Sequence record: OZ035771.1 | Reading direction: 5' to 3' (one strand) | Origin: Phapecoctavirus DIJ07P2 | DNA length: 64,000 bases | Shown here: in pieces, positions 1 to 64,000 of the stretch | How the letters are laid out: every line of letters begins with the position of its first letter | Position numbering within the stretch: position 1 is the first letter of the stretch | Made by a program: the position numbers and the translations under genes | Notes under the pieces: generated by a model | What the model saw: only the letters and a program-made list of their open reading frames with translations | What the model was told of the DNA's origin: nothing | The model's database searches: none

Positions 1-29
1 GTTAAGATAAAGTTTAGGAGGATTTTATT

Positions 30-326
30 ATGCCTAAACTAAAACGTGGTCGTGGAAGACCAACAGCCGAAATGCAACAGATTTACGCAATGGATGCGGC
101 GCAAGCAAGTGTAAAAGAATTATTTGCAGAGCATTATTTAGAAGCTATGCGGTATATTGTTGAACTTGTTAATGATAAGGATGCAGCAAAACCTCTCCGC
201 TTCCAAGCAGCTAAAGCTATTAAAGAGCAAGTAGAAGAATGGTTAGAAGAACATTATGAAGCTATGGAAGAAGAAACCCCTGCCGTGCAGAATACAGATG
301 ACGTTCCTAAAAAGATCGTAATCTAA
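30..326 (+). CDS. small basic protein, possibly DNA-binding or small terminase subunit (positional guess)
   Basis: Intact ORF with AGGAGG RBS upstream; N-terminal KRGRGRP basic motif; sits upstream of the terminase block. Confidence 0.3.
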   Translation: MPKLKRGRGRPTAEMQQIYAMDAAQASVKELFAEHYLEAMRYIVELVNDKDAAKPLRFQAAKAIKEQVEEWLEEHYEAMEEETPAVQNTDDVPKKIVI

Positions 327-375
327 TCCCTCTCCTCTCTTGGGGCTTTGCCCCTCCTCCTTGTTATTTTTAACA

Positions 376-410
376 CCCCTCTCCGAAAGGTTAGGGGCTT
401 TTTTATTTTT
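376..410 (+). terminator. putative rho-independent terminator
   Basis: Imperfect GC stem (CCCCT...AGGGG with inner CC/GG pair and GAAA loop) followed by a T-run (CTTTTTTATTTTT). Confidence 0.4.
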
Positions 411-415
411 AATGC

Positions 416-445
416 TTGCAATTGTATATCCTTTTGTGATAAGAT
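416..445 (+). promoter_or_regulatory. sigma70-like promoter candidate
   Basis: TTGCAA, about 18 bp spacer, TG-a-TAAGAT extended -10-like element, upstream of small ORF at 467. Confidence 0.35.
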
Positions 446-466
446 CAGATATGAGGAGGATAAAAT

Positions 467-637
467 ATGCGCAATTTTGTAGTTAAAAATGATTTTAACC
501 GTTCTTCTTATCATAGAGATAAAAAGAATGATTACACACTGGCTTGGAACTTGGAGGAAGAACTTTATGATGACAGAGAAGACGTGGGAAGAGATCCTAG
601 CGGAGGCTCAACCAATGGAAGTGAAGAAGATAGTTAA
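467..637 (+). CDS. hypothetical small acidic protein (56 aa)
   Basis: ATG preceded by strong GAGGAGGA Shine-Dalgarno at 6 nt; preferred over the overlapping 489..704 ORF, which lacks an RBS. Confidence 0.3.
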   Translation: MRNFVVKNDFNRSSYHRDKKNDYTLAWNLEEELYDDREDVGRDPSGGSTNGSEEDS

Positions 638-687
638 TAATGCCCCTTCTCTTCCTAAAATAAAATTTTATGAGGAAGTAGAAGATA

Positions 688-1080
688 ATGAATCTAAAGA
701 CTAAAACTGTATTAGGTTTTGTTTTAATTGTTGTTCTTATTTTTGCCGGAATGTTTGCTTATAACAAGATACGTGAGTCTGGCTACAAAGATGGTGTTGC
801 CTATCAAACGCAATTATATCAAGCAGCCAAAGCAAAAGCAAAACAGGATTTTGATGTTCTTCAAAAAAAAGCCGATGAAGAAAGAGCATTATTAAATACC
901 CAAATAAACAACTTGTCTAAAAACAATGCACAATTAAAAGCAGATTTAGAGAAGAAGAAACAAACGATCAATGAGGATACAACGAATTATGCAAAAACTA
1001 ATTCTGGCAGTATGTCTTGCTTTGCCCCTAATGATGACGGGTTGTTCATCATCAACAAAAGTTTCCCCAGTTCTTATTGA
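688..1080 (+). CDS. i-spanin-like protein (Rz-like: N-terminal TM helix plus coiled coil)
   Basis: N-terminal hydrophobic helix VLGFVLIVVLIFAGMFAY followed by K/A/Q-rich coiled-coil region; partner lipoprotein gene overlaps its 3' end. Confidence 0.45.
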   Translation: MNLKTKTVLGFVLIVVLIFAGMFAYNKIRESGYKDGVAYQTQLYQAAKAKAKQDFDVLQKKADEERALLNTQINNLSKNNAQLKADLEKKKQTINEDTTNYAKTNSGSMSCFAPNDDGLFIINKSFPSSY

Positions 1081-1315
1081 TGAGTGTAAGGCTGTAGCCA
1101 TAGAAAAGGTTAAAGGTCCAGATTCAGACTTGATGGATAAAGTATCGACACCTGTGCCATACACTAAAAATCAAATTGCAAAAGGGGTCAGTAGATCTGA
1201 AGTTGTTAACAACCAAACTCAAAACAACGCTCTTTGGGAGCAAGATAGACGAAAGGTTTTAGGTTTACAAACATATATTAAAACACTGCAAGAAAAAGGT
1301 ATTATTGCTGAATAA
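971..1315 (+). CDS. o-spanin-like outer-membrane lipoprotein (Rz1-like); true start probably the internal Met near 989
   Basis: Signal peptide with lipobox LMMTGC; gene overlaps the 3' end of the i-spanin gene in another frame, the classic overlapped spanin layout. Confidence 0.45.
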   Translation: MRIQRIMQKLILAVCLALPLMMTGCSSSTKVSPVLIDECKAVAIEKVKGPDSDLMDKVSTPVPYTKNQIAKGVSRSEVVNNQTQNNALWEQDRRKVLGLQTYIKTLQEKGIIAE

Positions 1316-1324
1316 GGAGGAAAT

Positions 1325-3400
1325 GTGGCAAAGAAAAAGGCAGCAGGTAGTTTAGCTGGAGTAGATATTGAAGTAAAGGCTCAACCAGGTAAACAGACTC
1401 TTGCAATGGATTTAATGCCAGAAGTTATGATTTATGGTGGTGCCGCTGGATGTGTTTCTGCTGAAACGGAATATCTTACAAAAGATGGTTGGAGACAGAT
1501 TAGTGAATATTCGGGAGAGGATATTTACCAATACAATCCTAAGAATAAGCGTTTAGAATTGGTAACACCTTATTTTGTAGAATACGATTTAAATGGAGAT
1601 AACCTATACAGAATAACAAATGGTGTAGGATTGTTCCAAGAACTTAGTATGGAACACCGTTTTGTATTCTATAAGAAAAAGAAATCAAAGAAACATTTCG
1701 AGATTCTTGTAGGAGATCTTATTGCATTACAGCAAATAGGAAAACCCCTTCAAGGTTATGTAGAAAATCCGTTCGGTAAACGTGTTCCTTTTAACATACC
1801 TGGTAAAAAGAGCACTTACTTAAAAATACACGAGGTTATTTCAACAGATGATAAGAAATATTGTTTTGAGACTCCAAGCAGCTATATTGTCTTTAGACGT
1901 GGCGATCACTGCTTCGTTACTGGGAATAGCGGCAAGTCTCGTCTGCTATTGCTGAAAGCTTTAAAATACGCCTACAAAGATCCTTTGTTTGGTGGAATAC
2001 TTTTTCGTAAGAACACCACTGCTCACCGTAAACCAGGTGGTCTGTTTACAGAAGCAAAACGTTTGTATCTTCCTTTACAACCACACGTAAAAGAAAGTAC
2101 AATGGATATCATTTTTGAAGCCACTGGTGGTGGAACCCTCAAATTCGACCATTTGGAAAATGATAACGTAACAGCAGAAACAAACCATCAGGGTACACAG
2201 TATTCAATGGTAGGTTTTGACGAGTTAACCCACTTCACGCAATATGAAATGCTCTATCTTCTGGGACGTATGCGTTCAGAATCAGAAACAAGCTTCATGT
2301 TGTGCACATGTAACCCCGATGCAGATAGTTGGGTTTTGAATTGGGTGTTACCTTATCTTGATGAGGGTGGTTATCCTAGAGAAGATATGTGTGGTAAACA
2401 AAAATATTTCATCATTGTTAACGATGAACCTGTTTTTGCTGACACACCTGAAGAACTGAAAGAAAAATATCCAGAAAACTGTTTTATGGAAAACCCTAAT
2501 ACAGGGGAGACAGTTGTTATTGAACCACAAACTTTCGTATTTATTGGTGGGACAATATTTGATAACCCAGAACTGATTAGGCTTAACCCTAATTACTTAG
2601 CACAGCTTAAATCACAAACAGCAATTAAAAGAGCACAGCTTCTGGATGGTTGTTGGTTTGCACGTATTCAGAAAGAATCTTTCTTTCAACGTGAATGGTT
2701 ACATAAAATATCTTATAAAGATGTTCCTAACAATCTTAAACTAATGCGAGCCTGGGATAAAGCTGTTTCAGTTCCTACAGAAACTTATCGTTATCCAGAC
2801 TATACAACGTCTGTCAAAATGGGTAAAGATCAAGATGGTAATATCTACATCTTTGGTGACTATGACTATGACGCTGTGGATGAGAAAAGTAAAATTTTCG
2901 GAAGGTTTAGAAGACTACCTGGGGAAAGGGATAATCTGATTCTTAATCAATGTAAGATTGATGGACCAGAAGTTACAGTAGTGCTTCCTAAAGACCCATC
3001 TGGCGCTGGGACAATAGAATATACAGAGTCTGCAAAGAAACTTATTCTAGAAGGTTTTGTTGTTAAACCAGATGCTATGCCAGGTAACAAGAAAAAGCTT
3101 CAGCGTTTTATGCCTTTTAGTAGTGCGTGTCAAAATGGTTTTGTTTATATTGTTGAAGATTCTTTCCCTAATGTGGAAACTCTAACCCACTTTTATAAAG
3201 AATTGGAATCTTTCAATGGTGAAAGATCTACAGCCACTATTAAAGATGACATTCCCGATGCTGCTGCTTCTTGTTTCAATACTCTGTCAAAAGAGAATAC
3301 TTTCAAGGCAGTAGCTATCCCTGCAACAACAAATGCTCCTACAGGATACAGTAGAATGAACAGCGGATTTCACCAACCGTATAGTGTCCGTAAAAGATAA
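1325..3400 (+). CDS. terL: terminase large subunit, interrupted by a mini-intein in the Walker A P-loop
   Basis: GTG start after AAGGAGG; 691 aa; after removing aa 43-201 the sequence reads IYGGAAG-SGKSRLLL (GxxxxGKS P-loop); C-terminal nuclease-like region; precedes portal gene. Confidence 0.8.
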   Translation: MAKKKAAGSLAGVDIEVKAQPGKQTLAMDLMPEVMIYGGAAGCVSAETEYLTKDGWRQISEYSGEDIYQYNPKNKRLELVTPYFVEYDLNGDNLYRITNGVGLFQELSMEHRFVFYKKKKSKKHFEILVGDLIALQQIGKPLQGYVENPFGKRVPFNIPGKKSTYLKIHEVISTDDKKYCFETPSSYIVFRRGDHCFVTGNSGKSRLLLLKALKYAYKDPLFGGILFRKNTTAHRKPGGLFTEAKRLYLPLQPHVKESTMDIIFEATGGGTLKFDHLENDNVTAETNHQGTQYSMVGFDELTHFTQYEMLYLLGRMRSESETSFMLCTCNPDADSWVLNWVLPYLDEGGYPREDMCGKQKYFIIVNDEPVFADTPEELKEKYPENCFMENPNTGETVVIEPQTFVFIGGTIFDNPELIRLNPNYLAQLKSQTAIKRAQLLDGCWFARIQKESFFQREWLHKISYKDVPNNLKLMRAWDKAVSVPTETYRYPDYTTSVKMGKDQDGNIYIFGDYDYDAVDEKSKIFGRFRRLPGERDNLILNQCKIDGPEVTVVLPKDPSGAGTIEYTESAKKLILEGFVVKPDAMPGNKKKLQRFMPFSSACQNGFVYIVEDSFPNVETLTHFYKELESFNGERSTATIKDDIPDAAASCFNTLSKENTFKAVAIPATTNAPTGYSRMNSGFHQPYSVRKR
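1451..1927 (+). mobile_element. mini-intein (159 aa) inserted in the terminase Walker A motif
   Basis: Starts with Cys (CVSAETEYLTKDGWRQI, block A); block B-like SMEHRFVF; C-terminal YIVFRRGDHCFVTGN followed by +1 Ser; no recognisable homing endonuclease domain. Confidence 0.7.
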
Positions 3401-3403
3401 TTG

Positions 3404-3460
3404 TTGACAAAAGTCACTTTAAAGTGTATTATAACTAGATAGGTGAGGTTGTATATAATA
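3404..3460 (+). promoter_or_regulatory. strong sigma70-like promoter (TTGACA-17-TATTAT) plus second TATAAT-like element
   Basis: TTGACA at 3404-3409, 17 bp spacer ending in TG, TATTAT at 3427-3432; additional TATATAAT at about 3452-3459; upstream of portal gene. Confidence 0.5.
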
Positions 3461-3501
3461 CAGCCTTGCCTTAACGATTTTATACCTGACTGGAGGAACA
3501 A

Positions 3502-5067
3502 GTGTCAACAGGAAAAAGAACGTACACTAAAAAGTCAGAATACTGGGACAAAGGTGCTGCAAATAAAGCTGCTCTCTCTCCAACAAAAGAAGCAGAGAAA
3601 GAGAAAACGTTACTCCTGTCACCTGAAATAGGAACGATCGGATTAAACTCAATCCAAGCATTTACGAATTTCATGCAACCTTATGAGACTCGTTTCCCAG
3701 AATGTATTCGAACTTTTAAAGAGATGGGTGAAGACCCTGATGTAGCTACTGCTCTTGATGCTACGTATATCTTTGTAGATAGAGCATTCTTTGATTTTAA
3801 GATAAAATACAATGTAAGCTCGGCAAAGTCAAGAAAAGCTGCTAAGTTTATTGATTATATGTTACGTAATATGCAAGCCCCTCTACGTCAATATGTTAGA
3901 TCACTTTTGACATATAAGCAATATGGGTTTGCATTCGCAGAAAAAGTTTATGAGTTGGATGAAGATCCTAAGAGTCCTTACTTTGGGTATTGGCGATTAA
4001 CTAAGCTGGCTTTTAGACCACAAGATACTCTTCACATGGCTCAACCTTTTACATATTCGGCAGACGGACGTTCTATCTTGTCTGTTAACCAGAATATCAC
4101 CAATACAATGTTAGCCCCAGGGAATACAACTTTAGAAACTGGTATTAAAGAAATTCCTTTCAGTAAAGTTTTATTTGTTGGTAGCAACATTACAGAAAAT
4201 AACCCACTAGGAGTTAGTCCGCTTTTAGCTGTATATCGTAGCTGGCGTGAAAAATCTCTTATTCAGGAATTTGAGGTTATTGGGGTATCTAAAGATTTAG
4301 GCGGTATGCCAGTTCTTAAGGTTCCAAGTGACATTCTAAACAGGGCATCTTTAGATCCTGCTGGGGATGAAGCACAATCTCTTCGAGTTCTCCAAGCCAA
4401 CATCGCTAACCTGCACTCTGGTGAGCAAGCCTACATGGTATTGCCTTCAGACGTTTATGAAGGTACAGTGATGCGTCAATACGATCTTGTATTCCAAGGT
4501 GTTGATGGCACGGGTAAACAGTTTGACACTCAAGCACTAATCAAACAACGCAAACTGGATATTTATAACCGCTTTGGTGCGGGTGTGTTGATTATGGGTG
4601 ATGGTGATGCAGGAAGTTTTGCGCTTTCTGACAACAAACAAACACTATTGTCTCATTTTATTGAGCGAGATGTAGATATTGTTGTAGAAGCTATAAACTC
4701 TCAACTGATCCCTCAAACACTACGACTAAACAATATCTTCCTTTCTGATGAAGATATGCCTAAGTTTGTCAGTGGTGAAATGGGTGATCCTGATATTGAA
4801 GTAAATGCTAAAGCTATTCAGCAGTTGGTAGCCTCTGGTGCAATACCTTTAACCCCAGAAGTTATTAACGAGTTCCTTGAAAAAATTGGTTTCGAATATC
4901 GCATCCCTGACGATATTGTTGCCAATAAAGAGAAATTCTTTGAATTCATGGATAACTATATGCCTGACAAAACTTCACGATCAGGAGATGGTTTAGCTAC
5001 AGCAGGTACTGGAACATCTGATACTGTTTCTGCTTTAGATCCTTCAGCACAAAACCTGTCGAATTAA
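3502..5067 (+). CDS. portal protein (positional and size-based)
   Basis: 521 aa ORF immediately downstream of terminase large subunit and upstream of scaffold/capsid genes. Confidence 0.55.
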   Translation: MSTGKRTYTKKSEYWDKGAANKAALSPTKEAEKEKTLLLSPEIGTIGLNSIQAFTNFMQPYETRFPECIRTFKEMGEDPDVATALDATYIFVDRAFFDFKIKYNVSSAKSRKAAKFIDYMLRNMQAPLRQYVRSLLTYKQYGFAFAEKVYELDEDPKSPYFGYWRLTKLAFRPQDTLHMAQPFTYSADGRSILSVNQNITNTMLAPGNTTLETGIKEIPFSKVLFVGSNITENNPLGVSPLLAVYRSWREKSLIQEFEVIGVSKDLGGMPVLKVPSDILNRASLDPAGDEAQSLRVLQANIANLHSGEQAYMVLPSDVYEGTVMRQYDLVFQGVDGTGKQFDTQALIKQRKLDIYNRFGAGVLIMGDGDAGSFALSDNKQTLLSHFIERDVDIVVEAINSQLIPQTLRLNNIFLSDEDMPKFVSGEMGDPDIEVNAKAIQQLVASGAIPLTPEVINEFLEKIGFEYRIPDDIVANKEKFFEFMDNYMPDKTSRSGDGLATAGTGTSDTVSALDPSAQNLSN

Positions 5068-5095
5068 AAATATTTAATATTTTTTAATTTTTCTA

Positions 5096-5124
5096 TTGAC
5101 AAAACAACAAATATCCTGTAGACT
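5096..5124 (+). promoter_or_regulatory. sigma70-like promoter (TTGACA-17-TAGACT)
   Basis: TTGACA at 5096-5101, 17 bp spacer ending in TG, TAGACT; preceded by AT-rich palindromic tract. Confidence 0.45.
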
Positions 5125-5160
5125 AAGATTTATGGGATATCTGTTTTTAAGAGGTTTCAA

Positions 5161-5640
5161 ATGGAACTCAATAAAGATACACTGTGGGAACTCTTCAAAA
5201 CCTTCGCTGGTTTTAAAGAGAATTCTGAATCCCAACAAGATTCTATACCATCTCAAAAACCTGAAACTTTAGTCAAACAAAATAAATTTGATGAAGAAAA
5301 GATGCAGGTTATTGAGGTCTTGTATTGTCCACCTGAAGAAGACGATCTCCACGGAGAGCGCATGTCTGATTTGGAAATCAGGAAGATGGTTGACAACTTC
5401 AATGAGAATATTACCAACATTAGTGGTAATCTTGGTCACATGAAGAACACCGATAAATTTTCTCCAATTAAAGCTTGGGTAAATGAAGTCGATTGTTACA
5501 TTGGTGACGAACTCGTTGTGGAAGGAACTCCCCTCGTTAAAATCCAATTCAACGACCCTGAATTATATCAAGCTCGTAAAGACGGCGTTCTTAAAGGTTT
5601 GAGTATAGGCGCAATGGGCGTTAAAGTCAAGAAGGACTAA
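5161..5640 (+). CDS. hypothetical head-module protein
   Basis: 159 aa ORF between portal and scaffold-like genes; no motif recognised. Confidence 0.3.
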   Translation: MELNKDTLWELFKTFAGFKENSESQQDSIPSQKPETLVKQNKFDEEKMQVIEVLYCPPEEDDLHGERMSDLEIRKMVDNFNENITNISGNLGHMKNTDKFSPIKAWVNEVDCYIGDELVVEGTPLVKIQFNDPELYQARKDGVLKGLSIGAMGVKVKKD

Positions 5641-5642
5641 TC

Positions 5643-6758
5643 GTGGCAAATACATATTTAACTAACGTAGACTTTTCAGGAAAAGCTACGGAAGAGTCAC
5701 TAGGTGCTCATATTGCTTACACTTTTGATTTTCAAGGTGGAGCGGCATCTGGTTATAATACCCCCCTTTTATTTAAGTCAGACGGATCTCCAGACATAAC
5801 TTTTGAAAAGTTAGAAGCTCTCACTAAAATGGGAGAAGATGTTACAGAGTTACGTAAAAGCTATATTCAACAAGTGATGGATCGCATCTCTGAAAAAGTG
5901 CGTGAAAAATTTGAAGCTGGTTGGGATTGGGTTTACGTTATTGATGCTGACTTCGATGCGAACGTTGCAATTTTCTGTTCAGATAACGGTATGTTCTCTG
6001 TTGGCTTTAAAGTTGACGGACTGAATGTTGAAGTTGAAGAGGTTGCTAAACCTGTTGTTCGTGTTACTGATTATCAAGTTGTTGATGGTGATGTAATGAT
6101 CTCCATTGATTTCTTTGAGGACGTTTTAGACGATGCTTTGAGTAATCTCGTTAAGAGTTCCTTGAAACAAAGTCAAGTTAAAGATTATTTAGTGAAAGCT
6201 CACGCTAAAGCTAATACAAACTCTGTGGATGCAGAGGCTAACCCCGCAGGTGATAAATCTGCAAACACAACTGGAATCAATAAAGGAGAAACCCCTTTGG
6301 AAAATATCAACAAAGAAGAATTCCTGAAATCTGCTGAATTCCAAGAACTGATGAAAGCACAGATCGCTGAAGCTGTAGAAAAAGCAGCCGCAGATGCACG
6401 TGCAGCCGCAGAACTTGAAGCACAGGAAAAAATCGCTAAGGCAGAACAGGAAGCAGAAGAACTTCGTAAAGCTGAACAAGCTCGTATCGAAGAAGAATAT
6501 ACAACTGTTGTTAAATCCTATTCTTTCGTAGAAGAAGACAAAGTTGAAGCTCTCGTTAAATATCTGGTAGACAATAAAGATATCGCTGAAACTATCGTCA
6601 AAGCATTCGAAAAAGCACGTGCAGAAGTGGACGCAGTTAAGAAAGAATTTGGAGCAGAACGTGGTGTTGATGTGATCAATACTCAACCTGTAGCTAAATC
6701 TTCTTCTGAACTGATTAGTCAGAAAGCTGCTGAACTTAAAAAAGCCCAGAAACAATAA
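5643..6758 (+). CDS. scaffolding-like protein (possibly with N-terminal prohead-core domain)
   Basis: C-terminal half highly A/E/K-rich coiled coil (AEAVEKAAADARAAAELEAQEKIAKAEQEAEELRKAEQ); located between portal and capsid genes. Confidence 0.45.
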   Translation: MANTYLTNVDFSGKATEESLGAHIAYTFDFQGGAASGYNTPLLFKSDGSPDITFEKLEALTKMGEDVTELRKSYIQQVMDRISEKVREKFEAGWDWVYVIDADFDANVAIFCSDNGMFSVGFKVDGLNVEVEEVAKPVVRVTDYQVVDGDVMISIDFFEDVLDDALSNLVKSSLKQSQVKDYLVKAHAKANTNSVDAEANPAGDKSANTTGINKGETPLENINKEEFLKSAEFQELMKAQIAEAVEKAAADARAAAELEAQEKIAKAEQEAEELRKAEQARIEEEYTTVVKSYSFVEEDKVEALVKYLVDNKDIAETIVKAFEKARAEVDAVKKEFGAERGVDVINTQPVAKSSSELISQKAAELKKAQKQ

Positions 6759-6777
6759 TCTTAGGAGATTAAATTAA

Positions 6778-7176
6778 ATGGCTAAAGGAATTACTTTATC
6801 TAACTCTCGCCAGGAATTCGGACACCTGGTTCTGGGTGGAGTGTTTAGCTCTGACCTTGGACACTGTGTACGTGAAGTTAACCTGGTTAAAACAGCAACC
6901 ATGAAAATTGGTTCTATCCTGAAAGCTGACAACACTGAAGCTGCTAAAGCTGAAGCTGCCGATGCTGCTAAAGTTCTGATTTGGACTGATGCTCTGTTCG
7001 GTATTGACGATGTAGCAGTAGGTGACACTTTCACCGCAGTTGTTGGCGTACGTGATCTTACTCTGAACCGCTTTGCAGTATACTACAAAGATGGCTCCCT
7101 GGTAGATGACGCTGGCGTAGCAGCACTGGAAACACATGATCTGAAACTGACCGAAAAAGTCGTTTTCACTTCTTAA
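6778..7176 (+). CDS. head decoration protein (lambda gpD-like by position and size)
   Basis: 132 aa ORF immediately before major capsid gene; host-optimal codons (CTG, CGT, GGT); RBS context TAGGAGATTAA shared with the capsid gene. Confidence 0.4.
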   Translation: MAKGITLSNSRQEFGHLVLGGVFSSDLGHCVREVNLVKTATMKIGSILKADNTEAAKAEAADAAKVLIWTDALFGIDDVAVGDTFTAVVGVRDLTLNRFAVYYKDGSLVDDAGVAALETHDLKLTEKVVFTS

Positions 7177-7197
7177 TTTTAATAGGAGATTAATATA

Positions 7198-8199
7198 ATG
7201 CCAGCAGTAATTTTAGATCAGGTTGTAGATTTCAGCCCTATGATCGAACTTCAGGATTCCCCTGATACACTGATTGCCAGCCTGAATCTGTTCAGCGTTG
7301 ACTATCATTCAACTACCGCTATTGAAATCGGTAAAGAAAAAGCTGAAGATGCTCTGATCTCCGCTCGTGAGCGTGGTGGTGAGCGTAACTTCCTGACCAT
7401 GAAAAATCCAGAACTGAAAGCGTTCCGTATTCCGTTCTTCCCTCTGGATAAAAACATCAAAGCTCAAGATATTCAATCTTTCCGTAGCTTTGCAATGGCA
7501 GGAATCAACGACTCTCTGCGCACAGACGCTGAAGTTGTTAACCGCTATATGTCCCAGATTCTGCGTGACGTAGCAAAAACCAAAGAAAAAATCTTTGCAG
7601 AAGCAGTTATGGGTCGTGCCTATAACGGTGTAGGTGGTGCAGCTAACTCTGCATACAACTGGTATACCGAATGGGGTGCTACCCAGAAATCTGTTGCTGT
7701 AGACTTTGCTTCTACCACTGTTTCTCCAGCAGCCACTATCGAACAAGAAGCTCGTGCTTACATCATCGATACTAAACAAGATGGCTCTACCGCTACCCGT
7801 ATCGTAGCTCTGTGTTCTCGTGAATTTTTCGCATCTCTGGTTAACTCTCCATTTGTTCGCCAGGCGTATCAGTATTTCCAGGGAACTCCTAACCTTCTGC
7901 GTGACCGCCTTAGCGGTAACATGGATGTTCAGGTGTTCGAATGGAACGGTGTAACTTACATTGAAGATATCCACGGTAACATCCCTGCTGGTGAAGCATA
8001 TGTTCTGCCTATGGGTATCGAAGGTATGTTCCAGGCGCACTACGCTCCTGCGGATACTCCAGAACTGGCTAACACCCAGGCTCGTGAACTGTATACCTTC
8101 ATGATCAGCCAGCACCGCACCATTCAGCTTCAGTCTGAATTCTCGCTGCTCGCAGTTAACACTCGTCCAGAACTGGTAGTTAAACTGACTACGGCTTAA
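7198..8199 (+). CDS. major capsid protein (lambda gpE-like family)
   Basis: 333 aa; strongly host-optimal codon usage typical of abundant structural proteins; C-terminal VLPMG...ANTQARELY resembles E-family capsid proteins; followed by strong terminator. Confidence 0.7.
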   Translation: MPAVILDQVVDFSPMIELQDSPDTLIASLNLFSVDYHSTTAIEIGKEKAEDALISARERGGERNFLTMKNPELKAFRIPFFPLDKNIKAQDIQSFRSFAMAGINDSLRTDAEVVNRYMSQILRDVAKTKEKIFAEAVMGRAYNGVGGAANSAYNWYTEWGATQKSVAVDFASTTVSPAATIEQEARAYIIDTKQDGSTATRIVALCSREFFASLVNSPFVRQAYQYFQGTPNLLRDRLSGNMDVQVFEWNGVTYIEDIHGNIPAGEAYVLPMGIEGMFQAHYAPADTPELANTQARELYTFMISQHRTIQLQSEFSLLAVNTRPELVVKLTTA

Positions 8200-8220
8200 C
8201 AGAACTCTGTTAATATTAGA

Positions 8221-8250
8221 GGCTCGTCCGTGATGGGCGAGCCTTTTCTG
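8221..8250 (+). terminator. rho-independent terminator after capsid gene
   Basis: 9 bp GC-rich stem GGCTCGTCC/GGGCGAGCC with GTGA (GNRA) loop followed by CTTTTCTGTTT. Confidence 0.55.
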
Positions 8251-8283
8251 TTTACAACAAGAGTTTACAATGAGGAGATTGAT

Positions 8284-8628
8284 ATGTCAAACCCAGAATT
8301 GAAACGTTACTTTAGTTATCACGAAATGATTCGTGATTTCGAATCGCTTTCACCACTGATTGATGCTGATAAAACATTAGTATCTGCGCCACCAATGTCT
8401 TTCTATCTGAAAGATGGTCGTATTGCATTAGGTGGAAACTTCATTCACTTCCTCACGCGTTTGAGAGAAGAAACAGGTATTCTTGTGCATCCTTTTGCAA
8501 GTGAAGAACACATGGGTTACTATCTTGTAAGTTACGAAGATTATGCACCTGTAAAAATCAAAGAAGAAGTTTTAAAAGTAGAAGCGGTAGACACTCCAGC
8601 TAAAAAACGTTCCCTTCGTAAAAAATAA
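8284..8628 (+). CDS. hypothetical head-completion region protein
   Basis: ATG with GAGGAG RBS; the upstream GTG at 8230 given in the ORF track lies in the terminator hairpin loop and is unlikely to be the start. Confidence 0.35.
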   Translation: MSNPELKRYFSYHEMIRDFESLSPLIDADKTLVSAPPMSFYLKDGRIALGGNFIHFLTRLREETGILVHPFASEEHMGYYLVSYEDYAPVKIKEEVLKVEAVDTPAKKRSLRKK

Positions 8629-8637
8629 GGTGGGCTT

Positions 8638-9186
8638 ATGCTGAATGCGGTAGAGTTGGCACCACTGATCCGAATTCTTGTTTATAACCCTTCTCAAGAA
8701 GTATTGCCAGATGCAATGCTGATTCAGATCATCCAAACTTGGATTGATATTATAGGGAATGAAGATAAGGATAAGTGTGCAGTATTGTGGAACAGCTTGA
8801 TTTCTGTTTTAGAGTATCTATGGAACAACGATGTTCTTAACAACAGTACTCAAACAGGAGGAGCTATGTCCCGCAGAGAAAAGATGGGTGAAGTCGAAGT
8901 TGAAGTTAAATTTAACAACGGTCAAGTAACTTATAAGTCTCCGTGGGAAGATATCTATCATAACTATTTAAATGGTCTTATGGTCATTCCTGGATGCACG
9001 GCAGGACGAGGAGCAACCAGTAAAGTTCTTATTGGCGGTGTGGATGCTCGTGAAATTGATCGAGTAAACAGCGATCCTAACTCTGTAAATGGTCTTGGTA
9101 ATGTTGCAAGTGTTGATCGTAATACCCGCAACGTTAATTATTTGCGAAATTACGGACCTGTTTCTTTTTATCGTAGGGACAAATAA
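8638..9186 (+). CDS. hypothetical structural protein (head-tail connector region)
   Basis: 182 aa ORF, tightly packed in the structural operon. Confidence 0.3.
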   Translation: MLNAVELAPLIRILVYNPSQEVLPDAMLIQIIQTWIDIIGNEDKDKCAVLWNSLISVLEYLWNNDVLNNSTQTGGAMSRREKMGEVEVEVKFNNGQVTYKSPWEDIYHNYLNGLMVIPGCTAGRGATSKVLIGGVDAREIDRVNSDPNSVNGLGNVASVDRNTRNVNYLRNYGPVSFYRRDK

Positions 9187-9674
9187 TGGAAAGTGAGATC
9201 TTACCAGGTGACGATACAAATTGGGAAACCATTATCAAAAAGATGATGGACCTTGAACAAGTTCAAATCGAAGCTGGTTTTTTAACAAACAAAAGGCATC
9301 CTGAATCAGATCTCACTATTCCTGCAATAGCAGCTATTCAACAATATGGTAATGAAACAAACAACATACCTGCTCGCCCTTTTATAACAGATGGTGCTGT
9401 TATCTCACAGAACAATATCGCTAAAAAGATGAAGCAGGTTTTTGCAAATTACCTAATGAACAATGTTGGGTTGGCTGTTTTTGAGCCTATAGCGAGAGCC
9501 TCTAGAGAAGGAATAGCTCAAGCGATTGCAATGCAACGTTATCGTCCTTTATCTCCTGTGACAATTAAGATACGACAAGATAAAGGCAACTATTCTAATC
9601 ATATCTTAATAGATACGGCATATATGATAAATGCAATCGAAACAAAAATCACAAAAAGCAAGTCTAAAAAATAA
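9186..9674 (+). CDS. hypothetical structural protein (head-tail connector region)
   Basis: 162 aa ORF; start overlaps upstream stop (ATAATG), suggesting translational coupling. Confidence 0.3.
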   Translation: MESEILPGDDTNWETIIKKMMDLEQVQIEAGFLTNKRHPESDLTIPAIAAIQQYGNETNNIPARPFITDGAVISQNNIAKKMKQVFANYLMNNVGLAVFEPIARASREGIAQAIAMQRYRPLSPVTIKIRQDKGNYSNHILIDTAYMINAIETKITKSKSKK

Positions 9675-9675
9675 C

Positions 9676-9704
9676 TTGCATAAACTTTGTTTTTGATGTA
9701 TACT
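9676..9704 (+). promoter_or_regulatory. sigma70-like promoter (TTGCAT-17-TATACT)
   Basis: TTGCAT at 9676-9681, 17 bp spacer ending in TG, TATACT; followed by AAAAAAGGAG RBS. Confidence 0.45.
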
Positions 9705-9720
9705 AAAAAAGGAGATACAA

Positions 9721-10137
9721 GTGTTACTAGATCAATTTACTCTCCTTGATCTAACTGAATACCAAGGTCGTAGACGAGTCTACAAAGAGGCAGTTGGTTC
9801 AGTTATTGCTAACTTAGAAAGTAGTGTAGAATATGAACCATTTACTATTGAAGCGGCAAGCTTACAACCGATATCTGGTAAAACACTGAATGCACTACCT
9901 GAAGGTTACAGATCTAAGGCTCAATATAGTTTCTGGACTAAAACAGAAATGAAGGGGTTACAACAAGGAACAGAACAGTTATCAGATCAGATATTGATAG
10001 ATGGTAAATGGTATTCTGTTTATTCCCTTAAAGATTGGACCAGAACATCTTTCTTAGTCCATCATCACTGTGTTGCGATATTAGACGATCAAAACAACTC
10101 CTGGTCTTATGGAACAGAAGGAGGAAACTTTGGCTAA
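9721..10137 (+). CDS. hypothetical structural protein
   Basis: 138 aa ORF with GTG start after GGAG RBS. Confidence 0.3.
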   Translation: MLLDQFTLLDLTEYQGRRRVYKEAVGSVIANLESSVEYEPFTIEAASLQPISGKTLNALPEGYRSKAQYSFWTKTEMKGLQQGTEQLSDQILIDGKWYSVYSLKDWTRTSFLVHHHCVAILDDQNNSWSYGTEGGNFG

Positions 10138-10768
10138 TATTTACCAACAAATAGAAGCATACGAAAATGCCATCTACTTAAATATAGGTGGCTTCCTTCA
10201 AGAATTAGTGGGGTTGCCAGTCTATGTTATGGATAAGCCATTCATTAAACCGGATACTCCTTACCTAGCACTACGTATTATCACTTCCAGCGATTCTGGA
10301 GGTTGGTCTTACCGAAGCTCTATTCAAAATGATATGTATTCCTACGAGATGGATAATACCTACGAGATTGAACTTGTAGCCTATCGTGGAAGACCTACCA
10401 CTTTGATGAGCTATGTTCTGGCTGCTCTCCGTGGTGCAGAGGAATTAAAATACAAACATCTCTATTCTAAAGGTCTTGGTTTTTTAGGAGCCTCCAATAT
10501 AGCTCAAGCCAATACAATTGTAGACGGAGATAAGACTGAATTAAGAGCGCGTATGGTTATGACGTTCAACACTCGTATGAGTATTGAAGATATTGCTACT
10601 ACACCAATAGAAGCAATCAACATGCACATCCGTTCATTCAGAGATAGTTACAATGATCCTATCCCTTTAGATTTAATTCTAAACAGGGTTTATGCAATTA
10701 CTTTGGTTCCAGGCGAATACTCGTCAGTTAATCAAAATGGATCATTATTTAACAACCCTACCGAATAA
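10109..10768 (+). CDS. hypothetical structural protein (tail completion region); start may be TTG at 10130
   Basis: 219 aa ORF; AGGAGG sits inside the annotated 5' end, 5 nt before an in-frame TTG. Confidence 0.3.
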   Translation: MEQKEETLANIYQQIEAYENAIYLNIGGFLQELVGLPVYVMDKPFIKPDTPYLALRIITSSDSGGWSYRSSIQNDMYSYEMDNTYEIELVAYRGRPTTLMSYVLAALRGAEELKYKHLYSKGLGFLGASNIAQANTIVDGDKTELRARMVMTFNTRMSIEDIATTPIEAINMHIRSFRDSYNDPIPLDLILNRVYAITLVPGEYSSVNQNGSLFNNPTE

Positions 10769-10802
10769 ACTCATTGGAATTAAGTTTCTAACAGGAGCAT
10801 AA

Positions 10803-12176
10803 ATGGCAACTTTTCGTGAAAAGGTAGCAACCGTAACTTTACTGTATGGTGCTACATCAATTCGTGAAACCCAGTTCGATATTCCCCTGATCCTTACAGG
10901 TCAGAACGTAACTGGCGAAGCGATTCAATATTACTCTTCTTCCGATGCACTTTTGGAAGCAGGTTACGGATTAAATGATCCAGCGTATATTATGGCAGTC
11001 AAACTGTTTAACGGTTTGTTCCCACCAGATCAAGTCATGGTTGGTAAGCGTGAAGTTACAAACTTTACTCTAACTCCAATCGTAGAAGATAGTGCAACTT
11101 ACACAATTACCATCAAAAATGGTACCAAGAAAAAAGAATTTAAATTCATTGCTGATGACACTGCAACTGCACAAGAGATTGTAGTTGGTCTGACTGAAAT
11201 GATCAATGCAGATCTTGTTTATGGTCCACTGTTTACAGTAGCTAACAACGGCGCTGCAATGACTTTCACTCCAGTAGAAGGTAAGTTTGGTTCTATTGAC
11301 AGCACAGGTTTCACTCAAGAAACTGTCTATGCTAATGCTATTACGGAAGATATCGCTGCTCTGCATGATATTGATAGTAGCTGGTTCTGGACCCTTTCAG
11401 ATTCCCATGAAACAGAAGATGTTCTAGCTTTGGCTGCATGGGTAGAAGAGAATGATAAAGTTTACTTCTTCTCTAGCTCTGAACCTGGAATTAAAACGAA
11501 AGCAGAAGATAACGTTCTGGAACGACTGAATGACCTCGGTTATAATAACACTTGCTTTGCTTTGTGGATGACTGATGCAGATTCTGTATTCCCAGAAGCG
11601 GCGGTTGTTGGTGCAATCTGTTCTCGTCAACCTGGTTTAACTACCCTTCACGGTAAAACACTGGTAGGTGTAGAGATCGAGAAACTGGATCAGACTTCGG
11701 AAAACAATATTGTTCAACAGAACGGTAACATCTATCGTAAAGAGCATGGAACTCTGTTCTATCGTGATGGATTGATGGTTAGCGGTTTCTTTGTTGACTA
11801 TGTTGTTCATGCTTTGTGGTTTAAAGCTCGCACAGAAGAATCACTGTTTACACTGTTTAAACAACAGTCTATGCTGGGTGGTGGTGTTCGTGCTACTTCA
11901 AACGGTCTAGCTTTGATTCGACAAGCTGTTCTGGCTAACCCGATCCAAGTAGGTATCCTCAACGGTTCCATCGCTAATGAAGTTGTTACTTCTGAAGAGA
12001 CTGGTTTGCGTGTCGATCTGAAACCTATTGTTTATATTCCTTCTCGTGCCGATATGACCGATGCGCAAATCAATGCTCGTCTGGTCGATGGGATGAAGAT
12101 TGAATATGTTTACGCTGGCTTCTTCCATTACGTTAAAGTTCAGGTCAACGTCCTGACTAACCGTACTGCAAACTAA
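10803..12176 (+). CDS. tail sheath protein
   Basis: 457 aa ORF immediately upstream of tube and tape-measure genes; size and position typical of contractile-tail sheath. Confidence 0.6.
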   Translation: MATFREKVATVTLLYGATSIRETQFDIPLILTGQNVTGEAIQYYSSSDALLEAGYGLNDPAYIMAVKLFNGLFPPDQVMVGKREVTNFTLTPIVEDSATYTITIKNGTKKKEFKFIADDTATAQEIVVGLTEMINADLVYGPLFTVANNGAAMTFTPVEGKFGSIDSTGFTQETVYANAITEDIAALHDIDSSWFWTLSDSHETEDVLALAAWVEENDKVYFFSSSEPGIKTKAEDNVLERLNDLGYNNTCFALWMTDADSVFPEAAVVGAICSRQPGLTTLHGKTLVGVEIEKLDQTSENNIVQQNGNIYRKEHGTLFYRDGLMVSGFFVDYVVHALWFKARTEESLFTLFKQQSMLGGGVRATSNGLALIRQAVLANPIQVGILNGSIANEVVTSEETGLRVDLKPIVYIPSRADMTDAQINARLVDGMKIEYVYAGFFHYVKVQVNVLTNRTAN

Positions 12177-12177
12177 T

Positions 12178-12204
12178 ACGGCGGGGGTTAAGCCCCCGTT
12201 ATCA
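12178..12204 (+). terminator. putative stem-loop or weak terminator after sheath gene
   Basis: CGGGGG-TTAAG-CCCCCG hairpin followed by TTATCAAAA. Confidence 0.35.
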
Positions 12205-12222
12205 AAATAAAGAGGATCTATA

Positions 12223-12702
12223 ATGGATAAAATGCTTACTGGCGTAATGGCCTACGACCCATCTCAAGTTATCCTTTCATTAGGTGGTTGGGAACCGTGG
12301 GGTTTTGCGGCTGATACTAAAATCGTTATTGCTAAATCTAACGATATTATCAACCCTTATTCAGGGACTGATGGGGACGTTTCATTAGCTTTGAGTCGTA
12401 ACCGTTTGGGAACACTCACAATGTCTTTGCAACGCACATCTCCAGCTAACGAAGTACTTGCAACATATGCACAAACAATGTATTCTACTCGTCAAGTAGC
12501 ATTCAGTGTTTACTTGGAAGACCCACGTGGCTATTACATTAGCACGATTGGATGGATTCAAAGTCAGCCTGAAGATACTATTGGCGAAATGATTACAGAG
12601 AACCAATGGGTTATTGGTCTTAAAGATGCAAGCCTTCTGCGTAATGAAGTTGGTGTAGGTTTGAGCACCCTTAACTCAATCTCTGCTCTGACAATTCAAT
12701 AA
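12223..12702 (+). CDS. tail tube protein
   Basis: 159 aa ORF directly after sheath gene; followed by clean terminator. Confidence 0.55.
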   Translation: MDKMLTGVMAYDPSQVILSLGGWEPWGFAADTKIVIAKSNDIINPYSGTDGDVSLALSRNRLGTLTMSLQRTSPANEVLATYAQTMYSTRQVAFSVYLEDPRGYYISTIGWIQSQPEDTIGEMITENQWVIGLKDASLLRNEVGVGLSTLNSISALTIQ

Positions 12703-12707
12703 TAAAT

Positions 12708-12731
12708 AAAGGGCAGAAATGCCCTTTTTAT
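12708..12731 (+). terminator. rho-independent terminator after tube gene
   Basis: AAAGGGCA-GAAA-TGCCCTTT stem-loop followed by TTTTA. Confidence 0.65.
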
Positions 12732-12747
12732 CATTAGAGAGGAAAAT

Positions 12748-13230
12748 ATGTCACAAGAACAAGATAACACAATTCAAAAATATGCTCGACCAGAAGAAGT
12801 AGTTGAGATTCCGTTAGATGGAAACAGATCTGTTACTTTCCGTATTATGAAGTGGAGTCCATCTAAAGTGTTTGACAGGATTCCAGAATTGGGTAGTGTT
12901 CTGGTTGTTCCTATGACTATGTATAGCACAGCAACAATGTCCGCAGACGAAGACCTTGAGTCACGTATTGCTATGGCACTGATCCAACTTTTTGCAGGTT
13001 TGGAAGAAAAGAATTTAACTGTCTTTTTGCGTAAAATTTTAGATGAGGTTTATACTCAAGACGGTTATAACGTTGCAGAAAATTTTGATGAATTATTTAT
13101 GGCTCACCCAGAACTAGTGTTAGATCTTACTGCTAAAGTTCTGGAGGTAAACTACGGCCCTTTTTTCAAACGAGGTTTCGGAAAACTGTTCACACAACTT
13201 CAGGCGATGACGAGTTTAGCAGCAAATTAA
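12748..13230 (+). CDS. tail assembly chaperone (positional)
   Basis: 160 aa ORF between tube and tape-measure genes, the conserved position of the chaperone. Confidence 0.4.
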   Translation: MSQEQDNTIQKYARPEEVVEIPLDGNRSVTFRIMKWSPSKVFDRIPELGSVLVVPMTMYSTATMSADEDLESRIAMALIQLFAGLEEKNLTVFLRKILDEVYTQDGYNVAENFDELFMAHPELVLDLTAKVLEVNYGPFFKRGFGKLFTQLQAMTSLAAN

Positions 13231-13277
13231 CACCTGCGATTGAACATGCTATCGACACAGCAACGAAAACCCTTACT

Positions 13278-13496
13278 TTGAAGTGGTATGAGGTTATTCT
13301 TTGCAAAGTCGTTAAAGATACCTCGGAAACACTGAAAACATTGGATAACTACGGTGTAGATTATCTTTTAAAACTATATGAGTATTTAACATACGAAGAG
13401 TATGTTGAAGCCATGTATGTTAAAGACACTTCAATAAAGAGAAAACATCAAAACCAGACAAATAAAATGTCAGATTTGTTTAAGAAACTTGTTTAA
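13278..13496 (+). CDS. small protein downstream of chaperone; possible frameshift-extension partner or separate gene
   Basis: 72 aa ORF with TTG start; its frame is -1 relative to the chaperone gene and open from 13221. Confidence 0.25.
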   Translation: MKWYEVILCKVVKDTSETLKTLDNYGVDYLLKLYEYLTYEEYVEAMYVKDTSIKRKHQNQTNKMSDLFKKLV

Positions 13497-13516
13497 TCCA
13501 ACACGAGGAACATACT

Positions 13517-15505
13517 TTGTTAGAAATTAACGCCTCCAAAATTAGTAACGTGGTTACGTTTAAGGTGGACAAGAACAGTCTCAAGGAAGCAAAAGATGCC
13601 GTGTTGAGTGTTCAGAAGTTTGCAAATAAAATGCAACCCACTATGAACATGACCAAGTTTAGACAACAAATGAAAGAGATTGAGCGTGAACTTAAGAAAG
13701 CTCAAACTCAAAGTCAAAAACCTATGCGAGCACCTACTCCCGCTGGAGCGGGTGCTCCTGTAGGCGGATCTGGCAGACCTAGAACTCCTAAAACCCCGCA
13801 AGGAAGAGAAGAAGAAAAAGCTCGTAAAGCTGCTGAACGCGAAGCTAAAGCAGCAGCACGTAGGGAAGACTTAGGTAATCTTCGTTTGCAGAACTTTAAC
13901 TATCGAGCAAGAGCATTTAGTAAAGCCAGTCCTGGTGCTATGCAAGAAGCTAGAGACGTTATGGGTAAAGCTGTAGAGCAATACAAAAAGGGTGAAATAA
14001 CTCTTCAACGTATGAACCAAGCTCTTGCTCACCAGTTGGATGCTTTACGCAGATCTCATCGTGAAAAGAATGCTGAAATAGAAGACGAGGTTCGCGGTCG
14101 TCGCCGTATTCGTAGAGAGCTAGAAGCAGAAGCTAAAATGCGTATACGTATGCGAAATCGTGAACTTAGAGATATAGAACGCAATCGTAAGCGTGAATTA
14201 GCTCAACAAAGACGTGACCGTGATCGTCGATATGGACAATTAAAAGAAGGTGCGGCAGGTCTTAATCCACGTATGATTGCATCCTCTTTGATAGGTGCCG
14301 GACTTTTTGCAGGTGGTTCTGTAGTTGGTAACACTTTGATGAATACTAACGAAAGAATTAAAATGGTTAGTCGCGGTGCTGAAAACGTCCAAACGAATGC
14401 TAACTCTATTTTAACAATGACCGCATGGGGTGAACAAAACGGTGTAGACTCGGCAAATATTATTAAAGCAATAGATAACATTAAAGACGTTCGTGAACGT
14501 CTAGGTAATACCATGATGAACACCAAGTGGAACGCAAAAGAAGGGAAATGGAAAGGTGGTGATAACGGTATTACTGATATTATGAATGCTTTTGGTTGGA
14601 ACCCCGATCAAATAAAACATTTGCAAAATGACCCGTTAGCTTTTATCCAAGCCACTGTTAATGAAGGCGAACGTCGAGGTATGAACTCTGCTCAAATCGG
14701 GCGACTTCTTGAAAACCTTGGTGATGACCTTATGCACTACCAACGCATGTTTAGTAAAAATGGCGAAGGTTACAATGAAACATTGAAAATGCTTCAAAGA
14801 ACAGGTGCAACATTAACTCAAGAACAAATAGATGCTTCTAAAGAGTTTACTCGTTTTGCTGCAACAGTTCAGCTTGTAGGTCAAGGTATGCAGAACCATT
14901 TCTTAGAGGGTTTTGTGAAAGCCTTACCTAAAGATGATTCTTGGTTGGATAACGTTAAAGTGCTAGACCAGTTTGCCAAAGATTTAGGTGAAGAACTTGG
15001 TAAGACAACAGTTCAATTAGGAGGTTTTGCTAAAGAATTGGGAGATGGTTTCGGATCTTTTACCAATTGGCTTAAAGAGACATTCCCAGATACCTTCGGA
15101 GACAACACAGATCCTAATAAATCTATGGCACAAAAAGCATATGAGGCAACGCAAAGTGGAGACAGCAATCCTGTAGCAGATTGGTTGTACAATTTAACAG
15201 GTATTGATACACAAGATGTTGGTCGTATGTGGAGAGGAGAACAAACAAGGACACGTGCTTTTGGATTTGGTAATCCTCTTGAAGATTTACGTGAATCAGC
15301 CTATACACCTAACGTAAGTTTGGCTCGTAATCAACCTATTGTTGAGAATACGGTAGCAATACCAAGTGATCTTATCAATGTTACGATCAGTCCTTCTTCC
15401 GAGTTTGGAAATATTCTTGATGCAAGAATTCAAAATAGCGGAAATAGCATTTTCCAACGTTTTGCTCTTTCAACTTTAAGTGGACAATCTAACACTGGTG
15501 GTTAA
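13517..15505 (+). CDS. tail tape measure protein
   Basis: 662 aa; long charged coiled-coil segment (RREDLGNLRLQ...RRIRRELEAEAKMRIRMRNRELRDIERNRKREL) plus Gly-rich hydrophobic segment; after sheath/tube/chaperone. Confidence 0.6.
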   Translation: MLEINASKISNVVTFKVDKNSLKEAKDAVLSVQKFANKMQPTMNMTKFRQQMKEIERELKKAQTQSQKPMRAPTPAGAGAPVGGSGRPRTPKTPQGREEEKARKAAEREAKAAARREDLGNLRLQNFNYRARAFSKASPGAMQEARDVMGKAVEQYKKGEITLQRMNQALAHQLDALRRSHREKNAEIEDEVRGRRRIRRELEAEAKMRIRMRNRELRDIERNRKRELAQQRRDRDRRYGQLKEGAAGLNPRMIASSLIGAGLFAGGSVVGNTLMNTNERIKMVSRGAENVQTNANSILTMTAWGEQNGVDSANIIKAIDNIKDVRERLGNTMMNTKWNAKEGKWKGGDNGITDIMNAFGWNPDQIKHLQNDPLAFIQATVNEGERRGMNSAQIGRLLENLGDDLMHYQRMFSKNGEGYNETLKMLQRTGATLTQEQIDASKEFTRFAATVQLVGQGMQNHFLEGFVKALPKDDSWLDNVKVLDQFAKDLGEELGKTTVQLGGFAKELGDGFGSFTNWLKETFPDTFGDNTDPNKSMAQKAYEATQSGDSNPVADWLYNLTGIDTQDVGRMWRGEQTRTRAFGFGNPLEDLRESAYTPNVSLARNQPIVENTVAIPSDLINVTISPSSEFGNILDARIQNSGNSIFQRFALSTLSGQSNTGG

Positions 15506-15512
15506 TAAAATA

Positions 15513-15536
15513 CCTCGCTTCGGCGGGGTTTTTTCG
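15513..15536 (+). terminator. rho-independent terminator after tape measure gene
   Basis: CCTCGC-TTCG-GCGGGG stem-loop (with G-U pair) followed by TTTTTTCGTTTT. Confidence 0.6.
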
Positions 15537-15542
15537 TTTTCC

Positions 15543-15572
15543 TTGACACGAAGTTTCTATATGTGTTACAAT
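15543..15572 (+). promoter_or_regulatory. sigma70-like promoter (TTGACA-N17/18-TACAAT)
   Basis: TTGACA at 15543-15548, spacer ending TGTG, TTACAAT; upstream of baseplate gene block. Confidence 0.5.
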
Positions 15573-15631
15573 AATCAATATGGGAAGATCTTGCATCTTC
15601 CTTTTGGCATTATCATTACTACGAGGTTATC

Positions 15632-16339
15632 ATGGCAGCAATGACTCCACAACAGTCGGTGAGAGCCGTCTATAAGGCAGAACAGGAAATCAACTCTACC
15701 GAGAATAAAAATACCTCGGCATCTACTGTAAAGGGTGATAATGGTTTCTGCATTTTAGCAAGTGTTTATAATAGTTCAAGTGATCAATACATTCAAAACT
15801 TTAAAGCAATTACTTTCGATTCAGTCCCTGAAATAGGTGTAACTCGTGAAGCAGATGTTACAAGTTTTCCTGTGGAATCAGGATCGGATGTAAGCGATCA
15901 CGTTCAGATAAAAAATAACAGATTTAAACTTTCAGGTATAATTACCGAAACACCAATTCGGCTTATGCGAGATCAATTATACAGTGCAGGTGTAAATGGA
16001 GCAAGGATTTCTCAAGCAATAGAATATCTAGACCAAATATTTGAGTCAAGACAACCAATAGTCCTTTTGACAGAACACAGAACTTTTGAAAATGTTATTC
16101 TCAAAGGTTACTCTTATGATTATAAATCTGAATTTGCTATGCAATTTGATTTAGAGTTTGAACAGATCCGTCTCGTTTCTAAGGCCACTACTAACGCTAT
16201 TGCTGTAAAAACAGCGCCAAATAAGTCAACTGGTGGTGATGTGAAAGGACAAGTTCCATCTGGCGGTCCTAAAGTGGATAACCCAATTACAAGAAACACT
16301 GCTTCATCTACTGGAACACCAACTAATACGGGGAATTAA
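15632..16339 (+). CDS. hypothetical tail/baseplate assembly protein
   Basis: 235 aa ORF with GAGGT RBS, first gene after promoter at 15543. Confidence 0.3.
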   Translation: MAAMTPQQSVRAVYKAEQEINSTENKNTSASTVKGDNGFCILASVYNSSSDQYIQNFKAITFDSVPEIGVTREADVTSFPVESGSDVSDHVQIKNNRFKLSGIITETPIRLMRDQLYSAGVNGARISQAIEYLDQIFESRQPIVLLTEHRTFENVILKGYSYDYKSEFAMQFDLEFEQIRLVSKATTNAIAVKTAPNKSTGGDVKGQVPSGGPKVDNPITRNTASSTGTPTNTGN

Positions 16340-16341
16340 TA

Positions 16342-16755
16342 ATGGCAACATATTCTAAGACAACCCGATCTACAAGCAATTCTGGTTATAGTGCAGTATA
16401 TTTAGAAGATCATTCAACATACTTTGCGTGGTATTTGAAAACAGATGAATATCCAGATCAAACTTATACGGTAACTTTAGATGGAGTTGATTATGACATT
16501 CGTTTAAGGTGGAACACTAGGGACGAGTCTTGGCAATGTCAAATAGGGCTATCTGGAGACGATCCAAGTATTACTTTTAAAGTTACAAATGGTTTAGATC
16601 TTCTTAAACCTTATAAATATCTTGAAAGTGTGCCAGATGGTCAATTGTATATAGTAGATACAGTTAAGATTAATGGTCGTCCTGGGTATACAACTACAGG
16701 TCGAGATAAACGTTTTGTATTGGTTTATATTGATAACAAACCTAATCAGGCGTAA
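16342..16755 (+). CDS. hypothetical tail/baseplate protein
   Basis: 137 aa ORF, tightly packed (3 nt gap). Confidence 0.3.
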   Translation: MATYSKTTRSTSNSGYSAVYLEDHSTYFAWYLKTDEYPDQTYTVTLDGVDYDIRLRWNTRDESWQCQIGLSGDDPSITFKVTNGLDLLKPYKYLESVPDGQLYIVDTVKINGRPGYTTTGRDKRFVLVYIDNKPNQA

Positions 16756-16764
16756 GGAGATAAT

Positions 16765-17775
16765 ATGGCAGAAAGAGAGTATACAAAAGCTCCTGCCCCT
16801 AATTTAAACAGGGCATACAAATTACTAATTGGTTCTGCCACAAACACAATACAGAAGAGAACTAAGAACTCGGCATTTAAATCTACAGTAGATTTGGATA
16901 CCAAGTTAGGGACAACAGAAAAATCCTCTTCTAATTTGTATTTGTTGCAAGACCATCAAATAACCTTCAGCATTAAGAAAGATAATAACAAAGATCCTAA
17001 CCAAGCAGAGATTGTAGTTTATAACCTTTCGGATGATACTGTTAACTATATAAACCGTGGTATCCGAAATAACTTGGCTGTTGCTTTAGCGGTAGGATAC
17101 GAAGGTGAAGAGTTGGTTATGATCTTCAAAGGAACTATCCAGTGGGTTAGTGATACTTTTGACTCGGTAGACAGGAAAACCACTTTACACTGTTTGGATG
17201 GCGGTATTAACATTGCAGAAGCAAGAACAAGCCGCAGTTATCCAAAAGGAACTAAAATCAAACGTGTTGTGACAGATTTGGTAAAGGATTTAGGAACTAC
17301 AGAAGGTAATATACACGTAGATAATGATCAAACCTTATCTTCAGCAACAGCTATGTGTGGAAACACTTCACATTACCTAGAACATATTTGTAAGAGTATT
17401 GATCACAATGTGTCAATACAAGATGGATCTGTTTATGTTACTCCTCGTTCACAAATGTCTAGTGCACGTAGCGCCTATATTAGTCCTGAAACTGGTTTAA
17501 TAGGTAGTCCAGAACCATTCCACAACGATATTAAACCTACTAAAAAAGTTACCAAGTCCTCTAAGAAGGCAAAGAAACCTACAGATGGTGTTAAATTTAA
17601 ATGCCAAATGAACGGTGCAATTTTACCAGAAAAAACAATCTGGTTAAAAAGCCGAGATTATGATGGTCCATTTAAAGTTGTTTCTGTTTCTCACAATGGT
17701 GATAAAGAGGGTAAAGAGTGGGTTACTGAAGTGGAGTGTGTATCCGTGTCTGAAATAATGACTAAGGAGAAATAA
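16765..17775 (+). CDS. baseplate hub-like protein (positional)
   Basis: 336 aa ORF directly upstream of the central spike gene; stop overlaps next start (TAATGG). Confidence 0.3.
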   Translation: MAEREYTKAPAPNLNRAYKLLIGSATNTIQKRTKNSAFKSTVDLDTKLGTTEKSSSNLYLLQDHQITFSIKKDNNKDPNQAEIVVYNLSDDTVNYINRGIRNNLAVALAVGYEGEELVMIFKGTIQWVSDTFDSVDRKTTLHCLDGGINIAEARTSRSYPKGTKIKRVVTDLVKDLGTTEGNIHVDNDQTLSSATAMCGNTSHYLEHICKSIDHNVSIQDGSVYVTPRSQMSSARSAYISPETGLIGSPEPFHNDIKPTKKVTKSSKKAKKPTDGVKFKCQMNGAILPEKTIWLKSRDYDGPFKVVSVSHNGDKEGKEWVTEVECVSVSEIMTKEK

Positions 17776-18509
17776 TGGATGCATTGAATTTTGTCACAGC
17801 AATGCGTGGCTTAATGACAGAACAATTAGCAGAAGTCCATACAGCCTTGCCAGTCCGTGTGACTGGCGTTAATTATGGTGCTAAAACTGTCACTTTAGAA
17901 TCTATTGTTAAAAACACACGATCTAGTGAAGATGAAATAGATTATCCTACTTTTGAAGACGTTCCTTTTATGGTTAATGGTGGTGGGACAGGAAGAATCT
18001 CATTCCCTATTAAAGCTGGCGATTTAGGAACTGTTATATTTTCTGAAAGAGATCCTTCTAATGCACTGCAAACTAGTGGGGAAACCTCTTCGTCATCCAC
18101 TTTTATGCAGCCTTGTGGATTATACCCTATTTGTTTTATTCCCAAAATAGCTACAGGAACAGATTCAACAGAAGCTGTAGATTCTGAAAAGGTAGTTATT
18201 TCTAATAACAAAAACACGTACGCTTCTTTCGACCCTACAGGTAATATCTCAATATGGAATAGTCAAGGGATGAAAATAGATATTACTACCTCCGGTATTA
18301 CTATTACAGATGGCACAGGGACTTTGGATCTAAAAGGTGGTAATTTAACTTTCAAAGGCGGCGTGGCAGATATCAATGGTCTTAAAATAGATCAGAACGG
18401 TTTGATGACAGATGGTAATGGCATCGGATTCCATACTCACACGCACACGGTTCGTAACATTCAGAGCGGTAGCTCAAGTGCCGAGTCCTTAAAACCAACA
18501 GGAGCCTAA
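17775..18509 (+). CDS. baseplate central spike protein with His-rich apex motif
   Basis: 244 aa; Gly/Thr-rich beta-type repeats and C-terminal GIGFHTHTHTVRN (HxH repeats as in metal-binding spike tips); adjacent to gp25-like gene. Confidence 0.45.
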   Translation: MDALNFVTAMRGLMTEQLAEVHTALPVRVTGVNYGAKTVTLESIVKNTRSSEDEIDYPTFEDVPFMVNGGGTGRISFPIKAGDLGTVIFSERDPSNALQTSGETSSSSTFMQPCGLYPICFIPKIATGTDSTEAVDSEKVVISNNKNTYASFDPTGNISIWNSQGMKIDITTSGITITDGTGTLDLKGGNLTFKGGVADINGLKIDQNGLMTDGNGIGFHTHTHTVRNIQSGSSSAESLKPTGA

Positions 18510-18510
18510 C

Positions 18511-19137
18511 ATGGGAATCCCTTTTGACTTAAAGCTTGGACCAAACAACGACCTCATCATGGATGATGGGGATTTGGTCCTCACTACAACCAGAACAGAA
18601 ATTGCAGCACAAACTCTTGGGATAACTCTGAACACGTATCGTGGGGAGTGGTTTTTAAATACTAACTTCGGTGTTCCTTACTTACAAGAGATTATTGGTG
18701 TTGCCAGAAAGAAAGATATTGTAGACAGAATATTTTTAGCAGAGATTGCCAAAAACGTTTACATAGATACAATAAACAGTTATAAATCTGCTTATGACAT
18801 GGACCAACGTTATTATTCAATGACAGTTATGGTCACAGTTGGAGCAGATACAGTAACATCTATATTCAATACTCAACCTTCTGAAGAGTTTATTTACCCT
18901 GAAGCTGGTGAAGACAATGCAGCGATCATTTGTGAAGCTTACAGTATTGTTGAGAATTCGAATAGACTTTATCGCTTTATCAACTTTGTTGGTTTGCCAC
19001 GTGATACCTACTCTACTTGGTGGAATGAATGGTCTACAGAGTCAGCAGTGGAAAGAATCATGGTTAACGAAAAAGGTGATGCATTAGCTACAAACAATGA
19101 CTTCGGTATAACAGCTATGACAGGAGTAGAAGAGTAA
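18511..19137 (+). CDS. baseplate wedge protein (gp25/GPW-like lysozyme-fold)
   Basis: 208 aa; N-terminal MGIPFDLKLGPNNDL...GEWFLNTNFGVPYLQEI pattern typical of GPW/gp25-family proteins. Confidence 0.45.
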   Translation: MGIPFDLKLGPNNDLIMDDGDLVLTTTRTEIAAQTLGITLNTYRGEWFLNTNFGVPYLQEIIGVARKKDIVDRIFLAEIAKNVYIDTINSYKSAYDMDQRYYSMTVMVTVGADTVTSIFNTQPSEEFIYPEAGEDNAAIICEAYSIVENSNRLYRFINFVGLPRDTYSTWWNEWSTESAVERIMVNEKGDALATNNDFGITAMTGVEE

Positions 19138-19610
19138 TGGTAGATTTAACTACGATCAAAATTTCTGATCTTACACAAACAACCTCTGTGTCTGATACAG
19201 ATTTCTTTGTAACAGATCAGGCTGGAATAACAAAGAAAACTTCTTTGAAAGTGCTGTTGAGTGGTGCAGGGGTAACTAGAAACCGTCTGAATGCACGGGG
19301 AACAGTAACTAGCACCTTGGCATTAGATATTAGTTCAGCAGAATATTTTTCTGCAACTTTATCTTCTGCAACGTGCACAATTAGTTTTACTAATATTCCA
19401 GTAGCAACAAATGCAGTTTTAAACTTTACTTTAGCTTTGCGTCAAGGAAGTGGTGCAAATAAAGTCGTATGGCCTTCTTCTGTAAAATGGAGTTTTGGTC
19501 GTTCCCCAGTTTTGAGTTATCGTCAAGGTGCAACAGACACTTTTGAGTTTATCAGTTATGATAATGGAGCAACTTGGACAGGTAGCTTAGTTTTAGCAGG
19601 AGTTATTTAA
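19137..19610 (+). CDS. hypothetical baseplate protein
   Basis: 157 aa ORF, start overlaps upstream stop (TAATGG). Confidence 0.3.
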   Translation: MVDLTTIKISDLTQTTSVSDTDFFVTDQAGITKKTSLKVLLSGAGVTRNRLNARGTVTSTLALDISSAEYFSATLSSATCTISFTNIPVATNAVLNFTLALRQGSGANKVVWPSSVKWSFGRSPVLSYRQGATDTFEFISYDNGATWTGSLVLAGVI

Positions 19611-22486
19611 TGTCAAGAGTTAAGCACAATATTGACAACACGTTTCAGTTGATTGAAGGGTTGGTTCAGTTTTTGGAAAGAAATACTGGGCTTACCATAG
19701 ATCCTACGGTTCAGCATTACATTATCAACCCACAAAACGTATTGGCGAACAACAGACACTTTATTAACTGGACAGCGCAGGAAGGGCAACCAAACGGTGA
19801 CGCTACTACCGAAGGTCAATCTGTGCTTATCACTGGTTTTGCTTATGCATATTTGGCTACAGGGGATAAAAAATATCTTGAATCTGCCGAGAAGTATTGG
19901 CAAGCCTATATAGATCACTTCTTCGGGGGCCAACCTATTCCTGATCCTCCAGCTAAATATCGTCCCAACTGGATCATCAATGGTAAAGAACCACGTTTAG
20001 CACATTACCCTCTCACAGATGATGGGTATCCTACGCACGGCGGGTTCAAAGGTAGCATGATGACTTGGATTAACGGAAGGACTGTTATTCCTAAAGGTGC
20101 ACCACATTGGGGGGAATACTTAGATAAAGCTTGGTTTGCTTTCAATGGCAATCTTGGTTGGAACTCCGTTAACGCAACAGTTTATGCAACTAATCCAGAT
20201 GGTTCAACCAACTGGAAAGAATATGGAGATCAGTGGGACGTTGAATGGATTATAGATCGTCTAGGACGTAAAGTTGATTGGGATGGTAACATTTTATCTA
20301 CAGGTCACAGCTTCGCAGAATATGGAACAGTGCAACTTAAAAATGCTTCTGTGAACGGTGATTATAAATTCAACTACGCTACATGCAACCCTGTAGAACA
20401 CGGTGGATATCTGCTTAAGCGTAATGAGATGTGGCATAACCGTCCTGTAAACGTTCCGGTAGAGTTAGGCTATCAAGATAATGCTTCCGATGCTGAAACG
20501 TGGTGGTGTGATGCAAACTACTTGATGTATCAGATCACAGGAGAGAGAAAATACTGGCTTTGCTGGCAATCTTCTTTATTGTTGTGTCAAGACTACTCAA
20601 ACATCGATATGTTTGATAAATTCTTCCGTAGATCTACGACAGCAATAATTCCTTTTACAGATGGTATCTCGTATGATTACTCATACCCATCTACAGCAAT
20701 ACCTAAATATTCTCGTGACGAATTAGGATACACAGTAATTCGCCAAGATGTTTCAGCACAAACAACTCTAGAACAACAGGCAGTTTGGTTCAGAGTAGAT
20801 CAGAATTCAAAACTGCGTATTGAGTTTCAAGGTGTAGATGATGCAGGGGAAGGTGTTCTTTTCCGTCCAGAGTTAGAATTAAGCAAAACTAAGAGTGAAA
20901 CAGACACAGTGACATATCGTTGTGGCTTACCTCTTGGTGCAGCTAATATGACTAAGATGGATATACCTTTATCTAGTTTTATGCGCACCGAACCTCCTGG
21001 AGGTGGTGTATATATTATTGCTGAACCCAGAATTATTGTTGACTGGGGAAGCAATACTGTGATACAATATAAATATGCAACTGGTATTGCTGGGACAAAT
21101 AGTGATCAGATAGTTTCTGCTAATATGGATTCAGATGGTGGTTTTACTGTTGGGTTTTGGTTAACACCAACTAAAACAGCCAATTTAAAATCTATTACGT
21201 ATCGTTCATACGCAGATGATTTTAACATCACTATTACGGATTCCGCAGGTTGGAGATGGTGGGCTATGTTAGAAAAAACAAATTCTGCATGGGTTACTAA
21301 AGCTTTAAGTCCTGCTGATTTCAAATTAAGTACTTGGCAACCTAATCACGATGACACAGAGACAAAACCTTCGTCAATAAACCTGACTGCTGTTGATCAG
21401 ATCAACATTGCATTGGATTCTGAACCTGCAAATGGCTTGACAGGGGCAATCGACTTTTATTGCGTTAACGATATCCCATCTTTGTATTCTTCAGCCGCTG
21501 GCGATGATTACACAATGTATTTCAGGGTTACAGTTTCATCTGAAAATCCTTATACAGCAAAACTTGGAGATTGTACAATACTGGACTACAAACTTGACAG
21601 TTTGAATTATACTCCAGGAATCATTCCATTTTCCAATATTAGTGATCCTAATACAGCATTATATGACGGTTGGCGTGGTATTCCTTACCCAGGTTATCAA
21701 TATCCATCCTTATATTGTTTTAAAGGGAGAGATATTGACTGGGTTCGTATGAACAACAGTATAGACTTTTTATATGATTCACAAATGTGGTTTTATAATA
21801 AGTTTGCCCCTGTAATGCCTGGGCCAATGGCACAAGCTTATGTTTGGGATCGTTGGGATGCTCATAAATATGGAAACAAAAATGAGTTCACAATGTATCA
21901 TTGGAACGATAAAGCTTGGGATGGTTATGAAGCACGAGCATTCTTCTGTGCGTGTCATACGGTATACGAACTGAAAAAACGAGGAGCCGAAGTTCCTGAA
22001 AAACTTTTAACAGTTTGTAAAAACTGGATCAACTATCTGAAATGGTTCCAAGATAACAACGAAGGAAGAACACCAACAATATTTTATCCCAATGGAGAAG
22101 TGGCTGCGCCTGTAGATGACTTTACAAGTCACATGTCTGCGCTCTTTATGGCGGGATGTGCTATAATGGGGATGGCTGGATATGATTCAGAAATTCCTAA
22201 CATTAAAATAGTAGCAGACCGCTGTTTTGAACTTATTCAGGAAAACTATATTGTTCTTGGTCCTAATCACGTCATGAATGGTTGTTGGAGTGCCGCTCCT
22301 AGACCAGATAGTGATAACGGAGTCTTCTTTGGCTTCCACGCTGGAGAGTTGTTACGTGGTTTTGGGTTGTATGCTTTATACAAAAAACTTAATCCCCAAA
22401 ATGCATTACCTGTTTTGGATTCGAGCAATATTCCTGCACTTACTGTTTTGACAATGGCAAACATTAGTGTGGACGTTACCGAGTAA
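19610..22486 (+). CDS. large baseplate/tail-associated protein, possibly a glycan-degrading enzyme
   Basis: 958 aa ORF rich in W/Y/N/D, in baseplate module; no catalytic motif confidently recognised. Confidence 0.3.
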   Translation: MSRVKHNIDNTFQLIEGLVQFLERNTGLTIDPTVQHYIINPQNVLANNRHFINWTAQEGQPNGDATTEGQSVLITGFAYAYLATGDKKYLESAEKYWQAYIDHFFGGQPIPDPPAKYRPNWIINGKEPRLAHYPLTDDGYPTHGGFKGSMMTWINGRTVIPKGAPHWGEYLDKAWFAFNGNLGWNSVNATVYATNPDGSTNWKEYGDQWDVEWIIDRLGRKVDWDGNILSTGHSFAEYGTVQLKNASVNGDYKFNYATCNPVEHGGYLLKRNEMWHNRPVNVPVELGYQDNASDAETWWCDANYLMYQITGERKYWLCWQSSLLLCQDYSNIDMFDKFFRRSTTAIIPFTDGISYDYSYPSTAIPKYSRDELGYTVIRQDVSAQTTLEQQAVWFRVDQNSKLRIEFQGVDDAGEGVLFRPELELSKTKSETDTVTYRCGLPLGAANMTKMDIPLSSFMRTEPPGGGVYIIAEPRIIVDWGSNTVIQYKYATGIAGTNSDQIVSANMDSDGGFTVGFWLTPTKTANLKSITYRSYADDFNITITDSAGWRWWAMLEKTNSAWVTKALSPADFKLSTWQPNHDDTETKPSSINLTAVDQINIALDSEPANGLTGAIDFYCVNDIPSLYSSAAGDDYTMYFRVTVSSENPYTAKLGDCTILDYKLDSLNYTPGIIPFSNISDPNTALYDGWRGIPYPGYQYPSLYCFKGRDIDWVRMNNSIDFLYDSQMWFYNKFAPVMPGPMAQAYVWDRWDAHKYGNKNEFTMYHWNDKAWDGYEARAFFCACHTVYELKKRGAEVPEKLLTVCKNWINYLKWFQDNNEGRTPTIFYPNGEVAAPVDDFTSHMSALFMAGCAIMGMAGYDSEIPNIKIVADRCFELIQENYIVLGPNHVMNGCWSAAPRPDSDNGVFFGFHAGELLRGFGLYALYKKLNPQNALPVLDSSNIPALTVLTMANISVDVTE

Positions 22487-22494
22487 GGGGTAAA

Positions 22495-24648
22495 ATGAAA
22501 CAAGCTATATTTACTGTCACGCGAGACAAGAGAGTAAATGCGAGTTCATTTAACTACACGACTGTTGACGGAACAGCAGTCGCTGGTAGAGATTATATAG
22601 CAAAATCGGGAACACTTGTGTTCCCTGATGATGCTGATTCTGCTACCATTGTGGTTGAAGTATTTGAACGACCAAAGAACTCAATAGATCTTAACTTCTC
22701 CCTCCAAGTTTCAGGGATTAGTCAAAATAACATGATGGTTGAAACGACCATCAATTGTATTATAACTACTATCCAAGAAAATACTACTCCAATAACTTGG
22801 ACTACAAAAGACGTTAAAATGTTCTCTCCTATGTATTGGACAATAGATTCTCAAGCAACGGAAAGTTGTTCTATTGTATCTCATGGAGACTCTTTTACTG
22901 CAAGATTTGTAAACAGAACAACAGCAGGTTTGGCAGGGGTTATCTGGAGCACAGTTGACAAATATGACCATAAAGGTGTTGGGTATTTACCCCACACAGA
23001 TTTAAGTTCAGAGAAACTTTGGTTTAAAATGGAAATTAGTCAAAACATGCCAGGTTTTAAAGAAGAACCTTTGGCGCCAACTTTGACTGTAACTCTCTTG
23101 GATAAAAGTGTCCACTATGTTAGTTTAGGATTTTATGCTTCAGATATTTCAGAAGATGGTAAAACAGCTACAATCAAATTAGATTTTGGTAATATCTTCT
23201 CTGGTCCTAATAATGATATTCCTTTGGACATGAGTGCTGTAGATAATATTTTCTTCTCTTTGATTACAGCAAGGTATGAAGAAATAGAAGAGGTTGTACC
23301 TATTGACAGTCAAGAGGCTTGGTTTACTTTCACTCTTCTTGAACCTACCTCTGGTTACAGTATGATGAAAGTCAGCAACCTTGTCCAGCCTGAACATGAT
23401 ATTCGCATGTGCACATCTTATGATGATATGTATAACCTGACTCCAGAGAGAGTTATTTATAATACATATGCACTAGGTTATCGTGGGATGATTAACCATT
23501 ATAACGGAATGTCTCACTATTATGAGTTCTCATGGAATGGAACATCTTGGGCTTTAAATAAATCTGTTTTCCTGAATCCGGCTACAGAAGCTTGGCTTAA
23601 CAGCTTCCATTCTATAGCAAACGAGAAGGGCTACACAATAATGAACTCTTTAAGTTTTGAATTGATGAGCACAGTTTGTCCTGTAGAATGGGTCCAGCAT
23701 GATTGGAACGATGCTCTTGCAGCAACAGGGTATAAACCTCCTAGTTATGTGTTGTCTCCAACTATTGACGAAGGTATGGAATATTTGCAAAATGTTATTA
23801 ATAAAATAGCATCTATTTCGCAAGCTAATAATATTCCAGTTGTCATTCAAATTGGTGAGCCTTGGTGGTGGTATAATACAGCAAGTAAAATGCCTTGCAT
23901 ATATGATTACACTACCAAACTGGCATTCAACACAGAAACAGGTTTATTTGCACAAGATGCAGGAACAATAGATAATTATAAAACAGGAACGCCGTTTGAC
24001 GAATACTATGCATTTTTGTCTCGGAAACTAGGATTAAGAGTTACAAAGTTTGCAACAGATACTAGAGCAACTTACCCAGGAGCCAAGGTAACATTGCTTC
24101 CGTTCTTGCCATCAATTATCGGCAACGGTTTGATGGAGAAAGTTAACTTCCCGTCTGATTACTACATTCCTGAAGCTTTTGATTTTTACTGTTCAGAGTG
24201 TTACGACTGGCTTCTGGAAGGTAAAATGATGAAAGCATTCGATGCAATTACCATACCACATGAAAAATTAGGTTTTGAATATTCTGATATTCACTATCTT
24301 TCGGGTTTTGTTCCAGATGCTACTCTTGCACCTTTGTATGGCTTCGATCCTGAATCAAACTACCGCACGTATCTTTGGAAAATGATTATAGGTAATATAG
24401 TGTTGAACGCCAATAAGTTCAATGGGCTTACACAATATATATGGGCCTATCCTCAAATAATGCATGATTCCATCACGGTAGTTAATTCTCAATCCCAAGT
24501 TTTCTATATGGGTAATGTGCCTTTGAATTGTTATTTGCAAGATATCACTCTTAAACAAGCAAATGTTGAGATTGCTACCATAAGTGGAATTACATTAGCT
24601 ACTAAATCTGGAGAAGATTTAGTAACAACACAAAAATTTTATATATAG
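22495..24648 (+). CDS. tail-associated protein with N-terminal Calx-beta-like domain
   Basis: 717 aa; N-terminus FTVTRDKRVNASSFNYTTVDGTAVAGRDYIAKSGTLVFPDDADSATIVVEVFE matches the Calx-beta pattern (TxDGTAxAGxDY...F). Confidence 0.4.
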   Translation: MKQAIFTVTRDKRVNASSFNYTTVDGTAVAGRDYIAKSGTLVFPDDADSATIVVEVFERPKNSIDLNFSLQVSGISQNNMMVETTINCIITTIQENTTPITWTTKDVKMFSPMYWTIDSQATESCSIVSHGDSFTARFVNRTTAGLAGVIWSTVDKYDHKGVGYLPHTDLSSEKLWFKMEISQNMPGFKEEPLAPTLTVTLLDKSVHYVSLGFYASDISEDGKTATIKLDFGNIFSGPNNDIPLDMSAVDNIFFSLITARYEEIEEVVPIDSQEAWFTFTLLEPTSGYSMMKVSNLVQPEHDIRMCTSYDDMYNLTPERVIYNTYALGYRGMINHYNGMSHYYEFSWNGTSWALNKSVFLNPATEAWLNSFHSIANEKGYTIMNSLSFELMSTVCPVEWVQHDWNDALAATGYKPPSYVLSPTIDEGMEYLQNVINKIASISQANNIPVVIQIGEPWWWYNTASKMPCIYDYTTKLAFNTETGLFAQDAGTIDNYKTGTPFDEYYAFLSRKLGLRVTKFATDTRATYPGAKVTLLPFLPSIIGNGLMEKVNFPSDYYIPEAFDFYCSECYDWLLEGKMMKAFDAITIPHEKLGFEYSDIHYLSGFVPDATLAPLYGFDPESNYRTYLWKMIIGNIVLNANKFNGLTQYIWAYPQIMHDSITVVNSQSQVFYMGNVPLNCYLQDITLKQANVEIATISGITLATKSGEDLVTTQKFYI

Positions 24649-24656
24649 GAGTAAAA

Positions 24657-25796
24657 ATGTCAACTACAATTACTAATTTACCCGAAACATCAAAAGTTAA
24701 TGGTTCAGATTACCTGGTTTTAGATCAATCTGATAAAACTGTTAAAAGCACAGTTTCCAACTTTCTTGCTGACACTGGGGTGGTTTTAGCCACCCAGTTG
24801 AAAGATACAGATGGAGCAGATTTAATACAATCCTCAAATGGTAATACTGTTCAGGAAGAGTTGAATAACAATCTTCTTAATGATCGTGAACAGTGGCGTC
24901 GTAGTCTTGCCGAGGCTGGGTTAACTCTTGTTGATGGTAGTTTTGAAGAAGGGGCTACAGTGGGCAGTGTAACTGATGCTGTCTGGTACATAGCGGGTGC
25001 TCAGTGCTACACATGGGGGTCTGGTTTCCCTAAAGATGTACCACCTAAATCAACCCCGACATCAACTGGTGGTGTTGGAACAGGTGCGTGGGTTAGCGTC
25101 GGTGATGCATTATTGCGTGGACAACTTGCATCGTCAGATGGTCTTAAATTGATTGGGCAATGTGAAAGTTTTTCTGAACTTCAATCTGTTATTCCAGAAT
25201 ATGAAGGGCAGAGAATATTTCTTAAAGGGTGGCATTCAGGGTCTGTTCTGGGATCTGGTTGGTTCATGGCAGAATCAACCACTCAGGCTGACAACGGAGG
25301 AACCATTGCTGGTTCGGGTAGCCTTAAGTGGGTGAAAATTGAAACTGATATCAACTCCTATACATTCGGTGCATTGCCAACTGATACTGATTTTCTTAAC
25401 CCAGTTCAGGCAGCATTTGATGCTTCCGCATACACAAAATATACAGTTAACTTTACTGAAGACCATGCGTTACCGGTTTCTTCATCTGTAACTGTGAAAT
25501 CGGGATCAAAAGTTAAATGGTCAAATAATAAAGCATATATAACTCTGACAGCCGACTCTGGTTATGGTGGTGTTATTGCTTTACTTGGTGGTTACGGTGG
25601 TAACAGTGGAACATGTCAGGATGTATACATGGAGAACCCGAGAATCGACGGCGGCAATATCGGACATCCCACAGGCGATACTCAGGGACAAAATGGTATT
25701 TCAGGGGCTAATTTTGTAAAAAATGTACGCATTGTAGGTGGGCATATAAAAACTGTGCCAGGTCTAGTTCAGCTAAAGTGCCTGAATATCCAATAA
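24657..25796 (+). CDS. tailspike/tail fiber, N-terminal part (probably one gene with 25778..26893)
   Basis: 379 aa; N-terminal fiber-anchor-like segment; ends inside an apparently continuous beta-helix-like sequence; overlaps next ORF by 19 nt in -1 frame. Confidence 0.45.
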   Translation: MSTTITNLPETSKVNGSDYLVLDQSDKTVKSTVSNFLADTGVVLATQLKDTDGADLIQSSNGNTVQEELNNNLLNDREQWRRSLAEAGLTLVDGSFEEGATVGSVTDAVWYIAGAQCYTWGSGFPKDVPPKSTPTSTGGVGTGAWVSVGDALLRGQLASSDGLKLIGQCESFSELQSVIPEYEGQRIFLKGWHSGSVLGSGWFMAESTTQADNGGTIAGSGSLKWVKIETDINSYTFGALPTDTDFLNPVQAAFDASAYTKYTVNFTEDHALPVSSSVTVKSGSKVKWSNNKAYITLTADSGYGGVIALLGGYGGNSGTCQDVYMENPRIDGGNIGHPTGDTQGQNGISGANFVKNVRIVGGHIKTVPGLVQLKCLNIQ

Positions 25797-26893
25797 CAGG
25801 GGGTAAAGGTATTTATTTTGAGTATGGTGCTGAGGATGTAATGGTGTCAGATGTCACTGCGGAAAACTGTTACATAAGTTTCGGTGGCTCTGGACAAGAA
25901 CTTTATGGGTCTAACCCTGGTCACGTTCGACGCTTACAGTTCTTGGGTTGCGTTGGTATTAACTGTGAATCGGTTCTTATTGTCTCCCGTGCGTATGTCG
26001 GTAATGTTGACAACCATGATGCAGGATATTGTGATATTAAGGCGGATATAAAAGCATATAATTGTGGCCTAGGTGGTTCTCTTTCATCCTTGCCGTCTAC
26101 TGCGTTTGACCGTGGGCTGGTGATAATGGACCGTGCATCAGACTGTGATGTCAAGGTGCGTCTCATAAACCTGCCTGATTATGGAAAGATTGACTCGTTG
26201 CTGCGCGGTGTGCGCATGTACAATTGCAAAGTCGATATATCCGCCAATGCCGAAACACGCACGCTATTCAATAATAACGCAATTGTCGGAGGGCAGGTTA
26301 ACGGGGTTTTCCGTAACAACATAATCAGCCTGTCAAATATCGGTAATACCGATTATGCGGCTGATATGCTCAACCCTGATACGCAGCAGAAGGGTAACGA
26401 CGTGAAGTTGTATATAAACAACCCACTCATAGCTCTATTGCCTGCCAGTGCGTCAGGGCACGGATTGATGCTTGAGTTGATTCGCATGGATACAAACAAC
26501 CCAGTTCAGCGGATAAAAGGTCTAGCCGCTGACATTTACCGTAGATTTAATTCGTGGTCGCTAGTTCCAAATGGCAGCCTGGACCTCACTGGTGTTAGTG
26601 TTGGATCTAATTACATCAGAACTGTAAACAGAGATGGTAGCGTAACAATTAGATTCAACGTGACAATGGCAGCAGGTGGCGCGGCACAAGTATTCAACTT
26701 CCCTCTGTCCTTACCCGCAAGTGCAACTATTTTGTTTGCAAAAACGCAGAACGGCCCAGGATCAGGGGTTCAGGGTTCTCCGTCTGTGAATGCTGTGACA
26801 ACATCGAGTATCACTTTGCAGGATCAAAGTTCGTCGGCAGCTCAACATGTTGTCTATATCGAGGTGACTGGCGTGGTTCCAAACCCTGCATAA
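25778..26893 (+). CDS. tailspike C-terminal beta-helix domain (possible depolymerase), likely continuation of 24657..25796
   Basis: 371 aa, GTG start without convincing RBS; frame open upstream from 25712; G/N/V/D-rich beta-helix-like repeats; visibly more GC-rich than flanks. Confidence 0.45.
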   Translation: MPEYPITGGKGIYFEYGAEDVMVSDVTAENCYISFGGSGQELYGSNPGHVRRLQFLGCVGINCESVLIVSRAYVGNVDNHDAGYCDIKADIKAYNCGLGGSLSSLPSTAFDRGLVIMDRASDCDVKVRLINLPDYGKIDSLLRGVRMYNCKVDISANAETRTLFNNNAIVGGQVNGVFRNNIISLSNIGNTDYAADMLNPDTQQKGNDVKLYINNPLIALLPASASGHGLMLELIRMDTNNPVQRIKGLAADIYRRFNSWSLVPNGSLDLTGVSVGSNYIRTVNRDGSVTIRFNVTMAAGGAAQVFNFPLSLPASATILFAKTQNGPGSGVQGSPSVNAVTTSSITLQDQSSSAAQHVVYIEVTGVVPNPA

Positions 26894-27244
26894 AACTGTA
26901 GGTGCAAATGGGCTTCATTAAGGTTCACACAAGCTATGTCCTGCAAGCGCATGTCATCGCCATGTGATAAAATGATGAAAACATATTGTAGCAGGATTAA
27001 TCTTGTCTTTAGTTACTATCGTACTAACTCAAAGTGTTGTCACTACCACTGCAAGCCCCTCCAAAGAGGGGCTTACTTAGAAAAACAAAGAGGTTGTTAT
27101 GAACGAAATGTTCTCCCAAGGCGGTATTGCCCCAGGTATTACTGCCATTAGTCTTAGTGCTGCTGTACTTGTGCATTCAGCGGGTTCTGTAGACCTTGGG
27201 GAATTAGCTGTATATCGTGATTTAAAAAGTAATGAGAACGCACC

Positions 27245-27487
27245 ATGAGAAAATTTTTAATCGGAATGTTTTGTACTTATCCAAACAACAAAATCAGTTC
27301 TACTAAAGTGTGGAACGCACTGGGAATGCTAACCATGACAGGCATGTTTATCTTTTTAGGAATAGAAAAAGAAATTCCTGAATGGATGGGTTGGGCTTTT
27401 GTTTTCATGATAACCCCTTCTCGCCTCATGAAAAATCTTATTGATTTACGTTGGGGCAGATCACAATCTACCAAAGAGGATGACTAA
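27245..27487 (+). CDS. small membrane protein (2 predicted TM helices)
   Basis: 80 aa; hydrophobic stretches GMLTMTGMFIFLGI and WMGWAFVFMITP; stop overlaps next start (TAATGG). Confidence 0.3.
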   Translation: MRKFLIGMFCTYPNNKISSTKVWNALGMLTMTGMFIFLGIEKEIPEWMGWAFVFMITPSRLMKNLIDLRWGRSQSTKEDD

Positions 27488-28974
27488 TGGACGAATATGG
27501 TTTGACAGATGCGGGATTTGTAATCCCGACTTTTGACGATGTTCTAAACAATTATATGACAGCAGTAAAAAACACATTTGGTGCAGATGCAGCCACTTCG
27601 GAAGATACTGTGATCGGACAACTGTTTAGAATAATTGCATACACAGATTACACATTGTGGGAAGGTATGCAAGGTGTTTATAATACTCAAACACTGGATG
27701 GTGCAGAAGGTATTTATCTTGACGAAATCTTTTCTAAACGCGGTTTCTATCGAGCAGGGGCAGCAGCAAGTACAGGTTATGCCTATGTTAAGAGTAATAA
27801 CAAAGCAGCTTGGACTTATGAGTTAGGCACGGATATTTACTTCAACTCTGATAGTGATATGAACTACTATGTTAGCACACCAACTATGTTGAATGCTAAG
27901 ATTGCAGCTTATCAAATCTCTCGTGCTAATGCAACTGCTACAGGTGTTCCAAATATTACTTTTTATGCACAAAGTGCGGTGGATGGAGGACTAAACAGTA
28001 AAACACTTGCACCTGGTTCTTCTACATTTATAACCGATCTTGAAACTTTTATCAAGGCAAATTTAACAGAAGCTGATCGTAGTCTTGTATTTTCTGATTC
28101 AGGTAACTTATCAATTGGTTTTACTTCTTTAACCAGTGATACTCCAGTGGGACTGGTAACTCCTATTAAATTTTATGCTAGTGTTCCGGTTGGAACCAAG
28201 TGGAGTGAGATTCCGGTAGTTGCAGCAGAGAAAGGATACAATCCTGTTGGTGTGGAGTCTATTACAGGGATATCTTCTACCTTTACAGGTTATCTTGACA
28301 GTGGTAACTTCTATTCATTTTCTCCTGGTCGAGATGTTGAGACAGACGCAGAATTCCGCTCTCGTTTCAATGACAACGTTGATGAAGCTAACGCAGGGAC
28401 ACGAGCAGCTATTGTGAAAGCTCTGTTACTTACAGATGGTGTTACTAAGGTGAAGATTTATGATAACCCTACGTTACATGATCAAGAACACGCTCCAGCT
28501 ATGACTTTCCAGACTATAGTTTATGGTGGCAGTGCAGAAGAAATTGCAAATGTTATCTATAAAACCAAACCAATCAACACTTTGACACACGGAACAACTA
28601 ACATAACAGTTACAACAGAAGATGGAGGACAAGAAATTATTCGCTTCTCTCCTGGTGCTTCTGCTATGTATTCCGTAAAACTTGTTTATCAAACTGTCAA
28701 CGGAACAACTTTAAGTGGAACAGAAAAACAAAACATTGTAGAAGCTTTACAAAACCTGCAAGCTTACTTTGAGTTAGGTTCTTCAGTAACAAACGATCAA
28801 ATCAAAGGTGTTATTTACGCAGCACTTGCTTTTGGACGCTTGACTTCTCTTCGTGTTTATGTTAAACTTAATACTGAGGATGACAGTAAATATACAGAGA
28901 ATAATATAGTTCCTGCTTATAATGTTGTCCCTTCTTTTGACCTTGATAACATTTCTTACGAGTATGGAGTGTAA
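27487..28974 (+). CDS. baseplate wedge protein (gpJ/gp6-like, positional)
   Basis: 495 aa ORF with GAGGA RBS, upstream of small wedge-like gene and tail fiber gene. Confidence 0.4.
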   Translation: MDEYGLTDAGFVIPTFDDVLNNYMTAVKNTFGADAATSEDTVIGQLFRIIAYTDYTLWEGMQGVYNTQTLDGAEGIYLDEIFSKRGFYRAGAAASTGYAYVKSNNKAAWTYELGTDIYFNSDSDMNYYVSTPTMLNAKIAAYQISRANATATGVPNITFYAQSAVDGGLNSKTLAPGSSTFITDLETFIKANLTEADRSLVFSDSGNLSIGFTSLTSDTPVGLVTPIKFYASVPVGTKWSEIPVVAAEKGYNPVGVESITGISSTFTGYLDSGNFYSFSPGRDVETDAEFRSRFNDNVDEANAGTRAAIVKALLLTDGVTKVKIYDNPTLHDQEHAPAMTFQTIVYGGSAEEIANVIYKTKPINTLTHGTTNITVTTEDGGQEIIRFSPGASAMYSVKLVYQTVNGTTLSGTEKQNIVEALQNLQAYFELGSSVTNDQIKGVIYAALAFGRLTSLRVYVKLNTEDDSKYTENNIVPAYNVVPSFDLDNISYEYGV

Positions 28975-28976
28975 AA

Positions 28977-29606
28977 ATGGCAGTGAGTGTTGACCATGTA
29001 ACAACTTGGGCCAGTATCAATGAAGATGTTAAAAACCTTCTGATTGAAGATTTTAAATCTTCTCCTAACATTGTCAAGCTCCTCTACATCGTATCCAGTG
29101 AAAAGCAAAAGATAGATCAGGCAATGATCTATCTTGCTAAACACCGCTTGATCTCTACAGCCACAGGCAAATACCTAGATATTCTAGGGGAAGAAATGGG
29201 GATCGAACGTAATGGCTCTGATGATGAAGAGTATAGAACAATATTAAAAATCAGGGCTTACCGCGTAGCCTCATCGGGGACTCGTGGTGACATAATTGAT
29301 ATCTTCGCCCGTTTCACAGGAACAGAGCGTGAAACGCTTAATACTTACGTAGGTTTGAATAAAACCTTTGATGTGTTTTTCTACAACCTGTGTCTTCAAT
29401 CTGATCAAGCTTTAGAGCAGTTGCTAAGTGTTTTCCCTATTATTAGTAGCTACCGTCTTGGAGCAAAAGCAGGATCAGCTTTTGGTTTTAGTTCTTATTA
29501 TGCTACCAAACCGCCTCATGGTATTGGTGGTTTAGGTTCCCTGTACATGGAATCTACTGGGGATGAAACAGGACGCATGTGTACGCTTCTCAAGCAAATA
29601 GATTAA
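28977..29606 (+). CDS. baseplate wedge/tail fiber attachment protein (gpI-like, positional)
   Basis: 209 aa ORF between J-like gene and tail fiber gene. Confidence 0.3.
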   Translation: MAVSVDHVTTWASINEDVKNLLIEDFKSSPNIVKLLYIVSSEKQKIDQAMIYLAKHRLISTATGKYLDILGEEMGIERNGSDDEEYRTILKIRAYRVASSGTRGDIIDIFARFTGTERETLNTYVGLNKTFDVFFYNLCLQSDQALEQLLSVFPIISSYRLGAKAGSAFGFSSYYATKPPHGIGGLGSLYMESTGDETGRMCTLLKQID

Positions 29607-29615
29607 GGAGTTTAA

Positions 29616-30677
29616 ATGGCGAAGCCAATATATTATCCTGACTGGGCTACACAAACTGTAACGCTCCCAGGAACTTTAAACACAAACAAAATTAGACCTA
29701 AAGAAACCATCCGCACAGTTGGTATGGATTATGGTCAAATCATGACTTGCGAAGAAATGAACTGGATTCTTAATAATATCGGTTTATGGATTCGCTATTT
29801 GGTGGATGACTTTCTTCCAACTTTACCTAATACCTACTTGCCTTTAGTGGGAACTAAGATTACAATGGCAGGTGATGCTACTGGTGAGGCTACTTGGAAC
29901 GGTAACAAAGAAGTTACTTTATCTATCCAGGTTCAAGATAACAGTCATAATCACTTGTCGGCAAACATTACGGATGCCACTAGTTCAACAGTAACACCAA
30001 ACGTGTTGGTAAAACGTGATGCGGGTGGTGCTATTTATGGTGGTGATGTTTATGTTAACGGTACTTCCACAACAGATCCTGCAACACTGTTCTTCAAAAA
30101 CTTTGCAGGACAAACAAATGGTGAGATTTCTGCCGAGTATCAAAGCGGAGGTCAGCTTTACATCTATCGTAGAAATCCTAGCACAGGTAGTGTATCGGCA
30201 GGTGTTCGTTTATATGATGCAGGTTATGTTCTAATAGATAATCCAAGATCAAACAGTGGACAAGACACTTCTAACGGAAATGCTTTAGTTCGTTTAGATT
30301 ATCTGAACTCTCGTTTGACTTCCCTTCAGAACACATTGCAGACGAATATTAACACTGTTCAAAACAACTTGAATAATGTTAACAACAACCTCTCTTCTCG
30401 TATAAACAATGTAGAAAGTAATCATCAAAGTCAGATTACAAATAACTACAACTATGCTAACGGAACCTTTGTAAGAGATATTCGTTATACTAGCCAAGGT
30501 GTGTATTATCCACCAGGGAACGAGGTTTCTTGGACTTATATCTGTTCTTCTGGTTATGTTCTTTCTGGTATTATCGTACAGGAAACAGGACGTAGCTCTG
30601 CGGATAACATCGGTGGGGTTTACTTCAAACGCCTCCAGCGCAACGTTAACGGAAACTGGTACGATATTGGAGGCTAA
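29616..30677 (+). CDS. tail fiber protein
   Basis: 353 aa; N/S/T/G-rich; followed immediately by a small chaperone-like gene, the usual fiber-chaperone arrangement. Confidence 0.45.
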   Translation: MAKPIYYPDWATQTVTLPGTLNTNKIRPKETIRTVGMDYGQIMTCEEMNWILNNIGLWIRYLVDDFLPTLPNTYLPLVGTKITMAGDATGEATWNGNKEVTLSIQVQDNSHNHLSANITDATSSTVTPNVLVKRDAGGAIYGGDVYVNGTSTTDPATLFFKNFAGQTNGEISAEYQSGGQLYIYRRNPSTGSVSAGVRLYDAGYVLIDNPRSNSGQDTSNGNALVRLDYLNSRLTSLQNTLQTNINTVQNNLNNVNNNLSSRINNVESNHQSQITNNYNYANGTFVRDIRYTSQGVYYPPGNEVSWTYICSSGYVLSGIIVQETGRSSADNIGGVYFKRLQRNVNGNWYDIGG

Positions 30678-31223
30678 ATGATATTTACAAACTTTAAAAA
30701 ATATATTCCTGAAGACCCTGAACTAAAAGAATTGGTAGAAGCAGAGAACATTCTTTTTCTTCGTTGCGATCAAGGTTACGACTGGTATGATTTACGTAGC
30801 ACAGAATTCAATAACGATAAAATGAAAGTCGTTTTTGATGATCAAAATCGTATTGTGTTTTGGAATACTGATCCTACACTACTTTGCCCTGAAGATCTTT
30901 CTATAGTACAAGTAGACTTTAATATAGATACTTTTGAGGATATTAGGAACAAGGTTCTGGATTTAGAAACCTTAACTCTTAAAGATAAAGAGTATTCCCG
31001 TGAAGAGTTGATGACACAAGCTAGTGCAAAAATTCGCTCTTTACAAGAAACAGCGGTAGCACTTATAACACCTTTACAGTATGCTAAAGATTTAGAAATG
31101 GCTACTGAAGACGAATTAGCTTATCTTAAAAATCTTCAAGTTTATGTAGTTAAACTAAATCGTGTTCCGCTTCAAAAAGACTATCCTTACGCTATAGATT
31201 GGCCTACATTACCGACAGAATAA
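30678..31223 (+). CDS. tail fiber assembly protein (chaperone, positional)
   Basis: 181 aa acidic ORF directly after tail fiber gene; start overlaps fiber stop (TAAATG). Confidence 0.35.
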   Translation: MIFTNFKKYIPEDPELKELVEAENILFLRCDQGYDWYDLRSTEFNNDKMKVVFDDQNRIVFWNTDPTLLCPEDLSIVQVDFNIDTFEDIRNKVLDLETLTLKDKEYSREELMTQASAKIRSLQETAVALITPLQYAKDLEMATEDELAYLKNLQVYVVKLNRVPLQKDYPYAIDWPTLPTE

Positions 31224-31232
31224 GGGATCACT

Positions 31233-31568
31233 ATGGAATTTCAAGAAGCATGGGGACTTGCAAAGGATGCAATAATCCCTTTAATCGGAGTCATCTGGTT
31301 CTTTTTCAAACAAAAAATGGATAAATTCGGCTCTGATCTTGAGGAAATGGAGGAGAAAAGTCGAGAGCTAGAGAAGAAGTTGGTCTTTGTTGAATCAACT
31401 TATGCAACTAAAGCCGAACTTACCCAGATGCTAAATCAAATTAACTCTACATTAATGGCAAATAATAACACCCTTGAGCAAAAAATTGAAAAGATTATGG
31501 ACCTCAAGAATGCGACTATCCAAATGATGCTAGATGACATAGTTAAACGTACACAGAATAAGGGGTAA
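31233..31568 (+). CDS. small membrane-anchored coiled-coil protein
   Basis: 111 aa; N-terminal hydrophobic helix AIIPLIGVIWFFF then E/K-rich coiled coil. Confidence 0.3.
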   Translation: MEFQEAWGLAKDAIIPLIGVIWFFFKQKMDKFGSDLEEMEEKSRELEKKLVFVESTYATKAELTQMLNQINSTLMANNNTLEQKIEKIMDLKNATIQMMLDDIVKRTQNKG

Positions 31569-31571
31569 TTA

Positions 31572-34500
31572 ATGGCAACATTCCCAACATATCCAGCAAC
31601 GTCTCTCGAACAGGGCGTAGACCTGGTTATTTTCTCATCTAACCAACTCCATGATGTTATTAATGGAAGTGCTACAGAGAGTATTGAAACAGAATCAGGG
31701 TTGATACCAACCCTGAGAAAAGCCCTTGTTGACAACTTTTTCTTTAAAAGCCCATTGGATTGGGCGCAAGGCACAAACGAAACAGTTTTTAACCAACTTC
31801 GTTATTTCCAGAATGGAGTGTTGAGTGGTTATTACTATGCGCCTAATGCTACACTGGTAAACCCAATTCCTATGCAAGGGACTCCAGTAGGAGATAACAA
31901 CTGGGTATTGTGGGGACTGAAGACAGAACAACTAGCAACAGAAGTCACCCCTTGGGTATATTCTGGTGCAACTGGTTATGAAACAGTAATCAGTCCTCCT
32001 TACATCTTTGATAGTGCTATTGTTACGATCAATGGTGTTATTCAGGTTCTGGGGGAAGCTTTCCGTATAGAAGATAGTAAGATCATCTTATCTGAACCTT
32101 TGGGACACGATCCTGCAACAGGGCTGCCAAACAAGCTTTTTGCTTATATTGGTAAAATCGTAGCTTCAGCAGATACAGATCCTAATCTAGAGAACCGTCT
32201 TGTTAGTTTAGAAACAAAAACGGAAGAACTAACAGAAAGCATGGATAAAGTCCCTCTGCAAACTATTGCTCGTAAATATGGTTTGTTAGATGATGAGGTG
32301 GCTTACGCAACAGCAGGTCAATCGTTAACAGGGATTAAAGCTCTGTATGATCCAGTAGCACAGTCTTCCTACACATTACCTCCTAACATCGCAGGAACTT
32401 TAACATCCTTGTCTGTTTCTGGAGTAATGACTTATTCTGGGGGGTCTGTAGATCTTTCTGCACTAGCTGTTGAACGTGGACAGTTTGTTCATTTGCCTAC
32501 AAGCTTTGGTAATAACGTAACTCTGACAGCTAAAAATCAGACGATTGGACGTGGTGCTGGTCGTTATCGTTGGGCTGGAAGTTTACCAAAAAGTATTTTG
32601 GCCTCTGATACATTGGAGACAAGCGGTGGATTAGGTCCAAATGCATGGGTTCTGACCAATACAGAAGGACTGTTAACCCCTCGTGGTGGAACATACAACG
32701 ATTTATTCGATGTTGTCTACTTGTCAGAATTTGCTAACAACACAACAACATATACCACACCAGAAGCGGCTTTCCAAGCGGCACTGTTAGCAGCAAAAGC
32801 TTCGAAAAGCAAGATTCTCGATGCTTACGGTTGCGATATGACTTTCACGACAAGCTCTTTTGATATTCAAGGTATCACTTTGCGTGGGGGTGTGTTCCGT
32901 GGTCAACGCGACTATCGTGTGCAAAATGCTACAGTAGAAGGCACAACTTTCCGTAACTCTCGTGTTATGTATTGGGGTGGTGCTGTGCGCATGTTCGATT
33001 GTTTGTGGGACGGTGCTCCTCGCGCAGGTCAAGTTGGTAGCTTGGTATTCCAAGGCAACCCAATATCAGGTACTTTTGAAATTGATAATTGTACTTTTAA
33101 AAATGGGTTATATGGCATCCTTCAACAAGGAACAGGGAAACCAGTAACACGCGGTGTCTTCCGTAACCTTACCTTCATGGATATGCAAGGTGATGCAATA
33201 GAACTGAACGTCATCAATAAACATTACGATGATGGTTGTGTGATTGAGAATATTTACCTGTCTAATATCGATGGGACTAACGCTCCTATTCCTCTGTCCA
33301 ACTGGGGTATCGGTATCGGTGTAGCTGGTAAAGGACCATATGGTTACGGAATCCCTGATGATCAATATTGCAAGAATATTACAATTCGTAACGTTTTTGC
33401 AAAACGTTGCCGTCAGATTGTCCACGTAGAAGTTGGTCGTAATATTTCTATCGAAAACATTCATGGCGATCCAGATCAAACCGTATCTGTTGGGACAGGT
33501 TTGGCAACTGGCGCAGTTGTAATGTATGGAAGTAAAGATTTTACGATTGACGGTGTTTATGGAGAGCCTAAAACAGACGGTAGCACACTTGCAAGTAATA
33601 TCCGTATGATTTATTTGGAGTGGGGAACTAACGCAGTTCTGGACGAAGAGGGTAATCCGGTAGTTCCGGCACAGGGCAGACCTTCAAACCCATGCTTTAA
33701 CTATTCTGTTCGTAACATTCACACCAAAACTGGGCGTGTTTTTGCAGGAGTTTCCGCTGGGCCAGGCTATGAAAACAGAGTCAGCTTTGAGAATATCCGT
33801 TGTGCTGCGTTGCAGTTGTTCGGTGTAGCTTCTTGGCTTTCAATGTCTAACATCACCTGTAATATCTTTGATTGTGTTGGTCAACCTGAATCTGGTCCAG
33901 GAACATTTTATGACGGATTCTTCCGTAGAGAAAAATCTGTTCTTGAGATGGTTAACGTAAACTGTTACCCAGATGGCAAGACGATGGTTACTGGTCGTCC
34001 ACAGTGGAGCCGTTGCCGTTACTCGGATATTCATCGTGTCAACTGTAATGTTGAAGCTAATATGTATACCAATATCGCAGGTGGTATTGGAGCTATTGTA
34101 GGGACAACGGGCAAAGTTTATTACTTAGAGCCTAATCCTAGTCGAAACATTGATGGAATGCATTTCCCAACAGGGAAAGAGTTTGACAAAGGTGATATGA
34201 TAGTCAAAGCGGATAATACGTTCTTCCTTGTAACAACAAGTGGGGCATATATTCCAGATATCCCAGCTTTCGGTATTCGAGCTACACAGGCAGGAGATAC
34301 CTTCCTGACACAGAACTTGACTCCTAACGGGACAGCAACAAATGCTTCTTGGTTGTATCATTACCCTCTGTCAGCAGGGACACGTATCCGTATTCCTGGT
34401 GCTGGCGTAGGTGGAGCAGATTTGGACACAGTTATTACTCGTGCACCTTATCAAGATAATGATACGTGGACTAACCCAGTTAAAATAGACATTGCAGATC

Positions 34501-34625
34501 CAATTGTAACGCCTACAAGTGCTGGAGTTAGAATTAAAACCATACCTAATGATTCCAGTAATGTTTCTGTAGGTAATACTGCGGTTATTCGCCCAACGCC
34601 AGTAGTAGATGTGCCAACAACCTAA
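31572..34625 (+). CDS. tailspike protein with right-handed beta-helix-like central domain
   Basis: 1017 aa; N-terminal anchor-like region; central region with periodic N/G/V/I repeats (NITIRNVFAKRCRQIVHVEVGRNISIENIHG) typical of beta-helix depolymerases. Confidence 0.5.
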   Translation: MATFPTYPATSLEQGVDLVIFSSNQLHDVINGSATESIETESGLIPTLRKALVDNFFFKSPLDWAQGTNETVFNQLRYFQNGVLSGYYYAPNATLVNPIPMQGTPVGDNNWVLWGLKTEQLATEVTPWVYSGATGYETVISPPYIFDSAIVTINGVIQVLGEAFRIEDSKIILSEPLGHDPATGLPNKLFAYIGKIVASADTDPNLENRLVSLETKTEELTESMDKVPLQTIARKYGLLDDEVAYATAGQSLTGIKALYDPVAQSSYTLPPNIAGTLTSLSVSGVMTYSGGSVDLSALAVERGQFVHLPTSFGNNVTLTAKNQTIGRGAGRYRWAGSLPKSILASDTLETSGGLGPNAWVLTNTEGLLTPRGGTYNDLFDVVYLSEFANNTTTYTTPEAAFQAALLAAKASKSKILDAYGCDMTFTTSSFDIQGITLRGGVFRGQRDYRVQNATVEGTTFRNSRVMYWGGAVRMFDCLWDGAPRAGQVGSLVFQGNPISGTFEIDNCTFKNGLYGILQQGTGKPVTRGVFRNLTFMDMQGDAIELNVINKHYDDGCVIENIYLSNIDGTNAPIPLSNWGIGIGVAGKGPYGYGIPDDQYCKNITIRNVFAKRCRQIVHVEVGRNISIENIHGDPDQTVSVGTGLATGAVVMYGSKDFTIDGVYGEPKTDGSTLASNIRMIYLEWGTNAVLDEEGNPVVPAQGRPSNPCFNYSVRNIHTKTGRVFAGVSAGPGYENRVSFENIRCAALQLFGVASWLSMSNITCNIFDCVGQPESGPGTFYDGFFRREKSVLEMVNVNCYPDGKTMVTGRPQWSRCRYSDIHRVNCNVEANMYTNIAGGIGAIVGTTGKVYYLEPNPSRNIDGMHFPTGKEFDKGDMIVKADNTFFLVTTSGAYIPDIPAFGIRATQAGDTFLTQNLTPNGTATNASWLYHYPLSAGTRIRIPGAGVGGADLDTVITRAPYQDNDTWTNPVKIDIADPIVTPTSAGVRIKTIPNDSSNVSVGNTAVIRPTPVVDVPTT

Positions 34626-34630
34626 TGGAG

Positions 34631-34656
34631 TAGAGGGGGATTCCCCCTCTTCTTCC
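34631..34656 (+). terminator. stem-loop / weak terminator after tailspike gene
   Basis: AGAGGGGG-ATT-CCCCCTCT perfect 8 bp stem followed by TCTTCC. Confidence 0.4.
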
Positions 34657-34686
34657 AATAGAATGGTCTAATGATAGGAGAGATAA

Positions 34687-36711
34687 ATGAATTTAACAAG
34701 ACCTAATAGTGCGATAGCCGATCTGGTAGAAGCTACTTATCGAAAACGTCGCAGCTTTGAGGCAGGTTTTACATTACGTAATTCCCGTGAAGTTTTGCTG
34801 TTAGCAGCAGAAGGGAATTATTACCAATGGAAAGGAACTTTTCCTAAAGTAGTTCCAGCAAACTCTACGCCAGCCACCACAGGTGGTATTTCTTCCCTTG
34901 CATGGCAAAGTGTTGGGACCGCTGATGATATAGCAATTATCAATGCCAAGTTTACGGCAATGCAGCAACAGATTGATGATCTGTCGGAAACAATACCTGA
35001 AGCTGGTAAATCGGCTTATCAGATCGCACTTGATAATGGTTTTGTTGGAACAGAAGCACAATGGCTTGCTTCTTTGAAAGGGGATACTGGTGCTCAACTT
35101 AATATTAAAGGATCATTAGCAAGCACTAGTGAACTACCATCTACAGGTAACGTAGCAGGTGATGGTTATATTGTAGGAGATGTAATCTACGCGTGGGATG
35201 GGGCTGTTTGGAAACTTATTTCTTCTCTTGGACCAGAAGGGAAATCAGCTTACGAGGTATGGTTGGCAGAGGGTAATACAGGATCTGTTTATGACTTTCT
35301 TGCCTCTATAAAAGGTGATAAAGGAGACGTTGGTCCTACAGGTCCACAGGGTGCACCTGGTGTCAACGCTAATGGTTTTGATTACCGTGGAGATTTGCCT
35401 TCTACAAGTAACTTACCACAACCTAACTCTGAAAACGTAAGCCAAGCTTATTCTATTAATGGTAATCTTTATGTCTCTAATGGGACAGCTTGGGTCAACA
35501 TGGGTAATATTGTTGGTCCTCAAGGTCCACAAGGTGAGGCAGGTAAAGACGGTCTAGATGGAACAGATGGAGACGAAGGGAAATCTGCATATCGAAGTTG
35601 GCTGGACGCTGGTAATGAAGGGACAGAAGTAGATTTTATTGCCTCGCTTAAAGGTCCAAAAGGAGACAAGGGAGAGCAAGGAGAACGAGGACCACAAGGC
35701 GAATTAGGTCCACAAGGACCAGTGGGTGCAACAGGATCAGGTTTAGAGATTATCGGGGTTCTGAACAGCGAAGCTGAACTTCCTCCGACTGGAGAAGTAG
35801 GTGATGCATATAAAATTAATAATGATTTGTATGTTTGGGTTCAAGATGCTACAGAATGGATGAATGTTGGCAGTCTTGGAGGAACATCAATTACAGCCAA
35901 AGGTCATGTTCCGAACAGCGAGGCTCTCCCTGTTTATAATAACTATGGTGATGCCTACTTAACTGAAGACACTAGTAATCTTTACATCTATACCTACGAT
36001 CAAGACACCAATTCCGCATCTTTTGTTGACATGGGAAGTATTAAAGGTGACAAAGGTGAAAAAGGGGATAAAGGAGATAAGGGTGATCCTGGAACAAACG
36101 GAACCAACGGTACTGATGGGACCAACGGTAAGGACGGCGCACAGTGGTTTGTAGCAACAACTAATCCAGTCGCAGGAGATGGTGTTATCAATGATTACGC
36201 CTTCAATACTACCACTGGGGCAGTGTTTAAGAAAACGGACTCTTCTACGTGGACACTTATAGGAACTCTTCCTAGTATACCAGAAGCTCCTCAAGACGGG
36301 TTGACTTATGGTCGCTCTGATGGAGACTGGATAGAAATATCGGGGTCAGATCCTACGGAAGCTATAACACCAACTAGAGTTACAGCAGGTTTCATGGAAC
36401 TTGAAACAACTACTGCCAACTCTGGAGCATCTTGGACTCCTTCTGGAACTTCCAATATGTATGTTGTTACAGTAACTGACGCTTTGACAGTTGGAGCATG
36501 GCCTGGTGTTACGAGTTCTACAAAACCTAAAGCATTTTCAGCAATGATTTATTTGATTCAAGATACAACGGGACACACGGTTACACTAGATGCGTCTTAT
36601 GGAGCACTGAATGATACAGAAATAGCAACTACTGCTAACGCAGTAACAATTTTGCAATTAACGTATCCTGGTGTGGGTGATATCGTGGACATGGTTGTTG
36701 TAACACGATAG
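34687..36711 (+). CDS. tail fiber protein with collagen-like Gly-X-Y repeats
   Basis: 674 aa; several G-X-Y runs (GDKGDVGPTGPQGAPG; GPQGPQGEAGKDGLDGTDGDEG; KGPKGDKGEQGERGPQGELGPQGPVGATG; KGDKGEKGDKGDKGDPGTNGTNGTDGTNGKDG) and a thrice-repeated GKSAY...WL...F.ASLKG motif. Confidence 0.6.
   Translation: MNLTRPNSAIADLVEATYRKRRSFEAGFTLRNSREVLLLAAEGNYYQWKGTFPKVVPANSTPATTGGISSLAWQSVGTADDIAIINAKFTAMQQQIDDLSETIPEAGKSAYQIALDNGFVGTEAQWLASLKGDTGAQLNIKGSLASTSELPSTGNVAGDGYIVGDVIYAWDGAVWKLISSLGPEGKSAYEVWLAEGNTGSVYDFLASIKGDKGDVGPTGPQGAPGVNANGFDYRGDLPSTSNLPQPNSENVSQAYSINGNLYVSNGTAWVNMGNIVGPQGPQGEAGKDGLDGTDGDEGKSAYRSWLDAGNEGTEVDFIASLKGPKGDKGEQGERGPQGELGPQGPVGATGSGLEIIGVLNSEAELPPTGEVGDAYKINNDLYVWVQDATEWMNVGSLGGTSITAKGHVPNSEALPVYNNYGDAYLTEDTSNLYIYTYDQDTNSASFVDMGSIKGDKGEKGDKGDKGDPGTNGTNGTDGTNGKDGAQWFVATTNPVAGDGVINDYAFNTTTGAVFKKTDSSTWTLIGTLPSIPEAPQDGLTYGRSDGDWIEISGSDPTEAITPTRVTAGFMELETTTANSGASWTPSGTSNMYVVTVTDALTVGAWPGVTSSTKPKAFSAMIYLIQDTTGHTVTLDASYGALNDTEIATTANAVTILQLTYPGVGDIVDMVVVTR
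35311..36140 (+). repeat. collagen-like G-X-Y triplet repeat region (discontinuous) within tail fiber gene
   Basis: Repeated GGN-NNN-NNN codon periodicity encoding Gly-X-Y runs; approximate boundaries. Confidence 0.5.
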
Positions 36712-36713
36712 TA

Positions 36714-36740
36714 GAAGCCCCGAAAGGGGCTTTCTTTTTA
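36714..36740 (+). terminator. rho-independent terminator after collagen-like fiber gene
   Basis: GAAGCCCC-GAAA-GGGGCTT stem-loop followed by TCTTTTTA. Confidence 0.65.
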
Positions 36741-36752
36741 TGGAGGGTTTAA

Positions 36753-39425
36753 ATGTTTCCAATTCCAATATTTACTATTATGACCAGCACTGGTGTCGTT
36801 CCTCTGCCAGCGGGTATTGTTAAAAAAGTAATCACTTTAGATTACCCAGACAATGCTGGTAATTCTAACAGCAGTTTAGCAATTTTGCTTAACGATGGTA
36901 GATTGTTTACTCAAGGTGCAAACCTTTTTGGTGAGATTGCAGATGGAACTCGTAGTGCACGATGCAACAATTTCTACTTAGCTTCTACTGTAGTAGCAGA
37001 TGTGTTTACCGCAGATCGTTGTTTTGTTATTAAAACTAACAGTGGGGGATGGCAATATTCAGGACTGACAGCAGGGTTAGTAGGATCTATAGCAGCAGGT
37101 GGTACGGATGCATGTGTAACTACTTGGACCAGCTTTCCATCTGTAATAACAGGGACTATCTCTTTAGCCAATCTTAAAGAGGTTAAGGGAGGATATAACA
37201 ACACTCTCTGGTTAATGAATAGTGGTGTTCTTTATGGATCGGGTCAAAACACAGTAGGCAGTTTAGGTGCAAGCACTACTAACGAAGTTTCTACTCCTCG
37301 TCAGATAACAAGCGCAGCAGTTGCTTTTGATGCAGGTTACAACCAATGCTCTTATGTCAACAATGTGGGAACCTTGCGTGTTTGTGGAGCTAGTAAAGGT
37401 TTAGCAGGTAATAATAACACAACAAAAGCTTTTGTAAATGCTACGATATCCACTACTGAAACAGTGTATGTCAAAGATTACATCAATACCGTTTCCCAGA
37501 CAATAGTTGTAGGAGATACCTCCGGTGGAACTGGTACAACAAACTACCTTTATGTTAGATCTAATACAGAAACAACCTACACTAAGCTGGATACCTTTGC
37601 AGCAGGTTTCTCAACATGGAAGTTTCCACCGAGCCGTCACTCTTTTTTCGTTGGGATTAATAATTCCTTGTGGGCTATCGGTAAGAACTATACGGCAAAC
37701 TTAGGTCTGGGGTATGATTCTGCGAGCGGAGATCCACTCCAAGTGGGAAAACCAGTTAAACCTGAAGGAGTGGGTTCCTGGGATATAAACAAGCTCACAA
37801 GCGTTCATACGCTGAATATGGATGTTACTAACCAATTAGGTTATCAAGGAACATTTTTCGTTTATAATGGAAGTATGTATTATTCCGGTATTTGGAAAGA
37901 TGGGAAAGCGTCATATCTGTTCAATAGCGGTCTAAACTATAATAAATTCACACCAATAGCAAGCTCCGTGATTACGGGTGATGTGCTGGCAACTAGCTTA
38001 ACTACAGATTCTTTAGGAATTTGTATTGTAGGTGGAACTAAACAGTTGACACATTCTGTTAGCCCAGAAGGAGGTAAACTTTTCAATATTAAATACACTT
38101 CTTCTGCCCCTGCAAACATGACAATATCATCTACTGGCTTAATGACTTTCCAAGCAGAAGGTGGTTTTGATGCAGGTATGACAGCCTTAAACGCTGAAGG
38201 AACAACTCTATCAGATATCTCTGGAGGATATGCTTCAACATTGAGCGTTTACACCCCTAGCTTATCTGCGATGGATGTAGGAACAACACAAACAATGGTA
38301 GCAGAAATAACGCCAACAGGAGCAGCAAGCTTACCTGGTATGGTTGTTGAGTATACAACTACAGATCCTAGTGTTGCTACAGTAGATCCTACAACTGGCG
38401 TAATAACTGGAGTTGGTGATGGTGGTTGTAGAATTGGTTGCACAGCTACGTATCAAGGTGTTGTTACCGCTTCTGATAGTTCTTATTTAACGGTGAACGC
38501 TGTTGCGGGAAAGGAGTTAGCTCCATCTCCGAGTAGTAGTTTAACGGTTCTAAACGGATATTTCAACCACTCGGCAGATGGGGCGATTACGTTCCCAACT
38601 TTATCGGGTACTGTTACACCAGCTAACTTTGTAGTTAAGGTGGATGACGTTGTAGTTCCTTCAAGTAAAGTAATATTTAGAAATAAAGCTTTCTCTACAG
38701 TGGATAGTTATCCAGCAGGAGAATATAGACTGGCTATTGAATTTGCAAGTGCTTCTGTAGTTAATAATGTTGAGGTATCTATGGAAGCAAATCCAGATCT
38801 TTTAGAATTGTGGGGCGGCAACAGGATTGGTTATTCTACAAGCCCAGCCTCACAGTTCTTAAAAGGTTGTGCTAACTTAAGACGAATAACCTCTGATTGT
38901 TTTAGTAACACATCTTACACCGGAACGTCTATAAGTGGTATTTTCTCTGGCTGCACAAGTTTGACAGCTATCCCTGAAGGATTATTCAGCGATACTTTAT
39001 TTCCTTCGATGACAACAATGTCAAGCACGTTTGAAGGTTGTACGTCTTTAACATCTATTCCTTCTGATTTATTTAAAAATTTATCAAAAGTTACAAGATA
39101 CTCTTACACCTTTAAAAATTGCACCTCTCTTGCAGAAGTTCCAGCCGGAATGTTTGACAATATTCCAACGAAAGTAACCTCTTTAACAGCTACGTTCCAA
39201 GGTTGTTTAGCACTTACAGATTTTAATAAAATCTTTAATGACAACCCAGGGTTAACGGTTTGTGGTCAACGTGGAGCATTGTCTTCTTTCTTTAGTGGAT
39301 GCACAAATCTTACAGGAACAGGAGTAACATTAACAAGCACATTAGGTGGAGCAGCTAATAGTTACCTATTCAGGTATTGCACAAAACTTTCTGATTATAA
39401 CAACATTCCTTCGGGTTATAAATAA
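36753..39425 (+). CDS. tail fiber/adhesin with Ig-like (BIG2-type) domain and C-terminal BspA-type leucine-rich repeats
   Basis: 890 aa; Ig-like segment (MVAEITPTGAASLPGMVVEYTTTDPSVATVDPTTGVITGVGDGG); C-terminal repeats of the form F.GCTSLT.IP...F (GCTSLTAIPEGLF, GCTSLTSIPSDLF, NCTSLAEVPAGMF, GCLALTDF, GCTNLTG). Confidence 0.5.
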   Translation: MFPIPIFTIMTSTGVVPLPAGIVKKVITLDYPDNAGNSNSSLAILLNDGRLFTQGANLFGEIADGTRSARCNNFYLASTVVADVFTADRCFVIKTNSGGWQYSGLTAGLVGSIAAGGTDACVTTWTSFPSVITGTISLANLKEVKGGYNNTLWLMNSGVLYGSGQNTVGSLGASTTNEVSTPRQITSAAVAFDAGYNQCSYVNNVGTLRVCGASKGLAGNNNTTKAFVNATISTTETVYVKDYINTVSQTIVVGDTSGGTGTTNYLYVRSNTETTYTKLDTFAAGFSTWKFPPSRHSFFVGINNSLWAIGKNYTANLGLGYDSASGDPLQVGKPVKPEGVGSWDINKLTSVHTLNMDVTNQLGYQGTFFVYNGSMYYSGIWKDGKASYLFNSGLNYNKFTPIASSVITGDVLATSLTTDSLGICIVGGTKQLTHSVSPEGGKLFNIKYTSSAPANMTISSTGLMTFQAEGGFDAGMTALNAEGTTLSDISGGYASTLSVYTPSLSAMDVGTTQTMVAEITPTGAASLPGMVVEYTTTDPSVATVDPTTGVITGVGDGGCRIGCTATYQGVVTASDSSYLTVNAVAGKELAPSPSSSLTVLNGYFNHSADGAITFPTLSGTVTPANFVVKVDDVVVPSSKVIFRNKAFSTVDSYPAGEYRLAIEFASASVVNNVEVSMEANPDLLELWGGNRIGYSTSPASQFLKGCANLRRITSDCFSNTSYTGTSISGIFSGCTSLTAIPEGLFSDTLFPSMTTMSSTFEGCTSLTSIPSDLFKNLSKVTRYSYTFKNCTSLAEVPAGMFDNIPTKVTSLTATFQGCLALTDFNKIFNDNPGLTVCGQRGALSSFFSGCTNLTGTGVTLTSTLGGAANSYLFRYCTKLSDYNNIPSGYK

Positions 39426-39457
39426 GAAAAGGAGCCATTTGGCTCCTTTCTTTTATT
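39424..39457. terminator. bidirectional terminator between convergent structural and replication modules
   Basis: AGGAGCCA-TT-TGGCTCCT hairpin flanked by A-run (AAGAAAA) and T-run (TTCTTTTATT); lies between the plus gene ending at 39425 and the minus gene ending at 39490. Confidence 0.6.
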
Positions 39458-39489
39458 CAGCGTTCAACCTCATACACTTGAAACAAACC

Positions 39490-40422
39490 TTAGAAGCAAT
39501 GCAGGAAGTTTCTACCATATTGCAGTCCAATAGGGGCAAATGGAATATCATCGTCGAAGTCCATTGGAGGTTCTTCTTGATTACTTGGAGTTGGTTCTGG
39601 TTGTGGTTCAGGTTTCTTAACTTCTTTCTTCTCTTCTTTCTTAGGCTGTTCTGCGGAACCACGAATGGCAGCAGCAACTTTATCAGACAGAGCCAGAACT
39701 TTACGAGCAGAATCAATCAGATCTTCTACAGAGACAGTCTTAATGGTATGGTCTTTACAAGCATTGAGAATAGCGTGACCAACAGATGCCCCAAGATCAT
39801 AATCATTAATATCAACACCACGAGATTCAGCAACTTCCGATTTCAGCGTGACGGTTGCAGATTGAACAACCCCAGCGATATCGAAAGCATCGCCTTTAAC
39901 ACCATTACGAATCAGTTCCAGTGCACCATTTACTGCGTGACCAGTTTCCAGACCTACAGTATCACGTTTTTTATAGGACTGCTTAGGAGCAGCATCGTTG
40001 GAACCTTTATTGCCAGAAGATTTGTTAGACTTCTGAACACCATCGGTAGACAATACTGTAATACGAGATTTTTTAGTATTGTAGTAAGTCTTACCGCCTT
40101 TATTATCAACGCGATCAATATCAATACTTACTTCTACACCTTTTTCAATAGTGATCCAATTATCACCTTCTTTGACTTGCAGGTTTTCATAACCTTCTTT
40201 CAGTTCAATGTCACCAAGAGAAATCCAAACACCTTTCTCATCTGGTTTAGCACCTTTCTCTTTCAGAACAAGAGAAGCTCGGTGAGTTGAAACAATCGTT
40301 TTTCCTTCCCAATGAAAAGTTTTAGGTTCAGCGAATTTATCCAGTTTAACGTAGTCTACGATACCAGTTGCATAAGTTACGGTTTTGCCTTTACGATCAG
40401 TTTCAGTATTAATTACGGACAT
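39490..40422 (-). CDS. single-stranded DNA-binding-like protein with SSB-type acidic motif (DFDDDIPF) near C-terminus
   Basis: 310 aa with GAGGAG RBS; K/E/P-rich linker then PPMDFDDDIPF followed by a 15 aa extension (APIGLQYGRNFLHCF); first gene of replication module. Confidence 0.4.
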   Translation of the reverse strand: MSVINTETDRKGKTVTYATGIVDYVKLDKFAEPKTFHWEGKTIVSTHRASLVLKEKGAKPDEKGVWISLGDIELKEGYENLQVKEGDNWITIEKGVEVSIDIDRVDNKGGKTYYNTKKSRITVLSTDGVQKSNKSSGNKGSNDAAPKQSYKKRDTVGLETGHAVNGALELIRNGVKGDAFDIAGVVQSATVTLKSEVAESRGVDINDYDLGASVGHAILNACKDHTIKTVSVEDLIDSARKVLALSDKVAAAIRGSAEQPKKEEKKEVKKPEPQPEPTPSNQEEPPMDFDDDIPFAPIGLQYGRNFLHCF

Positions 40423-40438
40423 TATTATCTCCTCTATA

Positions 40439-40831
40439 TTACATTAATTTTGCACAGAAAGAGCGGAGTCTTTCCATATCATCTTGCTCTAACAGGTATT
40501 TACCTTTACCTATTCCAACTCCAATTTCACCATTAGGAAAATGAACTATTTGCACTGGGAAACCTCCGAGTTTAATTGTGGCAGCTTTGCCTTCTTCGTC
40601 TATAACGTTTCGGATTGTATCTTGCAGTGAAATGAATTCTTTGTTTGTAACAGTGGTTTCAATTATTTCAGATGTTCCAACACGAGCGGTTAGCTTCTTG
40701 TCGCCACCTTGAATAACCAAAATTTGAAAATAAAAAGAGTTGTCAAGACCTACAACATTTTTCTCAACTAGTGTCAAACTGGTGTAGTTTCCATAAACAG
40801 TTTCAACAGCTATCTTAGAACGTTCAGTCAT
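40439..40831 (-). CDS. hypothetical protein
   Basis: 130 aa ORF in minus-strand early/replication operon. Confidence 0.3.
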   Translation of the reverse strand: MTERSKIAVETVYGNYTSLTLVEKNVVGLDNSFYFQILVIQGGDKKLTARVGTSEIIETTVTNKEFISLQDTIRNVIDEEGKAATIKLGGFPVQIVHFPNGEIGVGIGKGKYLLEQDDMERLRSFCAKLM

Positions 40832-40876
40832 TGAATGCTATCCTATCATAAAATGTTTAATATTGTCAAGCTTTAA

Positions 40877-41470
40877 TTACCAAGGAATATCATCTTCTTC
40901 CAATCGGGTATCTACTTGAGGTGGACGTGGAACCTTAACCTCTTTCACAAAACGAAGATACGGGAAACGTGTAGCAATTTTAATAACGTGTTTGGCATCT
41001 TCTCTAACATCTTTGTGCAAGAAGCAGATCCCTGTTTCCAAAGTTGTTTCAAAATCTTTAGAGTAATAACAATCCTTTCCATCAAATGCAGCCTGGCAGA
41101 TGGACAGATCAAACTCATTTAGAAAGGTTGTCATTACGCTTGGTTCCATAATCATAAGGTTGCAAAGCTGACCATCACGTTCAAACTCAAAAACGTGTTT
41201 AAGACCAGTAACACCTTCATAATTGTCAGAAGCCTCTTTGTTTCCTAGTTTACGAATATTGGTTCCCATTAAAGCAGATGCAATTAATCCTTGTATTTGT
41301 TCTTCAGTCCGATGTGCAGGAAGGGACGTATAGAAATCCAGATCACGTCCAGCAATATCAAGAATACGCCAATCACGAACAGCACCGCCAGCCAAGACAG
41401 AATTAGGATCAGCGATCTTTAATACGGTAAGAATTTCTTTGGCAATATTGATTTGTTTTGATTTAGTCAT
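40877..41470 (-). CDS. minimal nucleotidyltransferase (CCA-adding/poly(A) polymerase head-domain-like)
   Basis: 197 aa; LAGGAVRDWRILDIAGRDLDFY matches the class II NTase signature (GGxVRD ... DxD); C-terminus EEDDIPW resembles an SSB-type acidic tail. Confidence 0.45.
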   Translation of the reverse strand: MTKSKQINIAKEILTVLKIADPNSVLAGGAVRDWRILDIAGRDLDFYTSLPAHRTEEQIQGLIASALMGTNIRKLGNKEASDNYEGVTGLKHVFEFERDGQLCNLMIMEPSVMTTFLNEFDLSICQAAFDGKDCYYSKDFETTLETGICFLHKDVREDAKHVIKIATRFPYLRFVKEVKVPRPPQVDTRLEEDDIPW

Positions 41471-41681
41471 TGATACGCTCCACAGTTACTTTTACAACAT
41501 CGTCCATATTAATCTCATCCCCCAAGACCTCAATAACACCTTCCTCATAAAGTCTAGCACATTCTTCCCACACTTCAGCTTCCGTCATTCCACCTGCAAT
41601 CTTATTTGCAAGACCTTTAATAACATCTTCATTTTGTTCATCAACAAGAATTGAAACATTAAAGCTCACTAATTTACGCAT
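41463..41681 (-). CDS. hypothetical small acidic protein
   Basis: 72 aa ORF, overlaps downstream gene start by 8 nt. Confidence 0.3.
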   Translation of the reverse strand: MRKLVSFNVSILVDEQNEDVIKGLANKIAGGMTEAEVWEECARLYEEGVIEVLGDEINMDDVVKVTVERIND

Positions 41682-41858
41682 TGTTTTCTCCTTATACTTC
41701 TAAACGGAAAGTTTCTTTAGATACAAAATCGTATCCACCTTTTTCAAGCCAATCATTGTAAACCTCATCGGCTTGAGACTCTATCATAAAATACCGAGTG
41801 GTAACTTCGTCTCCGACAATACGCACAATTTTATAGCAAATCATGATACCATTTCCCA

Positions 41859-42050
41859 TTAATCTTCCTCCAGATCAATTTCATTATAACAATGTATACA
41901 GAAACCATCATTGTGCATATGTTGTTCATAAGACATATCTTTACCACAAGACCAACAACGGATATCCCCATCGTCCCATTCACGTTCTTCTTCGCCTTCA
42001 AATTCATCTGGTAGGTAAGGCATACCAAAATAATCTAAATCGTAACTCAT
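41859..42050 (-). CDS. small zinc-ribbon protein
   Basis: Start at internal ATG with AGGAG RBS (MSYDLDYFGMPYLP...); CWSCG...CIHCY pairs of cysteines; acidic tail. Confidence 0.3.
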   Translation of the reverse strand: MSYDLDYFGMPYLPDEFEGEEEREWDDGDIRCWSCGKDMSYEQHMHNDGFCIHCYNEIDLEED

Positions 42051-42063
42051 ATCTTCTCCTATA

Positions 42064-42081
42064 AAGGGGCAGAAGCCCCTT
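42064..42081 (-). terminator. terminator downstream of DNA polymerase gene
   Basis: AAGGGGC-AGAA-GCCCCTT hairpin; on the minus strand followed by TTTATAG. Confidence 0.5.
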
Positions 42082-42099
42082 ATAAAACAATACGTTAGA

Positions 42100-44697
42100 T
42101 CAATGACAGGATGCCCAGGAATTACCCACATCATATCCGGCAGTAAGCTGAACATTAAGATTGTAAAATTCTCCAGCCTTAGTAACAGCTAAGGCAGCAA
42201 GTTCACCTGCCCGACTATAGGCTGTAAACCATCCACCTTTGGGAGATTCATGAATGTTAGCCCAAATTTGCCCTGTCTCTTTTTCCTTATTATGCTTCCA
42301 TTCTTCGACTTTAGCAAGGCATTCTTTATCAATCTTCTTTTGTTCTTCAGGATCGTCTACTTTCTTCCAACCTAATGATTCAGGTGAAAACCATTTAAAT
42401 TCTACAAGGTTACGAGAAACTTCAAGCTGGGCTTCATCGTGATATGCAATCATTTGTTGCACGAAATCTTTATTCTTCCAGTCATCTTTAAAGAAGTCAA
42501 CACTTAGTCCTTCTTCTTCGATCATGTCGTCATAAATAACCATTGCACGTTTAGCACAGATAACCCCACCACTTTGGAACAGAGAGTTAAGAATCGCGTG
42601 AGCAGAACGAGTAGGAACCTTACGACCGTCAATACCCAAAACATATTGTTTACCAGTCTTAACCCAAAAATCGTTTAAACGTTCTTTAAGACGCGCCAAT
42701 GGGAATGCAGCTTCCCAGAAAGCATCAAACACCAATTGACCTGTAAACTTATCGCTACCAATTGTTTTAGCAACCTTGTCGGCTTGTGCACCATAGGTAA
42801 TACCATACTTAACAGATTTAGCAGGACTACGTTCAAATTTACGTCCAATAGTTTCAGTGATACGTTTTGCCATCATTGTGTGAACATCGTTAGGTTTCTC
42901 TAACAACAGAGCGTTACAATATTCGTGTGGCTCCGGCTCGTACCGCCAACAGTAGTGTGATTCAATTTTTGCTTCCAAAGAGTCGAAGTCGTAGCCGATC
43001 TGGAAGTATTTAGGAACCTCTACACCAAACAAGTTACGCATCTCCCATCCAAACAAAGATGTGACACGAGGGATATTGGCTACAGACCTATGCTTCATAC
43101 GAGAGGTTGCAGCATCACATGTAGCGGCTGGGGTAGGAATACGCCCATCTGCCCTTACTGCGGCTAAGAAACCTTTATCGTATTCTTGATCTTCTTCATC
43201 TTCTTCCCAATCAGCACCGCCACCTAAAATAGAGTTCCTACGATGCTTATACGTTAAGTATTCTACAATCTGAGTAGCATAAGGAAATTTCTCACCCAAA
43301 GCTTGCAGGTTAGGACAAATTTCTTTTTCCTGACCTTTGGTAAAACATGGGTTAGTCAATACTTTAAGACCGCGACCTTTACCTTTTGCTATACGCTCTT
43401 GAATCTTCCTTTCCAAGGTTTCCGGTGTGCACTCCAGATGATCACAACGATCCTGACAAAAATTAGAAGATAGAGTTTGCTCAACGTAAGCTCGAATACC
43501 TTTCTGAAGTTCTTCCTCGCTCTTTTTAATCTTGGTGCCAGATTTAAGAGTCAAGTCTTTATCTTTATATTCAGACGGTACCCAACCTAATCCTACAAGC
43601 CAGTTTTTAATATGGGTTGTATCGTTCAATGTTGCAGGGATATTAGGATCACACAAAGGCTCATCTGCTGCAACTGGCAGTTTCCACTCTTTACCCAACA
43701 TAACTAACCACCAATCGCCATCCCTCTCTTCCAAATGACCATCATGTTTCTTAGCAAAATTGATCATATGGTTAGTTGGCTCTAAGTTCTTTTTAATTTG
43801 CAACTTAGGTGGAATAAAAGCCTTAAGATAACCTTTTGTTGCTGGTTTAGGTGGCAAAATAGGCTCAACGAGTAAACGAAGACGCTCCATTTCTGCATCC
43901 AAAAAAGCAAGGTTCTCTTCTGCTTGCTTCATGTTAAAAGCAAACCCACGGTGTTCCTGGCGTGTAATAATGTCTGCTACACGTTGTTCAAGTTCAAATG
44001 GACCTTCCCATTTATCATAATCACCCCATTCTTCCATGAGGTAATTATATACACTTGTGTTGGCTTTGTTATCATAGATACAGTAATAAAGCATATCCGC
44101 AGCAAAAGTCTTAAATCGATCTTCTTCTGGAATCTCTTTACGGAAATCTATTTTTACATCACCCCCTGCCTTTCGAGAAAGTGCTGCCAAGCTATGTCCT
44201 GATTTGCCCTCAATCTTTCGATCTGGGTTTAACACTTTACTCAAAATCAAGGAGTCAATAAGTTTTACCTTATTTTTGCCCCACGTATTATATTTAACAC
44301 TGTAATCTAAGCCATAAAACAGTTTTGTAGCCAACCAGTCATAGTTGATACCGTTGTGAGCCACAGCCATTTCAACCAGATATTCAGGCTTATCTTTAAA
44401 ATAACCTTCATGATTAATAAAGTCTGGGAAATCTTTTAGTTGAAAATGTGTGTAATCTTGCGCCACATACTCTTTAAGAACATATGTGTATTTACCATCT
44501 GACTCTTCATAAGGACGCCCATCAAAGATGTATTTAGGGCCATCGTGGAAAGCTACTATTTCTCCTGTTTCATGGTTCTCTAAGACAATACAGTGCATTT
44601 GAAATGTGTCTTTGAGACGATAAGGACTAGCTAAATAATCGATAGTATCATTATTCAACAATCCATTTGCTTCAATATCCCATGTAAACTTACTCAC
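42100..44697 (-). CDS. family A DNA polymerase (T7 gp5-like) with 3'-5' exonuclease domain
   Basis: 865 aa; N-terminal exo motif WDIEANGL; C-terminal region GIDGRKVPTRSAHAILNSLFQSGG...ending WASCH closely parallels the T7 DNA polymerase C-terminus (GLDGRKVHVRSPHAALNTLLQSAG...WAICH). Confidence 0.85.
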   Translation of the reverse strand: MSKFTWDIEANGLLNNDTIDYLASPYRLKDTFQMHCIVLENHETGEIVAFHDGPKYIFDGRPYEESDGKYTYVLKEYVAQDYTHFQLKDFPDFINHEGYFKDKPEYLVEMAVAHNGINYDWLATKLFYGLDYSVKYNTWGKNKVKLIDSLILSKVLNPDRKIEGKSGHSLAALSRKAGGDVKIDFRKEIPEEDRFKTFAADMLYYCIYDNKANTSVYNYLMEEWGDYDKWEGPFELEQRVADIITRQEHRGFAFNMKQAEENLAFLDAEMERLRLLVEPILPPKPATKGYLKAFIPPKLQIKKNLEPTNHMINFAKKHDGHLEERDGDWWLVMLGKEWKLPVAADEPLCDPNIPATLNDTTHIKNWLVGLGWVPSEYKDKDLTLKSGTKIKKSEEELQKGIRAYVEQTLSSNFCQDRCDHLECTPETLERKIQERIAKGKGRGLKVLTNPCFTKGQEKEICPNLQALGEKFPYATQIVEYLTYKHRRNSILGGGADWEEDEEDQEYDKGFLAAVRADGRIPTPAATCDAATSRMKHRSVANIPRVTSLFGWEMRNLFGVEVPKYFQIGYDFDSLEAKIESHYCWRYEPEPHEYCNALLLEKPNDVHTMMAKRITETIGRKFERSPAKSVKYGITYGAQADKVAKTIGSDKFTGQLVFDAFWEAAFPLARLKERLNDFWVKTGKQYVLGIDGRKVPTRSAHAILNSLFQSGGVICAKRAMVIYDDMIEEEGLSVDFFKDDWKNKDFVQQMIAYHDEAQLEVSRNLVEFKWFSPESLGWKKVDDPEEQKKIDKECLAKVEEWKHNKEKETGQIWANIHESPKGGWFTAYSRAGELAALAVTKAGEFYNLNVQLTAGYDVGNSWASCH

Positions 44698-45491
44698 TAT
44701 TCCTCCTTTCTAATGTTCTCCAGAACCCACTGAAGTTCTTTTAAACTTAAACTTCTTACTCCCGCAGTTTTACTAGCTTCAGTTTTAAGTAACGGGTAAG
44801 CCTCAATGATACGTGTTTTAAGATCAGAAGTCAAGGCTTTTAAAAAATAGGTAGATGCTTCAGATAAAGAATCTTCTTCTGTTAGCACTTTACCTGCGCT
44901 TGCTCCGGCTCTCCTAACGGCTATGTCGTAGTCTTTGCTGTTACCTAATACGAACAGTCGATTCTCTCCTAAAACAACGGGAGAACGCTTCTGGCTGCGT
45001 TTAATCCATATTTGGAATACACAAGGAACATCCCAAGGTTCTCCATGAAGAATAAAAGATCCTTTGGGACACTCTTCTTCGTGAAGAAGATGCATATAAG
45101 GATTTAGTTTGTGTGCAAAAAAGATTTTTTGAAATGTGCGAGGTAAGATAAAACAAATACCACCTTCGTTATCCAGCATTTCAGCGCAATGGTTAAAGAA
45201 CTTAATGGCAAGACTAGCGTTTTTTCCGAATGGAGGATTACCAACAAAAGCCGTTACACTACCAACAGACTCAACAGATTGAGCTAAAAAATCTGCCTCA
45301 ATACAATCTTCAAACTTAGGGTCAATATCAAAAGAAGTTATGTTTTTAAAGCAAGAAGAGAAAGCTCCTTCTCCCGCAGATGGTTCTACGTAGTTAGCTT
45401 CCTCTCCAAAAATTTCTTTGATCTTATCACATAAGAACCCCGCATAAGCGGGGTTAGTGTAATATTGATCAAGTGTGTTCAACTTGCTCAA
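44697..45491 (-). CDS. N6-adenine DNA methyltransferase (gamma-class-like)
   Basis: 264 aa; SAM-binding motif I VEPSAGEGAF followed by catalytic motif IV GNPPFG; stop overlaps DNA polymerase start by 1 nt (TAGTG). Confidence 0.65.
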   Translation of the reverse strand: MSKLNTLDQYYTNPAYAGFLCDKIKEIFGEEANYVEPSAGEGAFSSCFKNITSFDIDPKFEDCIEADFLAQSVESVGSVTAFVGNPPFGKNASLAIKFFNHCAEMLDNEGGICFILPRTFQKIFFAHKLNPYMHLLHEEECPKGSFILHGEPWDVPCVFQIWIKRSQKRSPVVLGENRLFVLGNSKDYDIAVRRAGASAGKVLTEEDSLSEASTYFLKALTSDLKTRIIEAYPLLKTEASKTAGVRSLSLKELQWVLENIRKEE

Positions 45492-45500
45492 TAGTCCTCC

Positions 45501-45932
45501 TTAGTTGTTAGCGAACTCAATAGTGAGGTCAACTTTACCATCATCAGAAATAACCATGTTTTTGGTATTTTTAAAGATGATATCTACTTTACCTTCACTT
45601 ACACGACAGAATGCAACACCATCTGCAACTTTATCGATATAATATTTGTAAGAAAGAATACCCACTTTACTACGACCAGCACCTTTTGTGAAAGAAGGGC
45701 TTACATCGAAACGGAAACCTTTAGAAGAAACAACACGGTAAGAACGTCCAGTTGGGATATGTTCAATAACAGAGACATTGTTCTCAACAACTTTTACAGC
45801 AAACTCTTCAGGATGATCCTCAACAATCATGTGTGGGATGGCAAATGCCAACGCTTGTTTGTGTTTAATAACACCAGCACCCAGAGCACCAGCAGCTTTA
45901 ACTTTTGCATTCAGATCGATTGTCATACGCAT
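45501..45932 (-). CDS. hypothetical protein
   Basis: 143 aa ORF between primase-helicase and methyltransferase genes. Confidence 0.3.
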   Translation of the reverse strand: MRMTIDLNAKVKAAGALGAGVIKHKQALAFAIPHMIVEDHPEEFAVKVVENNVSVIEHIPTGRSYRVVSSKGFRFDVSPSFTKGAGRSKVGILSYKYYIDKVADGVAFCRVSEGKVDIIFKNTKNMVISDDGKVDLTIEFANN

Positions 45933-46007
45933 TTTTACTTCTCCTCTTGTTTGGTTGATGAGACAAGTATAAGTCCCTTCCGCAAAGTTGTCAACAGGTA
46001 TTTTTAA

Positions 46008-46026
46008 TAAAAGGGCCGAAGCCCTT
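46008..46026 (-). terminator. stem-loop/terminator downstream of primase-helicase gene
   Basis: AAGGGC-CGAA-GCCCTT hairpin adjacent to the gene stop, followed on minus strand by TTATTAAAAATA; coordinates approximate (plus or minus 1-2 nt). Confidence 0.4.
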
Positions 46027-47803
46027 AGTAGTTGCTATCCGTAGGCAAATTAGCAGGATTGTTGAAATACTGCTCTTTGTCATGCAGAGTTGCAGTTCTA
46101 ATGTCATAGTAAAACTGCCCTGCTGGACCAGTCTCTGAGAACTCACGGTTTTTTAGGATAAAGCAATGAGTTGTATTACGTTCTACAGGGTCTTCAGCGG
46201 CTTTATCTCGTTCCAAAGCCAAAGTAATACCAGCGCCTTTAGCCAAGAAACTACTACCCATTGCATCGTCCTCTGTTAAGTGTTCATTGCCACCATTTGC
46301 CGATTTCTTAACGTGTGAGATGACGATAATAGTTATAGCATACTCTTTCATGATGCGCTTCAACCATGTTGCTAACTCTTCCTGGGCTTGAACATCCATA
46401 CCAGAAAGCAAATCAGAATAAGGGTCGATAACAAGAATTGTTACTCCAAAATAGATGATCATCTCCAAAACTTTTTCTTTGATAGACTCCACATCTGCTC
46501 CACGATCATCACACACATAAAAACGTGGTGATCCATCTTCTCTTTCGTAAAAATCTAGGATTTTTTCTTTATTCTCTTCCAAGATTTGAAATTTCTCTTC
46601 CGGTGTTTTCCTGTGTAGAGGAATATGCAGGAACGAGGACAACAGGTTACGAGAATATTTCTTATAAGTTGCTTCCAAGGACAGAATACCTAGGGTATGT
46701 TCTGGGTGCGCAACAATAATATGTTTGGTGATCTCGTTTACCATCAAAGTTTTACCGATACTGGTCTTTGCCAGGATGACTGTAATCTCTTCCTCTACTA
46801 AACCACCACCCAGCATATTTGCAGCAACACGCATAAAAGGAGGCAAGGTAATCATCTTGGATTCCAAGCATTCTAATGCAGCTTCATACAAGACATTAGA
46901 AGCATAAACACCTGCTGGGGTGTATAGACGAGCACTCCAAAAAGCTTTTACGAAATCTTTTGCACGACCTTCTTCCAGATACTGATTGGCATCCTTAAGA
47001 TCCATCTGCATACGGTAGACTTTGTTACGAGGCAGCACCTTAACAATATTTTCAAATGCCTCATTACCTGCTTTGTCATTATCCATGCAAACAATAATCT
47101 TCTTAAATTTTTCAAAGAAAGGGTATTGTGCCTGAACTTGTTTATACATACTGGTTTCACCAGTTGTGCCACTAACTACTGCTGGAAGTTCATATTTGTT
47201 GTCCAAGTTTTCAGACAGCATTTGATAAGCTGCCAGAGCATCGTGTTCACCACCTGTAATTACCACAGTATGAGAACGGTCTGCAAAACGAATTTGTCCA
47301 AAAAGATCTACATCTTTACCTACTTGACCAATAGGTTTACTGAAATCTTTAGGATGAATACGACGCTTAAAACCAACCAATTCTTTACCGATAGTAGTTG
47401 GATATAAACAACTTTCTACTACCATCTGATCCCCTTCCTGACGGTATTCATAACGAACACCATAGAAAGATGAAACTTTTTCTTTAATGCCTCGATAACC
47501 ACGTGGGTTGGTTGATGTTTCTTGAACAATTTTACGATGAATCTGTTTATTAAATTCCGAACCCACAATCTCCTCCTCTTCTTCTAAAACTTCACCATTT
47601 TCTCGTAACCATTCTACGCTAGGAATAGTGTATTCACACGCAAAGCACTTAGCACCTTTATGCTCTCCATTAGAATCTAATCCATAAACCATCAGGTTAT
47701 TACGAGAGCGATCCTTGCCATTTTTCATGCAGCGCGGACAACCTGTATGCCCTTCCTTGCTAAGATCAACATCAAATCCATATTTAGTTATAATGTGCGA
47801 CAC
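46025..47803 (-). CDS. DNA primase-helicase (T7 gp4-like)
   Basis: 592 aa; N-terminal zinc ribbon (CPRCMKNGKD...CFACEY); TOPRIM-like middle; C-terminal helicase with Walker A-like KTSIGKT and Walker B VIDPYSDL. Confidence 0.8.
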   Translation of the reverse strand: MSHIITKYGFDVDLSKEGHTGCPRCMKNGKDRSRNNLMVYGLDSNGEHKGAKCFACEYTIPSVEWLRENGEVLEEEEEIVGSEFNKQIHRKIVQETSTNPRGYRGIKEKVSSFYGVRYEYRQEGDQMVVESCLYPTTIGKELVGFKRRIHPKDFSKPIGQVGKDVDLFGQIRFADRSHTVVITGGEHDALAAYQMLSENLDNKYELPAVVSGTTGETSMYKQVQAQYPFFEKFKKIIVCMDNDKAGNEAFENIVKVLPRNKVYRMQMDLKDANQYLEEGRAKDFVKAFWSARLYTPAGVYASNVLYEAALECLESKMITLPPFMRVAANMLGGGLVEEEITVILAKTSIGKTLMVNEITKHIIVAHPEHTLGILSLEATYKKYSRNLLSSFLHIPLHRKTPEEKFQILEENKEKILDFYEREDGSPRFYVCDDRGADVESIKEKVLEMIIYFGVTILVIDPYSDLLSGMDVQAQEELATWLKRIMKEYAITIIVISHVKKSANGGNEHLTEDDAMGSSFLAKGAGITLALERDKAAEDPVERNTTHCFILKNREFSETGPAGQFYYDIRTATLHDKEQYFNNPANLPTDSNY

Positions 47804-47815
47804 TTTGTTCTCCTG

Positions 47816-48094
47816 TTAAAATGGTTCGTTAGTCTCCATCATATATTCTGCTTCTAGTTCTTCCATGTGCTTTCTAAATTGGAAAGCAATTTCTGCTACA
47901 GTTACATTTAAATCTTTTTCAAAAACTTCTGTAGATCCTTCATAAAAACGAATACCGTCAATTAAAAGCCCTCCGTGGTAATCCCAATCACTTTCACGAG
48001 AAAGCGGATTAGGTTCTTCATAATAGTAATCCACCTCCACAACCAAGGCTTTCCCGTTATGAGTGGTGTATTCAAAATCAAAAGTGTTAATCAT
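47816..48094 (-). CDS. hypothetical protein
   Basis: 92 aa ORF, stop overlaps downstream start. Confidence 0.3.
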   Translation of the reverse strand: MINTFDFEYTTHNGKALVVEVDYYYEEPNPLSRESDWDYHGGLLIDGIRFYEGSTEVFEKDLNVTVAEIAFQFRKHMEELEAEYMMETNEPF

Positions 48095-49038
48095 TATAGC
48101 TCCTCAAATAAAAGTCTACGACGCTCATTCAACACATCAATGTGATAATGAGTCCTGACATACTTAGCTAATGCTAATCCTTTCTCCATGCAAACATCGG
48201 GAGCACTTAATAAGTATTCCGTAATATCTTTCCACTCGGAAGGTGTTTCAGCAAAGAATAACAAATCTTTAAACTCTTGTGTATGATAATTCTCACGAGG
48301 AGAGCAGATTAAAGGTAAACCCTTAGCACCTGCCTCAAGAATTTTAAGATTGCTTTTTGCATTATTAAACACGTTATCGACCAATGGTGCAAGACTGATT
48401 TGATGACCATCGTAAGATTCCATGTAGTTGGCATATGGTCTTACACCTTCATAAACACTAGTTGGTGCTACATTTTCTCTAATTACAGACCATTCACGAC
48501 TACTTAAAACTTCAGAATCCCTACGAAAACCACATATTGTAAGATCTTTACCAAAATCGGGCAAGATAGCCAAATCTTGTTTATGTGTTTCACTTCCAGC
48601 CCAGACTAATGGAGTTTTGGAGTAGCGATCACGGGTCAACACAAATTGACCTTCATCATAAGGAAGTCCATTAGGGATTATGTGCACATTATCATTGTAT
48701 TGTGAAAGTTCAACTTGCAAGGCAGGTGTCGTAGTTGTAACAAGATCACTGTGCTCTAAAAACCATTTTAAATGTTCACGAATACCTGATTCAAAAATAC
48801 CTTCTAACATGTGTCCTTTTGGAATAACTAAAGAGTCATCCAAATCCATAACCATTTTAAAGCCCAGGTTTTTAAGGGCTAAAAAGCCCTCTTTACCTTT
48901 TGTTGGCACTCCGTTAAAAACGAAAACGTTGTGTTTAGGTTGTGAAGAGAACTGCCTTGAGTAAGGCAGCACTACCCTATGGAAATCGCAGACACTATAA
49001 TTGATTCCGTTATGATTGTCAAGAATTATTTGTCCCAT
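48094..49038 (-). CDS. glycosyltransferase-like protein, paralog 1 (GT-B-like C-terminal motif)
   Basis: 314 aa; shares CDxHR.V.P, DLDD, GQF.L..DR.S.TP.VWAG, APLVDN.FNN.KSNLKILEAGAKG.P..CS and HVRTHY blocks with adjacent ORF 49046..50032. Confidence 0.35.
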   Translation of the reverse strand: MGQIILDNHNGINYSVCDFHRVVLPYSRQFSSQPKHNVFVFNGVPTKGKEGFLALKNLGFKMVMDLDDSLVIPKGHMLEGIFESGIREHLKWFLEHSDLVTTTTPALQVELSQYNDNVHIIPNGLPYDEGQFVLTRDRYSKTPLVWAGSETHKQDLAILPDFGKDLTICGFRRDSEVLSSREWSVIRENVAPTSVYEGVRPYANYMESYDGHQISLAPLVDNVFNNAKSNLKILEAGAKGLPLICSPRENYHTQEFKDLLFFAETPSEWKDITEYLLSAPDVCMEKGLALAKYVRTHYHIDVLNERRRLLFEEL

Positions 49039-49045
49039 ACTTCAC

Positions 49046-50032
49046 CTACAAACTTTCAATAACCTGGCGTCGCAATTCGTTTGCATCTGCCAGATTATAA
49101 TGTGTTCGAACATGTTCCGCTAAGAACAAGCCGCGATCTTCCCGATAGTTCGGATTTCGAAGAAGCTTAACAATTTCGTAATGCCATTCTGCTTTATTCT
49201 CTGCATAAGCAACAGCGCGAGCATCTACAGGGTTAAAATAAGGTAATACCTTAGAACAAACAATCGGAATACCTTTTGCCCCAGCTTCAAGGATTTTGAG
49301 ATTACTTTTACAATTATTAAAATCATTATCTACCAAAGGAGCTATAGCAATAGCATGACTTTCGTAAACACTCATGTAATTATCTAAATCTTTTACAGCA
49401 GCTTTATATTTGGCATTTGGTAAATTTCTACGGATTTTAATCCACTCTTGCCCTGTGATACTCTGCGAAGCTTCATACCCCGCAATAGTAAGAAGTTCAT
49501 CATCAAAAGTGTTAGAGACTAGTCGTAAATCGGGTTCGTGACTAGCACCTCCAGCCCATACAATAGGGGTACCGGATGAACGATCATTTGACAAAGTGAA
49601 TTGTCCACTATCAAAAGGAAGTGCATTTCGGATCACAACAACATTCCTATTTAAGTGACGGATCTTATATGCCAAGTATTCCGTAGTCACAATAACCACA
49701 TCAGCAAGCTTAACCATAGCCACAATAGCATGAGTGTTTGACTCGTATAAACTTGCCAAATAATGCTCTGGATTAAGTTGGTAGAAATCATCTAAATCTA
49801 CAACAATCTTAACACCTTGACGTTTCAGGGACAGAACATATTCTGCCCCTTTAGAATGAATACGGTTAAACACGACAACATCTTTCTTAGGCTGAAAATT
49901 ATTGTTGTTAAATGGTACAACAATACGATGATAATCACAACCACTGTGAGGTTTTGCATCAATTTTCAGTTTAGTCCATTTTTTATTTGACATGTGCCAG
50001 TGCCTCCTCATAAGAAATTCGGATTTTCCCAT
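49046..50032 (-). CDS. glycosyltransferase-like protein, paralog 2
   Basis: 328 aa; same conserved blocks as 48094..49038 (tandem paralogs); EAGAKGIPIVCS resembles the GT-B nucleotide-sugar binding segment. Confidence 0.35.
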   Translation of the reverse strand: MGKSEFLMRRHWHMSNKKWTKLKIDAKPHSGCDYHRIVVPFNNNNFQPKKDVVVFNRIHSKGAEYVLSLKRQGVKIVVDLDDFYQLNPEHYLASLYESNTHAIVAMVKLADVVIVTTEYLAYKIRHLNRNVVVIRNALPFDSGQFTLSNDRSSGTPIVWAGGASHEPDLRLVSNTFDDELLTIAGYEASQSITGQEWIKIRRNLPNAKYKAAVKDLDNYMSVYESHAIAIAPLVDNDFNNCKSNLKILEAGAKGIPIVCSKVLPYFNPVDARAVAYAENKAEWHYEIVKLLRNPNYREDRGLFLAEHVRTHYNLADANELRRQVIESL

Positions 50033-50666
50033 TTTTAATATCTTCTAAAGACGCTTTATATTCTTCCCAGTTAATGCCAATAGCAGCTTCTTTCTCTTCT
50101 TTTGTCAGATTAGCAAAAGGCATAGGATTGTTTCCAAAAACATCGTCTGGGTGGATATAAGCCATGATACGAAGTGGACAAGGTATTGCCTGAATACCCT
50201 GATTCAAACCAGCAGCTTTCAAACGGTGTACCCATTCAGCATCTTCAAAACCATAACCGTGAGTGTAAGGGCGGAAATAACCCATCTTCTCAACAACGGC
50301 ACGAGAATACATTGCAAATTGACACATTGCAAGTTCCCAGAGAATAACTTCTCCTTTACTCCCAACAACTTTATCTTTGAAATACTCCGGCATACCAAAG
50401 AAATCCCATCCTCCAGAGACAGCTTGATCTACAAAATATGTTTCCCATCCCTCCATGATTGGGTAGCAATCGTCGTCAAAAATAAACCAATAATCATAAC
50501 CTTCTTCATAAAACTGGTGCATAAGTTCATTCCTGGCGTAAGCTACACCTTTACGATCTGGATCGTTGAATACTCGAAAATCTGCATGTGGATCTGTTAC
50601 AAGATAGTCTTTAAGTGGACGGACACCTACAGTGATAACACCCACTCCGATTTTAATATTTTCCAT
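49983..50666 (-). CDS. GT-A-like glycosyltransferase
   Basis: 227 aa; DxD-type motif FIFDDDCYP and downstream GYGFEDAEW acidic motif typical of GT-A fold enzymes. Confidence 0.4.
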   Translation of the reverse strand: MENIKIGVGVITVGVRPLKDYLVTDPHADFRVFNDPDRKGVAYARNELMHQFYEEGYDYWFIFDDDCYPIMEGWETYFVDQAVSGGWDFFGMPEYFKDKVVGSKGEVILWELAMCQFAMYSRAVVEKMGYFRPYTHGYGFEDAEWVHRLKAAGLNQGIQAIPCPLRIMAYIHPDDVFGNNPMPFANLTKEEKEAAIGINWEEYKASLEDIKNGKIRISYEEALAHVK

Positions 50667-50674
50667 TTTCTCTC

Positions 50675-51238
50675 CTAGATAGTTTTACTGTGATCGTGAC
50701 AGTGTAATAAATGATGTATAGACCGTTGAGGATTTGTTTGACCTAATCTGTAAATGTGAAACAGATACATTCCCCGCATCAATCCTAACCTCTTTCCTTT
50801 TTCATGTAAAGTGCGAGAGAAAATTAGGTCGAATTGGATAGATTTTTCTTCGAAAGGAATTTCATTCCACAATGATTTTCTAAAAAGCAAAAAGAAACCT
50901 GCCAGAGGTGTTCCGAAAGGAACTTCTTCAACACTCACTTTATGATATTCTCTTGCAATCTTAGCATATTCTATATGGTTTAGAATATCTGGATCATCGT
51001 TAATTTGGTTAGAGAAAAGCTGATAACCACTACCTAACCTGTTACAAGTTGCACCTATTACATCAAAAGGCGGGTTTGACATAACAAGCTCTTCAAGCAT
51101 AGATGGTTGATCAGGTAGGAGGAACATTGTATCGGTATCTCTTAAGCACACCCAACTATCATCTGGAAGAACGGCAATAGCTTCATTGATAGCCTTGCCG
51201 ATATTTCCTGTCAGATAGGGAGTAATATAATAAATCAT
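50675..51238 (-). CDS. hypothetical protein, possibly second GT-A-like enzyme
   Basis: 187 aa; CLRDTDTMFL acidic DxD-like motif; same operon as the glycosyltransferase genes. Confidence 0.3.
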   Translation of the reverse strand: MIYYITPYLTGNIGKAINEAIAVLPDDSWVCLRDTDTMFLLPDQPSMLEELVMSNPPFDVIGATCNRLGSGYQLFSNQINDDPDILNHIEYAKIAREYHKVSVEEVPFGTPLAGFFLLFRKSLWNEIPFEEKSIQFDLIFSRTLHEKGKRLGLMRGMYLFHIYRLGQTNPQRSIHHLLHCHDHSKTI

Positions 51239-51254
51239 TCTCCCCTCCGTTATA

Positions 51255-51446
51255 TTAACTGTCAGCTACAATCCCACGTTTAATCATCTCTTGTTGGATC
51301 TGGATCACACGATCTCGTGCTTCCATATATTCTTTAAAAGATTCTTGGAGATGATCACGAGCTACATCCCGTAGTTTAATCAGTTTGTCGTTTGTCACTT
51401 CTTGAAGAGAGATCTCGCCAGTTTCATTGGTCCCAAGCGTTTTCAT
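51255..51446 (-). CDS. hypothetical small coiled-coil protein
   Basis: 63 aa ORF. Confidence 0.25.
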   Translation of the reverse strand: MKTLGTNETGEISLQEVTNDKLIKLRDVARDHLQESFKEYMEARDRVIQIQQEMIKRGIVADS

Positions 51447-51702
51447 TTACAACCTCCTTAATAGCTACTGCACAGTTCTTACAAATACATTGACCTTTGT
51501 TCTTAGAAATTTCAATGTAAGGTTCATTTTCGTTTTCTCCGCGTCGTGAGTCGTATATTACTGTATTGAAGCAGACAACGCAAATGTTTTTAATAACGAC
51601 ATATTTTTGCACTTTCTGTTTAGTGCGAAAATTGACTTCAATGACTTCTCCCATCAATGAATCTCCCCTAAAATGTTGTTTTGAGACATTACTGCGGAGC
51701 AT
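51424..51702 (-). CDS. small zinc-ribbon protein
   Basis: 92 aa; CVVCFN...CICKNC cysteine pairs. Confidence 0.3.
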   Translation of the reverse strand: MLRSNVSKQHFRGDSLMGEVIEVNFRTKQKVQKYVVIKNICVVCFNTVIYDSRRGENENEPYIEISKNKGQCICKNCAVAIKEVVNENAWDQ

Positions 51703-51938
51703 TCTACAGCATCATGAGTCCTTGCAAAACGCTCCCACAACACAGCATCTACTTTAAGAACCATACAAGGATAAATACTGTCGTTGATCATGTCAATGCT
51801 ATATTTATCTACATCCTTTTCATCTTCCATAAACAAAGTAGCGTATGCTTCTAAATGCTTACGGGTGTAGTATACATCCTCTTCAGTAAGACCGACAACC
51901 AGGTAACTTGCTACAACAACAGTATTATCTTCTTGCAT
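51654..51938 (-). CDS. hypothetical protein
   Basis: Start moved to internal ATG with GGGGAG RBS (MQEDNTVVV...) so that it does not overlap the upstream hydrolase gene. Confidence 0.25.
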   Translation of the reverse strand: MQEDNTVVVASYLVVGLTEEDVYYTRKHLEAYATLFMEDEKDVDKYSIDMINDSIYPCMVLKVDAVLWERFARTHDAVECSAVMSQNNILGEIH

Positions 51939-51939
51939 T

Positions 51940-52461
51940 TTAACTCCCCTTTGGTAGATAGAAACCATGCACTTTATCTCGATAAACAAGACGCATATCA
52001 CGTTCCCAGTGTGTCCTTATATTCCGTTTCTTGAAGTATAGAGCACCTTTAGTAACATCTAAAACAGACCGCAATTCAGGAAAATGTTTCTCTAAATAAA
52101 GTAAACGCTCCGCTATTGCTTTTGCTTCCTGCCACTTATCTTTCTCTGTCACGTTAAAAGTTTTCGCATATGAGAATTGCCCTTTCTGGAACAAGACTCC
52201 TCTAACTGTGTTAGGGAAGTAGGTATCATTTCTTCTGTTGATTACCACATTCCCAACGGCATTCATTCCTTTTTTACCCAGACCGCGACCTTCTGCGTAA
52301 ATTGCACAAGCTAATAGAATTTTATCATTATATTGCTTTGTACATTTGTGAACTACTTTAGCGGTTTTTACGTTTGCAGCTTCGGCTTTCGCCACAACAG
52401 GTGTAAATGTAAAAGCAGTTAAGGATAGTAACGCAACTGTTACAAAGTTTTTTATCAGCAA
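51940..52461 (-). CDS. secreted cell wall hydrolase (SleB/CwlJ-like Hydrolase_2 family)
   Basis: 173 aa; N-terminal signal peptide (LLSLTAFTFTPVVAKA); AIYAEGRG...GMNAVGNVVINRR...FPNTVRGVLFQKGQFS resembles SleB-type lytic transglycosylase/amidase domain. Confidence 0.5.
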   Translation of the reverse strand: MLIKNFVTVALLSLTAFTFTPVVAKAEAANVKTAKVVHKCTKQYNDKILLACAIYAEGRGLGKKGMNAVGNVVINRRNDTYFPNTVRGVLFQKGQFSYAKTFNVTEKDKWQEAKAIAERLLYLEKHFPELRSVLDVTKGALYFKKRNIRTHWERDMRLVYRDKVHGFYLPKGS

Positions 52462-52519
52462 ATTTTGCCTCCTTTTTAAGTTAACGAATTTCTAGTATAA
52501 CACGATAGAGGCTTTATTG

Positions 52520-52545
52520 CAAGAGGGGGATTTCTCCCCCCCTCA
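52520..52545 (-). terminator. stem-loop/terminator downstream of terD
   Basis: GAGGGGG...CCCCCTC 7 bp stem with 8 nt loop just past the terD stop. Confidence 0.35.
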
Positions 52546-52562
52546 AAATCATTTGTTAATTA

Positions 52563-53165
52563 TTATGGACATTCATACCATTCTTTTTTACCACCGAAGG
52601 CCATCACCACATCACAAATATCCAGACCAGCTTTACCTACACCATATGCTTTCAGCTTCCATTCCCCATCTTCACGAACCAAGGAAGCCACGTGGCAGAT
52701 TGTGTTACCAGCTACTTCAGGAGCCAGGAAGTCAAAATCCAGAATTTCCACATTACGCTCGGAGTCGAAGATTTTAAGCATACCTTCAGAAGCATGACCA
52801 AAACGTTTCAGACCTGTATCATCATCAATGGTCAGAACAAAGGCAATCTCTTGTGCATCAGGAGAGATTTTAGCCAGAGTAATATCAATCTGCTCCATGC
52901 TGCCAGTCCCATCACGAACATCGTCACCAGCGAAGGTAGAACGTTCAGGATCAAACTTGTTAGCATAGCAAACCAGATGACGTGCGGACAGCATTTCAGG
53001 ATTGCCAGCGGCATTATGACGACAAACCAGTGCACTTACATCCAGATCCAGTTTAGAATCAGATTTCCAAGAGAATTCCAGGCGCAGTTCTTTCAGAGCC
53101 GGAGCAACTTTCTTCAGGGAAATTTTTTCGCTAGAGCCTTTTTTCAGGGAAATTTTATCAGTCAT
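52563..53165 (-). CDS. terD: TerD-family protein
   Basis: 200 aa; N-terminal duplicated KISLKK motif and overall TerD-like size and acidic pattern (FAGDDVRDGTGS, TIDDDTG); strongly host-optimal codon usage. Confidence 0.75.
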   Translation of the reverse strand: MTDKISLKKGSSEKISLKKVAPALKELRLEFSWKSDSKLDLDVSALVCRHNAAGNPEMLSARHLVCYANKFDPERSTFAGDDVRDGTGSMEQIDITLAKISPDAQEIAFVLTIDDDTGLKRFGHASEGMLKIFDSERNVEILDFDFLAPEVAGNTICHVASLVREDGEWKLKAYGVGKAGLDICDVVMAFGGKKEWYECP

Positions 53166-53180
53166 CTTTTGTCTCCTCTA

Positions 53181-53450
53181 TTATTTAAGTGTAATACCAG
53201 TTACAGTCAATTCTACTTCCAAAAGCTTAGATGTGTTTTGGATTGATACTAATTGTGCATGATGGTTTAGTTCTACAGCAGAATAATCATTTTCCCCATC
53301 ATCTACTTTTAAATAAACAATGATTTCACTAAGGTCTAAACCATTTTCGTCAAATGCATTTTCATAGACGAAAGTATCTCCTACATCCAAATCTTTAATG
53401 GTAAGGCATCGTTTATTTACTTTTTGCTCATCAATTTCGAAGTTTAACAC
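53181..53450 (-). CDS. small protein, paralog B of a duplicated family
   Basis: 89 aa; MLNFEIDEQK...DLDVGDTFVYENAFDENGLD...EVELTVTGITLK aligns with the protein at 54472..54750. Confidence 0.4.
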   Translation of the reverse strand: MLNFEIDEQKVNKRCLTIKDLDVGDTFVYENAFDENGLDLSEIIVYLKVDDGENDYSAVELNHHAQLVSIQNTSKLLEVELTVTGITLK

Positions 53451-53679
53451 TTCTTCCTCCTAATGTTATCTCCGGTTTGTATATACGAAGAATTATAGCA
53501 TTTTCATTTTCTTTGTCAACCCATTCTTCATAATCGGGCCATACATGAATCTCTACTCTACTTACAATATCTTCCATTCGCACAGTCCCAATGAAATACT
53601 CTTTGAGACTGCGCATAATGAAAGCTTCTCTCTCGCGCCAATAATTTTCTACGACTTGAGAGGCAAGCTCGTCGATCAT
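53431..53679 (-). CDS. hypothetical protein
   Basis: 82 aa ORF overlapping neighbours at both ends (translational coupling). Confidence 0.3.
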   Translation of the reverse strand: MIDELASQVVENYWREREAFIMRSLKEYFIGTVRMEDIVSRVEIHVWPDYEEWVDKENENAIILRIYKPEITLGGRSVKLRN

Positions 53680-54470
53680 TTTTTAGCACCTACTTTAACA
53701 ACCCACTCTCCGAACTCTTCAGATAAGAGTTTGTCATAAAGCTCTGAATCTGTCAAGTCTAAATCTTTAATGCCAATAAAACCAACATTATCATAAGCAT
53801 TTGCCAGTTCTTTCAGGAAGCCAAACTTCTCATTACCAACGCCAACCATGAACCAATAAATAGGTTTATTCTTATTCTCTTCAATAAGACGACGAACAGC
53901 ACTAGGATCACCATTCTCACCATCCGTCTGGAAGAATACAACACCAGGGGTAACGTCAGCACCTGGTTCAGATACAGCTACAACTTTTTCACGCTCTACA
54001 GACACTGTTTCAGTTTTACCAAGCAGACGATTAAAGAAGCCTTTCTTTGGAGCCTCCTCTTGTACCACTTGTTTAGTGGTAATATATTTGGTAACAGTGC
54101 CAAAATACTCATCGTAGATATCTGCCATTACAGGGGCGTAATTTGTTCCACCTCCGATACGAACATTGCGCATACATTTACCAACATAGTCATCGTAAAC
54201 GTCTGCTGTTGCTGGAGTAAGCTCTTGGGAACTCGTATTGAAGGCCCACATATCAATTTGTTGATTATCGTCGAACAGCATACCAAAAGGAAGCAGTTTA
54301 CCTACAAAATCACTCACTACCCCACTAGAATATAGGCCATGCATACTACCAGAAATATCTAGAGCACATGCTACACGAAGAACAATCTTACCTTCATTCA
54401 GGTTCTTATTCTTTTTCAGAGAGAAAGCAAGGTTTTCTTGACGTTTTTTCAGGCTGATTTTCTCGGACAT
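53676..54470 (-). CDS. vWA-domain protein with TerD-like N-terminus (TerY-like)
   Basis: 264 aa; N-terminal MSEKISLKK...FSLKK; MIDAS motif VACALDISGSM with downstream T and D residues (GGGTNY, FFQTDGENGD). Confidence 0.65.
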   Translation of the reverse strand: MSEKISLKKRQENLAFSLKKNKNLNEGKIVLRVACALDISGSMHGLYSSGVVSDFVGKLLPFGMLFDDNQQIDMWAFNTSSQELTPATADVYDDYVGKCMRNVRIGGGTNYAPVMADIYDEYFGTVTKYITTKQVVQEEAPKKGFFNRLLGKTETVSVEREKVVAVSEPGADVTPGVVFFQTDGENGDPSAVRRLIEENKNKPIYWFMVGVGNEKFGFLKELANAYDNVGFIGIKDLDLTDSELYDKLLSEEFGEWVVKVGAKK

Positions 54471-54471
54471 A

Positions 54472-54750
54472 TTATTTCTCCTTCTTAAGTGTAATATTGG
54501 TAACTTCTAAATCTACTTCCACCATATTTGTATCTGGCGGGATGCAATGAGTATAGCCTCGTTGTGCTAGTGATCCATTAATACAGATCGCACTGTTTGT
54601 GGAATTTTTAATGAACACCAAGTTACGGTAGGTATCCAACCCTGCGTCTTCATAGGCATCATAATACATGAATGTGTCCCCTATGCCAAGGTCTTCGAAA
54701 GCAATAGGTAAATCCTGACACTTTTCTTCTTGAATATTGAATCTAAACAC
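54472..54750 (-). CDS. small protein, paralog A of the duplicated family
   Basis: GTG start 5 nt after AGGAGG gives MFRFNIQEEK...DLGIGDTFMYYDAYEDAGLD...EVDLEVTNITLKKEK, collinear with 53181..53450. Confidence 0.4.
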   Translation of the reverse strand: MFRFNIQEEKCQDLPIAFEDLGIGDTFMYYDAYEDAGLDTYRNLVFIKNSTNSAICINGSLAQRGYTHCIPPDTNMVEVDLEVTNITLKKEK

Positions 54751-55306
54751 GCATACCTCCTCTACCAATTTTGAAGCCCAAATCGTAAGCTTCCTTAGTG
54801 ATCTTTTGTAACTCACTTATAGAAAGTGTTACAAGAGGATCATCTTCTTCAATTTCCATCTTGTCATCTTCTGTTTCAATGAGAGTATTATGCACTTTGT
54901 GATAAGGGTTGTCAACACGTTTAAACTTATTCTTTTCTGTGCTGAAAAAACAATCTGGATCTTCTTCACCATCACCCCAACCTTGGTTAGGATCTCCGTC
55001 AGATTGTTCTGTAGGGATTTCACCTGTAAAGTACTTTTCCAGCACCATAGCGATACCGTCTCTTGGATTTGAGGAATGCATTAAATCACAAACCTTACCC
55101 CAATCCATAGCCCATTCGAACCGTTCACGAACGCCATTTTCATCCTCCTTTCCAGAGAAAACACAACCATAACTATCATAGTTGCCATACATCTCTTCAA
55201 TAACAACACCATCCTTCAAAAGAAAGAGATAGCAAGGTGATCCGTCGAAAGAAGTAGAAAGGGCAGCTTTGCCCGATTCCTTACACAAAAAGCTAAAACA
55301 ACCCAT
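54743..55306 (-). CDS. hypothetical acidic protein
   Basis: 187 aa ORF; stop overlaps next start. Confidence 0.3.
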   Translation of the reverse strand: MGCFSFLCKESGKAALSTSFDGSPCYLFLLKDGVVIEEMYGNYDSYGCVFSGKEDENGVRERFEWAMDWGKVCDLMHSSNPRDGIAMVLEKYFTGEIPTEQSDGDPNQGWGDGEEDPDCFFSTEKNKFKRVDNPYHKVHNTLIETEDDKMEIEEDDPLVTLSISELQKITKEAYDLGFKIGRGGMRV

Positions 55307-55503
55307 TACAAACCCTCCTTCAGATTATCAAGAGCTATAGTGGTTTCACAAAAGTCTCCATACGCTTTATGATGTTCTAGAAAAGCTTCAGGTCCACCCC
55401 AATCATTATCTTGTGTATTCCAACCATCAATAAAAGCATCTTCAATGATTGTGATCAGTTCCTGTCGAGTCAACGTAATGGTATCAGGTTTTGGATTATG
55501 CAT
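55306..55503 (-). CDS. hypothetical small protein
   Basis: 65 aa ORF; start overlaps upstream stop (ATGCATAA). Confidence 0.25.
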   Translation of the reverse strand: MHNPKPDTITLTRQELITIIEDAFIDGWNTQDNDWGGPEAFLEHHKAYGDFCETTIALDNLKEGL

Positions 55504-55669
55504 CTTCTTCCTCCTCTAAAATACGAAACCCATAGTTACAATAGTCCTGAAAGGTTTCGTGTGCAAGATCTTCTATATCCTCTTGAGACATATCATCTTC
55601 AATTTCGATATCCACAACCTCATTGCATCCACACCAAGCAGTTTCAATATTCACTCGTAAAGTTTTCAT
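55496..55669 (-). CDS. hypothetical small acidic protein (57 aa)
   Basis: ORF below the track size cutoff; start overlaps upstream stop (ATGA), end overlaps next start; fits the chain of coupled small genes. Confidence 0.2.
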   Translation of the reverse strand: MKTLRVNIETAWCGCNEVVDIEIEDDMSQEDIEDLAHETFQDYCNYGFRILEEEEDA

Positions 55670-55872
55670 TCTTCTTCCTCATTAAATTCCACATCAGAAA
55701 TAACTTTAAATCTACCAAAGTTACGACAACCTTCATAGATATATCCATCACGACAAGCTGCAAAAATATCTGGAGTTTGTAGCTGGGTCATTGGGGCAAA
55801 GCGTTTCTCTTCGTCATAACGAACACCTATTTCTCCAGCTTGTTCGTCAAGCATGTATACACGGATTCTCAT
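55666..55872 (-). CDS. hypothetical small protein
   Basis: 68 aa ORF; start overlaps upstream stop. Confidence 0.25.
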   Translation of the reverse strand: MRIRVYMLDEQAGEIGVRYDEEKRFAPMTQLQTPDIFAACRDGYIYEGCRNFGRFKVISDVEFNEEEE

Positions 55873-56981
55873 TTACCCAACCCCTTCTTAACAGCGTCAA
55901 CCATCCCATCTTCGAGAGATTGAACTTCATTGATATAATCAACACGGGCAGCACGGGCTTCCGTATTGATGCGGTTAGTTTCTTCCAACATCTTAACCAA
56001 GTTTTCCTGATCGTGACGCAGAGTTTCAATATCCAACACTTGACGGTTAGCCAGTGCTGCTGCTTCGATCTGATTCTGTGTGGCAAGATCGCTACCCAGT
56101 TTAATTGCCAGGTTAAATTCATCAAGAACGTTATTCTGTGTCTCTGCGGCTTTCATTTGACGTAAGCTCTCAATATACATTGAGAAGTTAGCAGAGTAAG
56201 CAGGAATAACATTATTTACTATGTTACGCGCAGATCGCATTAAGCTTGCAGAAACTTTTTGCATACCTTGCACACGTGGTCCCATTTGGACACACAGTAG
56301 GCGCAATGCTTTTAAATCCGCAATACGAATCTCCAGAAGATCCAAAGTATCTCGGATCGCTTGTCGCTGTTCTACCGCATCTTCTGGAAGAGCAGCCAAA
56401 GCTTGTTCTTCTTTTTCATAGGTTGCTGTTAGAAGCTGCATATCTCGGTTCAAACTTGCAGCATATTGTCCAATAGCTTGATGTAGCTTTTCAAGATATA
56501 CCAAGGAATCTTCTTCTTTGCGAATATCCATTTGAAGGTTCTTTACCAACTCTTCAATACGGTTATTAACATTATCAAACTCCCCAAACAGGTCTTCTTT
56601 CATACCCATAACTTTTTTAATGAGTTTAGTAATACCTTTGCTTTGTTTAATAGAGTTTGGATCAAGTTGTTTTGCCTGTTTAATCAAAGCTGTGAGTCGT
56701 TCACTCATCTGATCGCCTTGATTACTACGTTGATGTTTTAATACCTCGGCATTCAAGGAACGCAAGGTTGTTCCTGCCTCTGCCCCGATCTCTTCGATCT
56801 CTTGTCGTGTCATAGAAGGTAAAACTGGAACTTCTTGCGGTGCCGCTGGTGCATAAACAGGACTGGCATCTAACACGCTTGGAGCGAATACAGATTTACT
56901 TGCATCTGTTGTTGCAGCAAATACGCTCATTTCAGGTTTCTTCTGACAGCCAGTAGCTGCTTTTAAAAATGGACTTGTCAT
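55869..56981 (-). CDS. TelA-like (toxic anion resistance family) alpha-helical protein
   Basis: 370 aa, predominantly helical/coiled-coil, size and genomic association with TerD/TerC consistent with TelA-type proteins; family assignment from memory, not searched. Confidence 0.4.
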   Translation of the reverse strand: MTSPFLKAATGCQKKPEMSVFAATTDASKSVFAPSVLDASPVYAPAAPQEVPVLPSMTRQEIEEIGAEAGTTLRSLNAEVLKHQRSNQGDQMSERLTALIKQAKQLDPNSIKQSKGITKLIKKVMGMKEDLFGEFDNVNNRIEELVKNLQMDIRKEEDSLVYLEKLHQAIGQYAASLNRDMQLLTATYEKEEQALAALPEDAVEQRQAIRDTLDLLEIRIADLKALRLLCVQMGPRVQGMQKVSASLMRSARNIVNNVIPAYSANFSMYIESLRQMKAAETQNNVLDEFNLAIKLGSDLATQNQIEAAALANRQVLDIETLRHDQENLVKMLEETNRINTEARAARVDYINEVQSLEDGMVDAVKKGLGK

Positions 56982-57568
56982 TCTTCATTCTCCTCTTCTG
57001 CATCTCTTATATATGGTGAAACACCGTACTCTTTAGCTACTTTAACCCAATCGTCCCATTTATACAACCATAATTTTCCTTCGGTCCCTTCTTTATCTGA
57101 TTTCAACCACATATTAGGTTGCTTACCTGGGTACATGCGATTAGGTTTACGATTATAACCTCTAACACATCTTGTCGCAAACCTATCTACCAGAACAAGA
57201 ACATATTTATATTCGTGGTTCAACGGCTCTTTGGAAGTGGCTTTAGGATTAGCCCCTAACTCTGCTGCCAGTTTTTGCCAATGAGCACCGTGTCTACTAA
57301 ACTTACCCATACAACCATCAATAGCATGAGCAATTTCGTGCTTCATTGTATCCACGATCATATCTCTTGTAGAGTTCTTATGCAAGTGCCAATTTACAAC
57401 AACAATTTTATCTCGGTAATTGCACCAACCAAAAGAGTTATTCACTTTGTTTCTAACGCAAGCTTTATATCCTGCTTCACGTAACATGTTGTAGTAAACA
57501 GGAAAATCTTCTTTTATTTCCTGCATCACTTCCCACCACAAGAGTTGCAAGTCTCTCTCGGTATGCAT
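56978..57568 (-). CDS. SprT-like zinc metallopeptidase
   Basis: 196 aa; HEIAHAIDG (HExxH) zinc-binding motif in a SprT-like context; basic C-terminal region. Confidence 0.45.
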   Translation of the reverse strand: MHTERDLQLLWWEVMQEIKEDFPVYYNMLREAGYKACVRNKVNNSFGWCNYRDKIVVVNWHLHKNSTRDMIVDTMKHEIAHAIDGCMGKFSRHGAHWQKLAAELGANPKATSKEPLNHEYKYVLVLVDRFATRCVRGYNRKPNRMYPGKQPNMWLKSDKEGTEGKLWLYKWDDWVKVAKEYGVSPYIRDAEEENEE

Positions 57569-57571
57569 AAC

Positions 57572-58165
57572 TTACACCTTAAAAGTGAAATGCGTGGTCG
57601 TGGCTTCAAAATCAGGACCAGATAAACGTGCACTGAAATCTGAAATATTTGTAATTAAAAAGCTTTTATGCATACCTAACACAGCCACGCTTTCAATATC
57701 TTCTACTAACATTTCAATCATGTTAGAAACATGGCTGAACGTAGGGTTTTGTTTTTTGATGGTGTAGAAAGAAAGATTCCCACCTGCTGTATAAGATACC
57801 TCTTCAAAATCTTTAATCGTATATTGTGTGCCATCAGTAAAGAAAATGGTAGCTTTATTAGTAGCACGTTTCTTGTTTTTTGGTCCTTTTTTACGTTTAC
57901 TGCGAGTAGGCAAACCGTTTGGGAACACCATAGCTACAAATTCTTCAGGAGAAACCTCCTTACCGAAATCATAACCATAAGAAACAGCGTCTATAAACTC
58001 GTCGTCTTCATTTTTAAAATAATGAAAATAGGGCCAATTTGAGAGATTATCGAGCATCTTATGCTCATCCACAGCAGAGAACGTATCCCTCAAAGCACGT
58101 GTGATTTGCAAAGCATTAGGCAAACTTTTAACACCTGTAATGGAAGTACGAATAGAAATTGTCAT
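57572..58165 (-). CDS. hypothetical protein
   Basis: 197 aa ORF; basic KRKKGPKNKKR segment. Confidence 0.3.
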   Translation of the reverse strand: MTISIRTSITGVKSLPNALQITRALRDTFSAVDEHKMLDNLSNWPYFHYFKNEDDEFIDAVSYGYDFGKEVSPEEFVAMVFPNGLPTRSKRKKGPKNKKRATNKATIFFTDGTQYTIKDFEEVSYTAGGNLSFYTIKKQNPTFSHVSNMIEMLVEDIESVAVLGMHKSFLITNISDFSARLSGPDFEATTTHFTFKV

Positions 58166-58179
58166 TGTTTTTCTCCTTA

Positions 58180-58617
58180 TTAACGTCGCTTGCTACGAGA
58201 TGAACTCTTTTTACTTAAAGGGCTATTGTAAGATTTACGAGTTGTATAGCTACTATTTGTTTTAAAAGTTTGTCTCGGCTTTTCATAAGTTTTTGTCTCT
58301 TGTTTAGGCTTACCATAAAAATTAGTTTTCGGTTTAGGTGTATTATAATGCTTATTAATAATCGTTCTGTTATCGTTATAATCCCCGCCACTACGATTAC
58401 TACCACCGCTCATCATATGCCCTAACAACATACCTGTAGCAAACTCACCAACACCGCTACTACTAGAACCGCCACCATTGTTGATAATAGTTGTATCTCC
58501 ATCAGATCCTTGTTGGGCGTATTGTTGAGGAGGTTGTTGGTATTGTGCAGGATTTGTTTCATCCTCGCAAGCTGTTAAAAAGATACAACCAATTAAAATC
58601 AGGGCTAGTTTTTTCAT
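58180..58617 (-). CDS. Gly-rich basic lipoprotein
   Basis: Start at internal ATG after GAGGA RBS; signal peptide MKKLALILIGCIFLTAC with lipobox; Q/G/S-rich then K/R-rich C-terminus. Confidence 0.4.
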   Translation of the reverse strand: MKKLALILIGCIFLTACEDETNPAQYQQPPQQYAQQGSDGDTTIINNGGGSSSSGVGEFATGMLLGHMMSGGSNRSGGDYNDNRTIINKHYNTPKPKTNFYGKPKQETKTYEKPRQTFKTNSSYTTRKSYNSPLSKKSSSRSKRR

Positions 58618-58804
58618 ATTTGCTTTCCTCATTTTGACTATTAATACATCTGTGTTTGAAATCTCCAGAGAAGCAATAAATTTGCTCTCCATCTCGGTAT
58701 AAACTCACTTTACTGCCGTTGATTACGCTTGTCAATACAAAAATTACAACAAACAACCCTATTGCAAAACAGATATTTTCAAACACAACCAACAAGTATT
58801 TCAT
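58559..58804 (-). CDS. small membrane protein (uncertain; overlaps lipoprotein gene start)
   Basis: 81 aa with N-terminal TM helix ICFAIGLFVVIFVLTSVI; overlaps 58180..58617 by about 58 nt. Confidence 0.2.
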   Translation of the reverse strand: MKYLLVVFENICFAIGLFVVIFVLTSVINGSKVSLYRDGEQIYCFSGDFKHRCINSQNEESKYEKTSPDFNWLYLFNSLRG

Positions 58805-59151
58805 TTTAAAAATACCTCATCATCAGTTTCATTATCCCAGAAGAACAAATCCCAACCATTTGGATCGTTCCATTTGGCTGCTGGAGAAGTCCATATTTGC
58901 TCGATATCAATATTCAAAACTTCACCGTTTCGTTTTGAAACAGCTTTAGTTAATTCCCAACGGGATACAGGCTCCACTTCCCCTGAACCACTCCCACAAC
59001 AAGCTACCACATTAGGAGGCAAATTAATTGGATCTTTGGTCACGATCATAACGCTTACCCCAGGGTAAACTTTTGAAAGATAATCTAAAACGTAATCCAC
59101 ATCACCAGATAAATCCCAAACAAGTTCTTGAATTTCATCAAAATTATTCAT
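58801..59151 (-). CDS. hypothetical acidic protein
   Basis: 116 aa ORF, first gene downstream of terC terminator. Confidence 0.3.
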   Translation of the reverse strand: MNNFDEIQELVWDLSGDVDYVLDYLSKVYPGVSVMIVTKDPINLPPNVVACCGSGSGEVEPVSRWELTKAVSKRNGEVLNIDIEQIWTSPAAKWNDPNGWDLFFWDNETDDEVFLK

Positions 59152-59159
59152 AAGTCTCT

Positions 59160-59186
59160 CCTATAAAATAGCCTCCCGAAGGAGGC
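59160..59186 (-). terminator. rho-independent terminator downstream of terC
   Basis: GCCTCC-CGAA-GGAGGC hairpin; on minus strand followed by TATTTTATAG. Confidence 0.55.
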
Positions 59187-59193
59187 TCATCTA

Positions 59194-60168
59194 TTAAACA
59201 GCAGCTTCTTCTTTTTCAGGGAAGATAAAGCTTGCAATAACACCAAGAGCTAATGTGCCTAGAACAATCATCAGACTTACGTTAGGGGAAATATCATGCG
59301 GGAGGAATGACCACTTGGCATGAAGTGTTTCACCGAACGGGTGATACATAAGTTTAGCACCGACAAACACCAGAACCACAGCAACAGCTTTCTCTAAGTG
59401 AACCAGATATTTCACAGCTACACTTAACACAAAGAAAAGTGCACGTAAACCAAGAACAGCCATCAACATTGCAGAATAAACTAGCAGAGGTTCTTGTGTC
59501 ACACCGATCACAGCCGGAACTGAATCAAAAGAGAAGACAATATCTGTAAGCTCAATTACAAACACACAAAGAAGAGCAGGAGTTGCATATTTAATACCAT
59601 TCTTAATGGTAATGAACTTTTCACCATCCAGTGCATTGTGCACAGGCAGAACTTTACCTACTAAACGAACAGCCCAATGCTTAGAGTAATCAATATCCTC
59701 TTCTTCGTCACCACCTTTGATGATAGCCACGGCAGACCAAGCTACAATCAAACCGAACAACACTTGGACCGACCAATGAAGGTTAAACAAAGCGGTCCCT
59801 GCTGCAACAAAAATACCTCGGAAGACAATGGCTCCTGCAATCCCCCAAAGTAGAATCTTATGTTGGAGATGTGTGCTCTTAATTCCAAAGCTTGCAAAAA
59901 TTGCCATGAACACCATTAGGTTATCTACAGAAAGACTCTTTTCCAACACATAGCCACTTAGGAAAAGCGCGGCAAACTCTTTACCATGTTCTACCCAAAT
60001 GAATGCGTAATACCCTAAAGCTAAAGCAATCCAAAAAACAGACCAAAGCAAAGCAGATTTAATTCCAATTTCTTTATTCTCTTTATGACCAAAGAAATCG
60101 ATACCAATAGACAATGCTAAAATACCAACTAAAACAACTACATCAATAATTGGGAAACCGAGTTGCAT
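59194..60168 (-). CDS. terC: TerC-family integral membrane protein
   Basis: 324 aa; multiple TM helices; signature YVLEKSLSVDNLMVF and second DxxFxxDSVPA-type segment (DIVFSFDSVPAVIG) typical of TerC family. Confidence 0.8.
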   Translation of the reverse strand: MQLGFPIIDVVVLVGILALSIGIDFFGHKENKEIGIKSALLWSVFWIALALGYYAFIWVEHGKEFAALFLSGYVLEKSLSVDNLMVFMAIFASFGIKSTHLQHKILLWGIAGAIVFRGIFVAAGTALFNLHWSVQVLFGLIVAWSAVAIIKGGDEEEDIDYSKHWAVRLVGKVLPVHNALDGEKFITIKNGIKYATPALLCVFVIELTDIVFSFDSVPAVIGVTQEPLLVYSAMLMAVLGLRALFFVLSVAVKYLVHLEKAVAVVLVFVGAKLMYHPFGETLHAKWSFLPHDISPNVSLMIVLGTLALGVIASFIFPEKEEAAV

Positions 60169-60185
60169 TCTTTTCTCCTCTCTTT

Positions 60186-60244
60186 GCGGGGAACTATTCC
60201 CCGCTTCATGTGATATATCTTACTCTTTTTAAGAACTATGTCAA
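60186..60244 (-). promoter_or_regulatory. terC promoter (TTGACA-16-TAAGAT) with leader hairpin
   Basis: On minus strand TTGACA (plus 60239-60244), 16 bp spacer, TAAGAT; transcript leader contains GCGGGGAA-TAG-TTCCCCGC hairpin about 12 nt upstream of GAGGAG RBS. Confidence 0.4.
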
Positions 60245-60247
60245 CAC

Positions 60248-60469
60248 TTATTTTGTTGAATGAGAGGAAAAGATTCCTCGTAATACCGCCAAAATAAACG
60301 AAACACAAACCACGGTCCAGAAGGTTACTGGGACAGTGATATCTGCATGACCCATAACTTCAGCAACATAGTTGTAAGCCAGCAACAGTAACCAAGCTGG
60401 AATCAAACTAAGCATAAAAGCAATAACAAAAAAGCTTACCACTGCAACAATACCTGCAAAAACACCCAT
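60248..60469 (-). CDS. small membrane protein (2 TM helices)
   Basis: 73 aa, almost entirely hydrophobic (VAVVSFFVIAFMLSLIPAWLLLLAY; TFWTVVCVSFILAVL). Confidence 0.35.
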   Translation of the reverse strand: MGVFAGIVAVVSFFVIAFMLSLIPAWLLLLAYNYVAEVMGHADITVPVTFWTVVCVSFILAVLRGIFSSHSTK

Positions 60470-60481
60470 ACTAATCTCCTC

Positions 60482-60955
60482 TTAAAGTTTATAAATAGTC
60501 ACATCGTGACCTGTTTTTACTAAAGTTTCTTCAATCATCACTTGGATGATAGCCCAATTACCTCCGGCATGTCCCGCTCCAATCATAGGTAAACCGATCT
60601 TACATTTTTGGTCACGGAGAAGCAAATCATTAGCCATAGCTATTAGTGCATCGTAAAGTGCATCATAGTCCAACTGACGACCTTTACTATTGTATCCATA
60701 ACGATACTGTCCATAAAGGTTGTATACCATAGGGTTAGGATAATCTTCTGGTTCCCCTAAACTAAAAGAACCAAGCTTTTTCTGGTTTCCTGCTCCTGTA
60801 GCTAAATCTGCTTCGTATGCATATGGAAACGCATATTTTATTTGTGGGGCAATACCTGCCCCCATATTACACATACAGTTGCAACAATGAGCAATAACAG
60901 TTACTTCACCTGCTTTAGCGGCATCAATAAGATTACCTGTTTTCATTTTAAGCAT
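60482..60955 (-). CDS. macro domain protein (TARG1/OARD1-like ADP-ribose hydrolase fold)
   Basis: Start at ATG after AAGGAG (MLKMKTGN...); VIAHCCNCMCNMGAGIA and GLPMIGAGHAGGNW...DVTIYKL parallel the TARG1-type macro pattern (HCIS.DC.MGAGIA ... RIGCGLD ... ITVYTL). Confidence 0.6.
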   Translation of the reverse strand: MLKMKTGNLIDAAKAGEVTVIAHCCNCMCNMGAGIAPQIKYAFPYAYEADLATGAGNQKKLGSFSLGEPEDYPNPMVYNLYGQYRYGYNSKGRQLDYDALYDALIAMANDLLLRDQKCKIGLPMIGAGHAGGNWAIIQVMIEETLVKTGHDVTIYKL

Positions 60956-60968
60956 TTTTAGCTCCTTA

Positions 60969-61796
60969 TTACAGAATGTGTTGTTTTGTGTAACGATCCA
61001 AGAATTCAAAGTTTTCAGCATACTTTGAAATTCGGTTGTAACCTTCTCCCAAGCATCCAAAGAAAAGTTGCTCTACATAGTAGTGTGGCAATTGACTAAG
61101 AATGATTTTGAAGTCTTCATGATTTTGGCCCATAAGATATTTAATAGGACGAACAAGACACTGTGCATCACGTTCTTCATTAATCATTTTAACAAACGCT
61201 TCTGGTGTATTAATGTAGTTAAAATTCAGTTTAGCTTCGGTATCTGCTTGATTACCTTCATATTTTGCAAAATACAGGAAGTAAACATCATTTTTAACTT
61301 GATTTTCATCAAGGATCTCAATCAGTTTGTCTTCATGCGTTCCAGTGATATTTACATCATCAATGAATACAAGCTTCTTATCACCCCAGAATTCTTTGTT
61401 ACAGTAGAATGTATCCCCATCAATAAGTTTCTTACGACTAGCTTTATCCAAGAAGCCATAATCGTTAATATAGCTAACTTTACGATGAATAATATCCAGT
61501 TCTGCTGAACGACCTTGATTATATTGTGATTGCAACATGTTAAAGTAATTAATAAAATGATCTGTCATCATTGTTGCAGCATTATGCACATGGTTGTAAG
61601 GAGAAGGAATGATAACAAATTGTTCCCCAATATGTTTCATTGCCACTTGAGCAAAAAACTGAAGTGCCAATTCTTTACCCATACGACGCGCGGCTTGGTT
61701 ACTACCAAATTTCAATTTTGAATAATCTTGGATATCAAAAGTAGCAGTTTCCAGGTCATCAAATTTATTTGCAAAAATTTGAGTTTGATTACGCAT
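60969..61796 (-). CDS. type I phosphoribosyltransferase (PRTase)
   Basis: 275 aa; PRPP-binding loop KLVFIDDVNITGTHEDKL (hydrophobic-DD-hydrophobic-TGxT); start overlaps HAD gene stop. Confidence 0.55.
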   Translation of the reverse strand: MRNQTQIFANKFDDLETATFDIQDYSKLKFGSNQAARRMGKELALQFFAQVAMKHIGEQFVIIPSPYNHVHNAATMMTDHFINYFNMLQSQYNQGRSAELDIIHRKVSYINDYGFLDKASRKKLIDGDTFYCNKEFWGDKKLVFIDDVNITGTHEDKLIEILDENQVKNDVYFLYFAKYEGNQADTEAKLNFNYINTPEAFVKMINEERDAQCLVRPIKYLMGQNHEDFKIILSQLPHYYVEQLFFGCLGEGYNRISKYAENFEFLDRYTKQHIL

Positions 61797-62445
61797 TTAC
61801 AATTTCTCCTCTTTTAAGTTTCTCTAGTAAGTCGTTAGGGTTCTTAATATGACAGAAGTTAAATCCTAAGTCAACACATTTTCCATCATATTCTTCACTA
61901 TCGCCTACGTGCAATACTTCGTGCCCTAACAGAGGGATCGGAGAATATGTGAGCGTGCGAGCAAAGAATCGCGGATCTGGTTTACAAAGTAAAGCTTCAT
62001 CCGAGAAATGGGTGAACTCAAAACAATTCCAACTATCAAACTTACAAGCACGACGCAGGATATCCCCTGATATAAAGTTGGTATTGCTCTTAATACTCAA
62101 ATCATAACGTCCCGAAAGATACAGCAAGTACATCGGCAGATCCACGGCTACGTGTGGTGGAAACTTAAGGAACCACTGTTCACACTCGAAACGAAGCTTT
62201 GCAGACTTCCAAGGTGTTATCCCAAGTTCAGAACCAAGTCTTTCCCAGGCGTATGCTGCACACTCGGCTTTGCCTTGAAGTGCTGCATTATCCAGTTCCT
62301 TTTTGATCTTCTTATAAGCTGCTCTTGCTTCCACTTCCGTAATATCTCCATATTTTGCGATAGTCCAGGCTCGCATGTCTGCGTAATTGGAGTTTGCTGT
62401 GATCAGTGTGTTCCATACATCAAAAGAGATATGTTTAATAGTCAT
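61789..62445 (-). CDS. HAD-superfamily hydrolase (atypical motif I)
   Basis: 218 aa; motif I ISFDVWNTL (second Asp replaced), motif III CKPDPRFF, motif IV LHVGDSEEYD. Confidence 0.55.
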   Translation of the reverse strand: MTIKHISFDVWNTLITANSNYADMRAWTIAKYGDITEVEARAAYKKIKKELDNAALQGKAECAAYAWERLGSELGITPWKSAKLRFECEQWFLKFPPHVAVDLPMYLLYLSGRYDLSIKSNTNFISGDILRRACKFDSWNCFEFTHFSDEALLCKPDPRFFARTLTYSPIPLLGHEVLHVGDSEEYDGKCVDLGFNFCHIKNPNDLLEKLKRGEIVNA

Positions 62446-62446
62446 A

Positions 62447-63052
62447 TTAAGCCCACCATGCGTCTAAGTTAAGATTACTGTCCACTACCACTTGTTCTAT
62501 GTGGTAGCCTTTTATCTGTATCCCACTGTTCAAGAGCATATCATACGCTTCATTGAAACGCAACTTATCTTCTGCGGAATATAAGCGAGCATTATAAAAT
62601 CGGTAATCAATTTCTTCAGCATTAGAAGAAATACGGAAGAAGTTTGTTTCTACTTCGGGATCACTTGCTGAAGTCTTAATGTGAACTTCTCCATAATTTT
62701 CTTTACTTAGATCCATGAAAAGAACACAGGCAACATGTTTAAACATTCGTTCCAGTTTGTAACGAACAACATTGAAACCTGCATTCTCAAGTTTTTCTAC
62801 ACACTGCAACATTAAAGTAGTGTCGAGATCGCTTTGATACTTTGTTAACATACGATCACGTTGAGACTTTGTATCCCGATGTAAATCAATTGTTGTGCAT
62901 TTGGCACCAATAATCTTAGCTGCTTTCATCAACTCTTCAGAACTAACGTTAGATAAAGTAAGATGAAAATGGGCTTTCCACACTTTTTTAGCAGGGACAC
63001 CAAAAGATTTATCCCCATTATTCGGCATGTTGACTACTACACTATGTTGCAT
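62447..63052 (-). CDS. hypothetical protein; weak resemblance to 2H phosphoesterase (HxT motif)
   Basis: 201 aa; AHFHLTLSN contains an H-x-T-x motif but the second motif is not convincing. Confidence 0.25.
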   Translation of the reverse strand: MQHSVVVNMPNNGDKSFGVPAKKVWKAHFHLTLSNVSSEELMKAAKIIGAKCTTIDLHRDTKSQRDRMLTKYQSDLDTTLMLQCVEKLENAGFNVVRYKLERMFKHVACVLFMDLSKENYGEVHIKTSASDPEVETNFFRISSNAEEIDYRFYNARLYSAEDKLRFNEAYDMLLNSGIQIKGYHIEQVVVDSNLNLDAWWA

Positions 63053-63067
63053 TACTTATCTCCTCAC

Positions 63068-63292
63068 TTAAAATGGAAGTCTTTGAAGTTCATCTCCTCC
63101 GATATCAAGTAATTTAGCAACATCTCGATCAGAAAGCAACTCTTTTCTTTGTAAAATATCCACAAGGGTTGCAAGAATCTCCTTAACGTCCCGATCACTG
63201 TTCTTCAACAGTTCTCCTGCCGTCCCTACTCTATCTCCTACAGCAAAATATGTAACCATGAAACCTCCTAAGTTAATCTGATTGCCAACCAC
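63068..63292 (-). CDS. hypothetical small protein
   Basis: 74 aa ORF overlapping nrdG stop. Confidence 0.25.
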   Translation of the reverse strand: MVGNQINLGGFMVTYFAVGDRVGTAGELLKNSDRDVKEILATLVDILQRKELLSDRDVAKLLDIGGDELQRLPF

Positions 63293-63743
63293 TTGCCGTT
63301 TTGGTCCATAATCTTTGATTATCTGACCCTCTGAAAGGTTTTGTAGTTGGATTGTTTATTTCATACTTTCCGTCTACAATAATGTCAACAAGATTTTTAA
63401 TATATAAAGGCACTTCCTCAAAAGTATATCCTGTATACACCATTATATCTTTGCTTGACCCATAAACGTCTCTAACCTTTTCTATAAGGCTTTTAACATT
63501 GTAAATATTCTGCGGATCTAATGGTTCTCCTCCTAAAATTGTTAAACCTTTTACAAACGGTCTTGACAAATCTTTTAAAACTTGCTCTACATTTTCGTGA
63601 GTAAACGGTTTCCCGTAAGAATAAGACCAGGCTTTTTGGTTAAAACAGCCACGACAACCGTGGCTACAACCACTAACCCAGAGGGAGCACCTAACTCCCT
63701 CGCCATTAATAAGATCTACAGGTTCATATCCTGCAAAATTCAA
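63273..63743 (-). CDS. nrdG: anaerobic ribonucleotide reductase activating protein (radical SAM)
   Basis: 156 aa; radical-SAM cysteine cluster CSHGCRGCFN near N-terminus; immediately downstream of nrdD-like fragment. Confidence 0.75.
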   Translation of the reverse strand: MNFAGYEPVDLINGEGVRCSLWVSGCSHGCRGCFNQKAWSYSYGKPFTHENVEQVLKDLSRPFVKGLTILGGEPLDPQNIYNVKSLIEKVRDVYGSSKDIMVYTGYTFEEVPLYIKNLVDIIVDGKYEINNPTTKPFRGSDNQRLWTKTASGWQSD

Positions 63744-64000
63744 AGATGTTTCTCCCTTTGCAAAACTTCCTGCATTTTACCTTTGTTGTAAGGGCGTGAA
63801 TTAGGGGCAGAAAGATACCCTGACACACGTCTAACTACAGAAATAGTTTCTTCTTCATGGTTGCCACAATCAGGACACTCAAACCCTTTAGCCGTTGCCT
63901 TAAATTCTCCATGAAAACCACACTTAAAGCATTGATCCACGGGCTGATTAATACCAAAATAGTGAATATGTTCATAAGCGTAGTCTACTAAAGTCTCCAA
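63740..64000 (-). CDS. nrdD: anaerobic ribonucleotide reductase large subunit, C-terminal fragment (truncated by window edge)
   Basis: C-terminal zinc ribbon (CFKCGFHGEF...CPDCGNHEE) and glycyl radical motif RRVSGYLS; the ORF continues beyond position 64000. Confidence 0.7.
   Translation of the reverse strand: METLVDYAYEHIHYFGINQPVDQCFKCGFHGEFKATAKGFECPDCGNHEEETISVVRRVSGYLSAPNSRPYNKGKMQEVLQREKHL

What the first reader, a model, noticed from the sequence alone, without database searches (positions are those of the whole stretch)
24657..26893. Tailspike gene split by a -1 frame break, with a GC-rich host-like C-terminal domain
ORFs 24657..25796 and 25778..26893 overlap by 19 nt. The downstream frame is open from 25712, and joining them near 25775 gives a continuous beta-helix-like sequence. 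The second ORF starts with GTG and has no good RBS. An A_AAA_AAT heptamer at 25718-25724 lies in the overlap window, but the -1 frame product immediately after it is Cys-rich and unconvincing. This could be programmed frameshifting, an authentic frameshift mutation or a sequencing indel. Composition becomes clearly more GC-rich from about 24,900 to 26,890, suggesting a horizontally acquired receptor-binding or depolymerase cassette.
Basis: seen in the sequence. Interest (0 to 1): 0.5.

Follow-up and report, generated by a model that had tools for sequence, protein, structure and literature searches.

The report
Tailspike gene broken by one-base deletion
One of this E. coli phage's several tailspike genes is cut in two because one A is missing from a run of six; this is an ordinary slippage mutation in a recently swapped receptor-binding cassette, not programmed frameshifting.

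Summary
ORFs 24657..25796 and 25778..26893 overlap by 19 nt in a -1 relationship, and the region is the most GC-rich 2 kb of the window.

The break is not at the A_AAA_AAT heptamer. It is a 1-nt deletion in the A-run at 25748-25752. The window has A5, while 11 loci with an uninterrupted gene keep this codon stretch in frame. Restoring one A gives a 745-aa protein that reads GGHIKNCARSSSAKVPEYPITGGKG, as in all homologs.

The assembly is otherwise clean: one intergenic indel in 46.6 kb against phage EF1-1. A Logan re-assembly of the reads shows the same break.

A second phage (SRR22520433) carries the same deletion plus an extra G 51 nt downstream. Its closest allele is an intact one, so the deletion either recurred or moved by recombination.

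The cassette 25135-27250 is about 99.4-100 % identical to phages whose flanks are only 76 % identical. It also occurs in SU10-like and P22-like phages, and no match was found in 5,426 complete E. coli genomes. It was therefore acquired horizontally from other phages; nothing ties it to the host.

Verdict: most likely an authentic slippage frameshift that inactivates a redundant tailspike. Interest is low.

The parts
24657..25796 (+). N-terminal fragment of the tailspike gene as it now reads (379 aa). The last 14 residues, TVPGLVQLKCLNIQ, are out-of-frame junk, followed by a premature TAA at 25794-25796.
   Evidence: PF18668 Tail_spike_N matches aa 93-150. Tail-spike PHROGs match. The exact protein is P0008 in NCBI and Logan.
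24657..24814 (+). N-terminal anchor segment, shared with the tailspike in this slot in other Stephanstirmvirinae-type phages.
   Evidence: 90-98 % DNA identity to many Phapecoctavirus/Justusliebigvirus records. 94-96 % identity to L007/L008.
24815..25134 (+). 320-nt module encoding the Tail_spike_N (CBA120 TSP-like) adaptor domain. It is present here and absent from the 636-aa forms of the same tailspike.
   Evidence: Alignment gap against L002, L005, L007 and L008. Pfam hit. PDB sequence hits 8x8m, 5w6h and 4oj5 cover only this part.
25135..27250 (+). Mobile receptor-binding cassette: beta-helix catalytic module, C-terminal domain, intergenic spacer and the small downstream ORF. It is GC-rich relative to the genome.
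   Evidence: ~99.4 % identical overall to L007/L008 (most 100-nt blocks 0.97-1.00), whose flanks are ~76 % identical. GC data.
25718..25724 (+). A_AAA_AAT heptamer. Ordinary V-K-N coding sequence, not the site of the frame change.
   Evidence: The same sequence is present in intact alleles L002, L003 and L006-L008. A shift here would replace the conserved NVRIVGGHI, including the invariant G361.
25748..25752 (+). A5 homopolymer, the site of the 1-nt deletion. The closely related intact alleles have A6 (ATA AAA AAC = I-K-N).
   Evidence: DNA alignments. The repaired protein matches all homologs, and K365, N366, C367, R369 and S370 are invariant.
25751..26893 (+). True continuation of the tailspike reading frame after the deletion (NCARSSSAKVPEYPITGGKG... 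to the natural stop). This is 380 codons of beta-helix and C-terminal domain.
   Evidence: Near-identical intact 636-aa proteins are P0011, P0013-P0016, P0019 and P0020.
25778..26893 (+). ORF2 as listed mechanically from the GTG, with no RBS. A more plausible restart is the ATG at 25841, which has GAGG 5 nt upstream (350 aa, the product called by NCBI/Logan as P0010). That sequence is also present in intact alleles.
25799..25803 (+). G5 run. In the second broken phage (L005) it is G6, a second lesion in that allele.
27099..27248 (+). 49-aa ORF at the 3' end of the cassette. It is a shortened copy of the N-terminal anchor of SU10-like podophage tailspikes.
   Evidence: the 102-aa version in L002 is 81 % identical to P0017 aa 1-92, and the 49-aa version is 76 % identical over 29 aa. 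The extra ~157 nt in L002 is seen.

Best explanation
The two ORFs are the halves of one 745-codon tailspike gene. The gene encodes an N-terminal anchor, a Tail_spike_N adaptor, a right-handed beta-helix glycan-depolymerase-type module and a C-terminal domain.

The gene lost one A from an A6 tract (ATA AAA AAC became ATA AAA AC at 25748-25752). This is the kind of change produced by replication slippage. Translation now runs 14 codons out of frame and stops at 25794-25796. The product is a 379-aa fragment that keeps the anchor and adaptor domains but only the first part of the beta-helix. This receptor-binding function is therefore most likely lost.

The phage tolerates the loss because it carries several other tailspikes and fibres, at roughly 31.6-39.4 kb in the window.

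**Shown**
- The position and nature of the lesion.
- Intactness of the gene in the other relatives examined (L005 is the one other broken copy).
- A clean assembly elsewhere.
- A second phage with the same lesion.
- The mobility of the cassette.

**Inferred**
- That the lesion is in the DNA of the phage rather than in the reads.
- That the truncated protein is non-functional as an enzyme.
- That the loss is tolerated or selected because of redundancy.
For: 1. **Location of the break.** Restoring one A gives GGHIKNCARSSSAKVPEYPITGGKG, identical to P0001-P0007. K-N-C-x-R-S is invariant even in P0009, which is 41 % identical.
2. **DNA of intact alleles.** L002, L003 and L006-L013 have A6. The window, L001 and L005 have A5.
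3. **Near-identical intact alleles.** Seven distinct intact 636-aa proteins are at least 99 % identical in the shared part. Eight loci were read at the DNA level.
4. **Clean assembly.**
   - One indel, intergenic, in 46.6 kb against EF1-1.
   - 202 homopolymers of at least 5 nt lie in gap-free aligned blocks.
   - There are 0 gaps in 8.4 kb of flanks against L002.
5. **Reproduced from reads.** The Logan re-assembly of ERR12949680 is identical over 7,140 nt, including the break.
6. **Second phage.** SRR22520433 (L005) has the same A5 plus a G5-to-G6 insertion 51 nt downstream. Apart from that G it shows no indel against the window in 10.4 kb.
7. **No frameshifting signals.**
   - The tract is not conserved: the distant homologs have ATC/ATT AAA AAC.
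   - The downstream RNA fold is unremarkable, z = -1.1.
8. **Single ORF is the norm.** The syntenic slot holds one intact tailspike ORF in relatives, for example 739 aa in EF1-1.
9. **Redundancy.** EF1-1 annotates further tail spike and fibre genes in the syntenic region. The group is known for several co-expressed tailspikes (PMC11984140).
10. **Slippage precedent.** Homopolymers of at least 6 nt in coliphages show +/-1 frameshift variants at about 3e-4 per tract (bioRxiv 10.1101/2025.10.21.683753).
Against: - No reads could be inspected. The NCBI and Logan assemblies of this phage probably derive from the same reads, so they are not independent at the read level.
- The sequencing platforms of ERR12949680 and SRR22520433 are unknown.
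- Two homopolymer indels within 55 nt in L005 would also fit a platform prone to homopolymer errors. However, apart from that extra G, no other indel appears in 10.4 kb of L005.
- Loss of function is inferred, not measured. Low-level -1 slippage of tRNA-Lys on A_AAA at the break would regenerate exactly the wild-type protein.
- Internal initiation at the ATG at 25841 could produce a free C-terminal fragment.
Confidence: 0.75

Rival explanations
1. Sequencing or consensus error. The phage really has A6 and an intact 745-aa tailspike, and the A5 is an under-called homopolymer.
For: - The lesion is a single-base change in homopolymer length, the classic error type.
- The intact alleles are otherwise almost identical: 5 substitutions in 1.76 kb against L007.
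- The window's own branch carries only two synonymous changes, so the break is very recent or not real.
- The NCBI and Logan contigs likely share the same reads.
Against: - 202 homopolymers of at least 5 nt (42 of at least 6 nt) lie in gap-free alignment with EF1-1. The only indel in 46.6 kb is intergenic.
- A k-mer-based re-assembly gives a 143-kb contig with the same A5.
- A second run from a different archive prefix (SRR22520433) has the same A5 on a distinguishable allele, with 8 substitutions and a different N-terminal architecture.
Confidence: 0.12
2. Adaptive contingency locus. The A6 tract is a reversible on/off switch that lets these multivalent phages toggle this tailspike, and the window shows the OFF state.
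For: - The ON allele has a homopolymer of at least 6 nt, the criterion used for putative phage contingency loci. In that study an A-tract deletion in T2 agt reverted about 1000-fold faster than a point mutation.
- The A5 state is homoplasic among alleles less than 1 % divergent. L005 (broken) groups with L007 (intact) at 25463, 25676 and 27095-27110, whereas the window does not.
Against: - A6 is at the bottom of the hypermutable range.
- The tract is not conserved. L014 and L015 use ATC/ATT and so have only an in-frame A5.
- The cited study found such tracts under-represented in tail-fibre-type genes, at 0.77x.
- Recombination within this highly mobile cassette can explain the homoplasy. A four-gamete conflict also exists among the SNPs: 25463/25676 against 26606.
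- L005 has acquired a second lesion, which looks like decay rather than switching.
Confidence: 0.1
3. Programmed recoding. A -1 ribosomal frameshift, at A_AAA_AAT or at A_AAA in the break tract, or transcriptional slippage makes both a short and a full-length tailspike from the split gene.
For: - A correctly phased X_XXY_YYZ heptamer lies at 25718-25724.
- A P-site slip of tRNA-Lys on A_AAA at 25748-25751 would regenerate exactly the wild-type sequence HIK-NCAR (inference).
Against: - No divergent relative has the two-frame arrangement. Its only other carrier, L005, has a near-identical allele with a second lesion, and every other homolog has a single ORF.
- The heptamer also occurs in the intact alleles read across it.
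- A shift at the heptamer would replace the conserved NVRIVGGHI.
- The break tract is not a tandem-slippage heptamer.
- The downstream fold has z = -1.1, and 32 of 200 shuffles fold at least as well.
- A5 is shorter than the A/T runs at which transcriptional slippage is usually reported (my recollection, not checked here).
- In L005 the -1 frame hits TAA immediately after the G6.
Confidence: 0.03

Closest known systems
Tailspikes of the CBA120 / phi92 type (CBA120 TSP2 6w4q/5w6p, TSP4 5w6h; Klebsiella K2-2 TSP 8iq9; Depo32 7vz3)
   Same: - The modular build is the same: N-terminal anchor, Tail_spike_N adaptor domain (PF18668, E = 5e-17; PDB sequence hits), parallel beta-helix body and a C-terminal domain.
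- Foldseek probability is 1.0, with E down to 5e-14.
- It sits in a genome with several other tailspikes, as described for phi92-like phages (PMC11984140).
   Different: - The beta-helix module has no solved relative detectable by sequence.
- It is only 10-15 % identical to the structural matches.
- TM-scores are 0.3-0.4, from a model with mean pLDDT 62.6.
- Substrate and chemistry are unknown.
- The copy in the window is broken.
Homopolymer contingency loci in coliphages (T2 agt, T4 rIIA; bioRxiv 10.1101/2025.10.21.683753)
   Same: A +/-1 change in an A-tract of at least 6 nt switches a gene off through a frameshift. Slippage is the likely mechanism, and reversion is possible in principle.
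   Different: - The agt tract shown to act as a contingency locus spans bases 288-296 of the gene, about 9 nt. Here the tract is only A6, and A5 after the deletion.
- No reversibility or within-population variation has been shown here.
- The tract is not conserved in distant homologs.
- One carrier has a second lesion.
Programmed -1 frameshifting in phage tail genes and dnaX (tail assembly chaperone G/GT; A_AAA_AAG). Recalled from established knowledge.
   Same: There are two overlapping ORFs in a 0/-1 relationship within a tail gene cluster, and an A-rich heptamer in the overlap window.
   Different: - In those systems the two-frame layout and the slippery site are conserved across relatives, and both products are needed.
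- Here the relatives have one uninterrupted ORF, apart from L005, which carries the same deletion. The frame change is a deletion 30 nt past the heptamer.
Receptor-binding cassette exchange between unrelated phages. This is a general phenomenon, as in the abstract of PMC10579305 listed (not read in full).
   Same: The same catalytic module is fused to different N-terminal anchors in several phage types:
- Stephanstirmvirinae-type myoviruses
- an SU10-like podophage (L006)
- a contig with P22-type genes (L015)
- two other contexts (L003, L014)

The boundaries are sharp, at about 25,135 and 27,250.
   Different: Nothing unusual. The very high identity (~99.4 %) across flanks that are only 76 % identical simply shows that the transfer is recent.

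Membership tests
Programmed -1 ribosomal frameshift site | The frame change occurs at a slippery X_XXY_YYZ heptamer. | tested here: not met
   Homolog alignment places the change at 25748-25752, 30 nt past the heptamer. The break tract (ATA AAA ACT) is not a tandem-slippage heptamer.
Programmed -1 ribosomal frameshift site | The two-frame arrangement is conserved in related genomes. | tested here: not met
   The homologs P0001-P0007 and P0009, the seven near-identical 636-aa proteins and 11 DNA loci are single uninterrupted ORFs. Only L005 shares the break, and it has a second lesion.
Programmed -1 ribosomal frameshift site | A stimulatory RNA structure lies downstream of the shift site. | tested here: not met
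   The 100 nt after the break fold at -24.5 kcal/mol, z = -1.12, and 32 of 200 shuffles fold at least as well. Pseudoknots were not evaluated.
Phage tailspike (parallel beta-helix glycan depolymerase type) | N-terminal particle-binding or adaptor module. | tested here: met
   PF18668 Tail_spike_N scores 62 bits against a cutoff of 25. PHROG tail-spike families match. PDB hits 8x8m, 5w6h and 4oj5 cover aa 75-230.
Phage tailspike (parallel beta-helix glycan depolymerase type) | Right-handed parallel beta-helix body. | tested here: met
   - An AF2 model of P0001 (93 % identical) shows stacked short strands over about aa 200-500, with pLDDT mostly 70-90 there.
- The Foldseek top 46 hits are nearly all phage tailspike or depolymerase structures.
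- Precomputed PF27114 Phage_tail_beta is recorded on the homologs and on ORF1.
- Caveat: mean pLDDT is 62.6 and TM-scores are 0.3-0.4.
Phage tailspike (parallel beta-helix glycan depolymerase type) | Trimer formation and glycan-cleaving activity on a defined receptor. | not testable with these tools
   No catalytic residues or substrate could be assigned. This needs biochemistry.
Contingency locus (hypermutable simple-sequence repeat) | A homopolymer of at least 6 nt inside the coding sequence in the ON state. | tested here: met
   A6 is present in L002, L003 and L006-L013. The threshold follows bioRxiv 10.1101/2025.10.21.683753.
Contingency locus (hypermutable simple-sequence repeat) | Recurrent and reversible +/-1 changes at the tract. 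| tested here: inconclusive
   A5 occurs on two allele backgrounds that do not form a clade. Recombination is an equally good explanation, because the SNPs also show a four-gamete conflict.
Contingency locus (hypermutable simple-sequence repeat) | Elevated within-population length variation and a phenotype switch. | not testable with these tools
   This needs read-level data and host-range assays.
Pseudogene (decaying gene) | A disabling lesion relative to intact orthologs. | tested here: met
   A 1-nt deletion leads to a premature TAA at 25794-25796.
Pseudogene (decaying gene) | Accumulation of further lesions or relaxed selection. | tested here: inconclusive
   - L005 has a second indel and a 2N:1S ratio on its own branch.
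- The window's branch has 0N:2S.
- The allele family as a whole shows N:S = 5:15.
- The numbers are too small to decide.

The most novel reading that the evidence does not exclude
The A6 tract in this mobile tailspike cassette is a genuine mutational hot spot. On this reading it has been hit independently in at least two phages and works as a reversible on/off switch, a phage contingency locus in a receptor-binding gene. A multivalent phage could then shed and regain one of its tailspikes according to the hosts it meets.
Probability: 0.12. Interest if true: 0.5.

Novelty: new member of a known kind. Interest (0 to 1): 0.2.

Why it matters
- **Annotation.** The two ORFs should be annotated as one disrupted tailspike gene, not as two proteins and not as a recoding site.
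- **Host range.** The predicted host range of this phage should not count this receptor specificity.
- **Recent gene flow.** The same ~2.1-kb receptor-binding cassette is nearly identical in phages whose flanks are only 76 % identical. It is also fused to podophage and P22-type anchors. This is a clear, datable example of recent cassette traffic.
- **Possible hot spot.** Two sequenced phages share the same homopolymer deletion, which makes this a cheap test case for the recent claim that short homopolymers act as contingency loci in phages.

Tried and rejected
- **Frameshift at the A_AAA_AAT heptamer.** Rejected. The -1 product would read KKCTHCRWAY in place of the conserved KNVRIVGGHI, and the heptamer is present in intact alleles.
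- **A second frame break in the next gene (26936..27151 / 27099..27248).** Rejected. L002 simply has ~157 extra nt there, and the 49-aa ORF is an in-frame shortened version.
- **A generally error-prone assembly.** Rejected.
- **Host origin of the cassette.** Megablast of 25100-27130 against 5,426 complete E. coli genomes found nothing. Only near-identity was searched; the 'distant' mode was not run.
- **INPHARED phages.** tblastn found only weak N-terminal matches, so no deposited phage in that release carries the module.
- **A5/A6 junction pattern scans.** IMG/VR and JGI metagenome contigs gave 0 hits.
- **Structure prediction of the repaired protein.** P0001 was modelled instead.
- **Literature searches for the run and assembly accessions.** Nothing was found, so platform, host and passage history remain unknown.
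- **Promoter and terminator scan of 24300-27400.** Nothing above chance, and no promoter candidate for ORF2.
- **Search on frameshift-motif efficiencies.** It failed on syntax and was not repeated.
Full report
**Observation**

The ORF list confirms 24657..25796 (379 aa) and 25778..26893 (371 aa, GTG start), which overlap by 19 nt. The second frame is -1 relative to the first and is open from 25712, after a TAA at 25709-25711. The A_AAA_AAT heptamer is at 25718-25724 in the correct phase (GTA AAA AAT). No Shine-Dalgarno-like sequence precedes the GTG.

The compositional claim also holds. The stretch 24900-26890 is 45.5 % GC against 39.4 % for the window. The SD of 2-kb windows is 1.9 %, so z = 3.2, and this is the highest 2-kb window in the 64 kb. 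ORF2 has the highest GC3 (0.449) of any ORF of at least 200 aa, whereas ORF1's GC3 (0.29) is typical.

**What the genome and gene are**

The window is about 98.7 % identical over 24 kb to Escherichia phage EF1-1 and Klebsiella phage ZCKP1, and it matches Phapecoctavirus- and Justusliebigvirus-named records. In EF1-1 the same slot holds a single 739-aa 'tail spike protein'. That slot lies between the non-contractile-tail-sheath-type protein and the baseplate wedge genes.

ORF1 carries PF18668 Tail_spike_N (aa 93-150, 62 bits) and matches many tail-spike PHROGs. ORF2 alone matches nothing in the local Pfam or PHROGs libraries. Only the N-terminal adaptor part has solved relatives by sequence: CBA120 TSP1/2/4 and 8x8m.

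An AlphaFold model of the closest intact homolog that could be submitted (P0001, 93 % identical) has mean pLDDT 62.6, with 70-90 over most of the central region. It shows the stacked short strands of a parallel beta-helix. Its Foldseek matches in the PDB are almost all phage tailspike depolymerases: CBA120 TSP2 and TSP4, K2-2 TSP, Depo32 and Fri1 gp49. E-values go down to 5e-14 and probability is 1.0, but TM-scores are only 0.3-0.4. The 'tailspike' reading is therefore supported. Substrate and chemistry remain unknown.

**Where the frame breaks**

A search of 5.8 billion proteins returned seven uninterrupted homologs (636-718 aa, 80-93 % identical) that span the junction, plus a 41 %-identical one.

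Inserting one A into the A5 run at 25748-25752 yields a 745-aa ORF. Its junction reads VRIVGGHIKNCARSSSAKVPEYPITGGKG, the same as in the homologs. K365, N366, C367, R369 and S370 are invariant in all nine sequences.

At the DNA level the intact genes read CAT/CAC ATA AAA AAC TGT where the window reads CAT ATA AAA ACT GT. The lesion is therefore a 1-nt deletion in an A6 homopolymer, 30 nt downstream of the heptamer.

The heptamer is also present in the intact alleles read across it, where it encodes V-K-N. A shift there would replace the conserved NVRIVGGHI. More distant homologs use ATC or ATT for the Ile codon and so have only an in-frame A5 (L014, L015). The tract is thus a by-product of I-K-N coding, not a conserved element. 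The 100 nt after the break fold no better than shuffles (z = -1.1).

**Real mutation or artefact?**

Several results argue against a noisy assembly.
- Only one indel, which is intergenic (at 9705), appears in 46.6 kb aligned to EF1-1 at about 98 % identity.
- 202 homopolymers of at least 5 nt, 42 of them at least 6 nt, sit in gap-free aligned blocks.
- 8.4 kb of flanks align to L002 with no gaps.

The exact 379-aa product is on record from NCBI (a 144,811-bp contig) and from the Logan re-assembly of run ERR12949680 (143,302 bp). The Logan contig is identical to the window over 7,140 nt, including the break.

More telling is a different phage, SRR22520433 (144,830-bp contig, locus L005). It has the same A5, and its products P0022 (270 aa) and P0018 (350 aa) are the corresponding halves of the shorter 636-aa form of the gene. 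L005 differs from the window in several ways:
- 8 substitutions in the cassette;
- absence of the 320-nt Tail_spike_N insert;
- 1.5-3.7 % divergence in the flanks;
- an extra G in the G5 run at 25799-25803.

With that extra G its two ORFs are back in one frame, but a TAA sits between them, and the -1 frame also stops right after the G6. Apart from that G, L005 has no indel against the window in 10.4 kb.

I could not inspect reads or find the platforms. A read-level artefact therefore remains possible but is the less likely explanation.

**Recurrence or descent?**

Nine near-identical alleles (at least 99.2 % identical) could be compared at the DNA level.
- L005 (broken) shares derived states with L007 (intact) at 25463, 25676 and 27095-27110.
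- The window shares 26606T with L007, but groups with the remaining intact alleles at the other sites.

The A5 state is therefore homoplasic on any tree. Either the deletion arose twice (or reverted), or it moved by recombination. The SNPs themselves show a four-gamete conflict, so recombination inside the cassette is a real possibility.

Among these alleles N:S is 5:15, which indicates purifying selection on the family. The window's own branch has 0N:2S. L005's branch has 2N:1S plus the second indel. The numbers are too small to decide whether selection is relaxed after the break.

A recent preprint reports that homopolymers of at least 6 nt in coliphage genomes carry +/-1 variants at about 3e-4 per tract. 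It also reports that an A-tract deletion in T2 agt reverts about 1000-fold faster than a point mutation. The same study found such tracts under-represented in tail-fibre-type genes. The ancestral A6 meets that loose criterion. Whether it is used adaptively is not shown.

**The cassette**

Identity to L007 and L008 changes sharply along the region:

| Window coordinates | Identity to L007/L008 |
|---|---|
| up to ~24,450 | ~75 % |
| N-terminal anchor (24,557-24,814) | 94-96 % |
| 24,815-25,134 | absent from L007/L008 (window-specific insert) |
| 25,135 to ~27,250 | mostly 97-100 % per 100-nt block for L007 (99.4 % overall; L008 has an extra insert near 27,125) |
| beyond ~27,250 | mostly 60-85 % |

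This coincides with the GC-rich segment. It is direct evidence of recent transfer between phages whose flanks differ by 24 %.

The same catalytic module is fused to unrelated N-termini in other phage contexts:
- an SU10-like podophage (L006, with SU10 portal and adaptor);
- a contig with P22-type genes (L015);
- L014 (DUF4815 and Peptidase_S74 neighbours);
- L003 (lysozyme neighbour).

Its GC content is 43-50 % in backgrounds of 37-57 %. No near-identical sequence exists in 5,426 complete E. coli genomes. No INPHARED phage has the module at the protein level. 'Horizontally acquired receptor-binding cassette' is supported. 'Host-like' is not.

**Mechanism and consequence**

Shown: the gene now ends after 365 correct residues plus 14 wrong ones.

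Inferred:
- The product keeps the anchor and adaptor domains, so it may still occupy its place in the baseplate.
- It lacks about 60 % of the beta-helix and the C-terminal domain, so enzymatic and receptor-binding function is most likely lost.
- The phage remains viable because it encodes other tailspikes and fibres (EF1-1 annotation of the syntenic 31.7-39.6 kb). The group is known for several co-expressed receptor-binding proteins (PMC11984140).

Two ways of making residual protein cannot be excluded, but nothing indicates selection for either.
- A P-site slip of tRNA-Lys on A_AAA at the break would recreate the wild-type protein.
- Initiation at the ATG at 25841, which has GAGG 5 nt upstream, would give a free 350-aa fragment. 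The same sequence occurs in the intact genes.

**Verdict**

This is a genuine feature, correctly spotted, but ordinary. It is a slippage-type 1-nt deletion that disrupts one redundant tailspike within a recently exchanged cassette. The probabilities I assign are:

| Explanation | Probability |
|---|---|
| Authentic mutation, non-programmed | ~0.75 |
| Sequencing error | ~0.12 |
| Adaptive contingency switch | ~0.10 |
| Programmed recoding | ~0.03 |

Interest is 0.2. The only point beyond routine is that the same homopolymer deletion appears in two different phages.

Noticed in passing
window 27099-27248 (also L002 7117-7425; L004/EF1-1 27125-27433): The small ORF after the tailspike is a free-standing copy of the N-terminal anchor of SU10-like podophage tailspikes. 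The 102-aa form is 81 % identical to P0017 aa 1-92. In the window, and likewise in L005 and L007 (which also have a 49-aa ORF here), an internal in-frame deletion cuts it to 49 aa. It lies inside the mobile cassette and may be a scar of cassette exchange.
   Followed up: partly
window 24815-25134: A 320-nt segment encoding the Tail_spike_N adaptor domain is present in the window but absent from the otherwise near-identical 636-aa forms. The junctions fall at repeated ...D(T/S)DG-(A/L)... motifs (KDTDG|ADLIQ ... ASSDG|LKLIGQ), which suggests module gain or loss by recombination between repeated linker motifs.
   Followed up: partly
L005 5820 (equivalent to window 25799-25803): The second broken allele has G6 instead of G5, 51 nt after the A5. 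This puts its two ORFs back in one frame, but an in-frame TAA lies between them.
   Followed up: yes
window 9705: This is the only indel against EF1-1 in 46.6 kb, and it is another A-tract length difference. The window has A6 and EF1-1 has A5. It is intergenic, immediately upstream of a GGAG ribosome-binding motif (TACTAAAAAAGGAGA).
   Followed up: no
window 42062-42099 and ~42950 (L004 42195-42806 and 43662-44391): EF1-1 has an HNH endonuclease gene (L004 42191-42781) and about 730 extra nt inside its DNA polymerase I CDS. The window lacks both, and its polymerase ORF is 832 aa against a 3,333-nt CDS in EF1-1. This looks like presence/absence of a homing endonuclease, intron or intein.
   Followed up: no
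window 27052-27079: A perfect 9-bp GC-rich hairpin (AAGCCCCTC caaa GAGGGGCTT) lies in the spacer after the tailspike gene and is conserved in L002 and the close alleles. It has no T-tract, so the terminator scan did not score it.
   Followed up: no
L007, L008 (flanks) against the window: Two contigs (GCA_958305495.1 and SRR13870798) belong to a lineage whose flanks are only ~76 % identical to the window, yet they carry the same cassette at ~99.4 % identity. This is a recent transfer between divergent lineages.
   Followed up: yes

Follow-up and report, generated by a model that had tools for sequence, protein, structure and literature searches.

A Gad2-related standalone nucleotidyltransferase with a putative SSB-like docking tip in the replication module of a Phapecoctavirus

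What is the role of a phage protein that carries the signature of tRNA nucleotidyltransferases and ends like SSB? The question is raised by a gene of a Phapecoctavirus, a phAPEC8-like E. coli phage, from which a 64-kb window (the whole stretch of DNA analysed) was studied. A preliminary description had proposed a minimal CCA-adding enzyme with an SSB-like acidic tail. The ORF listing of the window contains a 197-aa ORF with an ATG start, and its minus strand, absent from that description, was established by the listing. The motif GGAVRD...DLD (within residues 28-45) and the end EEDDIPW were found exactly as quoted there.

40877..41470, minus strand: complete ORF (197 aa and stop) of a standalone, Gad2-related, class-II-head-like nucleotidyltransferase (NTase), assigned from PHROG, relatives, AF2 and Foldseek

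The ORF matched PHROG 10174 'nucleotidyltransferase' (E 6.5e-63), a 95-100% identical protein is present in 64 deposited phage genomes, and 1047 cluster representatives (50% identity) are related to it. A chance reading frame is therefore excluded. The gene occurs in 64-66 of ~68 related genomes, which makes it near-universal in the subfamily, and it is syntenic there. Identical proteins are labelled 'nucleotidyltransferase' or 'putative tRNA nucleotidyltransferase/poly(A) polymerase' in GenBank, so the gene is already annotated, and it is uncharacterised. Literature searches on phage standalone head-domain NTases, the phAPEC8 NTase and phage CCA repair returned nothing specific to this family. 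The protein is indeed shorter than a complete CCA-adding enzyme (197 aa vs ~400), but the term 'minimal' does not hold. Nearly all family members have 175-230 aa, 197 aa is a normal length among them, and the protein is representative of a large family of standalone NTases.

The fold was modelled with AF2. With 11 sequences the pLDDT was 64, and with a 129-sequence alignment the pLDDT reached 92; the latter model was used. The top 25 Foldseek matches in the PDB were all class II tRNA NTases, and the best structural matches were CCA-, CC- and A-adding enzymes and PAP. This indicates that the protein has the head-domain fold of a class II tRNA NTase or poly(A) polymerase. The single protein searched against the PDB with phmmer gave noise only (e.g. 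abscisic-acid receptors). The PDB also contains an uncharacterised standalone 'CCA-adding enzyme head domain' protein of Streptococcus pneumoniae (2la3, NP_344798.1), which has no detectable sequence similarity to the NTase and was not retrieved with the family profile even at an E-value limit of 10. The main elements of the domain are as follows.

41330..41395, minus strand: motif A, residues 26-47 LAGGAVRDWRILDIAGRDLDFY, with the helix-turn GG and metal-binding D43xD45
41147..41203, minus strand: beta-hairpin, residues 90-108 LKHVFEFERDGQLCNLMIM, from AF2 strands 90-98 and 101-108 and the family alignment
41090..41113, minus strand: FDLSICQA, residues 120-127, family motif F-x-x-S-I-C
40961..40990, minus strand: helix 160-168 and FP turn (HVIKIATRFP), with K164 conserved at 97%, F169-P170 conserved and H161 occurring as H/Y

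The class II motif A, GGxVRD with DxD on the following strand, lies at residues 28-45 GGAVRDWRILDIAGRDLD, where GGAVRD occupies residues 28-33 and DLD residues 43-45. The hhalign alignments include this motif, both with E. coli CCA and PcnB and with an alignment of five class II sequences. Its family consensus is AGGAPRDW..A.DLDFY. G28, G29, D43 and D45 are invariant in 129 family sequences, which bears out the class II head signature read by the preliminary description. A27, A30, R32, D33, W34, Y84 and K164 reach at least 90% conservation. The mean column identity is only 18% across more than 100 divergent sequences, and at this identity the (near-)invariance of GG, DxD, R32, D33, W34 and K164 is typical of an active site. 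From this pattern, we infer that the NTase is catalytically competent. The opposite reading, in which the fold serves as an inactive adaptor and function resides in the tail alone, is consistent with a third carboxylate that is not strictly conserved; we consider it very improbable against the conservation of these residues.

The third catalytic carboxylate is E79 in the B. stearothermophilus class II enzyme. E79 appears to have no invariant counterpart in the NTase family, and the family alignment holds no invariant carboxylate outside DxD that could take this role. Judging from the hairpin pattern, the beta-hairpin 90-108 is likely the counterpart of the strand that bears the third carboxylate in class II enzymes. 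Within it, E95 is acidic in ~70% of the family, and position 104 (N104 here) is Q/N.

Beyond motif A, the sequence likeness to class II enzymes ends. The hhalign match covers 49 columns. Pfam PolyA_pol (PF01743) scored 13.9 bits against a cut-off of 23 and was aligned over profile positions 3-41 only. It matched just 18 of the 129 relatives at E <=0.01, and in the ten members with coordinates listed the match stopped by position 57 of 126. The NCBIfam CCA model was rejected for the NTase, having left a 12.6-bit trace only. Generally, in class II enzymes the RRD of motif B serves ribose recognition and the EDxxR of motif D, located in the neck, is the base-selecting template. These two motifs define CCA/A-adding specificity, while the body and tail domains bind the tRNA elbow. 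R-R-D-x-T-x-N and EDxxR were both invariant in the five class II enzymes compared. In the NTase family, the putative counterpart of motif B reads x-F-D/x-x-S-I-C without conserved arginines, and the hhalign match stops short of it. FDLSICQA resembles the second half of motif B (RRDFTINA) and lacks both arginines. The putative motif D region of the NTase (E157-D158-A-K-H161...K164...R168-F169) looks like EDPLRxLRxxRF; positions 157 and 158 are variable and position 161 is H/Y in the family, so that the EDxxR signature appears not to be conserved in the alignment. Helix 160-168 may be the equivalent of the class II first neck helix (EDPLRxLRxxRF). The fold is that of the class II head, probably with this first neck helix. 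The neck, body and tail tRNA-binding domains, with which class II enzymes total ~350-470 aa, are not contained in the 197 aa. Compared with class II tRNA NTases and PcnB, the protein is half the size and has a neck fragment only, with no body or tail, and its core is mildly acidic (pI 5.6).

These data bear on the idea of the preliminary description that the enzyme is a minimal CCA-adding or RNA-tailing enzyme, which repairs tRNA 3' ends damaged by defence systems or polyadenylates RNAs. The closest structures, the class-II-like GGAVRD..DLD of motif A and the GenBank name agree with this idea. The full-length CCA enzymes of jumbo phages are also presumed to mend tRNA (PMC7824862). However, the PolyA_pol match remains below its cut-off and never passes position 57 in the members tested, RRD is not conserved and EDxxR apparently not either, the elbow-binding domains are missing, and the core is acidic. 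In addition, the gene resides in replication modules, away from RNA ligase, Pnkp and tRNA genes; no tRNA gene was found in the 64-kb window. Because of this consistent placement and the relationship to Gad2 described below, tRNA repair is a minority hypothesis, and we regard it as unlikely.

By sequence, the family is related over the greatest length to the NTase domain at the N-terminus of Gad2 (Gabija anti-defence 2). The family profile matched a 38-sequence Gad2 alignment by hhalign over 122 columns (96%, E 4.6e-9) and the experimentally validated Gad2 at 91.7% (E 7.6e-7). The family HMM matched 120 of 120 Gad2 proteins with up to 37.7 bits. The relatives P0009, P0124 and P0016 carry the precomputed Pfam tag PF26128 'Gad2'. 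AGG, DxDxY, the Q of the hairpin strand (invariant in Gad2) and FDx[ST][IV]C are common to both groups, and both are phage-borne. In the alignment, N104 corresponds to the invariant Q89 of Gad2, and the F-x-x-S-I-C motif corresponds to FDFTVCMG. The single protein was not recognised by the HMM of the 38 Gad2 sequences (0.1 bits, E 3.3), and BLASTP against the validated Gad2 aligned the FDxSxC stretch only (E 0.19). The homology, as judged from these comparisons, holds solely at the family-profile level. At that level, profile comparison places the short NTases in a large phage family, to which the NTase domain at the Gad2 N-terminus is the sister group.

The two groups also differ. The 120 listed Gad2 homologues are all 355-474 aa long, with invariant residues up to position 349. 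Gad2 (~390-430 aa) has a conserved C-terminal domain, whereas the NTase ends at 197 and lacks ~250 C-terminal residues. Gad2 reads GGTITSLF where the NTase family has the class-II-like GGAPRDW. Gad2 lies in a variable anti-defence hotspot of SPbeta phages and has no SSB-like tail, whereas the NTase gene lies in a replication module and the Phapecoctavirus protein has such a tail. The Gad2 profile found no match in the PDB. The downstream 130-aa ORF was considered as a split-off Gad2 C-terminal domain and was rejected, as it showed no similarity. Knock-out of gad2 makes the Bacillus phage SPbetaL7 sensitive to Gabija, and Gad2 was predicted to be an NTase; reports of anti-Gabija activity are limited to the SPbetaL7 protein and a homologue from a Brevibacillus prophage, and SPbetaL7 Gad2 was toxic on expression (bioRxiv 10.1101/2023.05.01.538930). 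A small NTase of a T7-like phage, called Gad2 family in some phages, is likewise toxic when over-expressed. As of 2026, no mechanism of Gad2 has been reported (PMC12904381).

Toxicity of these two proteins fits a further reading, in which the NTase nucleotidylates a protein or small molecule off DNA. It would AMPylate or NMPylate a host protein reached via the tip, or make a nucleotide that modulates host enzymes, e.g. nucleotide-sensing defence nucleases. The acidic core bears no obvious nucleic-acid-binding extension, and the position of the third carboxylate is apparently Q/N, as in Gad2, which would be unusual in a processive polymerase. Against this, all the closest structural relatives act on RNA 3' ends. 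Gene fusions suggest no target either: the longer relatives have N- or C-terminal extensions that show no Pfam match. We find this reading rather doubtful.

The neighbourhood of the gene contains the following features.

42100..44697, minus strand: T7-like DNA polymerase of family A, with which the string begins
41463..41681, minus strand: upstream 72-aa ORF (phrog_25475, unknown function), whose stop overlaps the NTase start by 8 nt
40439..40831, minus strand: downstream 130-aa ORF (phrog_16560, unknown function), from PHROG and synteny
39490..40422, minus strand: phage SSB-like protein (phrog_4477, 310 aa), in which EPPMDFDDDIPF, the host SSB tip, is followed by 15 extra residues
39427..39450, minus strand: terminator-like hairpin downstream of the SSB gene, at the end of the gene string
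46025..47803, minus strand: likely primase-helicase (592 aa) of the same module, assigned by position, ending in ...LPTDSNY with an aromatic C-terminus

The genes of the string are ordered polymerase, small ORFs, NTase, 130-aa ORF and SSB. The 8-nt overlap between the 72-aa ORF and the NTase suggests translational coupling. A sigma-70-like site is present in the 45-nt gap after the NTase; such sites are no commoner than in shuffled sequence. Phapecoctavirus, phi92, FKP3 and a relative from a metagenome share the order polymerase, NTase, 130-aa ORF and SSB, and in Stephanstirmvirinae the 130-aa ORF is always located between NTase and SSB. The counterparts of the primase-helicase in relatives are annotated primase/helicase or match Toprim and DnaB_C. 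In a census of 58 non-redundant viral loci, primase/helicase (13) and DNA polymerase (13) were the most frequent genes up to two positions away. A 5'-3' exonuclease adjoins the relative in a Zobellviridae phage, and in ICP1 and VnaP a DNA ligase gene is found within a few genes of the NTase gene. PADLOC reported nothing for the NTase or its small neighbours.

This context raises the alternative that the NTase is a housekeeping replisome accessory. It would carry out a step of DNA replication, such as the addition or adjustment of nucleotides at the 3' ends of primers or of the genome. Like gp2.5 and gp4 in T7, it would be tethered to the T7-like polymerase through its acidic aromatic tail, and it would have no counter-defence role. 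The near-universal, syntenic position between Pol A and SSB in Stephanstirmvirinae, the primase/helicase and polymerase genes that dominate the neighbour census, the nearby exonuclease and ligase, and similar tips on helicase and SSB-like proteins of these modules all agree with it. To our knowledge, no phage replisome requires a Pol-beta-type NTase. Many phages of the T7-like and rV5-like groups also have this kind of replisome but lack the gene, and Gad2, the one relative studied by experiment, counters host defence. The copy in ICP1 is truncated to 137 aa, which suggests that it is dispensable. We hold the housekeeping role to be possible but doubtful.

The C-terminus of the NTase is the second feature that had drawn attention.

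40880..40936, minus strand: C-terminal linker and acidic tail, residues 179-197 KVPRPPQVDTRLEEDDIPW, with low model confidence and variable linker length
40880..40900, minus strand: tip EEDDIPW-COOH, putative SSB-Ct-like docking motif, from the tail alignment and comparison with host SSB

The last seven residues are EEDDIPW, followed by the stop. In the AF2 model, the pLDDT of the tail was 78 and dropped to 57 over the last 20 residues. E. coli SSB ends in ...SNEPPMDFDDDIPF (tip DFDDDIPF). Both tips share D-D-I-P and a terminal aromatic residue, which is Trp in the NTase and Phe in SSB, so that the NTase tip has the acidic residues followed by I/L-P-aromatic at a free C-terminus that characterise the SSB tip. 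DDIPW is kept in 8 of 9 relatives at 59-83% identity (the exception has DDSFPW), and the linker before it varies in length and sequence among them. A conserved tip thus stands behind a variable, low-confidence linker, and the SSB-like acidic tail of the preliminary description is confirmed in this respect. Similar tips occur in the distant relatives P0016 (..FPDDIPW) and P0124 (..SSNDIPW), and IP[FWY] or acidic-aromatic ends recur among distant family members. The tip is absent in phi92 (..NNEEFKI) and FKP3 (..AWDDDKI). Across the family, acidic-aromatic ends were counted in 14/147 vs 32/739 (p = 0.012) and an aromatic last residue in 26/147 vs 78/739 (p = 0.013). Because this enrichment is only modest, the SSB-like tail is lineage-specific, and the tip as a family-wide property was rejected.

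The T7 proteins gp2.5 and gp4 have acidic aromatic C-termini that dock SSB and helicase onto the polymerase. The NTase tail shares with SSB-Ct (DFDDDIPF) and with these T7 proteins the acidic run, the following I-P-aromatic and the flexible, variable linker; it differs in being carried by an enzyme, not an OB-fold protein, and in its terminal Trp. SSB-like proteins and one helicase of these replication modules carry the same tip type. Based on this likeness, it is plausible that the tail recruits the NTase to the replisome. Within the window, the NTase is the only protein with a strong acidic-aromatic C-terminus, and one 92-aa ORF ends in ..TNEPF.

In this study, we tentatively favour, at somewhat less than even confidence, an active NTase that is docked to the replisome or the SSB interactome and shields replicating phage DNA from Gabija-type defences. 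According to this proposal, the gene would be expressed together with the T7-like replication genes (primase-helicase, Pol A and SSB). The flexible DDIPW-COOH tail would dock in the pockets for the SSB tip or for the tail of T7 gp2.5/gp4 type, and these pockets would belong to the phage polymerase or to SSB-interacting proteins of the host. Docking would place the NTase at replicating or ssDNA-containing phage DNA, where the acceptor of the transferred nucleotide might be a DNA end, a primer end or a bound protein. Replication intermediates would thereby be shielded from nuclease-helicase defences of the host of the Gabija type. Several observations speak against this proposal. The single protein escapes the Gad2 HMM and lacks the C-terminal part of Gad2, a near-universal syntenic gene, in contrast to the variable locus of gad2, fits a housekeeping replication role equally well, no invariant third carboxylate was found, the tail is not family-wide, and it ends in Trp and not in the Phe of SSB.

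A bolder version can be offered with little confidence. The short Gad2-like NTases would be an ancestral, widespread counter-defence enzyme acting at the fork. In Phapecoctavirus, DDIPW would mimic the host SSB tail and deliver the NTase to SSB-binding host proteins or SSB-coated phage DNA, and nucleotidylation of a DNA end or of a host or defence protein would blind Gabija-type nuclease-helicases.

Gabija is one of the commonest bacterial defence systems. The family studied here comprises more than 1000 clusters of half-size proteins that keep the catalytic signature of Gad2 and lie inside phage replication modules. Since the short NTases are small, soluble-looking and confidently predicted, they are a convenient starting point for studying the chemistry of the entire group. 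A concrete hypothesis on the site of NTase action is provided by the conserved SSB-tip-like tail, which also suggests that enzymes, beyond SSBs and helicases, may use this docking code. The NTase gene belongs to the core genes shared by phAPEC8-like and phi92-like phages, and an effect on host range against Gabija-type systems would be relevant to phage therapy. If the NTase is a plain replication accessory, the interest would be modest. If the reading as a fork-acting SSB mimic is true, it would reveal the mechanism of Gad2, and SSB-tip mimicry by an enzyme would be a new viral strategy.

The 197-aa ORF at 40877-41470 was present as in the preliminary description, on the minus strand with an ATG start (ORF listing), and translation confirmed that it ends in EEDDIPW, with a stop codon directly after. 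Residues 26-47 of this nucleotidyltransferase (NTase; residue numbers are its own) are LAGGAVRDWRILDIAGRDLDFY. The 5.3 kb around the gene gave megablast matches of 95-99% identity in 64 phage genomes, all phAPEC8-like E. coli myoviruses of ~150 kb (genus Phapecoctavirus, subfamily Stephanstirmvirinae). The protein was found by tblastn at 95-100% identity in 64 records, labelled 'nucleotidyltransferase', 'putative tRNA nucleotidyl transferase / poly(A) polymerase' or 'hypothetical protein'. These annotated, near-identical records indicate that the gene is real and was already labelled roughly as proposed. Databases already contain both the gene and its NTase label, and kinship with Gad2 (Gabija anti-defence protein 2, PF26128) is implicit in Pfam tags.

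In PHROGs, the protein matched phrog_10174 (E 6.5e-63) and phrog_1614, both named 'nucleotidyltransferase'. Pfam gave only a sub-threshold match to the PolyA_pol head domain (13.9 bits vs a cut-off of 23, residues 26-65), and NCBIfam and PADLOC gave no useful match. An exhaustive HMM search seeded with close relatives yielded 1047 cluster representatives at E <=1e-3 and 334 at E <=1e-10, almost all of 175-230 aa and matched end to end. Because its relatives are equally short and matched over their full length, the NTase is a normal member of a large standalone family and not a truncated enzyme; its shortness, first read as the sign of a cut-down CCA-adding enzyme, is the family's usual size. 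Across 129 aligned members (mean column identity 18%), G28, G29, D43 and D45 were invariant, and Q6, A10, A27, A30, R32, D33, W34, Y84 and K164 were at least 90% conserved. The consensus reads AGGAPRDW..A.DLDFY, then a VQxM strand, F..SIC and H..K....FP. Judged from these sequences, the conservation is the pattern of an active site, and an inactive scaffold is extremely improbable.

The AlphaFold2 model built with a deep alignment had a pLDDT of 92.3 and a pTM of 0.84, with lower confidence confined to the last ~20 residues (pLDDT 78 falling to 57). The best 25 PDB matches in Foldseek were all class II tRNA nucleotidyltransferases, at TM about 0.5-0.59. Among predicted viral structures, the best matches were other phage proteins of 137-224 aa. 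Where named, these were a 'Poly A polymerase head domain protein' or, like ICP1 ORF223, an uncharacterised protein; the 'nucleotidyltransferase' of LKD16 and PP2 ranked lower. These matches indicate that the class II NTase head fold had been assigned correctly.

The more specific suggestion of a CCA-adding-type enzyme was not supported. Five class II sequences were used as reference (the B. stearothermophilus, A. aeolicus and P. halocryophilus enzymes from PDB alignments, and E. coli Cca and PcnB). GG, RD, DxD, E79 (B. stearothermophilus numbering), RRD-T-N (motif B) and ED..R..R..RF (motif D) were invariant in all five. Profile-profile alignment of the family with these enzymes covered 49 columns only, the N-terminal helix and motif A (88.5%, E 2.7e-6). 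The PolyA_pol model matched only 18 of the 129 members, and in the ten with coordinates listed the match ended by profile position 57 of 126. The family alignment contained no conserved RR ahead of the FD.SIC segment and no invariant third carboxylate; the ED of a possible motif D was variable, E95 was acidic in ~70% of members, and position 104 was Q or N. Compared with class II enzymes, the window NTase lacks the tRNA-holding body and tail domains. With a pI of 5.6 (family median 6.1), its folded core is mildly acidic, and no tRNA gene lies within the 64-kb window. Since motif B is unconserved, the ED of the possible motif D variable, the body and tail are missing, the core is mildly acidic and the window has no tRNA gene, repair or tailing of tRNA or other RNA 3' ends is quite unlikely, despite the shared head fold. 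The absence of the CCA-specific motifs from the family, as read from its alignment, is new here.

PF26128 was among the precomputed Pfam tags of P0009, a relative 60% identical to the NTase; the tag was weak on relative P0124 and faint on P0016. SPbeta-like Bacillus phages encode Gad2 as their second Gabija anti-defence protein; it has ~400 aa and an NTase domain predicted by AlphaFold (bioRxiv 10.1101/2023.05.01.538930). SPbetaL7 without Gad2 is Gabija-sensitive, a Brevibacillus homologue cancels Gabija, and expression of SPbetaL7 Gad2 is toxic (bioRxiv 10.1101/2023.05.01.538930). In a 2026 preprint, a small NTase of a T7-like Pseudomonas phage was toxic on over-expression and, in some phages, carries the label 'Gad2 family'. 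The family profile matched the validated Brevibacillus Gad2, taken from the supplement of bioRxiv 10.1101/2023.05.01.538930 (91.7%, E 7.6e-7), and a 38-sequence Gad2 alignment (96%, E 4.6e-9); the latter match spans 122 columns and pairs family positions 19-160 with Gad2 residues 17-142. The family HMM matched 120 of 120 Gad2 proteins, at up to 37.7 bits; the window protein alone was not detected by the Gad2 HMM (0.1 bits). Both groups share AGG, DxDxY, a hairpin-strand Q (invariant Q89 in Gad2, Q/N104 in the family) and FDx[ST][IV]C. Between Gad2 and the class II enzymes, the alignment covered 26 columns only. Because the short family retains the class-II-like RD(W), which is lost in Gad2, it bridges the two; this explicit placement, made by sequence comparison, is new here. 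The conserved C-terminal ~250 residues of Gad2 are absent from the NTase. The neighbouring 130-aa ORF was considered as this missing domain and rejected, as it shows no similarity.

The NTase gene lies in the following string.

Genes of the replication string, from its start
46025-47803, minus: probable primase-helicase, followed by two ORFs
42100-44697, minus: Pol A, followed by three small ORFs and then the NTase gene
40877-41470, minus: NTase ORF
40439-40831, minus: 130-aa protein (phrog_16560), invariably between NTase and SSB in Stephanstirmvirinae
39490-40422, minus: SSB-like gene, followed by a terminator-like hairpin

The order polymerase, NTase, 130-aa protein, SSB was kept in Mt1B1_P17, phi92, Klebsiella phage FKP3 and one metagenomic relative. 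In distant phages, the NTase gene adjoins a 5'-3' exonuclease (Zobellviridae) or lies a few genes from a DNA ligase (ICP1 and VnaP). In 58 non-redundant IMG/VR loci, 138 ORFs lay at most two genes away from the NTase; the commonest types were primase/helicase (13), DNA polymerase (13), DnaB-like helicase, polymerase exonuclease, SSB-like phrog_4477 (7) and HNH endonucleases. This census is new here, and with the conserved synteny it indicates that the gene is a regular resident of phage replication modules, whereas gad2 of SPbeta lies in an anti-defence hotspot. A pure replication accessory would suit this location; with the Gad2 homology also in view, we consider it rather unlikely.

Several further features were observed in these regions. 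The 130-aa ORF had no Pfam or PADLOC match; phi92's own annotation notes relatives in PVP-SE1. Close relatives are distinguished by HNH or other endonuclease insertions between polymerase and SSB (L001, a relative's locus, 6054-6461; megablast matches in 2-4 pieces). ICP1 ORF223 (locus L003, 4956-5369), a few genes from DNA ligase and NAD-salvage genes, stops short at 137 aa, within the F..S.C motif (...FGASVCMAW), and is either a truncated or a split copy. A sigma-70-like site (40840-40869, minus; TTGACA, 18 nt, TAGGAT, extended TG) lies in the 45 nt that separate the NTase stop from the following gene; such sites near the NTase were no commoner than in shuffled sequence. A small ORF (41859-42155, minus) overlaps the 3' end of the polymerase gene and has a zinc-ribbon-like CxxC...CxxC pattern (CWSCGKD...FCIHC); phrog_25582 matches its last 63 residues only, and the Mt1B1_P17 annotation is 63 aa. 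The 264-aa protein directly upstream of the polymerase (44697-45491, minus) has a GNPPF motif; in phage anhysbys, its annotation is putative DNA N6-adenine methyltransferase. The primase-helicase operon is closely preceded by four tandem ORFs of 314, 328, 227 and 187 aa (48094-51238, minus), whose Mt1B1_P17 counterparts are annotated as glycosyltransferases and which could form a DNA or surface sugar-modification cluster. Convergent with the SSB gene is an 890-aa tail protein (36753-39425, plus), whose C-terminal part repeats ..C(T/A)(S/N)L(T/R).. units, similar to leucine-rich repeats of the BspA type.

The likeness of EEDDIPW to the SSB tip, also proposed at the outset, was upheld: E. coli SSB ends in SNEPPMDFDDDIPF. 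In relatives at 59-83% identity, the linker past residue ~178 varies in sequence and length and the tip DDIPW is constant, except for DDSFPW in one. P0016 (34% identical, same synteny) ends in ..FPDDIPW and P0124, from a different phage type, in ..SSNDIPW; other members end in ..ESIPY, ..KPIPF, ..NNIPF, ..SDDDF or ..DVFNF. The tail is not universal, phi92 ending in ..NNEEFKI and FKP3 in ..AWDDDKI, and across the family acidic-aromatic ends are only modestly commoner than among neighbouring ORFs (14/147 vs 32/739, p = 0.012). D-[IV]-P-[FW] ends also occur in SSB-like proteins and one helicase fragment of other loci. The window's primase-helicase ends in ..DSNY. Among window ORFs of at least 50 aa, the only other acidic-aromatic C-terminus is that of a 92-aa ORF adjoining the primase-helicase (47816-48094, minus; ...AEYMMETNEPF). 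T7 offers a precedent: its gp2.5 and gp4 dock on the polymerase through their acidic aromatic tails. From the tip conservation, the SSB-like tips in the same modules and this precedent, the tail is best read as a putative docking motif of the SSB-Ct (SSB C-terminal tip) or gp2.5 type, acquired by some NTase lineages. A conserved tail of this predicted kind on an enzyme is new here.

The phage SSB-like protein (310 aa), two genes from the NTase, contains EPPMDFDDDIPF, the last 12 residues of E. coli SSB. The ORF runs 15 residues past this tip (APIGLQYGRNFLHCF; 39490-39537), so that the tip is internal. The same extension is present in phi92 and Mt1B1_P17; phi92 and the window differ at several synonymous codons, which suggests selection of the extension as protein. 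The protein stops right after DIPF in L012 (an IMG/VR contig with a 100% identical NTase), L013 (a 60% relative) and FKP3. In phage Bas52, a related SSB-like protein with FDDDIPF acts as a trigger of the DRT10 defence system (bioRxiv 10.64898/2026.04.29.721553).

Overall, the data establish that the NTase core is conserved and well folded, is of the Pol-beta/class-II type and retains GG/DxD, that it is homologous to the NTase domain of Gad2, that the gene lies among replisome genes and that the protein bears a conserved SSB-tip-like tail. We tentatively propose, as a reading somewhat short of even odds, that the NTase is enzymatically active and that its tail may tether it, at replicating phage DNA, to the polymerase of the phage or to host proteins that bind SSB. 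The acceptor of the nucleotide transferred there would be a DNA or primer end or a bound protein, and replication intermediates would be protected from Gabija-type nuclease-helicase defences. Nucleotidylation of a protein or small molecule as the function itself is unlikely. The mechanism of Gad2 was still listed as unknown in February 2026 (PMC12904381), and the NTase is a good experimental handle on this unsolved mechanism.

Follow-up and report, generated by a model that had tools for sequence, protein, structure and literature searches.

Four adjacent genes of Phapecoctavirus DIJ07P2 encode glycosyltransferases (GTs), and we tentatively propose that they build a short glycan, probably containing rhamnose, on an acceptor other than DNA; a phage protein is the likeliest candidate. 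The four are soluble Leloir enzymes encoded in a co-transcribed cassette, two of the GT2-like GT-A type and then two GT4-like GT-B paralogs, and in this scheme they would act in series to give a short oligosaccharide. The donor would be dTDP-rhamnose made by the phage rmlABCD genes, and the glycan would probably contain L-rhamnose. The acceptor would not be bulk phage DNA; most likely it is a protein produced in the infected cell, for instance one that belongs to the virion or serves in its assembly. The cassette may thus be a coliphage counterpart of the virion glycosylation of mycobacteriophages and giant viruses.

Organization of the locus

The window, i.e., the whole stretch of 64,000 nucleotides analyzed here (OZ035771.1), belongs to a Phapecoctavirus (phAPEC8-like) and is about 99% (99.0%) identical to phage ESCO25. 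All four open reading frames were found, co-oriented on the minus strand, between positions 48094 and 51238 (Table 1), where an earlier note made from the sequence had placed an operon of glycosyltransferase-like genes. Consecutive genes overlap or are spaced by 7–8 nt, each has its own Shine-Dalgarno sequence, and no terminator-like site occurs between the four. The 92-aa ORF that follows is co-transcribed with them, but its membership of the cassette is uncertain. It matches phrog_4240 (unknown function, 1.1e-32), a Pfam scan gave no match, and ESCO5 and phi92 (gp162) have a hypothetical gene in the equivalent place.

Table 1. Genes of the glycosyltransferase operon, with positions in the window.
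Feature	Position	Strand	Description
GT187	50675..51238	-	187 aa, minimal glycosyltransferase, probably GT2-like GT-A, cassette gene 1, D34-x-D36 invariant
GT-A	49983..50666	-	227 aa, GT2-like glycosyltransferase, FIFDDD (DxD) and YGFED motifs
GTB2	49046..49993	-	Upstream GT-B paralog, most likely 315 aa from ATG at 49993
GTB1	48094..49038	-	Downstream GT-B paralog, 314 aa, GT4-like (CgeB-type PF13524)
92-aa ORF	47816..48094	-	Very acidic, pI 4.2; ATG overlaps GTB1 stop codon (TAATG)

The maximal GTB2 reading frame extends to 50032, which would give 328 aa. The ATG at 49993 is most likely the true start, because a GAGGAGG Shine-Dalgarno sequence lies 9 nt upstream and the resulting length agrees with the 948-nt ESCO5 RefSeq gene; from this ATG, GTB2 overlaps the GT-A stop codon by 11 nt. 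Two adjacent paralogs of 314 and 328 aa sharing an EAGAKG.P motif had been proposed; their homology (42% identity across 303 residues, E 9e-78) and the motif held, while the second length should be corrected to 315 aa.

The proximity to replisome genes that had been noticed is real, as a primase-helicase gene (46025–47803) lies directly downstream of the operon. On the upstream side, the operon borders on three small ORFs, a SleB-like endolysin gene and Ter-type genes, with PRTase/HAD and Nrd genes 9–12 kb further upstream. In this phage the cassette has replication genes instead of structural ones for neighbors, which counts against the proposed protein acceptor, and a promoter scan showed no enrichment.

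The existence of the four-GT operon in Phapecoctavirus was already known from public annotation, to which our analysis of the operon itself adds little. RefSeq calls the four genes glycosyltransferases, and the phi92 GenBank record FR775895.2 attributes a GT fold to each of the four proteins, with gp166, the GT187 counterpart, annotated as "glycosyl-transferase fold". The same four genes are found in the GenBank phi92-like records, the identity of GTB1 being 76%.

The rmlABCD genes are present in ESCO5, about 75 kb from the GT cassette and outside the window. rmlC and the GT cluster occur in approximately the same set of Stephanstirmvirinae genomes, and rmlC is present in the BASEL isolate PaulScherrer. 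It is only from this co-occurrence that we infer the use of rhamnose by any of the four GTs; rhamnosyltransferases are not usually GT4-like retaining enzymes.

Identity of the four glycosyltransferases

All four proteins are glycosyltransferases, according to profile, structure-prediction or bridging-homolog evidence obtained for each of them. The HMM and structure searches that the earlier note had proposed supported a GT-B fold for the two paralogs and a GT-A fold for the 227-aa protein. No transmembrane segment was predicted in any of the four (19-residue Kyte-Doolittle maximum ≤1.65).

GTB1 and GTB2 both present a GT4-like GT-B fold, with two Rossmann-like domains and an inter-domain cleft. 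They have in common the motif K-I-L-E-A-G-A-K-G-(L/I)-P, and K228, K232, E235 and G-A-K-G-x-P, which are invariant or nearly so in 32 homologs, are present in both; these residues form the conserved donor-binding motif of the C-domain, and may have a catalytic role. Since all 59 family-conserved positions are retained in the two sequences, both paralogs are probably active. GTB1 scores just below the gathering cutoff of PF13524 (24.9 vs. 25 bits), and the Pfam matches of GTB2 are weaker (PF13524, 20.6 bits; PF13692, 22.6 bits vs. a cutoff of 27); many GT-B homologs have precomputed PF13524 matches. GTB2 also matches phrog_7162 (1.4e-148). The single homolog of a Serratia prophage is 51% identical to GTB2 vs. 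39% to GTB1, and GTB2 is the copy nearer to the single-copy homologs of other phages. The best structural neighbors of GTB1 include sucrose-phosphate synthase, BshA, TreT, GlgM, a tetrahydrobiopterin GT and SenB.

The 227-aa product shows a single Rossmann-like GT-A fold with a DxD motif (FIFDDD), as had been expected of it, although it does not reach the Pfam GT2 cutoff (PF00535, 13 bits vs. 23.3). The further DxD protein that had been pointed out, the 187-aa GT187, has the invariant D34-x-D36 and matches phrog_14179 "glycosyltransferase" (8.5e-113), with no direct sequence match in Pfam, NCBIfam or PDB. A profile search with GT187 retrieved 982 cluster representatives, and in fused relatives the homologous domain matches Glycos_transf_2 (2.2e-11) or Glyco_tranf_2_5 (1.7e-4). 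The partner domains in these fusions are a TOD1/MUCI70-type GT, another GT2 or Methyltransf_24, additional GT and methyltransferase modules of the sort that glycan-assembly enzymes have. Profile-profile comparison of the GT187 and 227-aa families gave no match.

Distribution of the cassette

Our survey revealed in the GT-A + GT-B pair a modular and widespread cassette restricted to phages, which is the new result of this work. Relatives are encoded on at least 558 IMG/VR viral stretches. For example, a Serratia HK97-like prophage has the same trio in the same order between lysis genes and terminase, and lambdoid and P22-like phages carry the GT-A + GT-B pair between Q/ant and lysis genes, or between terminase and portal. 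Of 85 related loci, 51 have GT-A immediately before GT-B, 31 include a sugar-type hexapeptide acyltransferase and 42 a sigma/HTH-like putative late activator; the cassette is usually found shortly before the terminase genes, with TerS/TerL 2–3 kb downstream. Because of these late-activator and TerS/TerL neighbors, the position of the cassette suggests that it may be expressed together with morphogenesis genes.

The loci found in bacterial genomes share one prophage-like gene order (17 of 17 examined), and none of these 17 has the layout of an O-antigen, capsule or flagellin island. The subfamily was found only in phages and prophage-like loci, and its hosts comprise Enterobacterales, Pseudomonas, Chitinophagaceae, Devosia, Ideonella and Acetivibrio. 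Acceptor-side residues of the N-domain are conserved across the subfamily despite the unrelated envelopes of these hosts. In more distant loci, a small protein with 2–3 transmembrane segments and a conserved PFxCxxC motif was detected (52 of about 100), and in 40 of the 42 loci for which the distance was measured it is encoded no more than 2.4 kb ahead of GT-B; this protein is absent from Phapecoctavirus DIJ07P2.

Nature of the acceptor

A protein acceptor is consistent with the structural neighbors of the GTs, which include enzymes of virus or protein glycosylation (ppGalNAc-T, GtfA, SdgB, domain 1 of PBCV-1 A064R, and SpsA). In mycobacteriophage glycosylation, acceptor proteins reportedly bear Ser/Thr-rich tails. 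No marked tail of this kind was found among the structural proteins of the window, where Ser/Thr enrichment is modest (at most 11 of 20 residues) with no clear C-terminal tail. A 2026 cryo-EM paper, whose atomic models cover head, connector, tail and baseplate of phi92, uses none of six glycan-related terms, and this silence makes ordered, stoichiometric glycans on the major phi92 proteins less likely; glycans on fibres and flexible tails are possible. We found no glycoproteomic data for this phage group.

It is unlikely that the GTs remodel the host envelope. They would then add sugars, at the cytoplasmic face, to a lipid-linked or core glycan (LPS core, ECA, or an O-unit on undecaprenyl-PP), so that the glycan receptors of the phage would be masked or capped, with superinfection exclusion or protection of the progeny from debris as the outcome; alternatively, the undecaprenyl carrier would be sequestered. 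The receptors of Stephanstirmvirinae are ECA and LPS-core glycans (PMC8594841), and the cassette occupies moron-type positions in temperate phages, but lysogenic conversion would be pointless for a virulent phage. Also, the PFxCxxC protein hints at membrane-associated chemistry in the distant clade, whereas in the phage studied here this protein is lacking, the four GTs have no membrane segment, and flippase, polymerase and Gtr-type partner are all absent. The conservation of acceptor-side residues over hosts with unrelated envelopes argues against an envelope target too, and the apparently late position just upstream of terminase would leave little time for a glycan to reach the surface.

Small-molecule glycosylation is improbable. 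The acceptor would be a soluble metabolite, for example a proposed nucleoside-like product of the Ter/PRTase/HAD enzymes, a compatible solute, or a host immune signal or toxin. Enzymes with soluble small acceptors are among the best structural neighbors of GTB1, and TerD is 1.3 kb away from the cluster, with TerC, TelA, PRTase and HAD genes inside 12 kb, an adjacency conserved in metagenomic relatives; yet no Ter, PRTase or HAD gene occurs in any of the small-phage and prophage contexts examined. A metabolite would fit the conservation of the cassette over phages of unrelated hosts, but four GTs and a rhamnose pathway would be heavy machinery for it, and we know of no precedent for phage small-molecule glycosylation of such a kind.

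The earlier note had favored glycosylation of DNA bases as a protection against restriction, a reading likewise proposed by Olsen et al. (2020). Host surface polysaccharide and a small-molecule product were the alternatives that the note listed; a protein acceptor was not among them, and the rmlABCD genes, being outside the window, were not visible to it. Rhamnose or other sugars would be transferred onto a hydroxylated or hydroxymethylated base of phage DNA, possibly at sparse or sequence-specific sites. We consider a DNA acceptor doubtful at best, and DNA glycosylation to evade restriction is poorly supported. The cluster adjoins the primase-helicase, an N6-adenine-methylase-like gene and DNA polymerase, and DNA is an acceptor common to phages of unrelated hosts. 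Also, 10 of the 85 related loci have a C5-cytosine methylase some 3.4 kb upstream, and the ParB, terminase and methylase neighbors resemble those around DNA-modifying GTs (bioRxiv 10.1101/2023.12.21.572611).

On the sensitivity to restriction, which the earlier note had named as a check, published data run against this reading. HincII RFLP typing succeeded for 39 of 42 phages of the collection to which ESCO25 and other Phapecoctavirus isolates belong; of the three phages left uncut, ESCO47 and ESCO58 are named as members of T-even genera, and three Tevenvirinae genomes are counted in the collection (PMC10269720). The phi92-like phages Bas60-62 are described as "exceptionally susceptible" to RM systems "despite a putative dTDP glycosylation machinery" (PMC8594841), and GenBank phi92-like records have the same four GTs and rml genes.

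The enzymes for base hydroxylation were also sought. With phmmer and an E. coli ThyA query, no ThyA homolog was found in the window and the ESCO5 stretches, together about 90% of the genome; in the 85 related loci searched likewise, one ThyA homolog adjoins the cassette (1e-37) and serves as a positive control. The phage thymidylate synthase is of ThyX type (PF02511), an unusually long ThyX-like protein. A non-exhaustive Pfam scan of 30 window and ESCO5 proteins contained no TET/JBP domain, TET is not among the 20 most frequent neighbor families in the 85 loci, and the same cassette occurs in temperate phages whose inspected regions lack any base-hydroxylating gene.

The likeness of the enzymes themselves to DNA glycosyltransferases is of sub-threshold or generic-fold type only. 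The 227-aa GT-A matches TAGT (PF20691) with E 1.3e-3 and 19.2 bits, and its lambdoid-phage homolog with E 3e-4 and 21.2 bits, both below the cutoff of 27.5; the former match spans just 36 residues around the DxD motif. Beside it stands a match to phrog_842 (T-even beta-glucosyl-HMC-alpha-glucosyltransferase, 5.4e-6). T4 alpha-GT, T4 beta-GT and a glycosyltransferase chain of HY126, a phage whose DNA carries arabinosylated 5-hydroxycytosine, do appear among the GT-B matches, but the fold search placed known DNA GTs below at least 17 generic GT4 enzymes, and in BFVD a TAGT-named protein ranked 35th.

We give a very slim chance to a sparse or sequence-specific sugar on DNA, possibly rhamnose, made without a ThyA- or TET-type hydroxylase and not meant for blanket anti-restriction. 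The hydroxylase could be an unrecognised enzyme, such as the unusually long ThyX-like protein, and such a mark, invisible to HincII and RM assays, could serve packaging, self-marking or evasion of a specific defence; if true, a GT-A + GT-B pair upstream of terminase would mark a new and widespread DNA modification.

Significance

Phapecoctavirus and phi92-like phages are common, have a broad host range and are candidates for therapy; glycosylation takes about 7 kb of their genomes (four GTs and rmlABCD). If the target is a virion protein, the cassette would be, to our knowledge, the first coliphage virion glycosylation system, with a bearing on the stability, immunogenicity and pharmacokinetics of therapeutic phages. 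If it is the host envelope, the cassette would represent a new way for a virulent phage to mask receptors. Once solved in a tractable BASEL phage, the cassette could be annotated in many genomes (at least 558 viral contigs).

Comparison with known systems

The T4 alpha-GT/beta-GT and RB69/HY126 arabinosyl-5-hydroxycytosine systems need a ThyA-homolog hydroxymethylase/hydroxylase, and their DNA is restriction-resistant (PMC13326640). In contrast, no ThyA homolog was found in Phapecoctavirus, HincII cuts most of the ESCO25 collection, the phi92-like relatives are hypersensitive to RM, and generic GT4 enzymes are structurally closer to the cassette GTs. With the TAGT clusters (methylase, 5mYOX/TET and GT), the cassette shares a GT-A fold, a DxD motif, weak profile similarity, and ParB, terminase and sometimes C5-methylase neighbors in small phages. 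It differs from them by its sub-cutoff scores, by the lack of any TET/JBP seen, and by a C5-methylase that is infrequent in related loci and not adjacent in Phapecoctavirus DIJ07P2. The cassette falls in the approximately 65% of viral GT contigs that are "less likely" to modify DNA (Pyle et al.).

The Gtr modules of temperate enterobacterial phages are phage-encoded glycosylation that changes a surface glycan receptor, as the cassette would do under the envelope reading. Gtr seroconversion relies on the integral membrane proteins GtrA, GtrB and a type-specific Gtr, via Und-P-glucose, whereas the four cassette GTs are free of transmembrane segments and Phapecoctavirus is virulent. The spore-crust glycosylation genes of Bacillus subtilis comprise rml-type sps genes, SpsA and CgeB; this is a cellular system, and the likeness is at the family level only, with GTB1 scoring just under the PF13524 cutoff.

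PBCV-1 A064R is a rhamnosyltransferase/methyltransferase of giant-virus capsid and fibril glycosylation, but these are eukaryotic viruses with another rhamnose pathway, and the GT-A similarity is generic. Virion glycosylation has reportedly been described in mycobacteriophages (Freeman et al. 2023, cited in PMC12894461). No homology to the mycobacteriophage GTs is established, Ser/Thr-rich acceptor tails were not seen, and the six glycan-related terms are missing from the phi92 cryo-EM paper. The two systems nevertheless have in common soluble phage-encoded GTs without host-envelope logic and, in many relatives of the cassette, a probable expression near or with the morphogenesis genes.

Organization of the Glycosyltransferase Cassette

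The earlier note had proposed a cluster of four glycosyltransferase (GT) genes including a pair of paralogs, and these ORFs were indeed found on the minus strand, with one start-site correction. The two large proteins, GTB1 (downstream) and GTB2 (upstream), show 42% identity (E = 9e-78) and have a KILEAGAKG(L/I)P block in common, which bears out their paralogy. The size of 314 aa stood for GTB1, and that of 328 aa, given for the second protein, did not: it is the length of the maximal ORF, and the start of GTB2 is most likely the ATG at 49993, as this codon is preceded by GAGGAGG and gives the length of the 948-nt gene of the relative ESCO5. From this start, GTB2 overlaps the stop of the GT-A gene by 11 nt. 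The genes of the cassette are separated by gaps of 7-8 nt or overlap, each has its own Shine-Dalgarno sequence, and no terminator-like site was seen inside the cluster. Promoter and terminator scans gave no enrichment over shuffled sequence, and thus expression timing cannot be inferred from them. Upstream of the cassette are found, in this order, three small ORFs, a SleB-type endolysin gene, and TerD, vWA-TerF, TelA and TerC-type genes; genes for PRTase/HAD enzymes and for an anaerobic ribonucleotide reductase lie beyond these, farther from the cassette.

Features of the window and of related loci (positions without prefix are window positions; L001 and L002 are stretches of the ESCO5 genome, other L numbers are loci of related phages or prophages)
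Feature	Position	Strand	Remark
DNA polymerase	42100-44697	minus	865 aa
DNA polymerase, ESCO5	L001:13566-16898		1110 aa
VGNPPFG protein	44697-45491	minus	264 aa, abuts DNA polymerase gene
92-aa acidic ORF			directly 3' of GTB1 (TAATG overlap), followed by primase-helicase
GTB1	48094-49038	minus	314-aa ORF
GTB2	49046-50032	minus	maximal ORF, 328 aa
GT-A	49983-50666	minus	227-aa ORF
GT187	50675-51238	minus	187-aa ORF
SleB-type hydrolase	51940-52461	minus	PF07486, 1.9e-17; "endolysin" in ESCO5
Ter-type gene set	52563-62445	minus	includes HAD hydrolases
TerD	52563-53165	minus
vWA-TerF	53676-54470	minus
TelA-like	55869-56981	minus
TerC-like	59194-60168	minus
PRTase	60969-61796	minus
ThyX-type protein, ESCO5	L002:39755-40753		332 aa, outside the window
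~158-aa protein (example)	L087:4181-4657
PFxCxxC 2-3-TM proteins (examples)	L043:9375-9614; L112:7535-7768		small phages/prophages

No transmembrane segment was found in any of the four GT proteins, and their charge and pI (8.5 for GTB2, 4.9-6.0 for the remaining three) carried no discriminating signal. Searching PDB and NCBIfam directly with the GT sequences returned nothing useful, and GT187 had no direct match in Pfam either. The family of GT187 comprises 982 cluster representatives; in fused relatives, the homologous domain is matched by Glycos_transf_2 or Glyco_tranf_2_5 and is joined to a TOD1/MUCI70-type GT, to further GT2 domains or to Methyltransf_24. On this basis GT187 was accepted as a putative minimal GT2-like enzyme. 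A profile-profile comparison detected no relation between the 187-aa and 227-aa families. A GtfA/GtfB-type pair of one active and one inactive paralog was rejected for GTB1 and GTB2, because both keep all conserved residues.

Across 47800-51300, 64 deposited Phapecoctavirus genomes match the window at 97-99% identity; they are phAPEC8-like myoviruses of the subfamily Stephanstirmvirinae, with Escherichia phage vB_EcoM_ESCO25 as top match (99.0%). Each of the four genes is labeled "glycosyltransferase" in the ESCO5 RefSeq record, and the orthologs gp163-gp166 of phi92 are recorded as "trehalose-synthase TRET fold", "GT-B fold", "polypeptide N-acetylgalactosaminyltransferase 2 fold" and "glycosyl-transferase fold", respectively. 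The cluster was thus already in the public record and is annotated in dozens of genomes; no demonstrated function for its genes was found in the literature on Phapecoctavirus, phi92 or Stephanstirmvirinae. A study that stained phage JEP7 for glycoproteins was set aside, as it does not give the genus of that phage. Also, several GenBank records named after other hosts (Campylobacter phages B15, A110a and C3, Acinetobacter phage vB_AbaM_ABPW7, Klebsiella phage ZCKP1 and one Pseudomonas phage) are 97-99% identical here to E. coli Phapecoctavirus/Justusliebigvirus genomes. Either these host names are questionable, or the phages have a strikingly broad host range.

Other Features of the Window

The order of the Ter-type genes, a set carried here by a virulent phage, is kept in ESCO5 and in metagenomic relatives, and the set resembles bacterial "Ter-dependent stress response / nucleoside-like metabolite" neighborhoods. 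The SleB-type cell-wall hydrolase, whose N-terminus is a Sec-type signal-like sequence (MLIKNFVTVALLSLTAFTFTPVVAKAEA), maps to the strand of the cassette, only ~0.7 kb upstream of it and amid "replication-side" genes. The ESCO5 DNA polymerase differs from that of the window phage by a clean in-frame insertion of 244 aa after residue 583; the flanking sequences are 99.8-100% identical, and the insertion looks intein-like. At ~39400-40400, gene orientation and GC skew change sign near 40 kb, where plus-strand tail and tail-fiber genes converge on the minus-strand replication-side block.

Related Cassettes in Phages and Prophages

The GT-A + GT-B core has a wide distribution among phages. A scan of IMG/VR gave at least 558 stretches encoding relatives of the cassette, and 85 related loci were analyzed by our own ORF calling and clustering. 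GT-A lies directly upstream of GT-B in 51 of these 85 loci, 31 contain a hexapeptide acyltransferase gene, and TerS/TerL are located 2-3 kb downstream in 31; upstream are recombination and replication genes (ERF, DnaA-C HTH, DUF1376, exonuclease). In lambdoid and P22-like contigs, the GT-A + GT-B pair is flanked by the Q antiterminator/ant region on one side and the holin-lysozyme genes on the other, or else by terminase and portal. In an HK97-like prophage of Serratia sp. M24T3, the trio of GT187, GT-A and GT-B genes recurs with its order unchanged (180/209/306 aa; 41%, 37% and 39-51% identity to the window proteins) between a lysis cassette and HNH/terminase/capsid genes. Its single GT-B is nearer to GTB2 than to GTB1, from which we infer that GTB1 would be the diverged copy of the duplication.

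Bacterial genomes, sampled at one per species for 185,579 species, yielded only 19 loci, and the 17 that were examined all had the same prophage-like gene order. The hosts include Pseudomonas, Devosia, Ideonella, Chitinophagaceae, Sphingobacteriaceae and Acetivibrio.

Two further proteins recur at such loci. The first, of ~158 aa, occurs in 42 of the 85 loci without a Pfam or PHROG match, and in many small phages its gene immediately precedes the GT cassette and the terminase genes. Its C-terminal HTH-like segment, in our own reading, resembles sigma region 4, and it is probably a late-gene activator. The second, of ~75-90 aa with 2-3 TM segments and a conserved (K/R)PFxCxxC(L/M)xxW motif, belongs to no Pfam family and was found in 52 loci of a more distant GT-B clade, on the same strand and at most ~2.4 kb upstream of GT-B in 40 of 42 loci measured; it is absent from Stephanstirmvirinae. 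HMMs of the small-phage neighbors (late-activator-like protein, families c3_140 and c7_252, hexapeptide acyltransferase, PFxCxxC protein) matched nothing in the window or in ESCO5, and these accessory partners are thus not transferable to this phage.

Outside the window, the ESCO5 genome carries a complete rmlABCD at 30.5-33.8 kb. Across Stephanstirmvirinae genomes, RmlC homologs and the GT cluster have roughly the same distribution; both BASEL phage PaulScherrer and Klebsiella phage KP13-26 are among the genomes with RmlC. We interpret the cassette as an autonomous, phage-restricted glycan-building module, apparently among the first late-operon genes in small phages, which in Stephanstirmvirinae gained a third and a fourth enzyme and is accompanied by the rhamnose pathway.

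Candidate Acceptors

As the cassette is phage-restricted and lies beside packaging and morphogenesis genes, we rank first as putative acceptor a protein made during infection, such as a virion or assembly component. Against this reading, none of six glycan-related terms occurs in the 2026 cryo-EM paper on phi92, and the structural proteins encoded in the window all lack a conspicuous Ser/Thr-rich tail. Remodeling of the host envelope ranks second: the enzyme families fit and these phages use glycan receptors, but membrane components are absent, conservation is independent of the host, and timing is apparently late. Glycosylation of a small molecule linked to the Ter/PRTase genes ranks below envelope remodeling, as does a sparse glycosylation of DNA.

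The earlier note favored glycosylation of modified DNA bases to evade restriction, and neither HincII typing, restriction-modification (RM) sensitivity nor gene content supports it. The study that isolated ESCO25, ESCO5, ESCO13 and REC typed 39 of 42 phages by HincII RFLP; ESCO10, ESCO47 and ESCO58 were uncut, the last two being named as Dhakavirus and Tequatrovirus, and three Tevenvirinae genomes were counted in the set (PMC10269720). The phi92-like phages Bas60-62 are "exceptionally susceptible" to RM systems "despite a putative dTDP glycosylation machinery" (Maffei et al., 2021; PMC8594841), and phi92-like GenBank records contain the same four GT genes (76% identity for GTB1). Known glycosylated bases require a ThyA-homolog hydroxymethylase/hydroxylase, or a methylase and TET (PMC13326640; bioRxiv 10.1101/2023.12.21.572611). 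With E. coli ThyA as query, phmmer found no homolog in the window or the ESCO5 stretches (together ~90% of the ESCO5 genome); the same query does detect the single ThyA homolog present among the 85 related loci, 10 of which encode a C5-cytosine methylase. Also, no Tet_JBP domain was found among 30 proteins scanned against Pfam, and similarities to TAGT and T-even GT-A enzymes were below threshold and centered on the DxD region. Blanket protective glycosylation of DNA is thus very unlikely in this phage. Olsen et al. (2020; PMC7552041) had already drawn attention to the rhamnose pathway and suggested that hydroxymethylated nucleotides are rhamnosylated, an idea that was functionally disfavored in 2021.

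The thymidylate synthase of the phage is ThyX-type. In ESCO5 this protein is unusually long, the Thy1 profile covers only its residues 22-175 (E = 1.6e-8), and the next annotated gene encodes an NT5C-like 5'-nucleotidase. The VGNPPFG protein of the window, with weak matches to Eco57I-methylase and phrog_799 "DNA methyltransferase", is a probable N6-adenine DNA methyltransferase and may be the sole DNA modification of the phage.

Glycosylation of tRNA queuosine, by analogy with eukaryotic GT4/GT2 enzymes, was dropped as no gene supports it.

Fold neighbors of the cassette GTs include PBCV-1 A064R, GtfA, SdgB, ppGalNAc-T and SpsA. A protein acceptor is ranked first also because of its precedents, as the combination of a virus-encoded nucleotide-sugar pathway and several soluble GTs is established in the virion glycosylation of mycobacteriophages, chloroviruses and mimiviruses.
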